From a virus (lineage: Duplodnaviria; Caudoviricetes), in the IMG/VR virus record IMGVR_UViG_3300034357_000413, positions 1 through 49,456 of that record: 49,456 nucleotides of DNA. One strand, given 5' to 3'. Both the position numbers and the translations under genes were made by a program. Within the stretch, counting starts at the first letter, position 1; each line of letters starts with the position of its first letter. The notes under the pieces are model-generated. The model worked only from the letters and a program-made list of their open reading frames with translations, made no database searches and was not told the origin of the DNA. Positions 1-49,456 of the stretch are shown in pieces.

Positions 1-1
1 C

Positions 2-292
2 GCTGTTTTTTCAAGCCTGACCGACGACCGCGGGCTTGTCACCATAACGGCGATCAAGCTGATGTACGTCAAGAATTCAGGCGCTAACTCCTTGCAGCTA
101 TTTCCTACGAGCTGGAGCAACGGCCCGTTTGCAGGAAGCATCACTCTCCCGCCGGGGTCTGCGGTCACCTTCGTATGCCCAACGGCAGACGGCTGGGCGA
201 CGACGAGCAACAACGCATCGCTCGTGATCGAAACACCGGGTCAAGCAAGCACCGTCGAAGTCGTCTTCATCGGCGAGGGGACGATCACATGA
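2..292 (+). CDS. 5'-truncated small virion/structural protein, function unknown
   Basis: Frame is open from base 2 (AVFSSLTDDRGLVTITAIKLMYVKN...); stop overlaps the next ATG (ATGA). Confidence 0.6.
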   Translation, partial: AVFSSLTDDRGLVTITAIKLMYVKNSGANSLQLFPTSWSNGPFAGSITLPPGSAVTFVCPTADGWATTSNNASLVIETPGQASTVEVVFIGEGTIT

Positions 293-606
293 TCTCCGCA
301 GGAACGATGAACGAACGAGTGTCGCTCCTGGCTCCGACGGAGTCCCGTAGCCCCACGGGCGAAGCCACCCTGACGTTCGTGACCGACACGACGGTGTGGG
401 CCGAGGTCGAGGGCTTGTCGAGCCGCGACATCTTCCAGGCCCAGCAGGCCGACGTCGTCGCCAGCCATCGAATCCGCATCCGGCACAACCCAAACGTGAC
501 CTACCAGTATCGGGTTCTGTGGCGGGGCAGAACGATGGAAGTCGCCAGCATCACCGACCGATACGGCCGAACCATGTCTGAACTCCTGGTCAGGGAGGTG
601 CTCTGA
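289..606 (+). CDS. Head closure / head-tail adaptor (SPP1 gp16-like)
   Basis: MISAGTMNERVSLLAP...TVWAEV...HRIRIRH...RVLWRGR pattern; position at the start of the neck operon; start moved to ATG 289. Confidence 0.85.
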   Translation: MISAGTMNERVSLLAPTESRSPTGEATLTFVTDTTVWAEVEGLSSRDIFQAQQADVVASHRIRIRHNPNVTYQYRVLWRGRTMEVASITDRYGRTMSELLVREVL

Positions 607-1376
607 TGGCTATCAACCAGGGCCAAGGGGCTCCTCGGAGCGTCGGCGGCGAGACATCGGTCAACAAGACGAATGCCTTCGTCAATATCCAGACAGCCGG
701 CGCCAGGGAACTGGCCCTGGAGCTAGAGCGGGTCGCAGGGGCTATGGCTCTGCCGGGTTTGCTCAAGAAGGCTACGGCGCAGGCGTCGAAGCCGATCTTC
801 GACGACTACAAGGCTCTGGTGTCGAAGCCGTTCGCGGCCGGCAGCGGCGGCGCCACCGGGAACCTCGCCAAGAGCGTGAAAACCAAGTCGGTGGAATACC
901 AGGCCGGAAAGGTCGGAGTCTCGATCACCGGCCCGCAGAGCACGGGCAACCGCGGGGCCGACGAGCGTGACGGCAGTGGGAATCACGCCTGGCTGGTCGA
1001 GTTCGGAACGGAGCGCCGCCGCCCCGGAACCCAAGGGCGCAGAACCTACGTCAACGTGCATCAGGCGATCAACGGGAAGATGAAGCGAACGGGGACGATG
1101 AACGACGAGGAGTTCGCTCGGAAGGGGCGCGGCTACTACTTCCTGATGGGCTCGGTCAACGAGCCAACCCGCCAAGGCGGCAGCGGGAAAGGCTATTCGC
1201 ACGACTTCGCCAGCATCAACGGGCGGAAGCAGCACCCGATCACGCTCCAGCCGGGTGAGACGATTGACCCCATGCCGGCCTACGCCCCCATGCAGGACAC
1301 GATCACGGCGAACTACCGGGATGTCCAGACGGCTCTCTTTGCCGCCCTCCAGGCCCAGATCAACAGGTACATCTGA
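606..1376 (+). CDS. HK97 gp10-like neck/tail-completion protein
   Basis: TGNLAKSV and HAWLVEFGT motifs; lies between head closure and terminator genes. Confidence 0.75.
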   Translation: MAINQGQGAPRSVGGETSVNKTNAFVNIQTAGARELALELERVAGAMALPGLLKKATAQASKPIFDDYKALVSKPFAAGSGGATGNLAKSVKTKSVEYQAGKVGVSITGPQSTGNRGADERDGSGNHAWLVEFGTERRRPGTQGRRTYVNVHQAINGKMKRTGTMNDEEFARKGRGYYFLMGSVNEPTRQGGSGKGYSHDFASINGRKQHPITLQPGETIDPMPAYAPMQDTITANYRDVQTALFAALQAQINRYI

Positions 1377-1804
1377 TGCTCGTCTCCCCTGAGAAACACG
1401 TCTATCTAAAGCTGATTTCGACGCCTGGAGTGGCCCGACTGGTGGGCTTCCACGTCTATCCGATCGCCGTGCCGAAGACGGGGGCCAGCCTGCCGTTCAT
1501 CGTCTACAAGCGGTCGAACATCTCCAGGGAAGCATCCCTAAGCGGCCCCATGTTCATGCCCACCTTGAGCCTCCAGATTGCCGCGTGGGCGTTGTCTTAT
1601 GACACCGTCCGGACGCTGGCCGACGAGGTGCGGCTGGCCCTGGATGGTCACACCGGCACACTAGCGAATGCTACAATCGAAGATATGAGGTTGGTATCCG
1701 AAACGGATGACTTCCTCGACCCGACGGTGGCTGGGGCTCAGTTGCCTCCGGCCTATGAGGTCAGGCAACTGTATCAAATCATGTGGCAGGAATCTGCCAT
1801 CTAG
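1376..1804 (+). CDS. Tail terminator (gp17/DUF3168-like)
   Basis: VYPIAVP...LPFIVY...LQIAAWALSY...LADEVRLALDG pattern; synteny. Confidence 0.8.
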   Translation: MLVSPEKHVYLKLISTPGVARLVGFHVYPIAVPKTGASLPFIVYKRSNISREASLSGPMFMPTLSLQIAAWALSYDTVRTLADEVRLALDGHTGTLANATIEDMRLVSETDDFLDPTVAGAQLPPAYEVRQLYQIMWQESAI

Positions 1805-1828
1805 TAACGGCGCAAGGAGGCGCGATAC

Positions 1829-2161
1829 ATGGGAACTTCAGCACAGGGACTTACCTTCACGTTTGCCAGCTCGGCTGTCACCGTCACCTCGGTTCAGGTC
1901 AATGACTCGCAAGACCTCCTCGACGCGACCCACCTCGGTGTCGCCCCGAATGCTCGCCGACTCTTCGTCGGCGGTTTCGCAACCGAGCGAGAAGTGCAGA
2001 TCGACTACATCTCGACGACCATCCTCTCGGCCGGCACGTCGGGTGCTCTTGCCATCTCCGGCCCGCTGTCGATCACTGGCAACGCGACGATCTCCAGTGC
2101 GTCCATCGGCGGCTCTGTGGGCGACTTCATCCGAGGGTCGGCCACGTTCCGGCTCGCCTGA
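1829..2161 (+). CDS. Tail-tube-like protein, copy 1
   Basis: Follows the terminator; small beta-rich protein with D-x-T-H-L-G and a C-terminal GSATFRL; strong AAGGAGG SD. Confidence 0.65.
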   Translation: MGTSAQGLTFTFASSAVTVTSVQVNDSQDLLDATHLGVAPNARRLFVGGFATEREVQIDYISTTILSAGTSGALAISGPLSITGNATISSASIGGSVGDFIRGSATFRLA

Positions 2162-2184
2162 CGCCTGCCTGACAGGAGGCGTCT

Positions 2185-2586
2185 GTGGCTATTTCGTCGC
2201 ATGGAACGACGTTCTCGTTCTCCAGCGATCAAGACTTCGTCTCCGGCCAGGTGACCTCGATCTCGATCGAGGAGGCCCAGCCCGAAGTCGTCGACATGAC
2301 CGATATCGGCGACCCTCTCGGTGGTCGCCGAATTATGGCGACCGGCGACGTTCTCACGCCGCCGAAGGTCACCATAGAGTTCATGCGAAGGCAGGGCGAC
2401 CTGTCGAACTTCCCTCCCGGCTTCTCGACAGAAACGAGAGGGTATGTGGAGGGCAACCTCGTCATTTCCTGCCCCTCCTTCGCGATCAATCAGCAGGCCG
2501 TCCTGGACAGCGCCTCGACGGACATGGCCGTCGGCGATGTCATCCGCGGGAAAATGTCATTCACGATCAGCAGAATCTCTTACTGA
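2185..2586 (+). CDS. Tail-tube-like protein, copy 2 (paralogue)
   Basis: GTG start after AGGAGG; aligns by eye with copy 1 (GTTFSF/GLTFTF, VTSI/VTSV, VGDVIRG/VGDFIRG). Confidence 0.6.
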   Translation: MAISSHGTTFSFSSDQDFVSGQVTSISIEEAQPEVVDMTDIGDPLGGRRIMATGDVLTPPKVTIEFMRRQGDLSNFPPGFSTETRGYVEGNLVISCPSFAINQQAVLDSASTDMAVGDVIRGKMSFTISRISY

Positions 2587-2627
2587 TGTCGGCATGAGGC
2601 CGCAAGAACCTACAGGAACAGACAATC

Positions 2628-2966
2628 ATGGCCGCCGACCTTCGTAGCCGAATCCTCGCCGCCGACGATATCAAGATCGAGAAGATTTCCATTCCCGAGT
2701 GGGGTGGCGACTACTTCGTCAAGATCATCAGCGGCACCGACCGTGACGCATTCGAGGAGTCCTACTCCGAACAGAAGATGAAGGCGTTTCGCGTCCGCTT
2801 CCTGGTGCTGTGCCTCTGCGAAGAGAACGGCAATCGGCTGTTCAAGGACGAGGACGCCCCGGAGCTGGGCAAGAAGTCGAGCGTCGTGATCAACCGAGTC
2901 TTCGAGTCGGCGTGGAAGATCAACGCCTTCACGCCGGAGGCCGTGGAAGCCCTGGGAAAAGAATGA
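2628..2966 (+). CDS. Tail assembly chaperone G
   Basis: IPEWGGDYFVK...CEENGNRLF pattern; ends LGKE with a slippery site; directly upstream of the tape measure gene. Confidence 0.85.
   Translation: MAADLRSRILAADDIKIEKISIPEWGGDYFVKIISGTDRDAFEESYSEQKMKAFRVRFLVLCLCEENGNRLFKDEDAPELGKKSSVVINRVFESAWKINAFTPEAVEALGKE
2954..2960 (+). other. Programmed -1 ribosomal frameshift site G GGA AAA
   Basis: XXXYYYZ heptamer in the correct phase two codons before the G stop; the -1 frame is open to 3277. Confidence 0.85.
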
Positions 2967-3277
2967 TGACCGACAGACCCGAGCGGAGGTTTTACCTCCG
3001 CTTGGCTCTGTGCCTGGGGATGTCGGTCAAGCGGTTGTTGCAGGAGGTCGATAGCGAGGAGATCGCTGAGTGGTATGCGTTCGACCAGCGGTATCCGCTG
3101 CCGGACCATTGGGCTCAGACGGCAAGGGTGTGTCGGATCATCATGGCCGCCAGCGGAAACTACAAGAAACGAGATATCCCCGACGAAGCGGCATTCATGC
3201 CCAGGGCCATTAGGCCAGAGCAGACAGAGGAGCAGATGCTGTCTGAACTGATGAAGCTCCAGAATCCTCAAGGATGA
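2960..3277 (+). CDS. Tail assembly chaperone T portion (GT fusion via -1 frameshift)
   Basis: RRFYLRLALCLGMSVKRLLQEVDSEEIAEWYAF pattern; -1 frame relative to G. Confidence 0.8.
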   Translation, partial: RMMTDRPERRFYLRLALCLGMSVKRLLQEVDSEEIAEWYAFDQRYPLPDHWAQTARVCRIIMAASGNYKKRDIPDEAAFMPRAIRPEQTEEQMLSELMKLQNPQG

Positions 3278-3281
3278 GGCG

Positions 3282-6200
3282 ATGGCTAAGGCATATCTCG
3301 GCAAAATCTCCGCGATCGTCACGGCGAATACGTCGGATTTCAACTCCAAGCTGAATGCTTCGGCGAAGGAGGTTCGCTCCTTCGCCGCGTCGATGCAGTC
3401 GACGCTTAACACGGCCTCATCTGCCGCGCAAGCGTCTCTACGCGGCATCTACACCGAGTCGCAGAAGGTTTCGCGAGCCCTTCAGGCAGCCGCATCGCAA
3501 AGACTGTCATTCAAGGGCTTCGACACTAGCTCCTTTGCGTCTCTTTCGCAGGCCGTCGATCAGTTCAAGCGGATTCAGCAGGCGGCCGTCAGCGTCAATG
3601 AGCCCTTGAGTGAGGCGGCCAGGACGGTCGAGAGGCTTTCTGCCAGCGTGCAGATATCGTTCGACCCGGCGATGAAGTCGGCCCAGAAGAGTGCCGAGTA
3701 CCTGAACGCAGCACTGTCCCGCGGTGGCATCGTCGGAGAGAAGTCGTTCGAGCGCATCCGCCTGAAGGCCGAGCAGGCGGCGCAGGCCGCTGACAGGCTG
3801 GCCGAAGCCTCGCAGATAGCATCATCCGGCCCGAGAGGGACGGAACTGGCGTTCCAAGACCCGCGGCTGAGAGACTCCCTGACGGCGTCGGCTGACCTCC
3901 GGAGGCGAGCGCAGAATGCGTCGGCCGGAGTCCTCGGCGACGGCAACGTCGGCAGGCTTGTCCAGCAACTGAGAAACCTTGACGAGGTTGCCGTTCGGAC
4001 ACGGGCCGAGATTGAATCGCAGAAGGTTCTGAACGTCGACACATCGGCTGCGGAGAAGCGACTGAGGGATATTCTTGAGACTTCGAGGAGAACTGGCGCC
4101 GCACTTCAGGGCGCGCTGAACTCCGAAGAAATCGAGGCGTCCATAGGCCAGTTTTCGCGGCGTGCCACTCCAGTCGGTAATCTCCTGCGGCAGAGGCAAG
4201 AAGACGAGCGGCGTCGACGAGACGAGGAGATCGAAGCGTCGGTGGGCCAGTTCTCTCGCCGCGCCACTCCAGTCGGCGATCTTCTTCGGCAGAGACAAGA
4301 GGACGAGCAGCGTCGACGAGACGCAGAGATTGAAGCGTCGGTGGGCCAGTTCTCTCGCCGCGCCTCGTCAATCAACCCGCCAGAAAACTTGGAGCGAGAT
4401 GCCCGCAGCCGCACGGGCGGCGACATCCCCGGCGGCAGCGGCCCGCTCGGCGACCGTCTTGAAACCGGCCGACAGGTCGACAACGTCATCAATCGAGTCG
4501 CAGCCCTCCGGCAGCAGATCGATTCGCTGCCTGACTCAATCCGGTCGCAGTTCATCCCGTCCCTCCAGCGTGCTACGGACGAGGCCGCAGCTCTCGGAAG
4601 CAGGGGTTTCGCTGCCACGGCGGCCCAAATCCGCAACGCGGCCAATGAGGCCAGGCGGCTTGAGCAGGGAGTTGCCAGGGCGCAGCGAGGGCAGGGCTTC
4701 AGTTCCCAGTTCGGTGCCGAAGGTCGCCGGGGCGTAGAGTTCGGCCTTCAGGAGCAGAGCCTGCGGGGATACACGGCGCAGCTTCAAGTCCTCCAGCAAG
4801 TTCTGTCCGGAGTATCGACGACTGCCCGCGGGCCAGCAACCGGCGCTTTCGACCGGCTCAGGACTGCCATCTCCCAGGCAGCCGCAGACGGCACTCTCGA
4901 CCTTCGCGGAACTCGCCAAGAGATCGAGCGACTGACGCGGGAGGCCGTAGGAGCCGCTGCGGGGGTGGCTCAGATAAACCCAGCAGGCTTAGGCCGTAGA
5001 CTTCAAAGAGCCGGCGATATCGGCCGCGGAGCATTCGGGAACCTTGGCCTGGGCATTCAGCAGGCTGTCTTCGCCTTCGATGACTTTTTCTCCGTCACCG
5101 GCGGCCTCGACCAGCGGATCAGGGCGGCAGGGAACAACATCTCGCAGCTCGGCTTCGTCCTCGGCGGGACCGCGGGCCTCATTACCGGCGTTGCAGTGTC
5201 TATCACGGCCCAGCTCGTCGTCGCTCTCATCAAGTGGCAGAACGCCGGCGTCGGCACTGAGGACCGCCTGAAGTCACTGAACGACGCTCTCTCCAAACAG
5301 AAGTCCCTCGTCGAAGACCTAGCCAATGCCTTTAAAACGATTGCCGACGAGATCGCCCGCATCGGCTTCTCGAAGGCAGGGGCCGACGCAGCTCAGTTCC
5401 AGCGACAGCTTGATGACATCCGGAAGAAGCAGCGGGAGTTCAATCAGGAACGATTCGCAGAACTCGACCCAGACGTCCAGCGGGAGAGGGGCGTTATTGC
5501 ATCCAGGGAGGCTCGTCTCGCCAAAGAGGAAGACCCCGCCACTAGGCTCAGGCTCCAGGAAGAGATTAACGACGCCAGGCGTAGGGAAGCCGAGGCGGCG
5601 ACAAGGGCTAGGGGCGCAGCGCCAATCACGGCAGCCGAGGCTGCGAGAGTCGCGGTGGAGGCCAGAAGGGCTCGCGAAGTTCAAATAGCACGAGAGATTG
5701 AATCTCCAAACGAAGAGGCTGGCGCGAACAACAGGGCTAGGCAGAGGCAAGAAGACATCGACCAGAGGCTGGGTGCGGCTTCAGGGGAGCAAGAGAGGCG
5801 AGAAATTGCCAGGGATCAGCTTTTGTTTGAGAAGAACAGGCTAGAGAGAGAAGCAAGGTCGAATGATTTCTTCGGAGCAGACATCCTTGGCGGGGGAAGC
5901 AGCAACTCCGAGCAACTGGCGGCCGTAAACCTCGCGATTAGGCAACTTGATCAATCAATAGTCGACGCCGCCAACCGCCTGGAAGTCGAAACCGCCAGCG
6001 CCGCCATCGGGGCGGCAAAGCAGATCGGGCTCGCCCAGGCCAAGGTAGCCGACGCCATCGAGGCAGGCGTTCCTGGAGCCGTCGGCCTCCAGGTGCAGCT
6101 TGACGGCCTGACGCAGCAACTCTTCGACGCCCAGAGCGAACTGGCCGCCGCCCAGGCTAGGGCAAGAGGCCCAGGAGGAACTGGCGCAGACCTCGGCGCG

Positions 6201-7160
6201 GCTACGAAGGCCCGCGACGAAGTGGCTCGCATCCAGGATTCCATCAATCAGCGAGACGGCGAGATCAAGGCCATCGAGGCATCGCGTCGAGCCCTTGAGT
6301 TATTCGCCACCGCGTTTGAGAAGGTCAGGCAGGAAGCCGAGAGCAACCTCCAGGCAGCCGAGAGCGCTCGCGACCAAGCGCGCGGCGATGACCTTGAGCG
6401 GGGGACGGCAGGATCGCGGCAGGGGCTGGATCGGGCGCAAAGCGACCTTGACCGCCAGACTGAAGCCCGCAATAGAGTGCGAAGAGAAACCGCCAGGGCA
6501 GAAGAAGAAGCTCGCCAGGACGAGGGAGTTCGCCGCCGCGAGGAGGAGATAGCTCGGATAGACAGCCAGTTGTCGTCATCTGGTGTGCTCGCTCCAGGGC
6601 AGCGAGATGGTTTGATAGCCCGTCGGGAAGAACTCCGTCAGCAAAACGAATCAAGTGTTCAGAATGCTGTCAACAACGACCCAGGTGTCGCTACCGCACG
6701 GGATCAGTCGACCGCAGAAGAACGTCGCCGGCAGTCTGCCGAGCGAGGCCGGCAGGCATCGCAAACTTCTGCCCAAAAAGCCGGCGAGGAGCTGGCAAAC
6801 ACACTCCGCGACATTCGCGCCAACTTCGAGGCCCAGCCGGGTGGTGCTGCCGGAAACGCCGCCGCCGCGGCTGACGCCAGCCGCCGAGCTGCCCAGGACG
6901 CCATGCGCCAAACCGCCCCTGCCATCTTTGGCATGGCCGACGCGGTCCAGAACGCCGTCCTTCAGGGGCCGTCCAGAGCCGCTCTCCAGGCTTCCGACGT
7001 GACGACGATGCAAGGAGCCTCAGAACTCAACCGGCTCATCAGGGGCGACGATTCGGCGAAGAACGTAGATACCGTCGAACTCCAGAAGCAGAGCAAGGCA
7101 CTGGAGCAGCTCGTTGCCATCGCCCAGGCGAATGGCGCCCCACCAGCAGTCTTCAACTAA
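3282..7160 (+). CDS. Tape measure protein (1292 aa)
   Basis: Longest ORF, follows G/T; N-terminal LGKISAIVTANTSDF; Ala/Gln/Arg-rich helical sequence with a central hydrophobic segment. Confidence 0.92.
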   Translation: MAKAYLGKISAIVTANTSDFNSKLNASAKEVRSFAASMQSTLNTASSAAQASLRGIYTESQKVSRALQAAASQRLSFKGFDTSSFASLSQAVDQFKRIQQAAVSVNEPLSEAARTVERLSASVQISFDPAMKSAQKSAEYLNAALSRGGIVGEKSFERIRLKAEQAAQAADRLAEASQIASSGPRGTELAFQDPRLRDSLTASADLRRRAQNASAGVLGDGNVGRLVQQLRNLDEVAVRTRAEIESQKVLNVDTSAAEKRLRDILETSRRTGAALQGALNSEEIEASIGQFSRRATPVGNLLRQRQEDERRRRDEEIEASVGQFSRRATPVGDLLRQRQEDEQRRRDAEIEASVGQFSRRASSINPPENLERDARSRTGGDIPGGSGPLGDRLETGRQVDNVINRVAALRQQIDSLPDSIRSQFIPSLQRATDEAAALGSRGFAATAAQIRNAANEARRLEQGVARAQRGQGFSSQFGAEGRRGVEFGLQEQSLRGYTAQLQVLQQVLSGVSTTARGPATGAFDRLRTAISQAAADGTLDLRGTRQEIERLTREAVGAAAGVAQINPAGLGRRLQRAGDIGRGAFGNLGLGIQQAVFAFDDFFSVTGGLDQRIRAAGNNISQLGFVLGGTAGLITGVAVSITAQLVVALIKWQNAGVGTEDRLKSLNDALSKQKSLVEDLANAFKTIADEIARIGFSKAGADAAQFQRQLDDIRKKQREFNQERFAELDPDVQRERGVIASREARLAKEEDPATRLRLQEEINDARRREAEAATRARGAAPITAAEAARVAVEARRAREVQIAREIESPNEEAGANNRARQRQEDIDQRLGAASGEQERREIARDQLLFEKNRLEREARSNDFFGADILGGGSSNSEQLAAVNLAIRQLDQSIVDAANRLEVETASAAIGAAKQIGLAQAKVADAIEAGVPGAVGLQVQLDGLTQQLFDAQSELAAAQARARGPGGTGADLGAATKARDEVARIQDSINQRDGEIKAIEASRRALELFATAFEKVRQEAESNLQAAESARDQARGDDLERGTAGSRQGLDRAQSDLDRQTEARNRVRRETARAEEEARQDEGVRRREEEIARIDSQLSSSGVLAPGQRDGLIARREELRQQNESSVQNAVNNDPGVATARDQSTAEERRRQSAERGRQASQTSAQKAGEELANTLRDIRANFEAQPGGAAGNAAAAADASRRAAQDAMRQTAPAIFGMADAVQNAVLQGPSRAALQASDVTTMQGASELNRLIRGDDSAKNVDTVELQKQSKALEQLVAIAQANGAPPAVFN
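4125..4364 (+). repeat. 99-bp (33-aa) tandem repeat, about 2.4 copies, inside the tape measure gene
   Basis: EEIEASIGQFSRRATPVGNLLRQRQEDERRRRD repeated at 4125 and 4224, partial copy at 4323. Confidence 0.9.
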
Positions 7161-7178
7161 GTAAACTAGGAGCCTACG

Positions 7179-7547
7179 ATGGCAGATATCTCATATAGTG
7201 TCGCGGTCAAGGTGGAAAAGGGATTCCTTTCCAACAACATCAACGCCAACGGCGTCACGGCGGCCATGACCCTCACGGGTCTGAAAAGCGACACCTACAC
7301 GCTTTCGACGAACGCTTCCAGCATCTCAACGGCGAATCTAGGAACCGTCGGCCTGGGGTTCCTCCGGAACCTCTCGACAGCCACGGCAGCCACGGTGCAG
7401 ATCGGCATCGAGGCTGGCGGATCGTTCGTCTCCTTCGCGACCCTACGGGCCGGCGAGCCGGCGGTCATGCGGCTCTCTACTGGCACGCAGTATCAGGTCA
7501 GAGGAACTGCCGGCGGCCGGCTCCGCGTAGACATTACGGAGGGCTGA
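7179..7547 (+). CDS. Small tail-associated protein, unknown function
   Basis: 122-aa beta-rich ORF with AGGAG SD right after the tape measure gene. Confidence 0.65.
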   Translation: MADISYSVAVKVEKGFLSNNINANGVTAAMTLTGLKSDTYTLSTNASSISTANLGTVGLGFLRNLSTATAATVQIGIEAGGSFVSFATLRAGEPAVMRLSTGTQYQVRGTAGGRLRVDITEG

Positions 7548-7550
7548 TAG

Positions 7551-8594
7551 ATGCCTCGTCGAGTCAGCGAAATATCTTCCGGCGGGCAGTTCTCGCGATC
7601 GAGCGAGGAAGGCCGCGTTGCCGACTCGCAGACCAGAGTATTCAAGATTCTCCTGAACCCCGGCGAGACGGCCGACCTTCAAGAGGCGTGCGGCGTCTTC
7701 ATCGGCGATCAGCACCCGTATAACGAGAACATCTACTGCACGTCGTTCAGCTCCCAGTGGGACGGCGAGAGCAGGACGGTTCTGGTCTGCACGTTTCAGT
7801 ATGCCTCGACGGCTGCGGCGTCCGGGGGAGAGTCGGGCCAAGACCCCAAGTCGTCGCCCCCTGACGTTAGGCCGTCGAACTGGACGACGAGCACGTCTCT
7901 GGTCGAGGTTCCGGCCCGCGAGTGGTATGTGGTTAATGACTCAGGGGTCGCCGCCGCGACAAAAACCCCCGCGAAGAACTCAGCCGACGATATGTATGAC
8001 GGCATCTCGTACCTGACGGCGATGGTGAACATCTCCGTCGATCAACTTGAGCCGACTGATCCAACCAGGCATATCTCGCACTGCGGGAAGGTGAACAGCG
8101 TTGAGATGTACCTGGGCTCTCTTACGATAGCCCCCAGGACGCTGATGTTTCGCGGTGTTTCGTGCAAGCCGACGGTGGAGTCGTGGGGCAGATTTATCTT
8201 CCGAGGCTGGGTTGCCACTTACGAGTTCGCCTACCGTTCCGACACATGGGACTTGCGGGTGCCTCAGTCGGGGCTGAATGTGAAGTGTGTTAACCCCGTC
8301 GGCGCCGGAGGAAACCAAGACATCTACGGGCAACCACTCAAGCACACCAATCAAGGAAAGATAAAAACAGACCCTATAACCGAGCTTGCCGAAACTCTAT
8401 TCGCCGGCGATAGGGCAAGAGCAATGGTGAGGGTTCACTCCTATGACAACGGCGGCGCTTCGCAGCTTCCTTCCGCCCAGCCAATCGCACTGAACGACGA
8501 CGGCACGCCCCGGCGGGGCGATCCGCTCGTGAAGCGATACTGCCCATACGATCAGATTGACCTAGCCCAAGTCCTCCAACTCCGGCTCACCTAA
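7551..8594 (+). CDS. Putative tail tip / distal tail protein
   Basis: 347-aa ORF in the post-tape-measure position; function from synteny only. Confidence 0.55.
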   Translation: MPRRVSEISSGGQFSRSSEEGRVADSQTRVFKILLNPGETADLQEACGVFIGDQHPYNENIYCTSFSSQWDGESRTVLVCTFQYASTAAASGGESGQDPKSSPPDVRPSNWTTSTSLVEVPAREWYVVNDSGVAAATKTPAKNSADDMYDGISYLTAMVNISVDQLEPTDPTRHISHCGKVNSVEMYLGSLTIAPRTLMFRGVSCKPTVESWGRFIFRGWVATYEFAYRSDTWDLRVPQSGLNVKCVNPVGAGGNQDIYGQPLKHTNQGKIKTDPITELAETLFAGDRARAMVRVHSYDNGGASQLPSAQPIALNDDGTPRRGDPLVKRYCPYDQIDLAQVLQLRLT

Positions 8595-9376
8595 TGGCAC
8601 AGCCAGAGCGTTACTTCATCGGGCCGAACGTCCGCGAGAAGCTGACGGAGGTATTTGCTCGCGTCGGCGGGATGCCGGAGGGCGGCGGCGGGGGGACGCC
8701 GGGAGCGCCTCTCCAGGATATTCAGCGACCGCAGAAGCGATCCAGGTACTTCAGAACCAACGAAGAACTTCCTGTTTGCAGCAGCGCGATGGGGACTGAG
8801 GTAGAGATATCCTCGCCTGACTGCATTCAAGTCCAGGATATCGAAGGAGCAGAGCCTGTAGAACTGTTCGACGTATCGAACAGCGTCCGCGTCTTCAACC
8901 TTGTGAAGCAGCGAGGCATAGACTTAGCGCTCCCGGTGGGCTCAATCATCGAGGCGATGGAGGAGCCCCAACTCTCTTCAGGAGAGCCTTTCTGGAGAAT
9001 CCTGCAAGTCTTGAGTTGCGACTGCGACGGTTCAATTTCGTCGTCGTCCAGTGGGCCGCCATCGTCCAGCGGGTCGTCTTCCAGTGGGCCGCCATCGTCC
9101 AGCGGGTCGTCTTCCAGTGGGCCGCCATCGTCCAGCGGGTCGTCGGGCAGCGGGTCGCCGTCGTCCAGCGGGTCGTCGTCCAGTGGGCCGCCGTCGTCCA
9201 GCGGGTCATCGGGCAGCGGGTTTTCTGACTCCAGCGGGTCATCGGGCAGCGGGTCATCGGGCAGCGGGTCATCGTCATCCGGAGACTCCAGAACAATCGA
9301 AGTAGTGACAGACGTGCAGTGCGTCAACGGCAGCATCGAAGTCACGAAAACAACAATCCTCGTGTCTGGTGGCTAA
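8594..9376 (+). CDS. Tail-associated protein with a long Ser/Gly/Pro repeat
   Basis: TAATG-coupled; about 80-aa SSSSGPPSSSG/GSSGS tract before a short C-terminal EVVTDVQCVNG segment. Confidence 0.7.
   Translation: MAQPERYFIGPNVREKLTEVFARVGGMPEGGGGGTPGAPLQDIQRPQKRSRYFRTNEELPVCSSAMGTEVEISSPDCIQVQDIEGAEPVELFDVSNSVRVFNLVKQRGIDLALPVGSIIEAMEEPQLSSGEPFWRILQVLSCDCDGSISSSSSGPPSSSGSSSSGPPSSSGSSSSGPPSSSGSSGSGSPSSSGSSSSGPPSSSGSSGSGFSDSSGSSGSGSSGSGSSSSGDSRTIEVVTDVQCVNGSIEVTKTTILVSGG
9038..9283 (+). repeat. Ser/Gly-coding tandem repeats (33-bp and 15-bp units)
   Basis: Units TCGTCGTCCAGTGGGCCGCCATCGTCCAGCGGG and TCGGGCAGCGGGTCA repeated. Confidence 0.9.
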
Positions 9377-10080
9377 TGACAACAACGAACATTGGACCGT
9401 GTGGGTGCTGCGGTGGCACTAGGCTGGACTGCGAGGCGTATAGTGTCGAGGCTTATTGGAACGGCCTAACGCTGGCGATCACGCCAGTTACGCCGGGAGA
9501 TGGCACTACTGCTGTTTCGGGCAGCGGGTCATCGGGCAGCGGGTCATCGGGCAGCAACGGCAACGATGAGTACCGCCTGGGCATATTTAGGAAGGAGTAT
9601 TACGGTCGAGTTGCCTCCTGTTTTATCGGCGGTTGGGAGGGAGGTTGCATTCCGGTGCCTAACCTTGCGAATTTTCCTAGAGCGGCAGAATGTTTTTATT
9701 CATGCTCGTGCGTGGACTTGGACACTATCTCTAGCGGGTCATCGGGCAGCGGGTCATCGGGCAGCGGTTTTTCTGACTCCAGCGGGTTACCATGCGACGA
9801 CAATACGACAAGGTTTGAATACATTCTGACCGGACACTTCGTCACGGTGTATGAACCTGTTGATCAGAGTTGCGATGCTCATTATCGCGCGTGGGGATGT
9901 GGATTTCGGGGGCAGTTTTCCGTTTGGAAATACACATATGTGGTCGCTGGCGGCGAGGCTTCAGGGCAAGCCGACGTTGAAGAACTCTTGTATGCAGATG
10001 AATACGGAAACGGCGAATACTCTTTCATTCCGTGCAATGGGTACACACCTCCTACGCCTACCGTGACGATCTTTTTTTAA
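9376..10080 (+). CDS. Cys-rich tail-associated protein with two Ser/Gly tracts
   Basis: ATG overlaps the upstream TAA; begins MTTTNIGPCGCCGG; AT-richer codon usage than neighbours. Confidence 0.65.
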   Translation: MTTTNIGPCGCCGGTRLDCEAYSVEAYWNGLTLAITPVTPGDGTTAVSGSGSSGSGSSGSNGNDEYRLGIFRKEYYGRVASCFIGGWEGGCIPVPNLANFPRAAECFYSCSCVDLDTISSGSSGSGSSGSGFSDSSGLPCDDNTTRFEYILTGHFVTVYEPVDQSCDAHYRAWGCGFRGQFSVWKYTYVVAGGEASGQADVEELLYADEYGNGEYSFIPCNGYTPPTPTVTIFF

Positions 10081-10082
10081 CC

Positions 10083-10511
10083 ATGCGAATCAAGTTAGCG
10101 TCCTATCGCAGGCTGATAGTAGGCAGGCAGGCAGATGTTGAAACAGCGATGCGCGCCGTGACGCGCGACTACGGAGACGGCTGGGTCGAGGTTGATCACA
10201 GACATCCTGGCTACCCGCCCAGCAAAGTCACGGCCCAACCAACAGAATCACTGCCCCATCGCGACTCGGTTGGCTGGCTTGAGAAAGCCAAGAACTTCGC
10301 CATCGCATCTGCCCAGCACGTTGCGGCCGGGATGCCAACGTGCAGCGACGAAGAAATCATTCGACGACACGACATTTGTATGGGTTGCGAGTTCTTCAAC
10401 GACAACTCATGCGGCAAGTGCGGATGCCCAATTGCGCGGGAAAAGAAGTTTATCTCCAAACTCGCGTGGGCCGATCAGTCCTGTCCTGTTGGAAAGTGGG
10501 GACCGACGTGA
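10083..10511 (+). CDS. Small protein with a C-terminal Cys cluster (probable metal-binding domain)
   Basis: RHDICMGCEFF...CGKCGC...KLAWADQSCPVGKW; start moved to ATG 10083. Confidence 0.7.
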   Translation: MRIKLASYRRLIVGRQADVETAMRAVTRDYGDGWVEVDHRHPGYPPSKVTAQPTESLPHRDSVGWLEKAKNFAIASAQHVAAGMPTCSDEEIIRRHDICMGCEFFNDNSCGKCGCPIAREKKFISKLAWADQSCPVGKWGPT

Positions 10512-11770
10512 AAAAGTACGTCACAACGCTGAACACTGGCCGGAACGTACTTCACGAAAACGCGAGGGCGTCTCTTCGCGAGGCCGCAAGGAGATGGGGT
10601 GCCGACTACGTTGAGTTGCTGACGGTGCGGTCGCCGGAACCGAGGACGCCATACCACGAAAAGATTCATATCGACGAGCACTTCGGAGACAACTGCCGGG
10701 TACTGTATTATGACGGTGATGTTGTAGTTCGATCTGACTGCCCGTCGCCATTTGATATAGTCCCGCCGGGGCAGTTCGGCCTTGTTCGGAGCCACTACCC
10801 ATCGCACGCCGGGTCAACTCGCCACGTTGAGAGAATGATTCCAGGTTTTGCCTCGAAGCACGGCGTAACGCTCGACTGCAAGGAGGAGTACCCGAACACT
10901 GGAATGATCTTGTTCGACACTTCATCACACTGCTGCGTCTTTGCTGAAGCGAGGCGAATGCGAGATGAGTGCGGCTGGCAAGATGATTGGGCTTTGGCTG
11001 ACCAGGGGTTTCTCTCCGTCGCCGCCAAGAGGACGAACGCCGACATCTTCTGGATGCCTCCCATGCTTCAGTATGCCGGCCAGGACTTGTGGGCTGGATG
11101 GGAGCCGACAATGCACACCCTCGGCTATCACTTCTGCGGCCCGATAGACAAGTCGATAGCGATCCCCAGAACCGTCTGGGACGACCTCGGACCCGCGAGA
11201 TATACGCCGAGTGGAGTTCGGAGATGGGAGAACGGCAAGCCGTTTGGCCTGAATGGCTTCGATGAGGTTCCGTTCTTCATTCGAGAAGTGTCGAAAGTGA
11301 GGCGGGGGAGGATTGTCGAAGTCGGGTGCTACCTCGGAGGCTTCACTTGGTACGGTGCGCAAATAGCCAGGGACAACTACTCAACGTGGCAGTGCGTCGA
11401 TCACTGGGGCGGGTCGTCAGACCTTTCGTCCAATGACTGGGAGTCCGTCTACGCCGGGTTCCTAGAGAACATGCGTGAATCGCGTCTTGACAGATTCGTT
11501 GAAGTTCAGCGAACGACGAGTGTTGAGGCAGCCGCAAAGACGCCCGACGGGTCAATCGACTTGGTCTTCATCGACGGCGATCACTCTTACGATCAGTGCC
11601 GCAACGACATCGAAGCGTGGTTGCCGAAAGTGAAACACGGCGGCGTGATTCTGGGACACGACTACGGGCCGAATCACCCCGGCGTGATCCAGGCCGTGGG
11701 TGATGTTCTTGATGGGCCTGACGAGACAAGTCCAGGGTCGTTTGCGATATGGAAGAAGGTCATCAAATGA
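10508..11770 (+). CDS. GT-A glycosyltransferase (GT8-like) fused to a class I SAM methyltransferase (Methyltransf_24-like)
   Basis: YYDGDVVV (DxD), NTGMIL, DQGFL; then VEVGCYLGG, DLVFIDGDHSY, GGVILGHDY; GTG start overlaps the upstream stop. Confidence 0.8.
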   Translation: MKKYVTTLNTGRNVLHENARASLREAARRWGADYVELLTVRSPEPRTPYHEKIHIDEHFGDNCRVLYYDGDVVVRSDCPSPFDIVPPGQFGLVRSHYPSHAGSTRHVERMIPGFASKHGVTLDCKEEYPNTGMILFDTSSHCCVFAEARRMRDECGWQDDWALADQGFLSVAAKRTNADIFWMPPMLQYAGQDLWAGWEPTMHTLGYHFCGPIDKSIAIPRTVWDDLGPARYTPSGVRRWENGKPFGLNGFDEVPFFIREVSKVRRGRIVEVGCYLGGFTWYGAQIARDNYSTWQCVDHWGGSSDLSSNDWESVYAGFLENMRESRLDRFVEVQRTTSVEAAAKTPDGSIDLVFIDGDHSYDQCRNDIEAWLPKVKHGGVILGHDYGPNHPGVIQAVGDVLDGPDETSPGSFAIWKKVIK

Positions 11771-13086
11771 AAGACTTCTTTGACCGCGTTGTCGTGATTT
11801 CGCTGCGGCGACGAGCCGACAGGATGAGACGTTTCTCGGCGAGGGTTGCAGCCTGCGACTGGCCTTTTGCGGAGCCAAAGACATTTGACGCAGTCGACGG
11901 AAACGCCGTCCCATGCCCCAGCCAGTGGAAGTCCGGCGGCGGCGCTTACGGTTGCCAGCAATCACACCTGCGCGTCCTGCAAAACGCCCTGATGGACGGT
12001 GTCGAGAGGCTTCTTGTCATGGAGGACGATGCAGAGTTTCGCAGCACGTTCGGTGCCGATGCAGAGGCATTCGTAAAAAACGTCCCTGCCGACTGGGAGT
12101 GTCTTATGATCGGCGGGCAACACATGACCCCTGGCATTCCTGTGTCCGATGGCATTGTTCGCTGCAAGAACACTCAGCGAACCCACTGCTACGCGGTCAC
12201 TCGCGAAGGCATGGCGACTCTGGCGAAACTCTGGGCAGAGGGCGTGAACCACATCGATTGGGATATGGGGCCGTGCCTTGGGAAGCGAGGTAAGACATAC
12301 GCACCGTCATTGTTCTTGGCCGGGCAGGCTTCGTCGCAGAGCGACATCAGTGGCCGAAGAAACCCAACGCAGTTCTGGACGCCTCCTCGCGAGTCCCTGC
12401 CGCTCCTGTGGCTCCAGGCTCCACGCGACGTTGCCGAGCAAATGATGGAGTACGGATGCCACTACGGGGCAGACCTTGACAATGAAGGCAACGACGTTGG
12501 GTTAAATCGCGCCTTCCCTTCTCCCGGCGTTTACACCGGTGGAATAAAGAAGTTCATTGGACACGTCACCTGGGAGTGCGAGTCATTCGTCGATAAGCCT
12601 GGGATCGCTACGATCTGGCACCCTAACGCGACTGAAGCCTGTGCCGAATCGTTGCTGGCTGACTGCGCCCCTGCCGTGATCAAGGCAGATACTTTTGACC
12701 AGGCTAGCGAGATGGCGTCAGCACTTTTCCCCGAACTATTCTCGCTTCGGTCGACGCCGGCGAAACCGCCGATTCTGTTGCTGAAGACCCCTAGGAAGAT
12801 CGTCGAGTCGCTCCGAGATACGAGGCTCGTCCATACCGGAAACTGGCGCGACAAAGATACTGGCATAGATAACGGACTGGCGGCAATCATCGGCGAAGGA
12901 AAGACGTGCCTCCGAGCGTGGCATTCCGTTCTGGAAAGAGAGGCCAACTGGATGAACTCTGCCGTGGCCGTGTGGCATCCATCGGCGACCATAGAACTCG
13001 CCGCTACGGCAGGAAGGCGGGTTGTCGTTATAGAGGCCGAAGACTTTGAGCAGGCACGGCAGCAAGTAGAAGCTGCGATGCTATAA
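11767..13086 (+). CDS. Glycosyltransferase family 25-like protein with a duplicated C-terminal domain
   Basis: VVISLRRRADR, DAVDG, GCQQSH, LVMEDDA, THCYAV motifs. Confidence 0.8.
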   Translation: MKDFFDRVVVISLRRRADRMRRFSARVAACDWPFAEPKTFDAVDGNAVPCPSQWKSGGGAYGCQQSHLRVLQNALMDGVERLLVMEDDAEFRSTFGADAEAFVKNVPADWECLMIGGQHMTPGIPVSDGIVRCKNTQRTHCYAVTREGMATLAKLWAEGVNHIDWDMGPCLGKRGKTYAPSLFLAGQASSQSDISGRRNPTQFWTPPRESLPLLWLQAPRDVAEQMMEYGCHYGADLDNEGNDVGLNRAFPSPGVYTGGIKKFIGHVTWECESFVDKPGIATIWHPNATEACAESLLADCAPAVIKADTFDQASEMASALFPELFSLRSTPAKPPILLLKTPRKIVESLRDTRLVHTGNWRDKDTGIDNGLAAIIGEGKTCLRAWHSVLEREANWMNSAVAVWHPSATIELAATAGRRVVVIEAEDFEQARQQVEAAML

Positions 13087-13093
13087 AAAGACC

Positions 13094-13122
13094 TTGACTC
13101 CGAAACCCTACACAGCGACACT
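13094..13122 (+). promoter_or_regulatory. Sigma70-type promoter, probably giving a leaderless mRNA
   Basis: TTGACT-N17-GACACT, ATG 6 nt downstream, no SD. Confidence 0.5.
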
Positions 13123-13128
13123 ATCGGC

Positions 13129-13419
13129 ATGGCTGACGACCACCACTTCACCGTCGCCGGCGACCGATGGCTGCTCAGGTTCACTCGCCTGAAGGGGCGG
13201 GCCGCGGGATGGGCCTACCTCCCTGACCACAAGACCCCGCTGCTGCCTCGCAAGATTCTGGTCGACGATCGTCTCAAGAACAGGGCCAAGCTCGAAACGA
13301 TCATCCACGAGCTGATCCATGTCTGTTTCCCGACCAGCTCGGAGGAACACGTCACTTTGACGGCTCGCGACATCGCCAAGGTTCTCTGGATTCTGTCCTA
13401 CCGGCAATCGGAGGAGTGA
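13129..13419 (+). CDS. Small HExxH zinc-metallopeptidase-like protein
   Basis: ETIIHELIH motif followed by EE. Confidence 0.65.
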   Translation: MADDHHFTVAGDRWLLRFTRLKGRAAGWAYLPDHKTPLLPRKILVDDRLKNRAKLETIIHELIHVCFPTSSEEHVTLTARDIAKVLWILSYRQSEE

Positions 13420-13664
13420 TGGCAAAGGCGAGAAGCCTGATCGAGGAAGTCTCTGAGAACCTCCCCAGAGCCAAGGGGCTCCGGCCGTGGTACGAGACGC
13501 TCCCCGCAGACCTCCAGGGCGAGTGCGAGCAGATCAAGGCCGCATGGCGGGCCGGCAAGATGGGGACGAAGACCGGCCTAGCCTGGACTCTGTCCAGGTC
13601 GCTGAAGGCTCGTGGTGTTGAAATCGGCCACTATGGGATTATTCGTTGGCTCGAAAAAGCCTGA
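13419..13664 (+). CDS. Hypothetical protein, possibly DNA-binding
   Basis: GGAGGAG SD; 81-aa basic helical ORF coupled to its neighbours. Confidence 0.6.
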   Translation: MAKARSLIEEVSENLPRAKGLRPWYETLPADLQGECEQIKAAWRAGKMGTKTGLAWTLSRSLKARGVEIGHYGIIRWLEKA

Positions 13665-14830
13665 TCGCCGAAGTCGCTGCCAGCATCACGCCCCACAAGC
13701 CCGCCGCTGAGTCCGAACAGGTGACTCAGCGGCAGGACGGCGACGTGCTGGAGGCTCGCAGCACCTCTAAGCGAATCAAAACCGTCGCGGACCTCCTGGC
13801 TCATATCGAGGCAGACTTAGAGCGATATGAAGTCGCGGCCTCTGAAGCCACGAAATGGGAGTGCGCCACGGCCGGCGACGACGGCGAGCCGACGGTCACT
13901 GAACTCCACCGGGTGTTCGTTCGCCTCAAGCCCCGCGGAGGCCCGACCACCAGGGACGTCGTCCAGGCGATGATCGCCGCGGCCAGCCGCGATATCCGCC
14001 GGCCGGCAGCCAGGAGGCTGGCGAAGCCAAAGAAGCAGAAGGACGCCGGCCTGTGGCAAGTCCTAGTCATCGGCGACACGCACTTTGGAGCCTACTCCTG
14101 GGGGAAGACGACCGGCGGCAGCGACTATGACCTGGGGATCGCCGAGGCCCGAGTGGCCGACGTAGCCGAGCAGCTCATCCAGGAGGGCAATCGGTATTCG
14201 CCGGCTCGTCGAACCATTGCCCTCTTAGGTGACATCATCCATTTTGACACACCCTCCGGCACGACCACCAGCGGCACGCCCCTGGAACGAGACGGCCGGA
14301 TACAGAAGGTGATGAACGTCGCTTTCGACGTGATCGCCGGGGTTGTCGAGCGGTCGGCCCAGGACGTTCTCACCGACGTGATCACGGTCAATGGAAATCA
14401 CGATGAAGTGATGACCTGGGCGCTTCAGCGGGTGCTGGTCGAGCGCTTCCGCAATTCCAGAACTGCGAACGTCCGCGTGGAGTTCACCGGCCGGCAGTAC
14501 CTCTCCCACGGCAAGAACCTTCTGGGTTTCTGCCACGGCCACAAGGCAAAGCCGAAGCTCCCGCAGATCATGGCTCTTGAGCAGCCGCTCCTCTGGAGCG
14601 AGAGCACCTACCGCGAATGGCACACCGGCCACCTCCACCACCAGGCTGCCGCGGTCAACAAGCCTCTGGACACGCTTGGTGGAGTGATCGTCCGGACTGC
14701 CCCCACGGTCGCCCCGCCGGATGACTGGCATTCGGCCGGAGGGTTCATTGGCGCCCGGCAGTGCATGGAAACGTACATCTATCGTCCAGAGGGGGGCTTA
14801 TCGGCGATGCACGTCGCCGCGCCCAAATGA
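13646..14830 (+). CDS. Calcineurin-like metallophosphoesterase with an N-terminal extension
   Basis: GDTHFG, LGDIIH, GNHD, HGH, GHLHH motifs; TTG start uncertain. Confidence 0.85.
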   Translation: MARKSLIAEVAASITPHKPAAESEQVTQRQDGDVLEARSTSKRIKTVADLLAHIEADLERYEVAASEATKWECATAGDDGEPTVTELHRVFVRLKPRGGPTTRDVVQAMIAAASRDIRRPAARRLAKPKKQKDAGLWQVLVIGDTHFGAYSWGKTTGGSDYDLGIAEARVADVAEQLIQEGNRYSPARRTIALLGDIIHFDTPSGTTTSGTPLERDGRIQKVMNVAFDVIAGVVERSAQDVLTDVITVNGNHDEVMTWALQRVLVERFRNSRTANVRVEFTGRQYLSHGKNLLGFCHGHKAKPKLPQIMALEQPLLWSESTYREWHTGHLHHQAAAVNKPLDTLGGVIVRTAPTVAPPDDWHSAGGFIGARQCMETYIYRPEGGLSAMHVAAPK

Positions 14831-14846
14831 AGTCAGGAGCACTCAA

Positions 14847-15398
14847 ATGATCATTGGTATCTGCGGCCCCGCCGGGGCAGGGAAAACGACGGTGGCTGAA
14901 ATCCTCTGTGCCGACGGCGCGGGCGTCTCGATCCCGGTGGCCGACCCGCTCTACAAGGGGCTGGCGGCGATGTTTGGCCTGTCAGAGGCCGACCTGACCG
15001 ACCGCGAGACGAAGGAGCAGCCGATCGACTGGATCGGTCAGTCGCCTCGCAGGCTCCTCCAGACGCTGGGAACCGAGTGGGGCAGGGCGGTCGTGGGTGA
15101 GCGTATCTGGATCACGATCTGCCTGCGGCGGGCAGCCAGGAACCTCCAGGCGGGCTACCGGGTTGTGGTGGTCCCCGACGTCCGGTTTGAGAACGAGGCC
15201 CGCGCGATCCGCGAGGCCGGTGGGATCATCATCCGGGTCACCAGGCCGTCGGGGTGCGTGGCCGGCGAGGAAATGCGGCACTCGAGCGAGGGCGGCATCG
15301 AGGAGTCGCTGATCGACGTCACCGTCGATAACTCTGGCTCGATGGCCCATCTCAGGCGGGCGGTAAAGGCTACAATGGAAGAATACACGCCCGTGTAA
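14847..15398 (+). CDS. Deoxynucleoside monophosphate kinase (T4 gp1-like)
   Basis: MIIGICGPAGAGKTT P-loop, PRRLLQTLGTEWGR, DVRFENE, HSSE; start moved to ATG 14847. Confidence 0.88.
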   Translation: MIIGICGPAGAGKTTVAEILCADGAGVSIPVADPLYKGLAAMFGLSEADLTDRETKEQPIDWIGQSPRRLLQTLGTEWGRAVVGERIWITICLRRAARNLQAGYRVVVVPDVRFENEARAIREAGGIIIRVTRPSGCVAGEEMRHSSEGGIEESLIDVTVDNSGSMAHLRRAVKATMEEYTPV

Positions 15399-15448
15399 CA
15401 GCCTCGTGAGGGCGCGAAGCCCCGCAACGCACAGGGAGGTGCGTCACC

Positions 15449-15805
15449 ATGCCAGAGCAAAAGATTCGCCGGAAGTTCAAGGCCATCTCCGTCACGCTCT
15501 CGACGGCGACCGCCGCGGCCACGACCCTTCGATGGGACGACGTTGCCGGCGGCACCCTGGAGATGGGAACCGTCTCGACGGCGGCCACGACGATCCAGGT
15601 GTGGGCGTCCGAGTCGGAGTCCAGCTCATTCGGCCGACTTTATAACTCTGACGGCTCGTCTGCGGATATCACCCTGTCTCCGAGCACCAGTGAATCAAGG
15701 GTATACGCCCTTCCGGACGCTTGTTACGGGGCCGGAGCCCTCAAGCTGGTCGCCGGCTCGACGGCGGCTACGGCGGCGGTGTGCATCGTGACCATGAAGA
15801 CATGA
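15449..15805 (+). CDS. Small beta-rich protein, probably virion-associated
   Basis: GGAGGT SD; Thr/Ser/Ala-rich 118 aa; upstream of the fibre genes. Confidence 0.6.
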   Translation: MPEQKIRRKFKAISVTLSTATAAATTLRWDDVAGGTLEMGTVSTAATTIQVWASESESSSFGRLYNSDGSSADITLSPSTSESRVYALPDACYGAGALKLVAGSTAATAAVCIVTMKT

Positions 15806-16059
15806 GCGGAACAGACGTGTCCGAAACTCTGAAGACGATCCTGGAGCGGTGGGGATTTCCCACGCTTGTGGCGGTTTGCTGCCTGTATGTGATCAGGGTC
15901 GACATTTTGCTGCCGCTGGTGGACGAGCACAGGATGTTCGTCAAAAGCCTGAGCGAGACGCAGAAGGAAATCGCCGAGGCCGTTACCGAGCAGACCAAAC
16001 TCCTCTACGCCCTCCAGCCCAAGAATATGGAGAAGCCCAATGGCATGGCAGGACAGTGA
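15802..16059 (+). CDS. Single-TM membrane protein with a coiled-coil tail (holin-like candidate)
   Basis: WGFPTLVAVCCLYVI hydrophobic segment; ATGA overlap. Confidence 0.5.
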   Translation: MSGTDVSETLKTILERWGFPTLVAVCCLYVIRVDILLPLVDEHRMFVKSLSETQKEIAEAVTEQTKLLYALQPKNMEKPNGMAGQ

Positions 16060-16309
16060 CACAAGCGGCGGCAAGGTTCGCCTGAAGCACTCCCAGGTGG
16101 CGGCCGAGACAATCGGACCTAGCGGCTTGGTTCCCGGCGAGATCGCGATCAACGCCGCCGACGGGAAGATCGTCTACAAGGCCACCGACGGCACGGTGAA
16201 GGCGATCCCCGGCGGCCTTACCGCGACGGTCTACATCTACGATAACAACGGTGAACACATAATCACCATCGTAAACGGGATCATCACCAGTTGGTCTGCG
16301 CCGCAATGA
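16040..16309 (+). CDS. Small fibre-associated protein
   Basis: LVPGEIAINAADGKIVYK resembles the N-terminal anchor motif of many phage fibres. Confidence 0.55.
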   Translation: MAWQDSDTSGGKVRLKHSQVAAETIGPSGLVPGEIAINAADGKIVYKATDGTVKAIPGGLTATVYIYDNNGEHIITIVNGIITSWSAPQ

Positions 16310-19128
16310 CCATGTCCCCCCGCCTTCTGCGACCGCGAGACACGGCGTTCACCCCGCGTTCTATCAGCGGCCTAGCCCTGTGGCTTGACGCCTCGTCTTC
16401 CGACTCGCTGTACACCACCGACGCGGGTCCGGTGGTGGCGGTGGCGAGCCCGCTGGATATCGCAACGCCTGCTTTGTGGTTGGACGGGGCGGACTCATCC
16501 GCTGCGAGCATGACGCTGAACGGCTCGCTTGTTGAGACTTGGAAGGACAAGAGCAACAGCGGGAACGACGTGACGGCGAGCGGTGGGCTACGGCCAACGC
16601 TGACAAGCAACGCTTTGAATAGCCGGAGCGTATTGACGTTTGGCGGGTCGCAGGGGCTAACCGGAAATCTGGCGGCCAGCATCACCACAAACGCATACAG
16701 CGTGTTTGTGGTGTGCAAGATTACTGGAGTCATCACAAACGGACGCCTACTTAGCACGGCTGGCGCAGGCAACGATTTCGCGTCTGGTAGCGTCATCCCG
16801 TGCGTATCCAACGGCGGAACCCTGTCCGCGTTTGCTGGCACTCAGGGCACAAACGCAAGTGGCGTCACCGGCTTCGCGTCCTACGGCGTGTTCGCAGGGG
16901 TGCTGTCATCGAATCTCGTTACGAACTCGGCTGGCGGGATGTCGGTCGCATCGGCAGCCGCAACGCTTTCTACGGCAGTCACTCGTCTTGGCGTTGGAGT
17001 CGCGGCACAGGGTGGTGCGGGATTCAACACTTGCGACATAGCCGAGATCATTCTTTACCCCACCGCCCTCACCACCGCCCAGCGAGCATCGGTCGAATCT
17101 TACTTAGCCACCAAGTGGGGCATCAGCGGCGTCCACGCTCCCGCCACCGCGAGCAGCGATCCGGTGGGGTACTGGGCCGACAAGAGCGGCAACGGCAGGC
17201 ACGCGGTGATGTCGGTCAGCGGGAACCGCCCGACCGTTGGGGCTTCTTCGGCGGCTGGCAAGAACGCGGTGCGAAACAACGGCACTGGCTCTGTCGCCCT
17301 CCAAGTCGCAGCATGGCCGTACACGGCAGGCAATACGCAGTTCGCCGTGTTCAATGCGTCCGCGATCAATCAAGGGATCGCCCAGCGTGGCTCGCTAAAC
17401 GACGAGCCTCGCATGGCGATTCAGACTGGAGCCAACGGGGTTGCTGCGGTTCGCGCGACCAGGGGCGGTAGCGTGTTGGCGCAAACTGAATCTGAGGCTG
17501 GCTACGCTCTTTCCCAGTGGGCCATTGGCGCAACGCTGTTCAACACATCTCTGGGGCGAGCCTACCGGGACGGCGTGTACGGGGCAGACACAACCGACTC
17601 GCAGACGTTTTCTGGCGATCAGGAACTGCGGCTTCTCTCGCTGCCGTCAAACCTCTACGGCATCAACGGCGGCATCGCAGAGTTCCTCTACTATGACCGG
17701 CAGTTGAACGCCGTCGAAGTTGACCGCGTGGCTCGCTATCTTTCTCGTCGCTGGGGCATCACCCTCGCCCCGCAAGTCAGCAACGCCGACGCACAAGATT
17801 GGATCAATCGCGTCTACCAAAACGGCGGCACGGTGAGTGCCGCGACGGCGGCCAGCGTGAATACCCTGTGCGACTCACTGGAGTCGGCATCGCTGCGGGA
17901 TCGGTTCTACCGTTTGAACATTTTTGCGGGCGGAAATCTCAATGCCGCACTGGTTCCGCTGTTCCGTACATGGCGCGTCTACAGCGGAAGGAATCTGCTC
18001 TCGGTAGGCGACAATCTCTCAGCATCAGCATGGACGAAGTCTGGCACAACGGTCACGCAGTCATCGTCTGAGAGGCCGTTCGCCTACGGACCCTATGCAA
18101 ACGCAGTGACGGCCACTGCCGGGTCGGGAGTGACTCCGTATGTAGTCGCCGCTGGTGTAGTCGGATTCGGCACAGTCACATACTCTGCGTACTTGAAGGC
18201 GAATGGTCAAAACACTGTTCGCATACTGCCAATCGGAACGTCTGGGCAGACATTCCCAGGAGGCGGGACTGTCGCATACGCGAACATTGATCTGTCTACT
18301 GGTGCTATCTCCAACGTACTGGCAGGGACAACAGCCACTGCCACTAATGTCGGAAACGGCTGGTGGCGACTCGCCTACACGGTCACCAACAACGGCAGCG
18401 GCCAAACTTCCTTGAGATTCGATATTGGCAATGGCAATCCCTACACCGCTGCCGGAACGGAGTCAGTGTTGTTCTGGGGATTGCAGAATGAACTCGGATC
18501 GACCGCGACAGAGTTTGACCCGTACCCGCTGGGCAATGCGACCGACACCAACAACGCCTTCTCCGGCGTCGGGGTGGACTACGCGGAGACGGGGGCGACG
18601 GGTGGGCTCAAGGGCAACGGAAGTACGAAGTATTTGGACACCGGATTGGCAGGCACCACGTTCTCGGCGGGCGACCGGCATTGCTCGGCATACTGGAACG
18701 CCAACCCAACGTCTGCTGGTAGCGTTGCTTTCATCGGCAACACGGACACTACATCTAATAGCGCATGGTTTGACATCAGTAGCAGAGGCTCAAACCCTGG
18801 CAGCCAATCGCAGATAACAAACGCCTACGGACTTACTCACACATCAGCCAACCACCACCAACTCGCGCAGTTCAACGGAGCCAACTCCGCTGTCTCCTAT
18901 AGCAATGGCGGCGACAAGCAGACACGCACTGCATTCCCCATTGGCTCACCAACGGCAGCCGCCAGCAACTGGTTTGTGTTCGGCATCAACCCGTCGCTAT
19001 TCGGCGGCATTAGGTCTGATGCCCGAATCTGCACCTACTCCATTGGACTTTCGATGAGTGACGCCAACGCCCTGGCCTTCTACAACGCTGTTCACGCATT
19101 CCAAACCGCGCTCGGGAGGCAGGCATGA
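16306..19128 (+). CDS. Multi-domain fibre/adhesin with LamG/concanavalin-like modules
   Basis: Two LWLDA/G...WxDKS...IAExxxY...YLxxxWGI modules plus an RNLL...WGLQNELGSTAT module; start at 16306 or 16312. Confidence 0.75.
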   Translation: MTMSPRLLRPRDTAFTPRSISGLALWLDASSSDSLYTTDAGPVVAVASPLDIATPALWLDGADSSAASMTLNGSLVETWKDKSNSGNDVTASGGLRPTLTSNALNSRSVLTFGGSQGLTGNLAASITTNAYSVFVVCKITGVITNGRLLSTAGAGNDFASGSVIPCVSNGGTLSAFAGTQGTNASGVTGFASYGVFAGVLSSNLVTNSAGGMSVASAAATLSTAVTRLGVGVAAQGGAGFNTCDIAEIILYPTALTTAQRASVESYLATKWGISGVHAPATASSDPVGYWADKSGNGRHAVMSVSGNRPTVGASSAAGKNAVRNNGTGSVALQVAAWPYTAGNTQFAVFNASAINQGIAQRGSLNDEPRMAIQTGANGVAAVRATRGGSVLAQTESEAGYALSQWAIGATLFNTSLGRAYRDGVYGADTTDSQTFSGDQELRLLSLPSNLYGINGGIAEFLYYDRQLNAVEVDRVARYLSRRWGITLAPQVSNADAQDWINRVYQNGGTVSAATAASVNTLCDSLESASLRDRFYRLNIFAGGNLNAALVPLFRTWRVYSGRNLLSVGDNLSASAWTKSGTTVTQSSSERPFAYGPYANAVTATAGSGVTPYVVAAGVVGFGTVTYSAYLKANGQNTVRILPIGTSGQTFPGGGTVAYANIDLSTGAISNVLAGTTATATNVGNGWWRLAYTVTNNGSGQTSLRFDIGNGNPYTAAGTESVLFWGLQNELGSTATEFDPYPLGNATDTNNAFSGVGVDYAETGATGGLKGNGSTKYLDTGLAGTTFSAGDRHCSAYWNANPTSAGSVAFIGNTDTTSNSAWFDISSRGSNPGSQSQITNAYGLTHTSANHHQLAQFNGANSAVSYSNGGDKQTRTAFPIGSPTAAASNWFVFGINPSLFGGIRSDARICTYSIGLSMSDANALAFYNAVHAFQTALGRQA

Positions 19129-19505
19129 CCCTCGCAGAGTTCCTCGCTACGCCGCTTCCCGACACGGCCACGCTCCAGACGTTGGCGATTGTGTTCGATA
19201 CCGCCCTCGCCCAGAAGATGCTCAACTTCCACGCATGGTACGGCGACCCTCGCTGCACCGTGTACCCGGCTCCGCTCGCGGATGGCCGCTGGTGCCACGT
19301 TGCCGACATCCTGCCGCAGTGCCTCGCGGAAGGCGGCATCTACGCGGCCGGGTTCGCACGGCTGGATGCTGCAAACTTCGCCAGCGTGGAGGTGTTGCCG
19401 CTGGCCGACCTTGTGTTTGCCACCGAAGCGATGCCGCAACTGGTGCCAGAAGAGCGGCCAGAGCCAGAGCCAGAGCCAGAGGAGTCTCCTAGCCCTGTGA
19501 GCTAG
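19125..19505 (+). CDS. Fibre-associated protein / chaperone candidate
   Basis: ATGA-coupled to the fibre gene; acidic EPEPEPEE tail. Confidence 0.55.
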   Translation: MTLAEFLATPLPDTATLQTLAIVFDTALAQKMLNFHAWYGDPRCTVYPAPLADGRWCHVADILPQCLAEGGIYAAGFARLDAANFASVEVLPLADLVFATEAMPQLVPEERPEPEPEPEESPSPVS

Positions 19506-19594
19506 TGGACTGCCCCGCTACGGAACCTCTGCCGAAAGATTTTTGGGCATAGGTTTCCGCGTGACTCACTGGCGTCTACCGATAGAATCTTGGC

Positions 19595-20005
19595 ATGACC
19601 CTCCCCGAGCAATCCGACCGAGCGGTGGCCCAGACGCGGGAGTTCCTCGTGCGGTTGGCATCGCCGTATGGCGATGACGGGATCAAGGGGATCAGGCGCG
19701 AGGTGAGGGCCGAGGCATCGCGGTTGCTGCGGCACTATCCGTTGTCGTGGAACGGCGATTGTCCGGAGCTGGACAATGGCACAAACGAGGACACAGTAGG
19801 CCGCACACTGGCACGCAGGATCACCGGGCTACAGTCAACGCTGGAGCACCGAGAGGAAGTGCGGCGATTAGAGGCGGTAATCGCCGCAAGCCAGCCAACG
19901 CTGACCGACGCGGAACGGGAGGCGGTTGAGGCAGGATTGGGAGAGGTTGAGGGCGTCTACCCAGAGACAGCAGCCACGTTGCGGGGGCTGCTGGAGCGAC
20001 TTTGA
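19595..20005 (+). CDS. Hypothetical protein (N-terminus BPSL0761-like)
   Basis: MTLPEQSDRAVAQTREFL...RLLRHYP pattern recalled from that family; TAGAAT 6 nt upstream of the ATG. Confidence 0.55.
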   Translation: MTLPEQSDRAVAQTREFLVRLASPYGDDGIKGIRREVRAEASRLLRHYPLSWNGDCPELDNGTNEDTVGRTLARRITGLQSTLEHREEVRRLEAVIAASQPTLTDAEREAVEAGLGEVEGVYPETAATLRGLLERL

Positions 20006-20040
20006 TTTCGTTGCGACCGATATAACTGAGGTGTATCCGC

Positions 20041-20289
20041 ATGACGACCGATAAAGCCGACGCAATAATCATCGAATGCGATATTGTTCGCAAACGAGAC
20101 CCTGACATCCTGGCCGACTACCGCCAGTGGCGATCCATGCAGGAGGATCGTGTCGGCACGCACTCGCCAGACTGCCACCTGTGGCCCCGCCATGAGCGGT
20201 GCATGATCCACCGGCTGGCGGCCGAGGTCGCGCGGCTGCGTCAAGTTTTGGTGCAGGAAAGCATCGGCACAGAAACTGACGGGAAGTGA
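20041..20289 (+). CDS. Hypothetical protein
   Basis: GAGGT SD; HSPDCHLW..H..C motif. Confidence 0.55.
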   Translation: MTTDKADAIIIECDIVRKRDPDILADYRQWRSMQEDRVGTHSPDCHLWPRHERCMIHRLAAEVARLRQVLVQESIGTETDGK

Positions 20290-20304
20290 CAGTTGGTGCG
20301 CAGC

Positions 20305-21195
20305 CTACGAAACCTTCGGAAGCATGGCCGATGCGTTCGTGGCGTCCCCTACGATCCTTGGATCGAGGTAGTGCCGCCGCTTTAAAGCCGGATTTGAGTG
20401 ATCAAGCAACTCCTGGGCATCGCCGCCCGCAGCTTCAAAGTAGGACGCCGACGTTCGACGAATCCTATGAAACTTGCTTCTGCGGTCCTTCGGGAGGTTG
20501 GCTCGATCCAGGATTCGATCCAGGTGGTAGTAGATCGTGCTGACGCTCTTCGTCCACGGGAAGACTAGGTCGCGTCGAGGCAGGGCTATCTGGTCGATCG
20601 CCAGGGCCGTGTCGGCGGTGATCGACCTCGTCAGATCGCGTCTGCCGCCCTTCCGGCCCTCTGCCCGCATGATGACCAGGGTGCCGTGGACGTCCGCGTA
20701 GCGAAGGCTCAGGCACGCCGAGATGCGTTCGGCCGAGTCATACATGGTCAGGAGGAGCGCCCGCCAGAACCCTGCCGCCGGCACACCCTCGATTTCGCCG
20801 ACCTCGTGGGCCGCGCTCTGGACGAGCCGCCGCATCTCGTCTGACAGCCACGCCTCCGGCGTCCGCTGCGGCACGACGATCCGTCGAAGGCCGGCCGACG
20901 GGCCACGCGAGACGCCCTCGATGGCTTGATCCCAGGCCAGAGCCCAGATTGCCCGGAGTTGGGCGCGATCTTTGGCTGCCGTGGCCGGCTCCCGGTGCCG
21001 GAGTCTCCACGCCAGATACCTGGAGATCGACAACTGGTCGAGATCGAGGACCGTCGGCTCCCGGTAGCCGCTGCCATCGACCTCCCCCAGGTATTCCCCG
21101 AGAGCCTTGATCGTGAACTCGTAGAGTCTCTGCGTGCGGGTGCTGATGCCCTTCAGAGGAGCGTAAAAGTCGTGGAGGAAGTGGCGTAGAGTCAT
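20305..21195 (-). CDS. int: Tyrosine recombinase / integrase
   Basis: Catalytic set R (AERIS), K (GRKGG), HxxR (FHRIRR), H (LDHS), Y (RHYL); start probably MTLRHFL at 21195. Confidence 0.9.
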   Translation of the reverse strand: MTLRHFLHDFYAPLKGISTRTQRLYEFTIKALGEYLGEVDGSGYREPTVLDLDQLSISRYLAWRLRHREPATAAKDRAQLRAIWALAWDQAIEGVSRGPSAGLRRIVVPQRTPEAWLSDEMRRLVQSAAHEVGEIEGVPAAGFWRALLLTMYDSAERISACLSLRYADVHGTLVIMRAEGRKGGRRDLTRSITADTALAIDQIALPRRDLVFPWTKSVSTIYYHLDRILDRANLPKDRRSKFHRIRRTSASYFEAAGGDAQELLDHSNPALKRRHYLDPRIVGDATNASAMLPKVS

Positions 21196-21340
21196 CGGTG
21201 AGGTGTACCCCACCGAGAGTGCCATCTTCGCGGGGGTATTTAAACCCCCCCGACCATCTCCGGTGTGATTGCGAAAACTCGCCTGATCCGTATGCTCGGC
21301 CATGTGAACCTGTGGTTCATTTAATTCTGTCGCGCCGGCC

Positions 21341-21568
21341 CTAATCCAGGAGCCATTCGTCTACCTCCTCCAGCAAAACTCCTGTAGCCCGCTCCATAGT
21401 TGAAATAAATGATGCAAGCGCCCGGTCTTGGGCCTCGTCGTGTCGGTGAATCCTGCCGGCAGACAGCATTGCGGCCGTGTTAATCGCAGCGAAGACGCTG
21501 CGAACCTGCCTTCGGGTGATGGAAACTTGAATGCCTGTTTTTGCGCTGCCAGACTTAGTGGTGGTCAT
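21341..21568 (-). CDS. Hypothetical protein upstream of the integrase
   Basis: GGAG SD before ATG 21568 (MTTTKSG...); 75 aa. Confidence 0.5.
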   Translation of the reverse strand: MTTTKSGSAKTGIQVSITRRQVRSVFAAINTAAMLSAGRIHRHDEAQDRALASFISTMERATGVLLEEVDEWLLD

Positions 21569-21618
21569 GCCTACTCCATTAGGTGCGGGTTTTCCGATCC
21601 ATCGGACGCCCGACATTA

Positions 21619-21635
21619 GAATCCCCTATCCTCCA
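21619..21635 (+). other. Candidate attP core resembling the 3' end of tRNA-Ala or tmRNA
   Basis: GAAT-CCCCT-ATCCTCC-A reads as T-loop end, T-stem 3' strand, acceptor 3' strand with U70, and discriminator A; intergenic, about 420 bp from int. Confidence 0.6.
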
Positions 21636-21737
21636 CTCAGTCAAGAGAAGGTCAGCGACCGCGGCGAAATCAACAAAACCCCCGCAGGACACCTAGACTG
21701 CGTGTATTATCCAGAGCCCCAAACCTCTGGAGGAGCT

Positions 21738-22286
21738 ATGGCAAAGTTGAAGGATCAGGCAATCGGTTCGTGGGAGGCCGCTGCCGTGGCCGGCGTCCAC
21801 TGGACGCAGCCGGCCGTCATGGCGAAGAAAGGGCTGATCACCTCCCGGCAGATCAAGAGCCCCACGGCGACCGGCACCGACCGGGTCTTCTCCCTCTACT
21901 CCCTGGCTCAGATCGACGCCGACTATCACGACTACGAGGACGTCCAGGCGACCCGCACCCGCCGGCGCCCCCGCGGCTATCTGCACCTCCGGCCGGCGGC
22001 GGTCAAGAAGCTCTCGGCGCTCCCCGTGAAGATCGCTTTCGACGACGCCGTCGGGGCCGGCGAGGCCGCGACCATCATGGGCTGTCACTGGACGTGGCCG
22101 CCCCGGCTCGCCAGGGCCGGGAAGATCGAGGGCCGCGTTGTCCACAACGGCCGAGCCGGCACAGCGTCTGACCGACTCTGGATTTTCTCGCGATTGAGTT
22201 GCGAACGTAACGCCAGTGAGGCGAAGAAGTTAGTTCGATCAGGCACGAAGGTCGGACGCCCGCGCCGGTCGCTCCAGAAAAAATAA
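21738..22286 (+). CDS. Tandem helix-turn-helix DNA-binding protein
   Basis: Internal duplication EAAAVAGVHWT...RVFSLYS / EAATIMGCHWT...RLWIFS; GGAGGAG SD before ATG 21738; divergent from int. Confidence 0.65.
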   Translation: MAKLKDQAIGSWEAAAVAGVHWTQPAVMAKKGLITSRQIKSPTATGTDRVFSLYSLAQIDADYHDYEDVQATRTRRRPRGYLHLRPAAVKKLSALPVKIAFDDAVGAGEAATIMGCHWTWPPRLARAGKIEGRVVHNGRAGTASDRLWIFSRLSCERNASEAKKLVRSGTKVGRPRRSLQKK

Positions 22287-22288
22287 GG

Positions 22289-22317
22289 TTGCTCTGTAGG
22301 CTTCCTGCCGATACATT
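22289..22317 (+). promoter_or_regulatory. Sigma70-type promoter for the replication operon
   Basis: TTGCTC-N17-TACATT in the intergenic gap. Confidence 0.5.
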
Positions 22318-22343
22318 CTCCGCACCTACGGAGAGGTACAGGC

Positions 22344-23717
22344 ATGGACGGCCGACTGTGGCAGCATCAGGATGAGGCGATCGCGTGGGCCGGAGGCCGG
22401 CGCGACGTCATTCTCCATGTGGGGATGGGGGCAGGGAAGTCCCGCATCGCCATCGAGGTCATCCGGCTGGAGCTTCAAGCCGGTCGAGCCCGCCGCACGA
22501 TGATCGGATGCCCCAAGGCCGTCATCGCCGCCTGGGTGAAGCAGTTCAGTATGTGGATGCCAGAGGCCCGCCTGGTTGTCCTTGACCGCGGAACCTCGGC
22601 GAAGAAGGGCGAACAGATCTCCGCCGCGATGGCCGACACCTCGCCGGTCGCAGTGATCGCCAACTACGAGTCGTGGTGGCGGATCAAGGCCGCGGAAAAG
22701 GTCGCCTGGGACTGCTTCGTATTCGACGAGTGCCACCGGCTGAAGAGCCCGTCGGGCGCACAGAGCAAGTGGGCGGCAAGGCAAACCAAACGCTGCCCGA
22801 CGGCGAAGCGAATCGCCCTCTCCGGGACGCTCCTGGCCCAGACGATCCTGGACGCCTTCGGAATCTACCGAGCCGTCGAATCGCCGGAATGCCCGACCTT
22901 TGGCACGACGTACACGCTCTTCAAAGCGACCTACGCGATCACGAATCCAAATCTCCCAGGCATGGTGATCGGCTACCGGAATCAGAAGCAGTTCGGAGAG
23001 AAGATCGCCGCGACGACCTTTCATCGTCGAAGCGAGGACGTCCTTGACCTTCCGCCGATCCTGCACACTGAAGTACCCGTGGAGCTGACCAGCAAAGAAG
23101 CCCATGTCTACCGGCAACTGGAGAAGGACTTCTGCGCTGAAGTCGAGGCCGGCAAGTTCGTCACGCCAGCCAATGCGATGGTGAGCCTGCTCCGAATGCT
23201 CCAGGCGTGTCAGGGCTACGTTCGCATTGACGGCGATGCGAAGGCTCATCGAATCGACGAGCATCCCAGCAAGCAGGCTGCGTTCGCCGAAATGATCGAA
23301 GACATCGAAGAGCCGCTGGTGACGTTCGCACGGTTTCGCTCCGATATCGACTGCGTGCTGGAAGCCTGCCACAAGCATGGCCGCACCGTCAGCGAGCTGT
23401 CGGGTAAAATCAACTCCCTCGCAGAATGGCAGGAAGGAAAGACGCAAGTGCTCGTGGCTCAGATTCAGTCGGGTGGGATCGGGATCGACCTGACCAGAGC
23501 CAGCCTGGGGTGCTTCTTCTCTATGAGTCACTCGCTCTCCGAGTGGCTTCAAGCCATTGCCCGCCTCCACCGGCCGGGCCAAACCAAGAACACGCGGTTT
23601 TTTAGTTTCGTCAGCACCCTACAGGGGAAGAAAACGGCCGACGGCCGCGTGTATGAAGCCCTGTCTCAAAGAAAAGAGGTCATCGATGTCATTCTCGCAG
23701 GCTACAAGCGAAGTTAA
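22344..23717 (+). CDS. SNF2-family (SF2) helicase
   Basis: GMGAGKS, DECH, LSGT, GIGIDL, QAIARLHRPGQ motifs. Confidence 0.92.
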   Translation: MDGRLWQHQDEAIAWAGGRRDVILHVGMGAGKSRIAIEVIRLELQAGRARRTMIGCPKAVIAAWVKQFSMWMPEARLVVLDRGTSAKKGEQISAAMADTSPVAVIANYESWWRIKAAEKVAWDCFVFDECHRLKSPSGAQSKWAARQTKRCPTAKRIALSGTLLAQTILDAFGIYRAVESPECPTFGTTYTLFKATYAITNPNLPGMVIGYRNQKQFGEKIAATTFHRRSEDVLDLPPILHTEVPVELTSKEAHVYRQLEKDFCAEVEAGKFVTPANAMVSLLRMLQACQGYVRIDGDAKAHRIDEHPSKQAAFAEMIEDIEEPLVTFARFRSDIDCVLEACHKHGRTVSELSGKINSLAEWQEGKTQVLVAQIQSGGIGIDLTRASLGCFFSMSHSLSEWLQAIARLHRPGQTKNTRFFSFVSTLQGKKTADGRVYEALSQRKEVIDVILAGYKRS

Positions 23718-24135
23718 CGCACTCTCGTCTGCTCTGGAGCAGATCGCGGCAATCGACCGAGAGATCGATGCCGCTGAACTCAAGGTCAAAGAACTGGAGA
23801 AGCGGCGCGAGGCTCTCGCCAGTGTCGCGGTCGAGGAAATGACCAGCGGTCGTCTGGACGGCGTCCGCGTTGCCGGCCGCTCGTGGCGGGTCGAGTGGGA
23901 ACACCGCGTCAGTGCTACCGGCGAGCATCAGGACGCCATCCTGGCCGCGGCAAGGGAGGCGGGGCTCGACAAGCAGCTCATCACGGTGAACACCACCAGG
24001 CTCAAGAGCCTCCTGAAGGAGATGGCAAAGGAAGCCGGCCGCGACCCCCGGCAGCCGTGGGCGGACGGCACTCCGTTCGCCGGCGTGGTCAGTGAGTTCG
24101 TTCAGCCGGTGCTCAGGCACGTCACTGTGGGCTGA
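23686..24135 (+). CDS. Coiled-coil phage replication/recombination accessory protein
   Basis: N-terminal coiled coil then VNTTRLKSLLKE; lies between the helicase and the SSB-like gene. Confidence 0.6.
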   Translation: MSFSQATSEVNALSSALEQIAAIDREIDAAELKVKELEKRREALASVAVEEMTSGRLDGVRVAGRSWRVEWEHRVSATGEHQDAILAAAREAGLDKQLITVNTTRLKSLLKEMAKEAGRDPRQPWADGTPFAGVVSEFVQPVLRHVTVG

Positions 24136-24217
24136 AAACCCTACAGAGCAAGCGTTGCCGGCGGGCGTGTGTCCCGTCGGCTGGTTGGTGGTTCAGAAGG
24201 CGCTCTAGGAGAAAACC

Positions 24218-25003
24218 ATGAGCACGACGATTTCGACGAATGTGACGACGATCGACTATCCGGCCCTCGCGCCGGATAGCCGCCAGGCCCGCATCATCGC
24301 GGCGAACCTGGAAGGTGAGCCGATGTCCGAGATGGACTTGATCAAGGTGCCGACGCCAGCCGGCGGCGGCACGACGTGGAACATCGACGCCAACGGAAAC
24401 ATCGAGAGCACCGAGGAGGTCAGCGGCCTCCTGGTGGCGATCGGGAAGCGGGGAGTTCTGTGGCCGAAAGACGATCCATCGGACATGCGTCCGGTGATCG
24501 TGTCCAACGACCTCCTGGTCGGCTACCGCACCAGCGACGACGTGTCGCTGGGAGACATCGACCCGAAGGCGCTGGAACGCTACCGGATCGGCGATCGCCG
24601 CTATGACTGGGCGGCGCTCTCCACCGGACCCGAGTTCGGCTACGGGGCCGGCAAGGGCGGCGGCAAGAAGGTTAAGGAGGCTCGCATCCTGGCGATCCTC
24701 CGGCAGGGCGAGACGTGGCCGGTGCTGGTGACGGTCGGCCCCGGTTCCCTCAGGAACTGGCTGCCGTTCCAAAAGCGGCTGCCGGCGTTCCCGTGGGAGT
24801 GCGTGATCGGCCTCAAGTTGCAGAAGGTCAAGAGCAGCGGCGGTCAGCCCTACTCGCAGATCGTTCCGCGGCTGGTCGGCGTGATCACTGAGGAGCAGGG
24901 CGACATGGCGAAGCGTGTCTATCACGACTCGCTGACCGCCATGTTCAACGCGCCGCCGGCCGGTGCGGCCCAGGCGTTCTCGGTCGCCAGCGACGACGAG
25001 TGA
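24218..25003 (+). CDS. Putative single-stranded DNA-binding / annealing protein
   Basis: LIKVPTPAGGGTTW segment, acidic DDE C-terminus, replication context; AGGAG SD. Confidence 0.55.
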   Translation: MSTTISTNVTTIDYPALAPDSRQARIIAANLEGEPMSEMDLIKVPTPAGGGTTWNIDANGNIESTEEVSGLLVAIGKRGVLWPKDDPSDMRPVIVSNDLLVGYRTSDDVSLGDIDPKALERYRIGDRRYDWAALSTGPEFGYGAGKGGGKKVKEARILAILRQGETWPVLVTVGPGSLRNWLPFQKRLPAFPWECVIGLKLQKVKSSGGQPYSQIVPRLVGVITEEQGDMAKRVYHDSLTAMFNAPPAGAAQAFSVASDDE

Positions 25004-25135
25004 TCAATCGGCTGGGCCGGCGGCCAGAACCCCGCGCTAGGGGCCGGACGCCTAGCCGGTGAGTGGCGAGTAACCCCGGAAGTCGGATGAGGCCGCTGCG
25101 GTCACCTTTCCCGCATGTCCATCCGGCGAAGTTCT

Positions 25136-25176
25136 CCTCCCGGCCTTCGAGAAATTGGGGGCCGGGAGGGGTTTTT
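25136..25176 (+). terminator. Intrinsic terminator
   Basis: CCTCCCGGCC...GGCCGGGAGG stem followed by GGTTTTT. Confidence 0.65.
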
Positions 25177-25195
25177 GGAACAAGGAGATGGATCA

Positions 25196-26107
25196 ATGCT
25201 CAAGGCCATAGTGGACGGATGCGAATCGCTCGCGACCCCCAAGGCGGTCGGATCATGTCCCCTTTGCGATTCGCAAGTGATCGCCAAGTGCGGCAGCATG
25301 GTCGTCTGGCACTGGGCACACGCCTCGCTCGCCGACTGCGACTTGTGGAGCGAAGGCGAAACTGACTGGCACGCCGCCTGGAAGTCCCGGTTCAGCAGAA
25401 CCGAAGAGACGATCACCAGGCAGATCGGCGGCTCTGTCGTGAAGCACAGGGCCGACGCCATCACGAGCCGGGGGAGGGTCATCGAGTTCCAGCACAGCTC
25501 CATCTCTGCTGAAGAGATCAGGGAGCGGGAGCGGTTCTACGGGGACATGATCTGGGTGATCGACGGCTGCGAGGCTTACTTCAAAAACAGAGTCGGGTTT
25601 ATTTCTGTTCGGCCCGCTGACGGGCAGGAGTACGTCAAGTTCAAGTGGAAGTCTCGCAAGAGGTCTTTCGACAACGCCGAGTCGCCAGTGTTCGTGGACG
25701 TTGGGATGGCGTTTATCGAAGTTGGCGAGCCGTTCGTTAAGCACAAGGATTGGTGGGATGACTGCGACGATGGCCTTCGCGATGGCATTCGCCGTCACCA
25801 GGGCGTCTGGCAGAGGATCATCCAAACTCACTGCCTGCTTGAGATAAAGAAGCGATCGGAAGGTTTTGGGTGGGGACGGCTTGTGCCCCACGATGACTTC
25901 TGTACTCGCTTTGAGGGTGAATCAGTCGGGCCGTTCAGATACCGCAGGGCACTGCGCCTTCAATCTGCCGGGTGGTCCGACGATGGGTTTACATATTCGC
26001 ACGGCGTTGACCCGTGGCACAAAAACACATGGGGCCGATCCAGGCCGTGGCACTCGTGGTGCCATGAAATCCTGAATCCTTCCAAGGACGGAGCGGAGAC
26101 AGCATGA
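25196..26107 (+). CDS. CoiA-like PD-(D/E)xK nuclease with an N-terminal zinc ribbon
   Basis: CPLC...KCG...WHWAH...C...ETDWHAAWK, HRAD, VIEFQHS; start moved to ATG 25196. Confidence 0.8.
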   Translation: MLKAIVDGCESLATPKAVGSCPLCDSQVIAKCGSMVVWHWAHASLADCDLWSEGETDWHAAWKSRFSRTEETITRQIGGSVVKHRADAITSRGRVIEFQHSSISAEEIRERERFYGDMIWVIDGCEAYFKNRVGFISVRPADGQEYVKFKWKSRKRSFDNAESPVFVDVGMAFIEVGEPFVKHKDWWDDCDDGLRDGIRRHQGVWQRIIQTHCLLEIKKRSEGFGWGRLVPHDDFCTRFEGESVGPFRYRRALRLQSAGWSDDGFTYSHGVDPWHKNTWGRSRPWHSWCHEILNPSKDGAETA

Positions 26108-27858
26108 GCAACGAGATATTCAAGGCAGCGGCTCGGTACGCGGCGAATCAAGGCTGGCCGATGGTGCAGAACTACGGCATGAGGGAAGACGGCGGGTGCA
26201 TGTGCTACCTCCGAAAGTCATGCGCCACTCCAGGGAAGCACCCAATCCACACCGACTGGCTGCTTCACGCCACTATCGACGAAGAGACGATCGCTGGCTG
26301 GTTTGAGGATGGCGCAATGTTCAACATTGGTCTTCCACTCGGCCCGTCTAGCGGGGTGCTCGATACTGAGTGGGACAACGATAAGTCGTTCGCAACGGCG
26401 AAGCGATTTGGCCTGCTCAACATACCGACTCCAGGCTTTACGTCGTCACGCGGTGGTCATCGACTCTGGAGGCTGGACAAGCGACTGATCGACTTGGCAA
26501 GTTCCGTCAAAAAGATTGACGGCTTGGAGGTCCGGTTTGGCGGCGGCGGCAAGATGACGCAGTCGATCATTCCGCCTAGCGTCCATCACACTGGAAAGAC
26601 GTATGTGTGGGAGCCGGGGCGATCCCCCGACGAGGTCGACGTGGCAACGATGCCAGAGGCTCTTGTTCTCGCAGTCATCGCCGCCTGCGGTGATGAGCGT
26701 CGAGAAGGCGAGGTCACCAAGAACACGATCTACGAGCGAATCATCCAAGTGGGCGAGAGGAACGAATCCCTTGTGTCCTGGATTTCTTCGGAAATCATGC
26801 GGATGCGTGATCCGCACGACCCGGTCGAGCAGCAAAACGTGCTGATGATCTGCCGTGCGCTCAACCAGACGCGGCTGGCCGTCCCCATGAAAGATCACGA
26901 GGTCGTCTCAATCTGGCAGGGGCAGCTCCGGTGGGGCATGAAAGCCAGGGCATCTGGGGCCACGAAGGTCGCCAGCACCGACAAGGACGCCGACGAGAAG
27001 GTTCGCGAGGCAAAGCAGAAGAGCCCCCATACCGCCAGCGGCCTGGAAATCCGCGGCGGCGAGTGGTTCCCAGGTCTGTGGAGCCTGACTGTCGTTCACG
27101 GCGACCCCAAGGAGTTCCGGATCGGCGTCCCGCTGCCAGGGGCGACCATCGAAGACGACGAAGATCGAATGAGGGTGTTCGTCAGCCTGTCTAGCGCGGA
27201 CTGGTCGAGCCCGATTTCCGTCGCCAGGAAGGTCCTGGAAGCCACGGGAACCATCGACGTGACCGACCCGAACCCGAAGGAATGGGCCAAGATTTGGAAC
27301 GGCTATTCCTACAAGCCGGAGGGCGAAAAGAAGTCGGTCAAGGTTCGCGGCTTGAAAGTCAAGCTGATGGACGACCGTGAGGAGGAGTTCCCGCCGGCCG
27401 AACAGCAGCGTTTCGCCGTGGTTGCCGGATACCTCCTGGACGCCCTGTCGGGGGCGGTGATCCCAGACTCTGACTCCGACGATTCGACGCCCCATCCATC
27501 CGGCCGTCCCTGCTGGGTCAGGGGGGCCGACGGCTACGAACTGTATTTCTCATGGAGCCGGGTCTTCGAGGACATCCAGAAGACCAGGAAGGTCCAACTC
27601 AACAGCGGAGAGATGGTTTCGCTGAAAAGACGGATGCTCGCCTCCACGGGGGAGCAGGAGTTCCGCGTCGAGCGGTTCAGAACCGAGGCCGGCGTCCGGA
27701 GGAGGTACATCGTCTGGACCCAGAGCCATATTGCCCATCTTGAAGAGATTGCCCATCCTGACAGCAACTGGACCGAAAAAAGCCTTATAGAGGGGGGCGG
27801 AATTGAATTTCAGAAACCAATTATGAGCGCGGGTTTGCGGGTTTGTGGTCCAACGTGA
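26104..27858 (+). CDS. Bifunctional primase-polymerase (prim-pol) domain protein
   Basis: CMC...CATPGKHP, NIGLPLG...VLDTE, GGHR, PPSVH..GKTYVW, GERN (PriCT-like). Confidence 0.85.
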   Translation: MSNEIFKAAARYAANQGWPMVQNYGMREDGGCMCYLRKSCATPGKHPIHTDWLLHATIDEETIAGWFEDGAMFNIGLPLGPSSGVLDTEWDNDKSFATAKRFGLLNIPTPGFTSSRGGHRLWRLDKRLIDLASSVKKIDGLEVRFGGGGKMTQSIIPPSVHHTGKTYVWEPGRSPDEVDVATMPEALVLAVIAACGDERREGEVTKNTIYERIIQVGERNESLVSWISSEIMRMRDPHDPVEQQNVLMICRALNQTRLAVPMKDHEVVSIWQGQLRWGMKARASGATKVASTDKDADEKVREAKQKSPHTASGLEIRGGEWFPGLWSLTVVHGDPKEFRIGVPLPGATIEDDEDRMRVFVSLSSADWSSPISVARKVLEATGTIDVTDPNPKEWAKIWNGYSYKPEGEKKSVKVRGLKVKLMDDREEEFPPAEQQRFAVVAGYLLDALSGAVIPDSDSDDSTPHPSGRPCWVRGADGYELYFSWSRVFEDIQKTRKVQLNSGEMVSLKRRMLASTGEQEFRVERFRTEAGVRRRYIVWTQSHIAHLEEIAHPDSNWTEKSLIEGGGIEFQKPIMSAGLRVCGPT

Positions 27859-27938
27859 CGTAAATCCCTACACAGCAACACTTTACGGTGGACCACAAAT
27901 TGGACCACAAACGGACGAAAAAAAAGAGGTGGTCCAAA
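27842..27938. repeat. Iteron-like direct and inverted repeats, candidate replication origin
   Basis: TTTGTGGTCCAA 27842; TGGACCACAAA 27889; TTGGACCACAAA 27900; GTGGTCCAA 27929; A8 tract; AT-rich gap. Confidence 0.55.
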
Positions 27939-29581
27939 TGAAGGTAGCCAGGCTCATCGGCGGTGCGGGAACGGGGAAGACGACCGAGCTTCTCCAGATT
28001 ATGAAATCGGTGATGGAGCAGATCGGCCACGACCCGTCGGCCATCGGGTTCGCTTCGTTCACAAAGGCGGCTCGGGAGGAGATGGTCACTCGGGCATCCG
28101 AGGCTTTCGGCTGCCACAGTAGCCTACTGGACAAGCATGGGTGGTTCCGGACGGTGCATTCGACGTGCTACCGGATGCTGGAGGTCAAGAACGACCAGAT
28201 GCTCTCCGCTGACGATAAGGCGTCCCAGTGGGTAGCCGACAGGCTTAGGGTCAAGGTTTCCTGGAAGAAGGTCGCAGACAGCGGGTACTCGGCCTGTGTC
28301 GGGGATACGGAGGCTGCTGCCTCCCTGACGCTCTGGGACGTCTCCAGAAGCCGTATAGAGCCTCTGGCTTCTCTCCATGCCGCCAAGGCCAATGCGGGCC
28401 TGGAGGTGCCTCCTATGGCGACTGTGAAGCATTTCGTTAAGAAGTACGAGGATGCCAAGAGGCTGGACGGCAAATATGACTTCGTCGACCTCCTGGGGCG
28501 GTATGCCGGGGTGAGGTTTGGGCTCGACGGGCCGGAGGACGTCGAGCCAGAGAGGGCGCTGCCTCCGGGGGTGAAGGTCTGGATTTTCGATGAGGCCCAG
28601 GACTCGTCGTCCCTGGTGGACCGGGTCTGCCGGCGGCTGGCGTATGCGGATGGGGTGCAGTGGGCCTATCTCGCGGCAGACCCCTTTCAGAGCGTCTTTG
28701 GCTTCGGCGGGGCCGACTACAAGAACTTCCTGTCGTGGACCGTCGACAAAGAGCGGACGATGCCGCAGTCGTGGAGATGCCCGAAGCCCGTCATGGAGCT
28801 GGGGGAGAAGTGCCTGAAGCGAATGAAGCAGGGGTATTTCGATCGCGGAATATCCCCGGCCTCGCATGACGGGAAGGTCATTAGGGAGCCGTCGATCGAG
28901 CGGGCCATCGGCCAGATCGACGGCTCTAGGACGACGCTGGTGCTTGCCAGGTGCAACTACTCTCTGAAGAAGTTCTCCGACATCCTGGAATCCAGGAAGA
29001 TTCCGCACGCCATGATCAACGAGCGGGGGGACACAATCGCCCTGACCGCGTTCAACGCCTACTGGAAGCTCCAACACGGCCAGGGGATCGGCCACGACGA
29101 ATGGAAGGCGGCAATCTCCTTGACGCCCGTGAAGGCTACAGGGGAAGATATCTTTCTCAGGCGGGGCGAGAAAGCAGCCTGGACGAAAGGGCGAAGGGAA
29201 GGCGTCGACTTCATCGCCGCCGACGAGATCGTGTCTTTGGGGGGCGTTACGCCGGTATTGGCCGAACTGATCAAGGACGGCCGCTGGGCCGGGCTGCTGG
29301 ACGAAGGGACTCGCTGGTACAAGGCCGCGAAAGCCCACGGGGCCGATATCGCCACCCGGCCGAACGTGCGGCTCTCGACGATTCATGGGGCGAAGGGGAT
29401 GGAGGCCCAGGACGTCATCCTGTCGACCGAGACGGCCGCCCGCGTCGAGCAGGAGAGGGAGCTTGACCCTCGATGCCACGACGAGGAGTGCCGGCTTGAG
29501 TATGTGGCCGTCACCAGGGCCAAAGAACGGCTGGTCGTGTGCGAGTCCGACGAGCCTTACGCGATGGATTTGCCACTATGA
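27938..29581 (+). CDS. UvrD/Rep-like SF1 helicase
   Basis: GGAGTGKTT, SFTKAA, RTVHS, DEAQD, DPFQSVF, QSWR, STIHGAKGME, YVAVTRAKE; start moved to ATG 27938. Confidence 0.92.
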   Translation: MKVARLIGGAGTGKTTELLQIMKSVMEQIGHDPSAIGFASFTKAAREEMVTRASEAFGCHSSLLDKHGWFRTVHSTCYRMLEVKNDQMLSADDKASQWVADRLRVKVSWKKVADSGYSACVGDTEAAASLTLWDVSRSRIEPLASLHAAKANAGLEVPPMATVKHFVKKYEDAKRLDGKYDFVDLLGRYAGVRFGLDGPEDVEPERALPPGVKVWIFDEAQDSSSLVDRVCRRLAYADGVQWAYLAADPFQSVFGFGGADYKNFLSWTVDKERTMPQSWRCPKPVMELGEKCLKRMKQGYFDRGISPASHDGKVIREPSIERAIGQIDGSRTTLVLARCNYSLKKFSDILESRKIPHAMINERGDTIALTAFNAYWKLQHGQGIGHDEWKAAISLTPVKATGEDIFLRRGEKAAWTKGRREGVDFIAADEIVSLGGVTPVLAELIKDGRWAGLLDEGTRWYKAAKAHGADIATRPNVRLSTIHGAKGMEAQDVILSTETAARVEQERELDPRCHDEECRLEYVAVTRAKERLVVCESDEPYAMDLPL

Positions 29582-30048
29582 AAGACACCCTTTTCGACCT
29601 TAATCGCGAGCATCCCAAGTCAAGTCCGCGCAGGAAGACATTGGCTGATGCCCCCCAATTAGCAGCCGATTTTATAGAGAGCATTCCGCGAAGGGCTATC
29701 CAGGCACCCTCGCCGATCTTGGGGACTATCGACCATACCTACCGCTGCACCAGGCCGTCGTGCGGCGCGGAATGCAGCGACATCATCGAGGTGGCTGGCC
29801 GAGAGTGGCTGATCATGTGCGCCTTCTGCGGACTGATGCAGTGGGTTCCCGTGATTCAAGGCTTCCTCAAGCCGAAGCCTGCGGAGTTTCGATTCCGCGA
29901 CGGTCGGTTCGAGGGGCTGACGCTGGCCCAAGCAGCCGCCGAGCCCAAGGGATCGGAGTATCTGTCGTGGGCGGTGAAGAGCCACCCGCGACAAGACGTG
30001 AGGGACGAAGTCAAAACCTACCTTGACGCATTCGGCGTCGGCCGATAA
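29578..30048 (+). CDS. Zinc-finger protein with a short C-terminal GRFEGLTL...YLSW domain
   Basis: CTRPSC...CAFCG; ATGA overlap with the helicase stop. Confidence 0.6.
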   Translation: MKDTLFDLNREHPKSSPRRKTLADAPQLAADFIESIPRRAIQAPSPILGTIDHTYRCTRPSCGAECSDIIEVAGREWLIMCAFCGLMQWVPVIQGFLKPKPAEFRFRDGRFEGLTLAQAAAEPKGSEYLSWAVKSHPRQDVRDEVKTYLDAFGVGR

Positions 30049-30051
30049 CCT
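30023..30051 (+). promoter_or_regulatory. Sigma70-type promoter upstream of the csrA-like gene
   Basis: TTGACG-N17-TAACCT. Confidence 0.5.
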
Positions 30052-30081
30052 ACGCACCAAGACAAAGGAAAGGATTCCTCA

Positions 30082-30258
30082 ATGGCACTCGTTCTCACTC
30101 GTCGCCCCGGCCAGAAGATCGTTCTGGACCGCCCGCACATCGAGATCATCGTCGACTCCGTCGTGGGTAAGACGGTGAAGCTCGTCATCAAGGCTCCGAA
30201 GCATATTCGGATTAGCCGCGAGGAGCTGACTCTCCGGCTCCAGGAGGCAAAGCCGTGA
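30082..30258 (+). CDS. csrA: CsrA/RsmA-family RNA-binding translational regulator (58 aa, absent from the ORF track)
   Basis: Hand translation MALVLTRRPGQKIVLDRPHIEIIVDSVVGKTVKLVIKAPKHIRISREELTLRLQEAKP fits LVLTR..G..I / V.L.I.AP..I.I.REE; AAGGA SD. Confidence 0.88.
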   Translation: MALVLTRRPGQKIVLDRPHIEIIVDSVVGKTVKLVIKAPKHIRISREELTLRLQEAKP

Positions 30259-30358
30259 TATGTGGTTTCCCTCGACTTCATCGGCCATCGATCGCCTTCG
30301 CCGTTCACTGCTTGTTCCCGTTTGTTTCCGCGTTTCCCAGCAACCCAGGAGTTTTGCC

Positions 30359-30658
30359 ATGCCGAATGTTCTGACCTACACCGTCACCGCCGGCCCCGTC
30401 ACTGATGCTGACGTGGTCAAGCGGACTCTCCAGATCGTCGTGAACGGCGAGTCGAAGGATTCGACCGACTACCCGTCGGATGCCACGAAGTTCTCTGACC
30501 TGATCGTGAACCAGGATGACAGCGTCGTGATGACTTTGATTGACACCGACGATGCCGGCAACCCGTCGGCCCCTGCGGTCGTCGAATTCGTGGCTATGGA
30601 CACGATCCCCCCGGCGATGCCTGGGAGCTTCGGCGTCACGCTCGTGGGTGAGGCTTGA
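30359..30658 (+). CDS. Stand-alone Ig/fibronectin-III-like domain protein
   Basis: DDAGNPSAP...DTIPPAMP motif; AGGAG SD before ATG 30359. Confidence 0.55.
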   Translation: MPNVLTYTVTAGPVTDADVVKRTLQIVVNGESKDSTDYPSDATKFSDLIVNQDDSVVMTLIDTDDAGNPSAPAVVEFVAMDTIPPAMPGSFGVTLVGEA

Positions 30659-30671
30659 TACATACCGCCCT

Positions 30672-30705
30672 CCTACCCTCCAGGGCTCAAGCCTTGGAGG
30701 GTAGG
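30672..30705. terminator. Strong intergenic hairpin (terminator or processing site)
   Basis: 15-bp stem (one G-U pair) with TCAA loop; no clear U-tract. Confidence 0.45.
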
Positions 30706-30732
30706 GGCGCGGCTCATACGGAAAGGATTCCA

Positions 30733-30825
30733 ATGAATACATGGCTCAACGTCTTTGCGGTGCTGATGCTCACCGGCGCCGCTTTCTACGCTTCACTCAT
30801 TCCCTACATGACGAGAGAAAAATGA
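30733..30825 (+). CDS. 30-aa single-TM peptide (absent from the ORF track)
   Basis: MNTWLNVFAVLMLTGAAFYASLIPYMTREK; AAGGA SD; stop overlaps the next ATG. Confidence 0.6.
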   Translation: MNTWLNVFAVLMLTGAAFYASLIPYMTREK

Positions 30826-31037
30826 GCCCGAAGCCGAAGAGAATCCTCCTGGATCAAGACGTTTTTCACCTGGAGTGCGTCGATGACTTGCGGTGCGACT
30901 CCTACGTTGACGTGAGGATCGACACGATTCCTCATAGGAAGGATGACCCGGACTACTCGGAGTCGCCGGAGCTTCTAAGGAAGGTGGCTGTGTGGCTCTT
31001 GAGAGCGGCTGAATGGCTGGAGGGGGAGCAGGCATGA
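30822..31037 (+). CDS. Hypothetical protein
   Basis: MSPKPKRILL...; ATGA overlaps at both ends. Confidence 0.6.
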   Translation: MSPKPKRILLDQDVFHLECVDDLRCDSYVDVRIDTIPHRKDDPDYSESPELLRKVAVWLLRAAEWLEGEQA

Positions 31038-33178
31038 AGTACATCAGCATTTGCTCGGGGATAGAAGCGGCATCTACCGCATGGCACGGCCTGGGCTGGA
31101 CGCCTCTGGCGTTCAGCGAGATTGAGCCGTTTCCGTCGGCCGTGCTTGCCGAACGCTACCCGTCGGCTCCGAACCTCGGAGACATGAGCAAGTACCTTGA
31201 GTGGCCGGAGGAGCTGCTTGCGGAGTGCGACCTCCTCGTAGGTGGAACGCCGTGCCAAGCGTTTTCTGTCGCGGGGCTACGAAAGAGTCTTGATGACGAT
31301 CGCGGGAATCTCTCGCTGGTCTATGTCCAAATGTTTCACCACATTAACGAGGTAAGAAAGCGTCATGGAAGACAGCCAGCAATTGCTCTTTGGGAAAACG
31401 TCCCTGGAGTTCTCAGCACCAAAGACAACGCCTTCGGCTGCTTCATCAGCGGCCTCCTCGGGGTCGATGACACCGTTGAAGTTGAAGGCGGGAAGTGGCC
31501 TAAAGCAGGCTTTCTCGGTAGCGAAACCGTCCGAGTGGGTTATCGAGTCCTCGATGCCCAATATTTTGCCGTGGCTCAAAGGCGTCGGCGAGTCTTTCTC
31601 GTTGCCGTGCCTTGTGAGCTTGTCTCAAGTCTTGGAGAACGGGCCTGTCCCTCAGAGATACTTTCTCTCCGAGAAAGCGTGCTCGGGAATCCTCCGGCGC
31701 GCGGAGAAGCGCGGCAAGCAGTTGCCGGAAGCGTTGCGGAGCGCGCTGCAAGCGGTGGTGAGCCATACCACCTTGACCGAGCCATGTTCAACCAAGGAGT
31801 GAACGCCCAGTACGAGCCTCAGATCACCGATGACGGCGTGGCGGCAAGCATGGTGGCTCGAGGGCCGGCGGCCGTGATGTGGAGCGCCAGCGATCAAGCA
31901 AACGCCGAGAGGCTCGTCGATCACGCAGGGACACTTAACTGCAATCTTGGTCAACGTGGCGGATGGATTGCACCGAGCGTGGCCTTCGGCGGCAACCGCA
32001 CCAGCGGGCCGCTGGATGTGGCTACGAGCTGCCTCGAGAACGGGTCGCCGCACGGCAGGATGGACTTCGCGAGCGAGACGTTTGTGGTGAACGGTCATCC
32101 AGACCCCGCCTACGCTATTTCCGCTGGCAAGCAGGGCGAGGGCGGTGTGTTTGGAAGTGGACGTGACTCGCAGGATACGTTTGCGGTCGTTGCCTTCCAT
32201 CCCACTCAAGACCCGATAAGCAGCGTGGACGGATCGACGCACGCGATGGGCTGCGGCTTGAAGGGCGGGTGCTGCACGCAGGCGGTCGCCTTCACCAAAT
32301 CCAAGCGCGCCCAAAGCGCCACCGATGACGAGTCGTGGGTTCCTGGCGAAGTCGCTCCGACTCAGAATCAGTTCGATGTCGGGGATACACGGGCGACGAC
32401 GGTGGTGGCGTTCAACACCTGGGGTGGAGAGCCAAGGGCAGATCGACCCAATGGTGGCTTCTACGTTGAGGAAAACGCCGAGGCATCGAAGACTTTGGAT
32501 AGCCAAGGAGGACTCAACCCGTCAGCCTCGCAGGGGGGGACGGTGGTGGCGTATGGTCTTTCGACAACGGTAACTCCAAAGTTCGCACTTGAGCTTTCGC
32601 CAACTATTGCGACTCCAAGCCCTAGCGGTGGCGGCCAGCCGCAGTGCGTGGCGTTCACGAAGAACAGCCGCGACGAGGTTCGTCAGATCGATGGAGACGG
32701 CCAGATCGCTGGGGCGTTGCCTGCGGAGATGGGGATGCACCAGACGAACTATCTGGCGTTAACCAACCGCTCTCGAGGCGGCGTAAAAGTCCCGGAGGTG
32801 GTGAAGGACGGAGTCACCCCCGCGTTAACCAACCCAGGCAACGGCGGCCGAGCGGATGCCGTGAATGTCCTCGCGGACGCCCCAGTTCAAGTTCAGTGGG
32901 CATCTGGTGGCGGCAAAGTAGAAAACCCTACGATGCAGGCTCTTCGCACTAGCGCAGAGCACAACTACCAATTCGTGCGCCAGGCCATGCAAGTGCGCCG
33001 CCTCACGCCCACCGAATGTTGCCGATTGCAGGGCTTCCCCGACGAGCACTGCGACATCACCTTCCGCAAGAAGCCAGCCGCCGACGGGCCGAAGTACCGC
33101 GCCCTCGGCAACAGCATGGCCGTCCCGTGCATGGCGTGGCTGGGATGGCGAATTAAAAAGGCTACAGAGCAAGAGTAA
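31034..33178 (+). CDS. DNA (cytosine-5)-methyltransferase with an expanded variable region
   Basis: Motifs I (CSGIEA), IV (GGTPCQAFS), VI (WENVPG), VIII (QRRRRVF), IX (RRLTPTECCRLQGFP), X (ALGNS). Confidence 0.93.
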   Translation: MKYISICSGIEAASTAWHGLGWTPLAFSEIEPFPSAVLAERYPSAPNLGDMSKYLEWPEELLAECDLLVGGTPCQAFSVAGLRKSLDDDRGNLSLVYVQMFHHINEVRKRHGRQPAIALWENVPGVLSTKDNAFGCFISGLLGVDDTVEVEGGKWPKAGFLGSETVRVGYRVLDAQYFAVAQRRRRVFLVAVPCELVSSLGERACPSEILSLRESVLGNPPARGEARQAVAGSVAERAASGGEPYHLDRAMFNQGVNAQYEPQITDDGVAASMVARGPAAVMWSASDQANAERLVDHAGTLNCNLGQRGGWIAPSVAFGGNRTSGPLDVATSCLENGSPHGRMDFASETFVVNGHPDPAYAISAGKQGEGGVFGSGRDSQDTFAVVAFHPTQDPISSVDGSTHAMGCGLKGGCCTQAVAFTKSKRAQSATDDESWVPGEVAPTQNQFDVGDTRATTVVAFNTWGGEPRADRPNGGFYVEENAEASKTLDSQGGLNPSASQGGTVVAYGLSTTVTPKFALELSPTIATPSPSGGGQPQCVAFTKNSRDEVRQIDGDGQIAGALPAEMGMHQTNYLALTNRSRGGVKVPEVVKDGVTPALTNPGNGGRADAVNVLADAPVQVQWASGGGKVENPTMQALRTSAEHNYQFVRQAMQVRRLTPTECCRLQGFPDEHCDITFRKKPAADGPKYRALGNSMAVPCMAWLGWRIKKATEQE
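31365..31802 (+). CDS. Nested alternative-frame ORF resembling the M.EcoHK31I beta polypeptide
   Basis: SLSQVLE...YFLSEKACSGILRRAEKRGKQLPEAL; GAGG upstream of the ATG; wholly inside the MTase gene in another frame. Confidence 0.6.
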   Translation: MEDSQQLLFGKTSLEFSAPKTTPSAASSAASSGSMTPLKLKAGSGLKQAFSVAKPSEWVIESSMPNILPWLKGVGESFSLPCLVSLSQVLENGPVPQRYFLSEKACSGILRRAEKRGKQLPEALRSALQAVVSHTTLTEPCSTKE

Positions 33179-33182
33179 AGCA

Positions 33183-33587
33183 ATGGAATGCTACCTCATC
33201 CCCACCGCGAGGCTTCGACCCTCCGAACGGTTGTTGATCGCCACGAAACTGACCCGGCCTGACAGCGACTTCCAGCGGGCGCTCACCGCCAACACGGCTC
33301 AAGGGACGATTGCGTTGTGCCTGGATCAGGGCGAGATCATTGGCTGGGCCAGGACTGAGCAGTGGCAGGGCTGGAACACGCTGGAAGCCTTCGTTGATAC
33401 GGCGTATCGAGGCCGCGGAGTGGCGACGTTCGCTGCCGCGGGCCTTGTGGCTTCGTGCCAGTTCTTTCGCGGCTCCTACGCCTACGCCGCCGTCTTCCGG
33501 CCGTCGATGAAATCGCTGGGCCGGAAGGTCGGCGTGGCGACGATTCTGTTCCAGAAGCACACCGATGGAACGTGGTCGCTGGCATGA
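33183..33587 (+). CDS. GNAT-family acetyltransferase
   Basis: IIGWA and FVDTAYRGRGVAT acetyl-CoA-binding motif. Confidence 0.75.
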   Translation: MECYLIPTARLRPSERLLIATKLTRPDSDFQRALTANTAQGTIALCLDQGEIIGWARTEQWQGWNTLEAFVDTAYRGRGVATFAAAGLVASCQFFRGSYAYAAVFRPSMKSLGRKVGVATILFQKHTDGTWSLA

Positions 33588-33787
33588 CGCCCAAACAAGT
33601 TCTCACCGCCAGGCTTTCGGCCCTCAAGAGCATGTGCGACCAGACGGGCGAGATCCTGGACGAGGTCATCGAGCACGCTCGATCAACAGATTCGTATGGG
33701 CTGGCCGTGGCGGCCAGCCATCTGAAGGACTCCCTGCTGGTGTTCGGCAGGGAATGCGAAAGGCAAGTAATAAAGGAGTTCCCATAA
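33584..33787 (+). CDS. Hypothetical protein
   Basis: MTPKQVLTARL...; coupled by overlaps on both sides. Confidence 0.55.
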   Translation: MTPKQVLTARLSALKSMCDQTGEILDEVIEHARSTDSYGLAVAASHLKDSLLVFGRECERQVIKEFP

Positions 33788-34071
33788 TGATGACTCGTGG
33801 CGATGAAAGAGTTCTGGTCGAAATGTGGCACGCCGGCCACCGGGTCCGCGAGATCGCGGGCCGCTTGGGGATCGGCATATCGACGGTCAACCTTTACAAG
33901 CGGCAGGCAGGGCTCAAGGCCCGCGGCCTGAAGCACCAAGGCCAGCCGGATGATCCGTCACCGGAGGACGAGGCGGCATCCCAGGCTGGCCTAGCCCTCG
34001 CCCCCTCGGTGGCTCGCGCCGCCCGCATCATCCGCCAGCGTCACCTGGAAAGAATGGCGGGTGCTCGATGA
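33787..34071 (+). CDS. HTH protein (GcrA-like N-terminus)
   Basis: LVEMWHAGHRVREIAGRLGIGISTV. Confidence 0.65.
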   Translation: MMTRGDERVLVEMWHAGHRVREIAGRLGIGISTVNLYKRQAGLKARGLKHQGQPDDPSPEDEAASQAGLALAPSVARAARIIRQRHLERMAGAR

Positions 34072-34253
34072 GCTGGCATCTCGTCACGACCGGCCTGCCC
34101 CCGGCCGGCAACAGGGTTCTTGTCTACCTCCCGCAGTACCGCGACATCGGGATCGCATACCGGGATGAGCATGGTTTCTGGCGACACGACGATGGCGCCG
34201 GCTTCCAGGAGTGGGAGGTGACACACTGGACAACCCTCCCGGATCGGCCTTGA
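34068..34253 (+). CDS. DUF551-like small phage protein
   Basis: MSWHLV..GLP....VLV...VTHWTTLP. Confidence 0.7.
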   Translation: MSWHLVTTGLPPAGNRVLVYLPQYRDIGIAYRDEHGFWRHDDGAGFQEWEVTHWTTLPDRP

Positions 34254-34278
34254 CGCATAGCCTACCGATGCAGATAAT
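34250..34278 (+). promoter_or_regulatory. Sigma70-type promoter
   Basis: TTGACG-N17-GATAAT. Confidence 0.6.
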
Positions 34279-34313
34279 CCGCTCGTTCTGTCCCTTTCTC
34301 ATGGAGGATTCTT

Positions 34314-34607
34314 ATGCGTTCTTTTCTTCTGGCTCTCGCTCTTCTGGTCTGCGGCACGGTCGCCAACGGCCAGACTACGGTGACGATCACGACGGCTCAG
34401 GCCGACGCTGATTACATGGCCCGCACCGGCCGGTTCGGCCACTGTGGCCGGCACGGCAGTGGATACGAGGGGATCGGCTTCTCGACGGTGTCTGCGGACG
34501 ATGCCATCAAGCGGTCGTGTTTCTGGGGCAAGCGGCGCCCCGTGGAGATCGCCACGTCGTTCTCGGCCCGTCGACGCGGCTGGGTAGCCGTGGTTCGCTA
34601 CCGCTGA
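34314..34607 (+). CDS. Secreted small protein, possibly a minimal CAP/SCP-like domain
   Basis: Signal-peptide-like MRSFLLALALLVCGTVANG; AQADADYMA...GH...EGIG; GGAGG SD. Confidence 0.6.
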   Translation: MRSFLLALALLVCGTVANGQTTVTITTAQADADYMARTGRFGHCGRHGSGYEGIGFSTVSADDAIKRSCFWGKRRPVEIATSFSARRRGWVAVVRYR

Positions 34608-34622
34608 GTATTCGCTCCCACG

Positions 34623-34659
34623 GCCGGCGGCTGGTTATCTCTCTCGGCCAGCCGCCGGC
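34623..34659. terminator. Intergenic hairpin
   Basis: GCCGGCGGCTGG / CCAGCCGCCGGC 12-bp inverted repeat; weak U-tract. Confidence 0.45.
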
Positions 34660-34687
34660 TTGTGGTGAGCCCCCCAGGAGCATCAAC

Positions 34688-34906
34688 GTGAACAACCGAG
34701 AGCTAGACGCCGTGGCCGAAGTCATCGGAAGACTCATGGCTGGCTTCGTGACCGCCGTGGTCGTTTTCGCCGCTGTTTCGGCCGGCGTGATGATCTTCTG
34801 GAACGCTGCCGTCCCAGATGTCTTCGGCCTGCCGTCACTCACCTACAGAAAAGCAGCGGCGTTCGCTGCGATCGTCGGAAGTCTTTCATTCCTCTGGAAA
34901 AGGTAA
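34688..34906 (+). CDS. Two-TM membrane protein
   Basis: GTG after AGGAG; WNAAVPDVFGLPSLTY between two hydrophobic helices. Confidence 0.65.
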   Translation: MNNRELDAVAEVIGRLMAGFVTAVVVFAAVSAGVMIFWNAAVPDVFGLPSLTYRKAAAFAAIVGSLSFLWKR

Positions 34907-34908
34907 TC

Positions 34909-35232
34909 ATGTCCCGACTAGTCAACGTCCCGATGTTGTTCCGCCTCTGGTTCAGCGATCTCAGCGACGACGATCTGTGCATCGAGTTGCGGATCGTCAG
35001 GGCCACGATGTCGAGGCTCGCCAAGCAGTACGCGCTGCCGCCCAGGCTCACCGCGAAGGGCGATCCGCAGCGTCGGCTCGACGATCCAACGGCGGAAGAG
35101 ATCGCGGAGCGGGCTGCGATCGAGCGGAGCCGGTGGACGCCGGAAGAAGAGAAGCGTCGAGCCGTCGGCCGTAGGGCCGTCGAGGTCGCGGCCTACGAGT
35201 TCGATGTGCAGCAGCGTGTGTTTCGGTATTGA
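34909..35232 (+). CDS. HTH-like protein with a DPTxEEI motif
   Basis: LFRLW...DDPTAEEIAERAA...RWT. Confidence 0.6.
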   Translation: MSRLVNVPMLFRLWFSDLSDDDLCIELRIVRATMSRLAKQYALPPRLTAKGDPQRRLDDPTAEEIAERAAIERSRWTPEEEKRRAVGRRAVEVAAYEFDVQQRVFRY

Positions 35233-35258
35233 CCAGATAGGCTACAAGCGGCGATAAT
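35229..35258 (+). promoter_or_regulatory. Sigma70-type promoter, probably leaderless
   Basis: TTGACC-N18-GATAAT, ATG 6 nt downstream. Confidence 0.5.
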
Positions 35259-35264
35259 CACAGG

Positions 35265-35543
35265 ATGCTTGAGAAGACCATCGTGGCGAAAGTCGTCGCC
35301 ACGGCCAGGTCGATGGACTGGTGGATATGTAAGCTGCACGGCAACGCCTACAGCCTGCAAGGTCTGCCAGACCTTTTAGCGATCAAGGATGGTCGCGCCG
35401 CCTGGCTTGAGTGCAAGGTTCCGGGGAACTCCCCTACCCGCATTCAGGAACACCGGATGCGAGAGCTGACCGCCGCGGGCTGCCCGGTGGCCGTCGTGAC
35501 CAGTGCCGGCGAAGCGCGGGCGTTTCTGGAGAGCCTGAAATGA
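35265..35543 (+). CDS. VRR-NUC nuclease (Holliday junction resolvase-like)
   Basis: MLEKTI...GLPDL...WLECK...Q motifs. Confidence 0.85.
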   Translation: MLEKTIVAKVVATARSMDWWICKLHGNAYSLQGLPDLLAIKDGRAAWLECKVPGNSPTRIQEHRMRELTAAGCPVAVVTSAGEARAFLESLK

Positions 35544-35902
35544 GATACGTCAAGGTAACTGCGACGGTGAGCGAACCGCGAAACTCAGGCGGCTACGGCG
35601 ATGAACGCCGCAGGGTGATCGGTAAGGCTTCGATCACTCCGTCCGGTGGGAGCCGCGATGTTGGCGGCGAGATCGCAGACCTAATCGGGTTTCTGTGCTT
35701 CTGCGACAAGAGCCTGGACAGGAAAGAGATCGCCGCCGCTGTTGTCGAGAGAATTGGCGACCTACCGGAGGTCTACGAGACGGCAGCGGAGCGGGCCGCA
35801 AACTCCGCGGTCGTCACGCTCTCCAGGGGCTTCGACGAGCGCTTCGACACATTGCATAGGAACTTTGTTCGGCTCTGCGAAAGGGTGGACGAACTGAAAT
35901 GA
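35540..35902 (+). CDS. Hypothetical protein
   Basis: MRYVKVTATV...; ATGA overlaps at both ends. Confidence 0.55.
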   Translation: MRYVKVTATVSEPRNSGGYGDERRRVIGKASITPSGGSRDVGGEIADLIGFLCFCDKSLDRKEIAAAVVERIGDLPEVYETAAERAANSAVVTLSRGFDERFDTLHRNFVRLCERVDELK

Positions 35903-36528
35903 TCGAAGAATCCTGGCTCGTCGAGTACGTTCTGCGAGCCAAGGCCGCCGGCGCGAAAACGGCTATCGACGTGGGTGCGAACGTCGGTGAGTTCTCGCGT
36001 CTGCTGGCCGAACACTTCGACCATGTCGTGGCCGTCGAGCCCGACCCCAGGGCGTTTGCCATCTTGGAGAAGTCCGTCCCGTCGAATGTGGTGTGCCTGC
36101 GGGCCGCCGTAGCCGCGGGCAGCGGTGATATCGACTTCCACCTCAGACCCCATACGGTGCAGTCGTCGCTTCTGCTCACGCACCCGATCGGCGCGGCAGA
36201 TCAGACCGAAGCCCCGGTGATCGAGACGATACGCACCCCGTGCCTGTCGCTGGACGATGTCTTAGCCCAGGCCCGCAGCCGGTGGGACGATGCCGGCCGG
36301 CTGTTTGTGAAGGTCGACGTCGAGGGGGCCGAGGGCCAAGTGCTGGCCGGTGCTTTCGATGCCGCCTACCGGGATGCCGCGTGGCTGATTGAGATTCACG
36401 ACCGCGAGCGGGTGGTCGAAGCGGCTCTGGCCCTTCTGGGATTCGACGAGATCGAAGTCATCCCGCATCCGTACCCCTCGGCGCATCCCAAGCATATGTG
36501 GTTCTACGCAGACAGGGGTGACGAATGA
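35899..36528 (+). CDS. FkbM-family methyltransferase
   Basis: IDVGANVG, VAVEP, SLDD, VKVDVEGAE..VLAG, IEIH. Confidence 0.88.
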   Translation: MIEESWLVEYVLRAKAAGAKTAIDVGANVGEFSRLLAEHFDHVVAVEPDPRAFAILEKSVPSNVVCLRAAVAAGSGDIDFHLRPHTVQSSLLLTHPIGAADQTEAPVIETIRTPCLSLDDVLAQARSRWDDAGRLFVKVDVEGAEGQVLAGAFDAAYRDAAWLIEIHDRERVVEAALALLGFDEIEVIPHPYPSAHPKHMWFYADRGDE

Positions 36529-37418
36529 CGACCGTCAGGCCCGAATCATTCTGGGAGATGGAAGATTCCTACAAGCCGATGTACCAGCGGTACGTCGACT
36601 TAGGTCGGCTGGAGGCAAAGAAGTCAAAGGTCGCCATCGTCTGCATCGCCAGGAACGCGATGCCCTACGCGATCAACACGCTGGAGCTGATCGACGAGCT
36701 GGCCGGCGAGTTCCGCGAGGCCGTTTTCTACGCCTTCGAGAATGATTCAGTCGACGGGACCGACAAGGCTCTGGACGGCTTCGCGGCCACGAGATCGTGG
36801 GCGACCGTCGAGCATGACACTCTCCACCGGCCGGATATTCGAGGCTTCGAGCCGGAGCGGACGATCGCGCTGGCCGAGTACCGAAATAGGTGCAGGCTCT
36901 GGGTGGAGAATCATGCCATAGACGCCAGGTACACCGTGGTACTCGATCTAGACCCCCACGGGGGCTTCTCAGTCGACGGCGTGCTGAACTCCATCGGCTG
37001 GCTGATCGAGTACGAGGGCCAGACGTGCCAGGGAGTCACGCCCGGCGGGATGGCGAGTTACTCGCTGTATGTCACGGTCCACGAAGGCGGCACTCAAGGT
37101 GTTGCCCACTACGATGCTTTCGCCGGCCGCCTCTGTTGGTGGGAGGACAGGAAGAAGCAGCTCGACGACGGCCAATGCACGGGCCATATCTGGTTCCACG
37201 CCTTCCTCCCGCCGGCCGGCTGCGAGCCGGTCCCGTTCTATTCCGCGTTCGGCGGGCTGGCTGTCTACAAGACCGAGGCATTCCTAGCCCCAGGCGTCCA
37301 CTACGCCGGCGGGGACTGTGAGCATGTGGCTCTGCACAAGTCCATGCGTCATGCCGGATACGGTATGTGGTTGAACCCCGGATGCCGCTACGCGGCGATC
37401 CTCCCGGAGCGGCCGTGA
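36525..37418 (+). CDS. GT-A glycosyltransferase (CAP59/GT69-like)
   Basis: IARN, ENDSVDGT, LAEYRN, VLDLD, SAFGGLAVYK, DCEHV. Confidence 0.75.
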   Translation: MTTVRPESFWEMEDSYKPMYQRYVDLGRLEAKKSKVAIVCIARNAMPYAINTLELIDELAGEFREAVFYAFENDSVDGTDKALDGFAATRSWATVEHDTLHRPDIRGFEPERTIALAEYRNRCRLWVENHAIDARYTVVLDLDPHGGFSVDGVLNSIGWLIEYEGQTCQGVTPGGMASYSLYVTVHEGGTQGVAHYDAFAGRLCWWEDRKKQLDDGQCTGHIWFHAFLPPAGCEPVPFYSAFGGLAVYKTEAFLAPGVHYAGGDCEHVALHKSMRHAGYGMWLNPGCRYAAILPERP

Positions 37419-37816
37419 ACCTGACCGCTAATCAGAAGCGTGCTCTTCGACGCCTCTGGAGTGGCGACCTCGATCTGCTGGAGATCGCCGAAGACCTCAC
37501 GTTTTCGACGTACCTATGGGTCCAGGATGGCGAGGAATGTGAGATTCTCACATTCGACGTGGCCGCGGTTGTCCAGGCAGCCAGGGCTCTAGGGCTCAAC
37601 GAAAGGTCGCAAGTCGAGATATTCGTGCCGACGCCTGAGCAGATACGGGTAGCTGCGGCGCTGATCCGCGAGGGATGGACGCAGAGGGAGCGAGAGGATC
37701 GTCGCAAGAGCGCGTGGCTGTCGGGTATACTTGAAGATGCTACAGAGGCAGACAAAAACAATGCTGGCGGAAGTACGTCTCCTGATAGCGCCGAAGGAGA
37801 TTCGGCTGATCTTTAA
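37415..37816 (+). CDS. HTH-like protein related to 34909..35232
   Basis: GTG overlaps the upstream stop; LRRLW...PTPEQIR...GWT. Confidence 0.55.
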   Translation: MNLTANQKRALRRLWSGDLDLLEIAEDLTFSTYLWVQDGEECEILTFDVAAVVQAARALGLNERSQVEIFVPTPEQIRVAAALIREGWTQREREDRRKSAWLSGILEDATEADKNNAGGSTSPDSAEGDSADL

Positions 37817-37952
37817 GGTGGGTGACGAGGTCGTCGAAGACGAGCTGTGGAAGACTGACCGGAAGGTCAGTGCCAAAGAGGCGAAGGGATTGGCCGAGGT
37901 GGCGTTTCACGACTATTTCGACTTGGTGAACTACAACGTCAATGGAGAGTGA
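37761..37952 (+). CDS. Hypothetical protein
   Basis: MLAEVRLLI...; start uncertain (37731-37761). Confidence 0.5.
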   Translation: MLAEVRLLIAPKEIRLIFKVGDEVVEDELWKTDRKVSAKEAKGLAEVAFHDYFDLVNYNVNGE

Positions 37953-38172
37953 CGAGTCGGAAATCTCGATCCATTCATTCGGCGACGATAGCCCGCCATT
38001 GATGGCTAGTGTGCCGGAGCCGCCGCCTAGCCACTGGGGCAAGATCACTAGCACTGCACGAACTACAAGCGAACAGTATCTGCGTTTCCTCTATGGAGTA
38101 GCACCATGTCGGACAACGGAATGTCAGACGAAGAAGTGTACGGAGCCGGGCTGCCGATCTTCGAGAAGTTGA
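37942..38172 (+). CDS. Hypothetical protein
   Basis: Fills the gap in the operon but overlaps the next ORF by up to 67 bp. Confidence 0.4.
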   Translation: MESDESEISIHSFGDDSPPLMASVPEPPPSHWGKITSTARTTSEQYLRFLYGVAPCRTTECQTKKCTEPGCRSSRS

Positions 38173-38396
38173 AGCTCCTGGCGGAGTGGGCTCCGCTGAT
38201 CGGCAGGCTTCAGGGTGTGATGACGGCCGAGACGCCGTATGACCAGAGTCTGGCTGTGGTGAAGACCCTCCAGTGGGCGGCCGGGAAGAGTGGCACGGCC
38301 ATCGACGACGAGGCCATCTCTCACCTGGAAGCCGTATTGCGGACTCCAGAGGGCAAGGCGTTCTTCCAGTGGGTCGTTCAGAGGGTCACCGGATGA
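38106..38396 (+). CDS. Hypothetical protein
   Basis: GGAG SD; 96-aa helical ORF. Confidence 0.65.
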   Translation: MSDNGMSDEEVYGAGLPIFEKLKLLAEWAPLIGRLQGVMTAETPYDQSLAVVKTLQWAAGKSGTAIDDEAISHLEAVLRTPEGKAFFQWVVQRVTG

Positions 38397-38671
38397 TCTA
38401 CCTACAAGCCCTTGCCGGCCTCGCTGCTGTCGTGATCGCTGCTGGCCCCCAGCTCTCCTACGGATACACCCATCTCATGGCATGGCTCCACGACCCTCCA
38501 GCAACGCCTGACACGCCCGTACTGCTGCCCATCGCCCCGAACTACCAGACGGCCATGCAGAACCTGTCCAGCGTTCGCCTGCGGCTCCTGCGGACTGATT
38601 GCCTGACCGACGAGGTCGCCAAGGCCGTCGCGACCCTGACGCTCGCGTTGATGGACGGGAGCGAAAAATGA
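38393..38671 (+). CDS. N-terminally membrane-anchored protein
   Basis: MIYLQALAGLAAVVIAAG; ATGA overlap. Confidence 0.6.
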   Translation: MIYLQALAGLAAVVIAAGPQLSYGYTHLMAWLHDPPATPDTPVLLPIAPNYQTAMQNLSSVRLRLLRTDCLTDEVAKAVATLTLALMDGSEK

Positions 38672-39150
38672 CCCAGACGACGAGGCTCATCGTGGCCGGA
38701 GTCTTGCTTGCGTTCGCCTGGAAGGGGAATGAAGTCACGATCCCGTGGCCTCAGCCGGAATCGTCTCCAGCCACCGCTCCGCAGCCGTCGCCTGCGGTGC
38801 TCGCGATGGCGGCGCCGGTCAGAGAGTTCCTGACCAAGATGACGCCGAAGGATCGTCTGTATCTAAGCCACTTCTATGACGCCGTTCGCTACGTCTTGGC
38901 GAGAGACGGCGAACGCGACGAGCCGATCATCGCCGACACGAAGAAGTTCGAGGTTTTCCACGCCGGTTCCCTTCGTCTGGCCGTGAACAAGTCCGACGTC
39001 GGCAAGTACGGCGAACTCGGCGATGCGATCGACAAGGTATTCCTGGATGCCGTCGGGGCCGATGAAAAGCCTGTCGATGACGAGCTGAGGGCGAAGTTGG
39101 TCGCGGCCTGCGGAGCCCTGTCGTGGGTGTTCGATATTCATGGCGAATAA
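38668..39150 (+). CDS. N-terminally anchored or exported protein with a Pro-rich linker
   Basis: RLIVAGVLLAFAW then PWPQPESSPATAPQPSP; ATGA overlap. Confidence 0.6.
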   Translation: MTQTTRLIVAGVLLAFAWKGNEVTIPWPQPESSPATAPQPSPAVLAMAAPVREFLTKMTPKDRLYLSHFYDAVRYVLARDGERDEPIIADTKKFEVFHAGSLRLAVNKSDVGKYGELGDAIDKVFLDAVGADEKPVDDELRAKLVAACGALSWVFDIHGE

Positions 39151-40141
39151 GTTCGACCCGCTGAAGTCTTATTCCGCCGGCCTGATCGGCTGTGCGTCTT
39201 CACCTCGCTCTGACGAGGTCTTCGCGGACTACATTATCCGCCGAGGCGGCAATCCCAACGGCAGTGAGGTCGCTCACGAGTGGGAGTTTGCCGATGCCGG
39301 GAAGGGGAAGCTGATCCTCTTGTTCCCATCGGTCGAGAAGGCATTCCCAGGCTGCTGGCCTGGACCGACGCAATTGACAGGCGACTGTGTTGCCAAAGCA
39401 GCGGCGAATTGCTTGCTCACCTCGCTTTCCCTTGAAGCGTTGTCAGGCAAGCCCGATGAAGTCACCGGCATGGTCGAGGGCATACCCGACGTTTCGCCTC
39501 TAGGGATCAAGAATATCCCGGTCGCTAGTGAAAGCCTCTGGAGCTGGAGGGGTTTTGATTCGGACGGCTGGGTTTGCAGCGAGGCGGCGAAGGTCGCCTG
39601 CGAGCGAGGCTTCCTGATTCGCAAGAACTATCCGAAACTCAAGATCGATCTGACGAAGTACACGCACTCGACAAATTCACTGGGTGGATCACGTCCACCA
39701 AGTGCGGCGTGGCTGGCAGAGAGCAAGCAGTACGTCGCGCGGACTTCCACGTTCCTCAAAGGCCGCGAACAAGTCCGCGATATGCTCCACCAGGGCTATG
39801 GGGTGTTTAACTGTTCCTCGATGGCCTTCGAGAAAACCCGCAACGAGGACGGCTACAGTCGCCAACTTGGGGTATGGCAGCATGCGCAAGCCTATATCGG
39901 GTATGACGATCGCCCTGACACGATCAAGAAGTACGGCCAGGCTCTGGTTTGCTGGCTGAATAGCTGGTCGAAGTGGAACTCAGGCCCGCGCCGCGTTCGT
40001 GGCACCACCATCGATATCCCGCACGGCGCTTACTGGGCGCTCGCCAGCACAATCGACCGGGCCAATAACATCGCTCTCTCTTCTGTCGCCGGATGGCCTC
40101 GCCGGCAGCACACAACGTATGGCGCCAAGGGGAACATCTGA
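39140..40141 (+). CDS. Papain-like (C1-type) cysteine peptidase
   Basis: Q..GDCVA (oxyanion Q, catalytic C), WQHAQ (H), WLNSW (N). Confidence 0.75.
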   Translation: MANKFDPLKSYSAGLIGCASSPRSDEVFADYIIRRGGNPNGSEVAHEWEFADAGKGKLILLFPSVEKAFPGCWPGPTQLTGDCVAKAAANCLLTSLSLEALSGKPDEVTGMVEGIPDVSPLGIKNIPVASESLWSWRGFDSDGWVCSEAAKVACERGFLIRKNYPKLKIDLTKYTHSTNSLGGSRPPSAAWLAESKQYVARTSTFLKGREQVRDMLHQGYGVFNCSSMAFEKTRNEDGYSRQLGVWQHAQAYIGYDDRPDTIKKYGQALVCWLNSWSKWNSGPRRVRGTTIDIPHGAYWALASTIDRANNIALSSVAGWPRRQHTTYGAKGNI

Positions 40142-40494
40142 TGATTGCCAGGCAGATAGCAGACGCTGTTGGTGTTTCGACGTTCTTCGGCCTGACCGTC
40201 GTGATGCTGGGCTGCATCCCTATGGGTACGGGTGCTGGCAACCTGGAGCCGTTCGTGGCCGTCACCGGCAACTACGCGATCCATGAGAGCAGTTCGTCGC
40301 CCACCCCGGCCCCAGCACCCGATAGCGATGTCTGCGAGTCGTGCAACGGCACGGGGAAGTCGGACGGGCGAGTCACTTGCCCGACGTGCAACGGCACGGG
40401 GAAGAAGACGAAGGTGGCGACCGTGCTCGTTCACCCCGTGGCACCAACCATTTGCAGGACAGGCACATGCTCGACGCAACGTACCGTCCGCTGA
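40141..40494 (+). CDS. Probable lipoprotein/membrane protein with a DnaJ-type zinc finger
   Basis: Hydrophobic stretch ending VMLGC; two CxxCxGxG repeats (CESCNGTG, CPTCNGTG). Confidence 0.6.
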   Translation: MIARQIADAVGVSTFFGLTVVMLGCIPMGTGAGNLEPFVAVTGNYAIHESSSSPTPAPAPDSDVCESCNGTGKSDGRVTCPTCNGTGKKTKVATVLVHPVAPTICRTGTCSTQRTVR

Positions 40495-40796
40495 AAGACT
40501 ACGTCGCCCGCCGCGGCGGCTTACGGCTGGCGATGCACGAGCGTCTCCGCGACCAGTTGGTCGAGGCCGCCGTGGCCGACTGGCCCGACGGGTGCGACCC
40601 CGACAAGATCGAGGACGTCGTGATCGCCCGCCTCCGCATCCGCGTGCGTGAGCAGTACGGATCAATAATGGCGATGCTCCTGATCAGCATCTTGGCGAAC
40701 GTCATCGGCCGGCTGATCGTCCAGTGGTGGCGCGAGCGGCACAGCCACCGCGTTCTCATGTCTGGGTGGTACGCGCAGGCGAGGAAGTCTGATTGA
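40467..40796 (+). CDS. Membrane protein with a C-terminal TM helix
   Basis: YGSIMAMLLISILANVIGRLIVQWW. Confidence 0.6.
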   Translation: MLDATYRPLKDYVARRGGLRLAMHERLRDQLVEAAVADWPDGCDPDKIEDVVIARLRIRVREQYGSIMAMLLISILANVIGRLIVQWWRERHSHRVLMSGWYAQARKSD

Positions 40797-41374
40797 CCCT
40801 GCCGAATCAAAAGTATGACGTGATCCTCGTCGATCCCCCGTGGTCTTACTACGGCCAGCAAGCCAAGTGGGGCGCGGCGGCGAAGTTCTATAAGACGATG
40901 AGCGACGATGACCTGATGTCGCTTCCCGTTGGCTGGATCGCTAAGGACAACACGGTCCTTTTTTGCTGGGCGACCGGACCGCGCCTCGATTTCGCCATTC
41001 GCCTCGTCGAGCACTGGGGGTTCGTCTATCGAGGCATGGGTTTCGTGTGGGTCAAGTCCACAAAGGCCGGCGTGCCGATCGGCGCCCGCGGAGTTCGGCC
41101 AAGCATCGTAAAGCCCACGACGGAGTTTGTGATCGCCGCCTCGATGGTCGCCAAGGGCCGCCCGATGCCGCTGGACGACGAATCGGTGGCTCAGGTTGTC
41201 TTGGCCCCGGTCACTGCCCATAGCCAGAAACCAGACGAAGTTCAGGCTAGGATCGAGAGGCTCTACCCTTCTGCTTCTCGGCTGGAAATGTTCGCCAGGC
41301 GTCGAAGAGCGGGATGGGACGCATGGGGCGACGAGGTTTCCACGGTCGGGGCTCCCGTTTCTACGGACGGGTGA
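40793..41374 (+). CDS. MT-A70-family N6-adenine methyltransferase
   Basis: YDVILVDPPW, LFCWAT, WGF.Y, WVK, HSQKP, LEMFAR, GWDAWGDE; TTG start. Confidence 0.9.
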   Translation: MTLPNQKYDVILVDPPWSYYGQQAKWGAAAKFYKTMSDDDLMSLPVGWIAKDNTVLFCWATGPRLDFAIRLVEHWGFVYRGMGFVWVKSTKAGVPIGARGVRPSIVKPTTEFVIAASMVAKGRPMPLDDESVAQVVLAPVTAHSQKPDEVQARIERLYPSASRLEMFARRRRAGWDAWGDEVSTVGAPVSTDG

Positions 41375-41375
41375 T

Positions 41376-41684
41376 ATGCCATACCGCATCCCTACTTTCC
41401 GCCCTCGCCAGATGCCTGCCAAGCAGCGCCCGACGGCTGCCGCCCGCGGCTACTGCTCGGCAGCATGGCGGCGTACCAGGCTGGCAGTGATCGCCCGCGA
41501 CGGTGGCGTCTGTCAGCTCTGCGGAGAGCTGGTGCAGGGGGACGACCGAGACGCTCATGTCGATCACGTCATCGAGAAGGCTGCCGGCGGCGGCGATGAG
41601 CTATCTAACCTTCGCCTGGTTCATCGCTCGTGCCACTCGAAGCGGCACGCTTCCGACCGCCTTGGCGGGCGGCTGCGTTCTTAG
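41376..41684 (+). CDS. HNH endonuclease (terminase-associated type)
   Basis: AAARGY...W...RD...CQLC...HVDH...NL...HRSCH; start moved to ATG 41376. Confidence 0.88.
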   Translation: MPYRIPTFRPRQMPAKQRPTAAARGYCSAAWRRTRLAVIARDGGVCQLCGELVQGDDRDAHVDHVIEKAAGGGDELSNLRLVHRSCHSKRHASDRLGGRLRS

Positions 41685-41937
41685 CCTTCGCCGTCCCTCC
41701 CTTGCTCCCCCACTCCTTGACGCGAGCCTGGTGGGCCTTGGAATAGTAGGGGTAGTAGTGCTGCTTCATGGCGGCGATCGCCGCTCTCCGGATCAGCCGG
41801 ATGCCGAACAGCTCTGCGAACACGTCAGCCCCGCTTTCGGCCGCTCGGGCCGCCGACCGATATACCCCGCGCTTCGAGCACCCCAGGGCAACCATCGCAT
41901 CCTCGACGGTCAGGTAGTCGTCTGTCTCGATCTTCAT
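41605..41937 (-). CDS. Excisionase/MerR-like HTH protein with a basic tail
   Basis: YLTVEDAMVALGCSKRGVY; start at ATG 41937. Confidence 0.6.
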   Translation of the reverse strand: MKIETDDYLTVEDAMVALGCSKRGVYRSAARAAESGADVFAELFGIRLIRRAAIAAMKQHYYPYYSKAHQARVKEWGSKGGTAKAKNAAARQGGRKRAASSGTSDEPGEG

Positions 41938-42191
41938 CGCCGCACCACTCCGATCACGCTGTCGCCTAGTTCTGTCAGTGCCGCGGCCACGCGCCGCAGC
42001 GGTCGATCTGGCTGCTGGGCCTCTGGTTGCCACGCAGGGGGCTGCTGCCACGCTGCCTGAGCCTGCGGCTGCCAGACGGTTGTTACGGCCGGGGGGGCCG
42101 CCGGCGGCCGCTCCGCGAGAACCTCGCGGAGCAGCACGACGGTGACCACAACCAGAACGGCCCGCCAGGTGTCGCGAACCATGCCAATCAT
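41934..42191 (-). CDS. Small membrane-anchored Pro/Gln-rich protein
   Basis: AVLVVVTVVLL then WQP repeats; ATGA overlaps. Confidence 0.55.
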   Translation of the reverse strand: MIGMVRDTWRAVLVVVTVVLLREVLAERPPAAPPAVTTVWQPQAQAAWQQPPAWQPEAQQPDRPLRRVAAALTELGDSVIGVVRR

Positions 42192-42466
42192 ACGCAGACA
42201 CTCCCCTCGGCGGCTACGGCTTCCTCGCGGATGGCCGCGGCCTGGCCCAGGCATCGGCGGGCGTATTCCTCGATCTCGCCGGCCGCCCAGTCGGCAGCCT
42301 GGAAGCGGGTAGCGAAACAGTGCTCGAACGAGTGCAGCACTCTGGGGGTTCCGCCGATGGCCGGCCTCACGAGCTTGACCCCCTCGAACTCCTTGACCTC
42401 GTGGACCTCCTGGATGATGGCTCGGCAGCCCTGGTGGCTATCGAAATGAACAAACGCGGCAAACAT
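42188..42466 (-). CDS. Hypothetical protein
   Basis: AGGAG SD before ATG 42466 (MFAAFVHF...). Confidence 0.6.
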   Translation of the reverse strand: MFAAFVHFDSHQGCRAIIQEVHEVKEFEGVKLVRPAIGGTPRVLHSFEHCFATRFQAADWAAGEIEEYARRCLGQAAAIREEAVAAEGSVCV

Positions 42467-42512
42467 GATTCTCGTCTCCTGTAGGTTTATCGTCTTTCTG
42501 TCGCCCTGTAGG

Positions 42513-42686
42513 CTACTCTTTCCGCCGTCGTTTTCCAGCCCGTTTCGCCGCACGGGCGTTGATCTTGTCGATGGCCTCCTGCGCCACCCTGTTCATGGCC
42601 TCTCGGGCTCCCCTCTGGCTGGCGATGCCGCTCTTGACCAGAAACGTCAGCCAGCCGGCCTCGTATCCGGTGATGCGGTTATTCAC
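42513..42686 (-). CDS. 57-aa basic protein (absent from the ORF track)
   Basis: GTG overlaps the upstream TGA; MNNRITGYEAGWLTFLVKSG...RAGKRRRKE; AGGAGG SD. Confidence 0.55.
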   Translation of the reverse strand: MNNRITGYEAGWLTFLVKSGIASQRGAREAMNRVAQEAIDKINARAAKRAGKRRRKE

Positions 42687-43036
42687 TGGAGCCCCTCCTC
42701 TGCGATCTTTCGCTTCATTGCATTGGCGAACTTCGCCGCCCGATCGGCCGTCATCCCGACTCCAATGAAAGAGACGCGGCTAGTGACGGCGACCTTGGCA
42801 GCCCCAGCGATCACGACCTCCACGACCTCCACCGCAGCTTCCAGGGTGTCCTCCGCGCCGAGAATCTTCCATGAGTAGTTCGACCCGTCTGCCGGCTTGT
42901 CGAGCCGCAGATAGGGGCGGTACTGCATCTTCACGCCACCAGTCAACTGGCGGTTGATCTCGGCAACGACCTTGCGGCCCTGCCGGACAACCCACTCGCT
43001 TTTCCGTCCAGGCTTGAGTTTCACTGTCAGTTTCAT
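42683..43036 (-). CDS. Hypothetical protein
   Basis: GAGGAG SD; member of the leftward small-gene array. Confidence 0.65.
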   Translation of the reverse strand: MKLTVKLKPGRKSEWVVRQGRKVVAEINRQLTGGVKMQYRPYLRLDKPADGSNYSWKILGAEDTLEAAVEVVEVVIAGAAKVAVTSRVSFIGVGMTADRAAKFANAMKRKIAEEGLQ

Positions 43037-43101
43037 CTCTCTCTCCTCGGGTTTCGCCGCACGGGGGCGGCAGGGTGTAGATCGAGCACTGGTTGCTACG
43101 G

Positions 43102-43368
43102 TCAGGGGTTGACGAACAGGCTCGCGTCGGCGGCTCGGCCCGTCCAGAACGCATCCATGAAAGCATCGCCGTCCTCGAATGAACCATTGACCTTCGCCCA
43201 GGCATCTCCCTGCCGGTGGCCGATCTGGAGCGTCGAGAACGCAGCCCCCTCGGGGAAGTGCTCGGCCGCGAAAGCGCGGATCGCTTCGAGCACCTTGTCG
43301 CCGTCATACATATCACCGTTGGCGAACTCCATCGCGGTCGGGCAGATCGAAATACTGATTCGTCTCAT
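43102..43368 (-). CDS. Hypothetical protein
   Basis: GAGGAG SD; array member. Confidence 0.65.
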   Translation of the reverse strand: MRRISISICPTAMEFANGDMYDGDKVLEAIRAFAAEHFPEGAAFSTLQIGHRQGDAWAKVNGSFEDGDAFMDAFWTGRAADASLFVNP

Positions 43369-43481
43369 GGTCGCTCTCCTCGTCTCTAGGGTTTAGGTTT
43401 CCACGTTCCGGGGTCGTCATCGGACGGCCCATCCCATCGCCCCGGTCGCGTTTCCGCGGACGGGGGTCAGGGGCGGGTCGT

Positions 43482-44078
43482 CTAGGCCGTTGCCTTCTTC
43501 TCCCGCAGATGCTTTCGAGCCGCCTTCCGCAGGTCGGCCTCGACGGCCGCATCGGGCCTCGGCTCCTCATGGTCGAGCGTGAACGTGACGCGGGCAGTTC
43601 CGCGGTAGAGTTTCACGCAGTCCAAGCCGATCAGTTCCTGCCACCCGCCGCGGAATCGGAGTTTGCCGGCCGCCCCCGGCATCCGCTCGCAGTCGAGGTA
43701 GTCGATCACTCGCTGCGGCAGGTCGCACAGCGGCACAACCTTCCCGCCGCGACGGACGGCGACGAGCAGCCCGCCAAGGATCGACGGACGAAAAGCCGCG
43801 GTGTACCGCTCCTTCCGTTTCGTCGCGCGGGGTACGAAGAACTCACCCAGCGGGTCGCAGCCGGTCGCGGCAACGTCCCGCGAGTAGTCGAGCCACGACC
43901 GGTCGATCTCGTCGGCGGTCGGGAGATCATCCGCACCGACCTCTTCATGGTCGCCGTCGCTGTAGTTGTCCACGGTGTAGGTGCCGTCATCGTCCATCCA
44001 GTAGCTGGACTTGTGCCAGCCGACCGGGCAGTCGCGCTCCCCGCAATTCCACGCCACGCTCGCAATAATGTCTGCCAT
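43482..44078 (-). CDS. Hypothetical protein
   Basis: 198 aa; acidic N-half with C-x4-C...H, basic C-half; array member. Confidence 0.65.
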   Translation of the reverse strand: MADIIASVAWNCGERDCPVGWHKSSYWMDDDGTYTVDNYSDGDHEEVGADDLPTADEIDRSWLDYSRDVAATGCDPLGEFFVPRATKRKERYTAAFRPSILGGLLVAVRRGGKVVPLCDLPQRVIDYLDCERMPGAAGKLRFRGGWQELIGLDCVKLYRGTARVTFTLDHEEPRPDAAVEADLRKAARKHLREKKATA

Positions 44079-44177
44079 CGTTCGTCCCTTTCGTATGGTT
44101 CCCCCGTCCGGGGGTCTATAGTTTCCACTAGTCCATCCCCGCCGGCAACGTGCCGGGCGGGGGCATCGTCGTCGTCC

Positions 44178-44675
44178 CTACGGGCGGATGCCCGTCCCCT
44201 CCAGCTCCTCGCGCACCAACCGGCAAACCTCCTCCGCGATCGGCTCACCAATGTCCGCGTAGGTGTCGAGGTGGTGCCACTCATCGGGCAGCTCCTCGCC
44301 GGCTGCCACGGCTGCCACGATCTCGCCGGCCAGACGGCGGGCCGTCCGCGCCGCCGACGTCGCCTCCCGGCGGATCGCCGCCGTGATCACCGCACCGTCG
44401 CGGTCGCGGCCAGCGATCTCTCGGTAGCCTCGGGCATCGGCCACGGCCTGCCGGAGCCCCTCGCGGGCATCGGCATCCTCCAGGCTGCCGGCCAACCGCT
44501 CGGCCACCTCCAGGGCGATCGCCGGCATCGGCCGCCGACCGCGGTAGGTGTCGATCTCGACCCAGATCAGCGGCACGTCGTGACCGGCGGCCCGCCACGC
44601 CCGCACCTCATCCATCTCAGCCATGACGGCGTTTGCCTCGGCTAGCTCGATCATCGCGTTTCCCATGTATGACAT
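44178..44675 (-). CDS. Hypothetical protein
   Basis: GAGGAAAC SD/motif before the ATG; array member. Confidence 0.65.
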   Translation of the reverse strand: MSYMGNAMIELAEANAVMAEMDEVRAWRAAGHDVPLIWVEIDTYRGRRPMPAIALEVAERLAGSLEDADAREGLRQAVADARGYREIAGRDRDGAVITAAIRREATSAARTARRLAGEIVAAVAAGEELPDEWHHLDTYADIGEPIAEEVCRLVREELEGTGIRP

Positions 44676-44739
44676 CGTCGCGTTTCCTCGTTCGGGGTTC
44701 TCGTTTCCACAATCCGGGGGCCACGCTGGCCCGCCGGCA

Positions 44740-44931
44740 TCACTCCCAGGCTCGCACCTTCACCGTCTCGGGGAAGAAGCCGTCATCGCTCCATGCGATT
44801 CGAGCGTCGTCCTCCGCGTCCTCCGCGGTCGGCTCGGCCGACCACCACTCCAGATCGATCTCCTCCACCTCTCCGAATGCTGGCGAGAATCGCAGCACTA
44901 TTCCCTCGCAATACCATCGTGCTCGTGCCAT
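44740..44931 (-). CDS. Small acidic hypothetical protein
   Basis: 63 aa, Glu/Asp-rich; GAGGAAAC SD/motif. Confidence 0.6.
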   Translation of the reverse strand: MARARWYCEGIVLRFSPAFGEVEEIDLEWWSAEPTAEDAEDDARIAWSDDGFFPETVKVRAWE

Positions 44932-45001
44932 CGTCGTTTCCTCGTTCGGGGTGTCCTATCGTTTCGCCGGCCGGGGGCAACGCGCCCGCCGGCCGGGGTC
45001 G

Positions 45002-45277
45002 TCACTCGTCGCGCTGCTCCATCCTCCGCAGGAGGTGCTCCATCTGGTCGATGACGTCGCGGATATCACCCAGAATCATCCGCTCGACCTCGGGGCCGGT
45101 CGGGCCGTTGCCGTCCCAGTTTCGGATCGCGCCTGCCCAGTGAATCAGCAGCACGGCCGCCGCCGCTTCCGCCGAATCCTCCGCGAGGCATGCGCCGCCC
45201 ATCTGATCGATGGCTGTCTTAGCCACGCTGAAAATCGGGTGATGCATCGGGTCGGAGTTATTCATCGTCTCGCTCAT
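45002..45277 (-). CDS. Hypothetical protein
   Basis: ATG 45277 directly after a GTGGAAAC motif; array member. Confidence 0.6.
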   Translation of the reverse strand: MSETMNNSDPMHHPIFSVAKTAIDQMGGACLAEDSAEAAAAVLLIHWAGAIRNWDGNGPTGPEVERMILGDIRDVIDQMEHLLRRMEQRDE

Positions 45278-45376
45278 GGTTTCCACGCTCCAGGGGTTCT
45301 CGGGTTTCCATCCACGGGGCCACGCTGGCCGCCGACTCGGCCCCGCCCGCGGGCGACGGGGCCGGCTCGGGGGTCA

Positions 45377-45613
45377 TCAGTAGGCTCCGACCTCCTGCGT
45401 TGCCCATGCCCGCAGGCCGCCGACTACGTCAGGCATACGGGCCAGGAGCCGCCGGCAGGCATCGGCTCGTGATCGCCAGCGGCGGGGCTCGACGAGCCTG
45501 CCTGGGCCGCTCCAGTAGGATTCGGCATCCACGATCAGGTCGCGCAGTGCATGGCCGGTTTCGGCGGCCAGGCGTTCGCATTCGGTCAGCAGGGCAGTCT
45601 CGGTCGGGGTCAT
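45377..45613 (-). CDS. Hypothetical protein
   Basis: GAGGAAACGAGAC-ATG (MTPTETALL...). Confidence 0.6.
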   Translation of the reverse strand: MTPTETALLTECERLAAETGHALRDLIVDAESYWSGPGRLVEPRRWRSRADACRRLLARMPDVVGGLRAWATQEVGAY

Positions 45614-45692
45614 GTCTCGTTTCCTCTCTCTGGTTCTCACGGTCGGGGGCGACCGGCGAAGTTGCCGGCCGCCGGGTTTCCTCGGTCGGGGG

Positions 45693-46112
45693 TCAGGCTC
45701 CGATGCTCTCGCGGCTCGCCGCCAGGCCGCGGGTGATATAGGCGTCGTGCGCAGCCGATGCGGCGGCCAGCATCGACGGCAACTTCGCGGCGAGCGATCC
45801 GGCGACCGAATCGCTGGAGAACCCCCGGCCCCGCCGCTGGTAGTCGGCACCAAGCATCACGCCGGCCGCGATCCCCTCGGAGTATCCGGCGAGCGTGGAG
45901 GCCGGCGGATCGCTCTCCATCCCCTCCGCGAAGCCGCGCACGATCAGCGCCTTGGCTGCCGTGACGCACGACCGCTCGCGCTTCTCCACCTTCAGTGCCT
46001 CGCGGAGCCGGTGCGGCTCGCGGTGGCCGGATGCGTCCATCATGTAGGCCACCGCATCCCATGCGGCGCCGATCGTGCGGCGCTCGGCCGCGGTGTAGCT
46101 CCAGTTGCTCAT
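45693..46112 (-). CDS. Hypothetical protein
   Basis: GAGGAAACGAGAG-ATG (MSNWSYT...). Confidence 0.6.
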   Translation of the reverse strand: MSNWSYTAAERRTIGAAWDAVAYMMDASGHREPHRLREALKVEKRERSCVTAAKALIVRGFAEGMESDPPASTLAGYSEGIAAGVMLGADYQRRGRGFSSDSVAGSLAAKLPSMLAAASAAHDAYITRGLAASRESIGA

Positions 46113-46196
46113 CTCTCGTTTCCTCTCTGGGGGTCGTCTCGTTTCCACGTTCCAGGGGGCCGGCAACGTGCCGGCCCCCATGTCTCCATCGGTAGC

Positions 46197-46853
46197 CTAT
46201 TCGGCCAGTACCGTCGCGCGGGCCTGGTGATCGCCGGTCATCGCCGCCGTGACCATCTCCTCCGAGGGCAGCGGGGCGCGGCCCATCACCCGCTGGTATT
46301 GCCTGCGGTTATCACGGTGCCGTTCCAGGGCCGAGAGCATCACCGCCCGCCGCAGGGTCGCGGGGATTGTCTGCCACTGGAAACGCTCCAGGCCACGACG
46401 CATCGACCGGCAGACCGTCGATGCCGTGTCCGAGACGTGGAGACGGTCGACCACCCGATCGACGCCAGCGACGTCGGCCTCGGTGAGCGCCATGACCGGC
46501 AGCCTGCCAACGCGGGCGATCAGCCCCGGCACCGCTCGTGCCGTCGCGAGATTCACGACGTTCCCCTCGGGCATCGTCCACGGGCGAGCCTCGGCGGCCC
46601 GCTGGTCGCGGCCGATCCGGCGCTGACGGGCCGCGGCTCGGGCATTCTCCGCGGCATCACCAGGGGTGCCGAAGACGTGCCGCAGGCGGGCCGCGGTCGC
46701 GGTGATCTCCCGGCGGGTGTCGTGAGTCTGGCACGCGAACCGCCGCCGCTGGTTGTGCCTGGCGGGCAGCTCCCGCAGCACCGTGACGGTCGCGAATCGG
46801 CTGCCGATCCTCACGACGGCCTGCATTCCGATTGTGATGTCATTCTGTCGCAT
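46197..46853 (-). CDS. Hypothetical Arg-rich protein
   Basis: GAGGAAACGAGCC-ATG; first gene after the promoter at 46962. Confidence 0.65.
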   Translation of the reverse strand: MRQNDITIGMQAVVRIGSRFATVTVLRELPARHNQRRRFACQTHDTRREITATAARLRHVFGTPGDAAENARAAARQRRIGRDQRAAEARPWTMPEGNVVNLATARAVPGLIARVGRLPVMALTEADVAGVDRVVDRLHVSDTASTVCRSMRRGLERFQWQTIPATLRRAVMLSALERHRDNRRQYQRVMGRAPLPSEEMVTAAMTGDHQARATVLAE

Positions 46854-46934
46854 GGCTCGTTTCCTCTCTCGGGGGGGTCTTAGGTTGTAGGTTATTCGTT
46901 TCCACGCTCGGGGCTCCGTTGCCCTCGATGACCA

Positions 46935-46962
46935 AGGATAGCATCGTCGTGGATCGGGTCAA
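46935..46962 (-). promoter_or_regulatory. Sigma70-type promoter for the leftward array
   Basis: TTGACC-N16-TATCCT with extended -10 TG and an AT-rich upstream element. Confidence 0.6.
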
Positions 46963-47060
46963 GTCTAAAATAATATCCTCGGGTTTCTCGCGGGTTTCTA
47001 CGATCGGGGGTTTCGACGGACAGTTGGGAAACGAGAAACGGAGGGTTTCCACGGCCGGGC

Positions 47061-47279
47061 TCACTGATCATTCCCCGGTAGCGTGATCCCTGCCACGTCG
47101 CATCGAATCACCATCGCGGTCGAGTTGCCAGGCATCGTGAGCTTCAGCCAAACGGAGCCGCTGGTCAGGTCGATCTCATATTGGCTCTTCACGCCCCAGG
47201 CCGTTTCCAGCCACTCCATCCGCTGTTCAAATTCCGCAGCCAGCTTTTCGACGGTGGCTCGGGTTCGTTTTCGTTTCAT
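47061..47279 (-). CDS. Hypothetical protein
   Basis: GAGGAAC SD; 72 aa. Confidence 0.6.
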   Translation of the reverse strand: MKRKRTRATVEKLAAEFEQRMEWLETAWGVKSQYEIDLTSGSVWLKLTMPGNSTAMVIRCDVAGITLPGNDQ

Positions 47280-47558
47280 CGTGCGTTCCTCATGTTTCGA
47301 CGGTCGGGGGCCGGGTTCCGCTCTCCGGCCTGGTTTTTGCCATTCTGGCAGTCATAGGATGCCCCAGGAAGCCCGATCGGCCAGGTGGCCGACCGTAGAT
47401 ACCCTTGGGTTTCCATGTTCGGGGCTCGGGTTTCCACGGTCGGGTTTCCATGTTCGGGGCTCGGGTTTCCACGCTCGGGAGGGGAGCCGGGCCAGCTCGG
47501 GTTTCCATGTTCGGGGGCTCGAGTTTGCTGGCAGCTCGGGTTTCCATGTTCGGGGGTG

Positions 47559-47670
47559 GTCGCTGGTGGAGTTGGTCAGCAGGGCCGCTCGTCGCTGGTG
47601 GAGTTGGTCAGCAGGGCCGCTCGTCGCTGGTGTCACTGGTGTCGCTGGTGGAGTTGGTCAGCAGGGCCGC
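47559..47670. repeat. 30-bp direct repeat x3
   Basis: GTCGCTGGTGGAGTTGGTCAGCAGGGCCGC at 47559, 47591 and 47641, with a partial copy at 47623. Confidence 0.9.
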
Positions 47671-47675
47671 AATTG

Positions 47676-47709
47676 CAATCGGCCGCAGGGAAACCCCTGC
47701 GGCCGATTG
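47676..47709. terminator. Perfect 15-bp hairpin downstream of the gp88-like gene
   Basis: CAATCGGCCGCAGGG-AAAC-CCCTGCGGCCGATTG. Confidence 0.6.
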
Positions 47710-47723
47710 AACCGCGTTCTAGT

Positions 47724-48599
47724 TCAAGCCAGTTCTACGGTCGCAACCCCCTCGCGACGATGCTCGTCCACGAACCAATTCGCCCCCGCCGCATGATGCC
47801 GAATGAATCCCATTCGCGCCGAAGTCTCGCGGAGTTTCCTAGAGCCCTTGGCGCGAAGGGCAACACAGCGGGAGCAACCGTCGAATTCGGGGACGCGAAG
47901 GTCGTGAATATCCCCATCCACTGTATCGGCAGCAAACTCCTCCCCGCTGGTTCGGTCGCGGAATATCACTTGCGACGGAACCGCACCGTATCGGTGAAGT
48001 GGGCCGAAATAATGGCTGTCAAAAACCACCACCAAATTCACCCCTAGAGCGTTCAGTCGCTTCGCGTCAGCGTAGGTGGTGCGCTCACTTACGCTATAGG
48101 CTACATGGTAGTTTGCTGGCAACTCTCCGCGACCATATTCGGCCGCATGTTCTACGTTTTTGGTGTAATTGTAGAACGTGATGGTCGGGTGTTGCTCATA
48201 GACTTCGCGGGGGTGTTCAATGTCGGATGCTACGTTAGTTCGGCAGAATGCCCGAACATTGTCGCGGAGTGCTTTCCTCGCCAACGCCCGCAGTTCTTTC
48301 GCGAGTCGATGATAGAACCGCGCAGGATCGTAGAACCATAAACGGGTACGCTTCGTTGCTGCTTCGCGGACGGTTCTAGTAACGGTTCTCCCAGCAAACC
48401 ACAGAACACAGACGAGGATACATGCGGCCGTAGCATGCGGGCAGACATTCACAACCCCCGACCGCTTCGACGGGGCCAGTGTAACTCCCGCATTTATGAT
48501 GCGGGAACCGTCGGGGAGTTTCCGCAGTTTCGCGTTGTCGGAAAGGATAGAGCGAACGGCAGAATCAAGGGCAGCGGCGTCGATTGTTTTCGTTGTCAT
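47724..48599 (-). CDS. Gp88-like phage protein (Cys motif, probable Fe-S/metal binding)
   Basis: NAKL.K, LAP, NVCPHATAACILVC, RTNVASD, FYNYTK, DGD.HDLR motifs recalled for this family. Confidence 0.65.
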   Translation of the reverse strand: MTTKTIDAAALDSAVRSILSDNAKLRKLPDGSRIINAGVTLAPSKRSGVVNVCPHATAACILVCVLWFAGRTVTRTVREAATKRTRLWFYDPARFYHRLAKELRALARKALRDNVRAFCRTNVASDIEHPREVYEQHPTITFYNYTKNVEHAAEYGRGELPANYHVAYSVSERTTYADAKRLNALGVNLVVVFDSHYFGPLHRYGAVPSQVIFRDRTSGEEFAADTVDGDIHDLRVPEFDGCSRCVALRAKGSRKLRETSARMGFIRHHAAGANWFVDEHRREGVATVELA

Positions 48600-48626
48600 G
48601 GTTCGTAGCCTTTTCTGTGGTGGTGG

Positions 48627-48965
48627 TTATGAAATTCTGGTAACGGTGAAATTCTGCTCTTCGTTTTTGTATGTGTCGCCAACGGATGCGGAATCAAGCC
48701 ACTCTCCGAATGTAGACTCCTCCTCCTCGTCTTCGTTGAAATACTCGCGCTCGTCTTCGGGGAATCCCAGATATGAGACGGTTTCAAAAAACCCCCGCCC
48801 ACTGTCATCGCGAACGGTGAATGTCGGCTCTTCAGTCGCGAGAATCTTGCAACCGAGTTTACGGGCGGTTTCAACGCTATCGACGGTTTCAACGAACCCG
48901 CCCGCATCGTCGCGAATCTCCCACCATGTTTCTCCGTTGTCGAATATCGCCCTTGCCGTTGTCAT
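48627..48965 (-). CDS. Very acidic hypothetical protein
   Basis: GGAGGAAAC SD; EDEREYFNEDEEEES; internal duplication IRDDAGGFVETV / VRDDSGRGFFETV. Confidence 0.65.
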   Translation of the reverse strand: MTTARAIFDNGETWWEIRDDAGGFVETVDSVETARKLGCKILATEEPTFTVRDDSGRGFFETVSYLGFPEDEREYFNEDEEEESTFGEWLDSASVGDTYKNEEQNFTVTRIS

Positions 48966-48992
48966 GCTTCGTTTCCTCCGTTGGTTGTGAGA

Positions 48993-49217
48993 TTAGATAT
49001 GATTCGGAAGGTCTGCCAGAACTGTTTTCGCACATTCAATCGTTCCCGCTGCCCATTTCTCTATCGTGATCTCTCCGAATTCGGAGCATACGTCAGCATA
49101 TGAGAAGCAACCATTCCTATCATTCTTCCCCATTAGCGTTGCAAGGGTTTCGGCATCCTTGCGTTTGATGGCATCCGCCATTGCTGCGGCCCACTCATCT
49201 ACATTGAAACCGCTCAT
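48993..49217 (-). CDS. Hypothetical protein
   Basis: GGAG SD; first gene after the promoter at 49290. Confidence 0.6.
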   Translation of the reverse strand: MSGFNVDEWAAAMADAIKRKDAETLATLMGKNDRNGCFSYADVCSEFGEITIEKWAAGTIECAKTVLADLPNHI

Positions 49218-49262
49218 GTCATTCGCTCCAGTGTGCTGCGGGTTCTCCCCCGCGTTGCCAAT

Positions 49263-49290
49263 ATCATATCATCGGCACGAACGCAGTCAA
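49263..49290 (-). promoter_or_regulatory. Sigma70-type promoter
   Basis: TTGACT-N16-TATGAT with extended -10 TG. Confidence 0.65.
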
Positions 49291-49392
49291 CACTAAAATG
49301 TTTCCCCGATAAAAATAGCGTATGCGAACCGAACGGACACCTAGTAAGTGAGAATCGACACCGTGCCATTGTGCCATCGGCAGCGTACACTC

Positions 49393-49409
49393 AGCAAAAA
49401 CTGTGCCAA
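49393..49409 (-). promoter_or_regulatory. Sigma54 (-24/-12) consensus site
   Basis: Minus strand TTGGCAC-AGTTT-TTGCT, with exactly 10 nt between GG and GC. Confidence 0.5.
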
Positions 49410-49456
49410 GGGTAGGGAGTGCCCCGATTGTGGGGGTTAGACCAACAGACCGCCTG

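Follow-up and report, generated by a model that had tools for sequence, protein, structure and literature searches.

At one end of the genome analysed here, about 30 one-way copies of a 16-bp word lie over a block of small genes, and we put at roughly even chances the reading that this word is a stoperator-like DNA site, bound by the winged-helix protein encoded at 41605..41937, which would shut the array off. Direct observations are the sequence of the word, its polarity, its confinement to the array and its placement at promoters and ribosome-binding sites; so is the finding that a winged-helix (HTH) gene is always there. In the 49,456-nt window, by which we mean the whole stretch of DNA that was analysed, CCCG-N6-GAAAC occurs 23 times exactly, 23/23 on the minus strand, and 100 dinucleotide shuffles gave a mean of 0.58 and a maximum of 2. 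Twenty-two copies lie within 41336-47554 and one outlier is at 9514. The original prediction of a polar array with 21 exact copies and none elsewhere in the window is correct as to the array; the number is 22, since copy 43817, inside the 198-aa gene, had been missed, and the copy at 9514 is an exact one elsewhere. The same omission explains why four copies (41336, 41357, 42542 and 43817) lie in coding sequence and not three. With a weight matrix trained on relatives only and a cut-off of 11 bits, 33 sites reach at least 11 bits, 33/33 on the minus strand and 32/33 in the array, and the outlier at 9514 falls below the cut-off. The seven near-matches named earlier were all recovered, four as one-mismatch matches and seven by the relatives-trained matrix, and pattern and matrix scans together place 22 exact copies and roughly 10 near ones in the array (41336..47554, minus strand).

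The true unit is the 16-bp word CCCCGA(C/A)CG(T/G)GGAAAC and not a loose bipartite site. Over 390 unique sites the spacer reads A 65%, C 42%, C 79%, G 85%, T 51% and G 57%, with C at position 0 in 87%; the label "bipartite" is weakened because the spacer is not free. The target of a Type I restriction-modification system has two specified blocks with a non-specific spacer; a Type I target or restriction-site decoy was rejected, since spacer positions here are conserved up to 85%. The commonest copy-to-copy spacings are 21, 23 and 15 nt, and an ECF-type promoter made from two copies was discarded because spacings are too variable.

At the right, the window ends in a conserved G-run/CAGACCGC element (49420..49456, plus strand) that is likely a cos end; contigs of six runs end at 49450, and terS follows in relatives (cos-end joints with sides of 20-21 letters were left out). 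Inward of it come a single exact sigma54 -24/-12 consensus match (49394..49408, minus), which alone is not above chance, and a sigma70-type promoter, P1 (TTGACT-16-TATGAT, 49263..49290, minus), with no motif copy nearby, and then a motif-free operon of a 74-aa gene, a 112-aa gene and GP88 (PF17338; 47724..49217, minus), with a 15-bp stem-loop lacking a U-tract after the GP88 gene (47676..47709, minus). A GC-rich satellite of three 32-nt copies (47559..47672) lies just upstream of a dense cluster of six motif copies (47409..47554, minus; start-to-start 21, 14, 21, 36 and 39), which is as first described. A cluster of 3-6 copies opens most related arrays, and in the same place relatives carry unrelated satellites adjoining it. 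A Chi-like octamer in the satellite has three window copies and was dropped, its position not being kept in relatives, as was Rho-loading, the units being C-rich in some phages and G-rich in others.

The first gene after the cluster encodes 72 aa (47061..47279, minus) and has a motif copy 14 nt upstream. It is followed by a second sigma70-type promoter, P2 (TTGACC-16-TATCCT, 46935..46962, minus), and by nine cassette genes lacking any Pfam or PHROG match (42683..46853, minus), each with a copy 1-28 nt before its start codon; these copies are mostly paired, 21-25 nt apart. Altogether, 10/14 array genes in the window have a copy 1-28 nt upstream. A GC hairpin with a CGT loop (46155..46179, minus) runs by its 3′ arm into a copy, and a related element precedes 54/446 site groups. 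Three tightly coupled genes follow (41934..42686, minus), with starts that have no motif and one internal copy at 42542; a matching site of at least 13 bits is present in 4/28 homologs, so that copy is not generally conserved. The last array gene encodes the 110-aa Xis/BldC-like winged-helix protein (41605..41937, minus; start codon 41937). Beyond its stop, a terminal motif pair (41336..41371, minus) lies antisense inside the 3′ end of the MT-A70 gene (copies 41336 and 41357), and an HNH endonuclease gene convergent with the array (41376..41684, plus) forms a conserved left boundary.

The word is kept in at least 36 related loci whose retrieval did not depend on the motif. In 62 loci collected through a protein anchor, the downstream side holds 446 copies on the array strand versus 7 on the opposite strand, and the 540 kb of upstream side hold 4 versus 0. 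Across five complete genomes, 89/90 copies are on the array strand, all within or just past the array. The expectation of a region-wide, strand-polar, phage-specific signal conserved in relatives was thus borne out. The array itself consists of shuffling gene cassettes between the HNH gene and the likely cos end or terS. All 5 complete genomes tested are temperate, as judged by integrase. The phage is from a lake, and its host is likely a planctomycete: relatives are found in Planctomycetota bins, a link by binning only. In 120 genomes of the host bin's order there were 10 sites versus 12 control matches, with no enrichment, and a host regulon, a KOPS-like site or a sigma site was rejected on that count; a looser 9-base pattern exceeds its reversed control in 4/5 bins, and a consensus-like pattern occurs outside phage contigs at 3, 1 and 1 sites only. 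A blastn search of the array against INPHARED gave no match. A CCC-N7-GATTTTT word was also considered and set aside; it is found in 23 loci, each of which has at most 4 copies and lacks the protein families of this array.

Among sigma70-type promoters, 58/63 in arrays have a copy no more than 70 nt after the -10 box, as against 1/13 before the array. At P2, copies begin 22 and 61 nt past the -10 box, and others end 31 and 82 nt ahead of the -35 box; among promoters with an upstream copy, 13/31 have one 29-32 nt before the -35 box. An activator, too, would fit such a constant distance ahead of the -35 box. Copies overlap ribosome-binding sites as well, 103/388 lying within 12 nt of an ATG with an AGGA variant, and 143/388 have no start codon within 45 nt. 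Past the HTH stop there are 12 copies on the array strand in 9/33 loci and 0 on the other strand, and the 232 kb farther beyond have 0. The word would not act only in translation.

From the same placements, it might be argued that the word has a positive role, either as the site of an activator or as one portion of a promoter of non-standard type. Copies ending about 31 and 82 nt before the P2 -35 box recur in many phages, and in a sister clade consensus sigma54 promoters at gene starts (13/14 loci, versus 0/39 in the motif clade) occupy the spots where the motif clade has motif pairs. We regard this as very unlikely: most first copies already have a near-consensus sigma70 promoter 16-46 nt upstream, the ribosome-binding site falls within copies, sigma region 2 was found in none of the 5 complete phage genomes, and host-order genomes show no enrichment.

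Strict sense-strand polarity is also what would be expected of an RNA signal, in which a phage or host protein would bind the word in the transcript, where a short hairpin often precedes it, and promote antitermination, processing or translation, in nut-like or SAS-like fashion. In 55% of 33 cases, compared with 6% when the flanks are shuffled, the first copy after a promoter closes a hairpin by pairing with a G-run upstream of it; start-proximal copies have A at position 9, giving AGGA, in 57% versus 8-9%; and a basic 57-aa protein (42513-42686) is present in 27/30 clade I loci and only 2/12 clade II loci. Against this, no consistent structure emerges over 392 sites (highest mean pair probability 0.10), copies other than the first show no pairing excess, and an Rfam search of the window gave 0 matches at gathering score. 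Moreover, copies keep set distances ahead of P2 and also occur antisense within late genes, and the only gene that is always present has a predicted DNA-binding fold. The antisense copies and this fold favor DNA over RNA as the level of action, and we judge the RNA signal unlikely. The hairpin closed by the first copy after a promoter is, in its own right, a hint of an RNA role. General hairpins before site groups were rejected (18% versus 14% background).

If the word is a DNA site, the protein of 41605..41937 is the leading candidate for its reader, as one of two HTH proteins named in the original prediction. Its gene is present in 53/53 close loci with downstream sequence and in 0/8 distant motif-free loci, and among HTH loci with at least 1.5 kb upstream, 19/19 have at least 3 copies, 175 versus 1; such co-occurrence is confounded by kinship, and some loci are near-duplicates. 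The model (pLDDT 77) has as its best, though weak, fold matches BldC-DNA, Xis, RacA and pSK1 Par, which are individually insignificant (Foldseek top BldC, E 0.26; Z 5.8-7.4, with 6.3 to pSK1 Par and 5.8 to Xis). Pfam HTH_17 scores E 0.001, below the cut-off, and the atlas cluster is HTH_17 at 0.88. A sequence search of solved structures with the HTH alignment returned only designed repeat proteins and weak matches. In 23 aligned sequences R27 of the recognition helix is nearly invariant, and it would be the equivalent of BldC Arg30. The copy spacing of 15, 21 and 23 nt does not resemble the 9-10 bp repeat of a BldC-type reader. The HTH proteins fall into types A and B, about 20-37% identical and with different recognition helices. 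Since the motif is indistinguishable with both (473 sites from 27 loci having only A, 83 from 7 having only B) and the two swap for one another between near-identical phages, the motif is more conserved than its proposed reader, a point against this candidate. At the 14 tandem-HTH loci of the sister clade, 14/14 have no array-strand copy of the main word; five tandem-HTH genomes carry a polar variant word, 26/26 on one strand, and most of the 14 loci have the variant word with sigma54-type promoters.

The other candidate named originally, the tandem winged-helix protein beside the integrase (21738..22286, plus), would make the word the site of a two-domain monomeric immunity repressor, nearest to the logic of phage L5. 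It is kept in 5/5 genomes at 38-51% identity, all five temperate by integrase, its model has two domains (pLDDT 83.5, weakly TraN-like), and a two-domain monomer suits an asymmetric site (PMC9283540). However, no site lies near its own gene, the integrase, the replication operon or P1, which counts against it because an immunity repressor should cover these places, and it is equally conserved in the variant-word clade. It thus ranks as a second choice behind the 41605..41937 protein, weakened by its missing sites in spite of its conservation, and we consider it distinctly improbable as the reader. Both candidates model as Xis-like winged helices on weak matches; a profile comparison of the two gave a probability of 9.6%.

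The sequence of events under the stoperator-like reading can be proposed as follows. In the virion DNA the array would form the right-hand end, that of cos, and early in infection it would be transcribed inward from host sigma70 promoters. The HTH protein, proposed to build up late because its gene is transcribed last, would load first on the tandem cluster, which would serve as a sink and as a strong roadblock to read-through from P1. In the loci L025, L060 and L069 an HTH gene lies directly after the cluster, and there autoregulation would be direct. The protein would next cover the copies that lie about +10 to +35 from every promoter, along with those at every gene start, repressing by promoter occlusion and by a one-direction elongation block, with the net effect that array genes fall silent once an early burst is over. 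The terminal copies would keep antisense transcription from running on into late genes, and the repeats may secondarily aid cassette exchange. In a different reading the word serves DNA handling and not expression: it would supply the homology by which cassettes recombine and shuffle, carry a coat like that of a centromere on the DNA end that enters first, or form a polar barrier to replication forks. Of 549 ends of alignments between arrays, 54% and 39% fall no more than 25 nt from a copy, against a background of 21%; copies are followed by 111 distinct ORF groups, the fold neighbors include pSK1 Par and RacA, unrelated satellites adjoin the cluster, and the array is a neighbor of the likely cos. 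Gene boundaries confound the breakpoint signal, as does the shared word itself, and tight coupling to promoters and start codons is needless for such roles; we rate DNA handling the least probable of the readings weighed here.

The stoperator analogy drawn at the outset is supported by asymmetric, oriented sites at promoters, and "undescribed" applies to this sequence as far as searched but not to the kind of system, which is known. Cluster A mycobacteriophages such as L5 and TipsytheTRex have operators and stoperators (PMC9283540), likewise more than 20 asymmetric sites in a temperate phage, oriented with transcription and placed at promoters and in short intergenic spaces. They differ in that the 16-bp sequence is another one here, that their sites are genome-wide where ours occupy one 6-11 kb array, and that our word is absent from the integrase/immunity region. 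Stoperators are also marked by an elongation block that depends on their orientation, something the word would have to produce under our reading. Their reader is a 183-aa immunity repressor with an HTH and a Stoperator domain (PMC9283540), whereas the leading candidate here is a single winged helix of 90-110 aa inside the array, and the Cluster A repressor structure is absent among the fold matches listed for both candidates. With the MerR-like D29 Gp36, which represses phage genes through direct repeats (PMC12266134), with BldC, whose target is 9-10 bp head-to-tail repeats (PMC5859096), and with Xis, our protein shares a predicted fold class, a conserved recognition-helix Arg and, as proposed, direct-repeat targets, and with Gp36 the phage gene repression that we propose. 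Those regulators have short repeats as sites, at a small number of loci; in the present array a single 16-bp word is at nearly every gene, and the 41605..41937 protein has a long extra C-terminal helix. The SAS/ESAS of Cluster K mycobacteriophages, an asymmetric repeat of unproven function at the ribosome-binding site of many small genes (PMC3203893), resembles the word in that overlap and in a sometimes present upstream inverted repeat. SAS has a different sequence and lies nearly always at gene starts, unlike the 143/388 sites noted above, and our tandem-cluster, promoter-upstream and late-gene antisense copies set the word apart. In T4-type phages, PeSL cassettes similarly punctuate a hyperplastic region of small shuffling genes (PMC2839356). 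A PeSL is itself a sigma70 promoter joined to a terminator stem-loop; our word is neither promoter nor terminator, and the promoters are separate and upstream.

Polar repeat arrays recur in uncultured phages, and a candidate reader almost never comes along; here the directly testable set is small, consisting of one protein of 110 aa, one site of 16 bp, the exchange of paralogs and a variant word that has its own candidate tandem reader. If our reading is true, stoperator-like control would exist outside mycobacteriophages, and the protein and its site might provide a compact orientation-dependent repressor for Planctomycetota, for which there are few genetic tools. We offer more tentatively, as doubtful, a broader notion: that planctomycete phages carry a portable, self-timing silencing module fencing the first-entering DNA end, in which an Xis/BldC-like protein nucleates on the tandem cluster and sets one-way roadblocks over freely shuffling early genes that are otherwise uncharacterized. 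Divergent paralogs could then stand in for each other on a single word, and in one sister lineage three things would have been exchanged as a unit: the word, the sigma factor (there sigma54) and the reader, there a fused tandem HTH whose own linker contains the word. Were it true, stoperator logic would have been invented a second time, independently, from a different protein family. The word also flags a pool of early genes. An atlas search of the 218-aa gene gave no usable match, 109/111 of the ORF groups that follow copies have no Pfam match, and one of the 111 carries LPD1/LPD5 polyvalent domains.

The window contains the motif CCCG-N6-GAAAC 23 times, always on the minus strand, against a mean of 0.58 and a maximum of 2 in 100 shuffles. 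Twenty-two copies lie in the small-gene array at 41336-47554, where the original prediction had counted 21 and overlooked the copy at 43817; its statement that no exact copy lies elsewhere in the window was wrong, given an outlier at 9514. That outlier adjoins 15/33-nt tandem repeats (9007-9787) encoding Ser/Gly-rich repeats in two tail-region genes. A weight matrix trained only on relatives recovered all seven near-matches named earlier and finds 33 sites of at least 11 bits in the window, every one of them on the minus strand and 32 within the array. The N6 spacer had been presented as free sequence. The consensus of 390 unique sites, drawn from 27 arrays, is however a 16-bp word, CCCCGA(C/A)CG(T/G)GGAAAC, with G or C as the next base, and the spacer is therefore constrained.

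That the motif is kept, strand-polar and array-confined was borne out in relatives. Scanning IMG/VR for tandem motifs yielded 104 stretches, of which 26 loci with at least 7 same-strand copies spread over kilobases were kept, the short, duplicate or chance stretches being dropped. Against circularity, 62 loci, some of them near-duplicates, were fetched by a neighbouring anchor protein without use of the motif. In the 399 kb downstream of the anchor, the array strand has 446 copies and the opposite strand 7; in the 541 kb upstream, the counts are 4 and 0. Thirty-six of the loci carry 5-25 copies and 14 belong to a variant group; of the rest, 3 close ones are truncated inside 1.4 kb, 1 offers no sequence downstream, and 8 distant ones lack the motif. 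In five genomes rated complete (70-75 kb, integrase in all), the array strand bears 89 of 90 copies, and every copy falls inside the array or just past it. On the host side, a stricter pattern gave 10 sites versus 12 control matches in 120 genomes of the order of a Pirellulales bin, and therefore no host-wide regulon was seen. In genome G004, from a soil Planctomycetota bin, loci L179 and L195 carry a dispersed chromosomal repeat. In it, CCCG-N6-GAAAC pairs occur in either orientation, with GAAGCCAAT after them, and the repeat does not seem related to the phage word.

Starting on the right, the array consists of: a sigma70-type promoter, P1 (49263-49290, minus strand), with no motif; a short GP88 operon, found in some relatives only; a satellite; a cluster of 3-6 copies; a second such promoter, P2 (46935-46962, minus strand); the cassettes; and a gene for a 110-aa Xis/BldC-like winged-helix protein, the HTH (41605-41937, minus strand). 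Among distinct sigma70-type array promoters, 58 of 63 have a copy no more than 70 nt beyond the -10 box, usually at 16-40 nt, versus 1 of 13 promoters before the array. Where a copy lies upstream, it ends 29-32 nt before the -35 box in 13 of 31 promoters, a fixed spacing that shared descent could explain; that the word is itself an activator or promoter element we consider quite unlikely. An extra (G/A)CCGAT or GACGAT block, possibly a planctomycete promoter feature, stands just before the -10 box at 46935-46962, 49263-49290 and 77 promoter matches in relatives.

In the window, a copy lies 1-28 nt before the start of 10 of the 14 array genes. Across the arrays, 103 of 388 sites are within 12 nt of an ATG, with a peak at 5-6 nt (background, 654 of 5400), and in these ATG-proximal copies position 9 is A in 57% versus 8-9%, which makes AGGA while retaining the word. 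For another 143 of the 388, no start codon lies in the nearest 45 nt. Past the HTH stop, 12 copies antisense to late genes occur in 9 of 33 loci, with none on the opposite strand there and none in a further 232 kb. The cargo shuffles: 186 copy-following ORFs fall into 111 groups, two with Pfam matches (LPD1/LPD5; HTH_17), the only informative one being the LPD1 and LPD5 polyvalent-protein domains of L025:2402-3424. The 13 array genes that precede the HTH match nothing in Pfam or PHROG. The satellite (47559-47672 and its equivalents in relatives) is GC-rich and T-poor, abuts the cluster and has phage-specific sequence in units of about 4-70 nt; many assemblies break there. In locus L134, a small putative AAA-type ATPase gene with a visible P-loop lies downstream, opposite the array strand, in a divergent operon adjoining the satellite.

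The HTH gene is the only gene always present, being found in all 53 close loci that include downstream sequence and in none of the 8 distant ones; a search of five distant genomes gave one marginal match. A search that began with the protein fetched 28 metagenome loci; in all 19 that extend 1.5 kb or more upstream there are at least 3 copies, split 175 versus 1 by strand. Its model (pLDDT 77) has only weak best matches (BldC-DNA, Tn916 Xis, Pukovnik Xis, RacA and pSK1 Par; Foldseek E from 0.26, Z 5.8-7.4), and A14, G19 and R27 are nearly invariant. On sequence grounds, we give an even chance to our leading reading, in which the word is an asymmetric operator bound by this protein in delayed negative feedback. 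Putative binding would occlude promoters and set one-way roadblocks, the tandem cluster would serve as sink and barrier, and feedback would be delayed because the proposed repressor is the array's last gene product. Two forms of the protein, types A and B, share only ~20-37% identity, yet the same motif matrix accompanies both, two complete genomes have type B alone, and the types swap between near-identical anchors, a comparison in which the rows of the long branches L150, L153 and L155 may have been mis-cut. This divergence would argue against a simple lock-and-key reading. In the part of the account drawn on here, BldC reads mainly one Arg-guanine contact and an AT-rich minor groove (PMC5859096). 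The word contains CG-N3-AAA, comparable to a BldC-type target, which by analogy could let both types bind. It is unlikely that the reader is instead the protein encoded beside the integrase (21738-22286, plus strand), which is conserved in both clades and models as a tandem winged helix, weakly TraN-like, but has no matrix site near its gene in the window.

A role for the word as an RNA signal, which we rate as rather improbable, is kept alive by hairpins: the copy that follows a promoter most closely supplies the 3′ arm of one in 55% of cases (n = 33) versus 6% with shuffled flanks; with flanks swapped within class the figure is 45%. Other copies show no hairpin excess, no base pair forms consistently over 392 sites, and Rfam gives no match. 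We read the first-copy structures as probable 5′ leader hairpins borrowing the word's C-run.

In the 14 variant loci the HTH is a tandem version with different helices, and the main word is absent from the array strand in all. Most carry another word, A-CCCG(T/C)CCGTG(G/A)(C/T)AA, as tandem repeats of 17 bp and within the HTH linker, with 26 of 26 copies on one strand in five genomes. In six loci the copy within the linker joining both domains encodes Asp/Ala-Pro-Ser-Val, as if two HTH genes had fused across an intergenic site. Sigma54 consensus promoters, 2-4 each, occur in 13 of the 14 loci versus 0 of 39 main-clade loci. Near-perfect -24/-12 elements lie on the array strand in 12 loci, mostly 19-61 nt ahead of start codons, and three sister genomes have a sigma54 promoter in the replication region as well. 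Such reliance of phage early genes on sigma54 seems unusual.

The motif array is real and conserved, and the kind of system is already known. Going by portions of the published accounts, L5 stoperators (PMC9283540) have like workings, but the array word is not distributed genome-wide and its candidate reader differs, and therefore we do not file it as a stoperator. By the same measure, Cluster K SAS (PMC3203893) resemble the copies at gene starts but not the others, the HTH has its closest functional precedent in D29 Gp36 (PMC12266134), and PeSLs (PMC2839356) are a precedent for cassette shuffling. Literature searches for a comparable motif in phages of planctomycetes gave no paper, and none of three 15-mers occurred in the 12 of 69 matching papers that were listed. 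Particular to this array are the candidate reader, the paralog swap and the variant module with sigma54 promoters.

The array points leftward and converges with an HNH gene (41376-41684) beside MT-A70 (40793-41374). At the other end, the contig stops at 49450 in 6 of 8 lake runs, the remaining two lacking coverage of the position and one run, X1, possibly being the source sample itself. This position falls in a conserved G-run/CAGACCGC element (also given as G-run/CAGACCGCNTGTCC) at 49420-49456, which in relatives sits between the array and the terminase small subunit. The element is likely cos, which would make the array the right end of virion DNA. In lambda the right DNA end goes into the cell first, and by analogy the array would do so here. 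A DNA-handling role for the word itself we regard as quite unlikely. Array contigs fall in bins titled Pirellulales, Planctomycetaceae and, for a third, an unnamed bacterium, and it is this binning that links the phages to likely Planctomycetota hosts. The window, a whole virus record of 49,456 bases, lacks head genes and carries tail and connector genes, integrase, helicases, primase, methyltransferases, MT-A70 and HNH. Several modification enzymes lie at 10340-13086, 31013-33178, 35899-36528 and 40793-41374, comprising two methyltransferase-domain genes, a family 25 glycosyltransferase, a split-domain C5 methylase and MT-A70.
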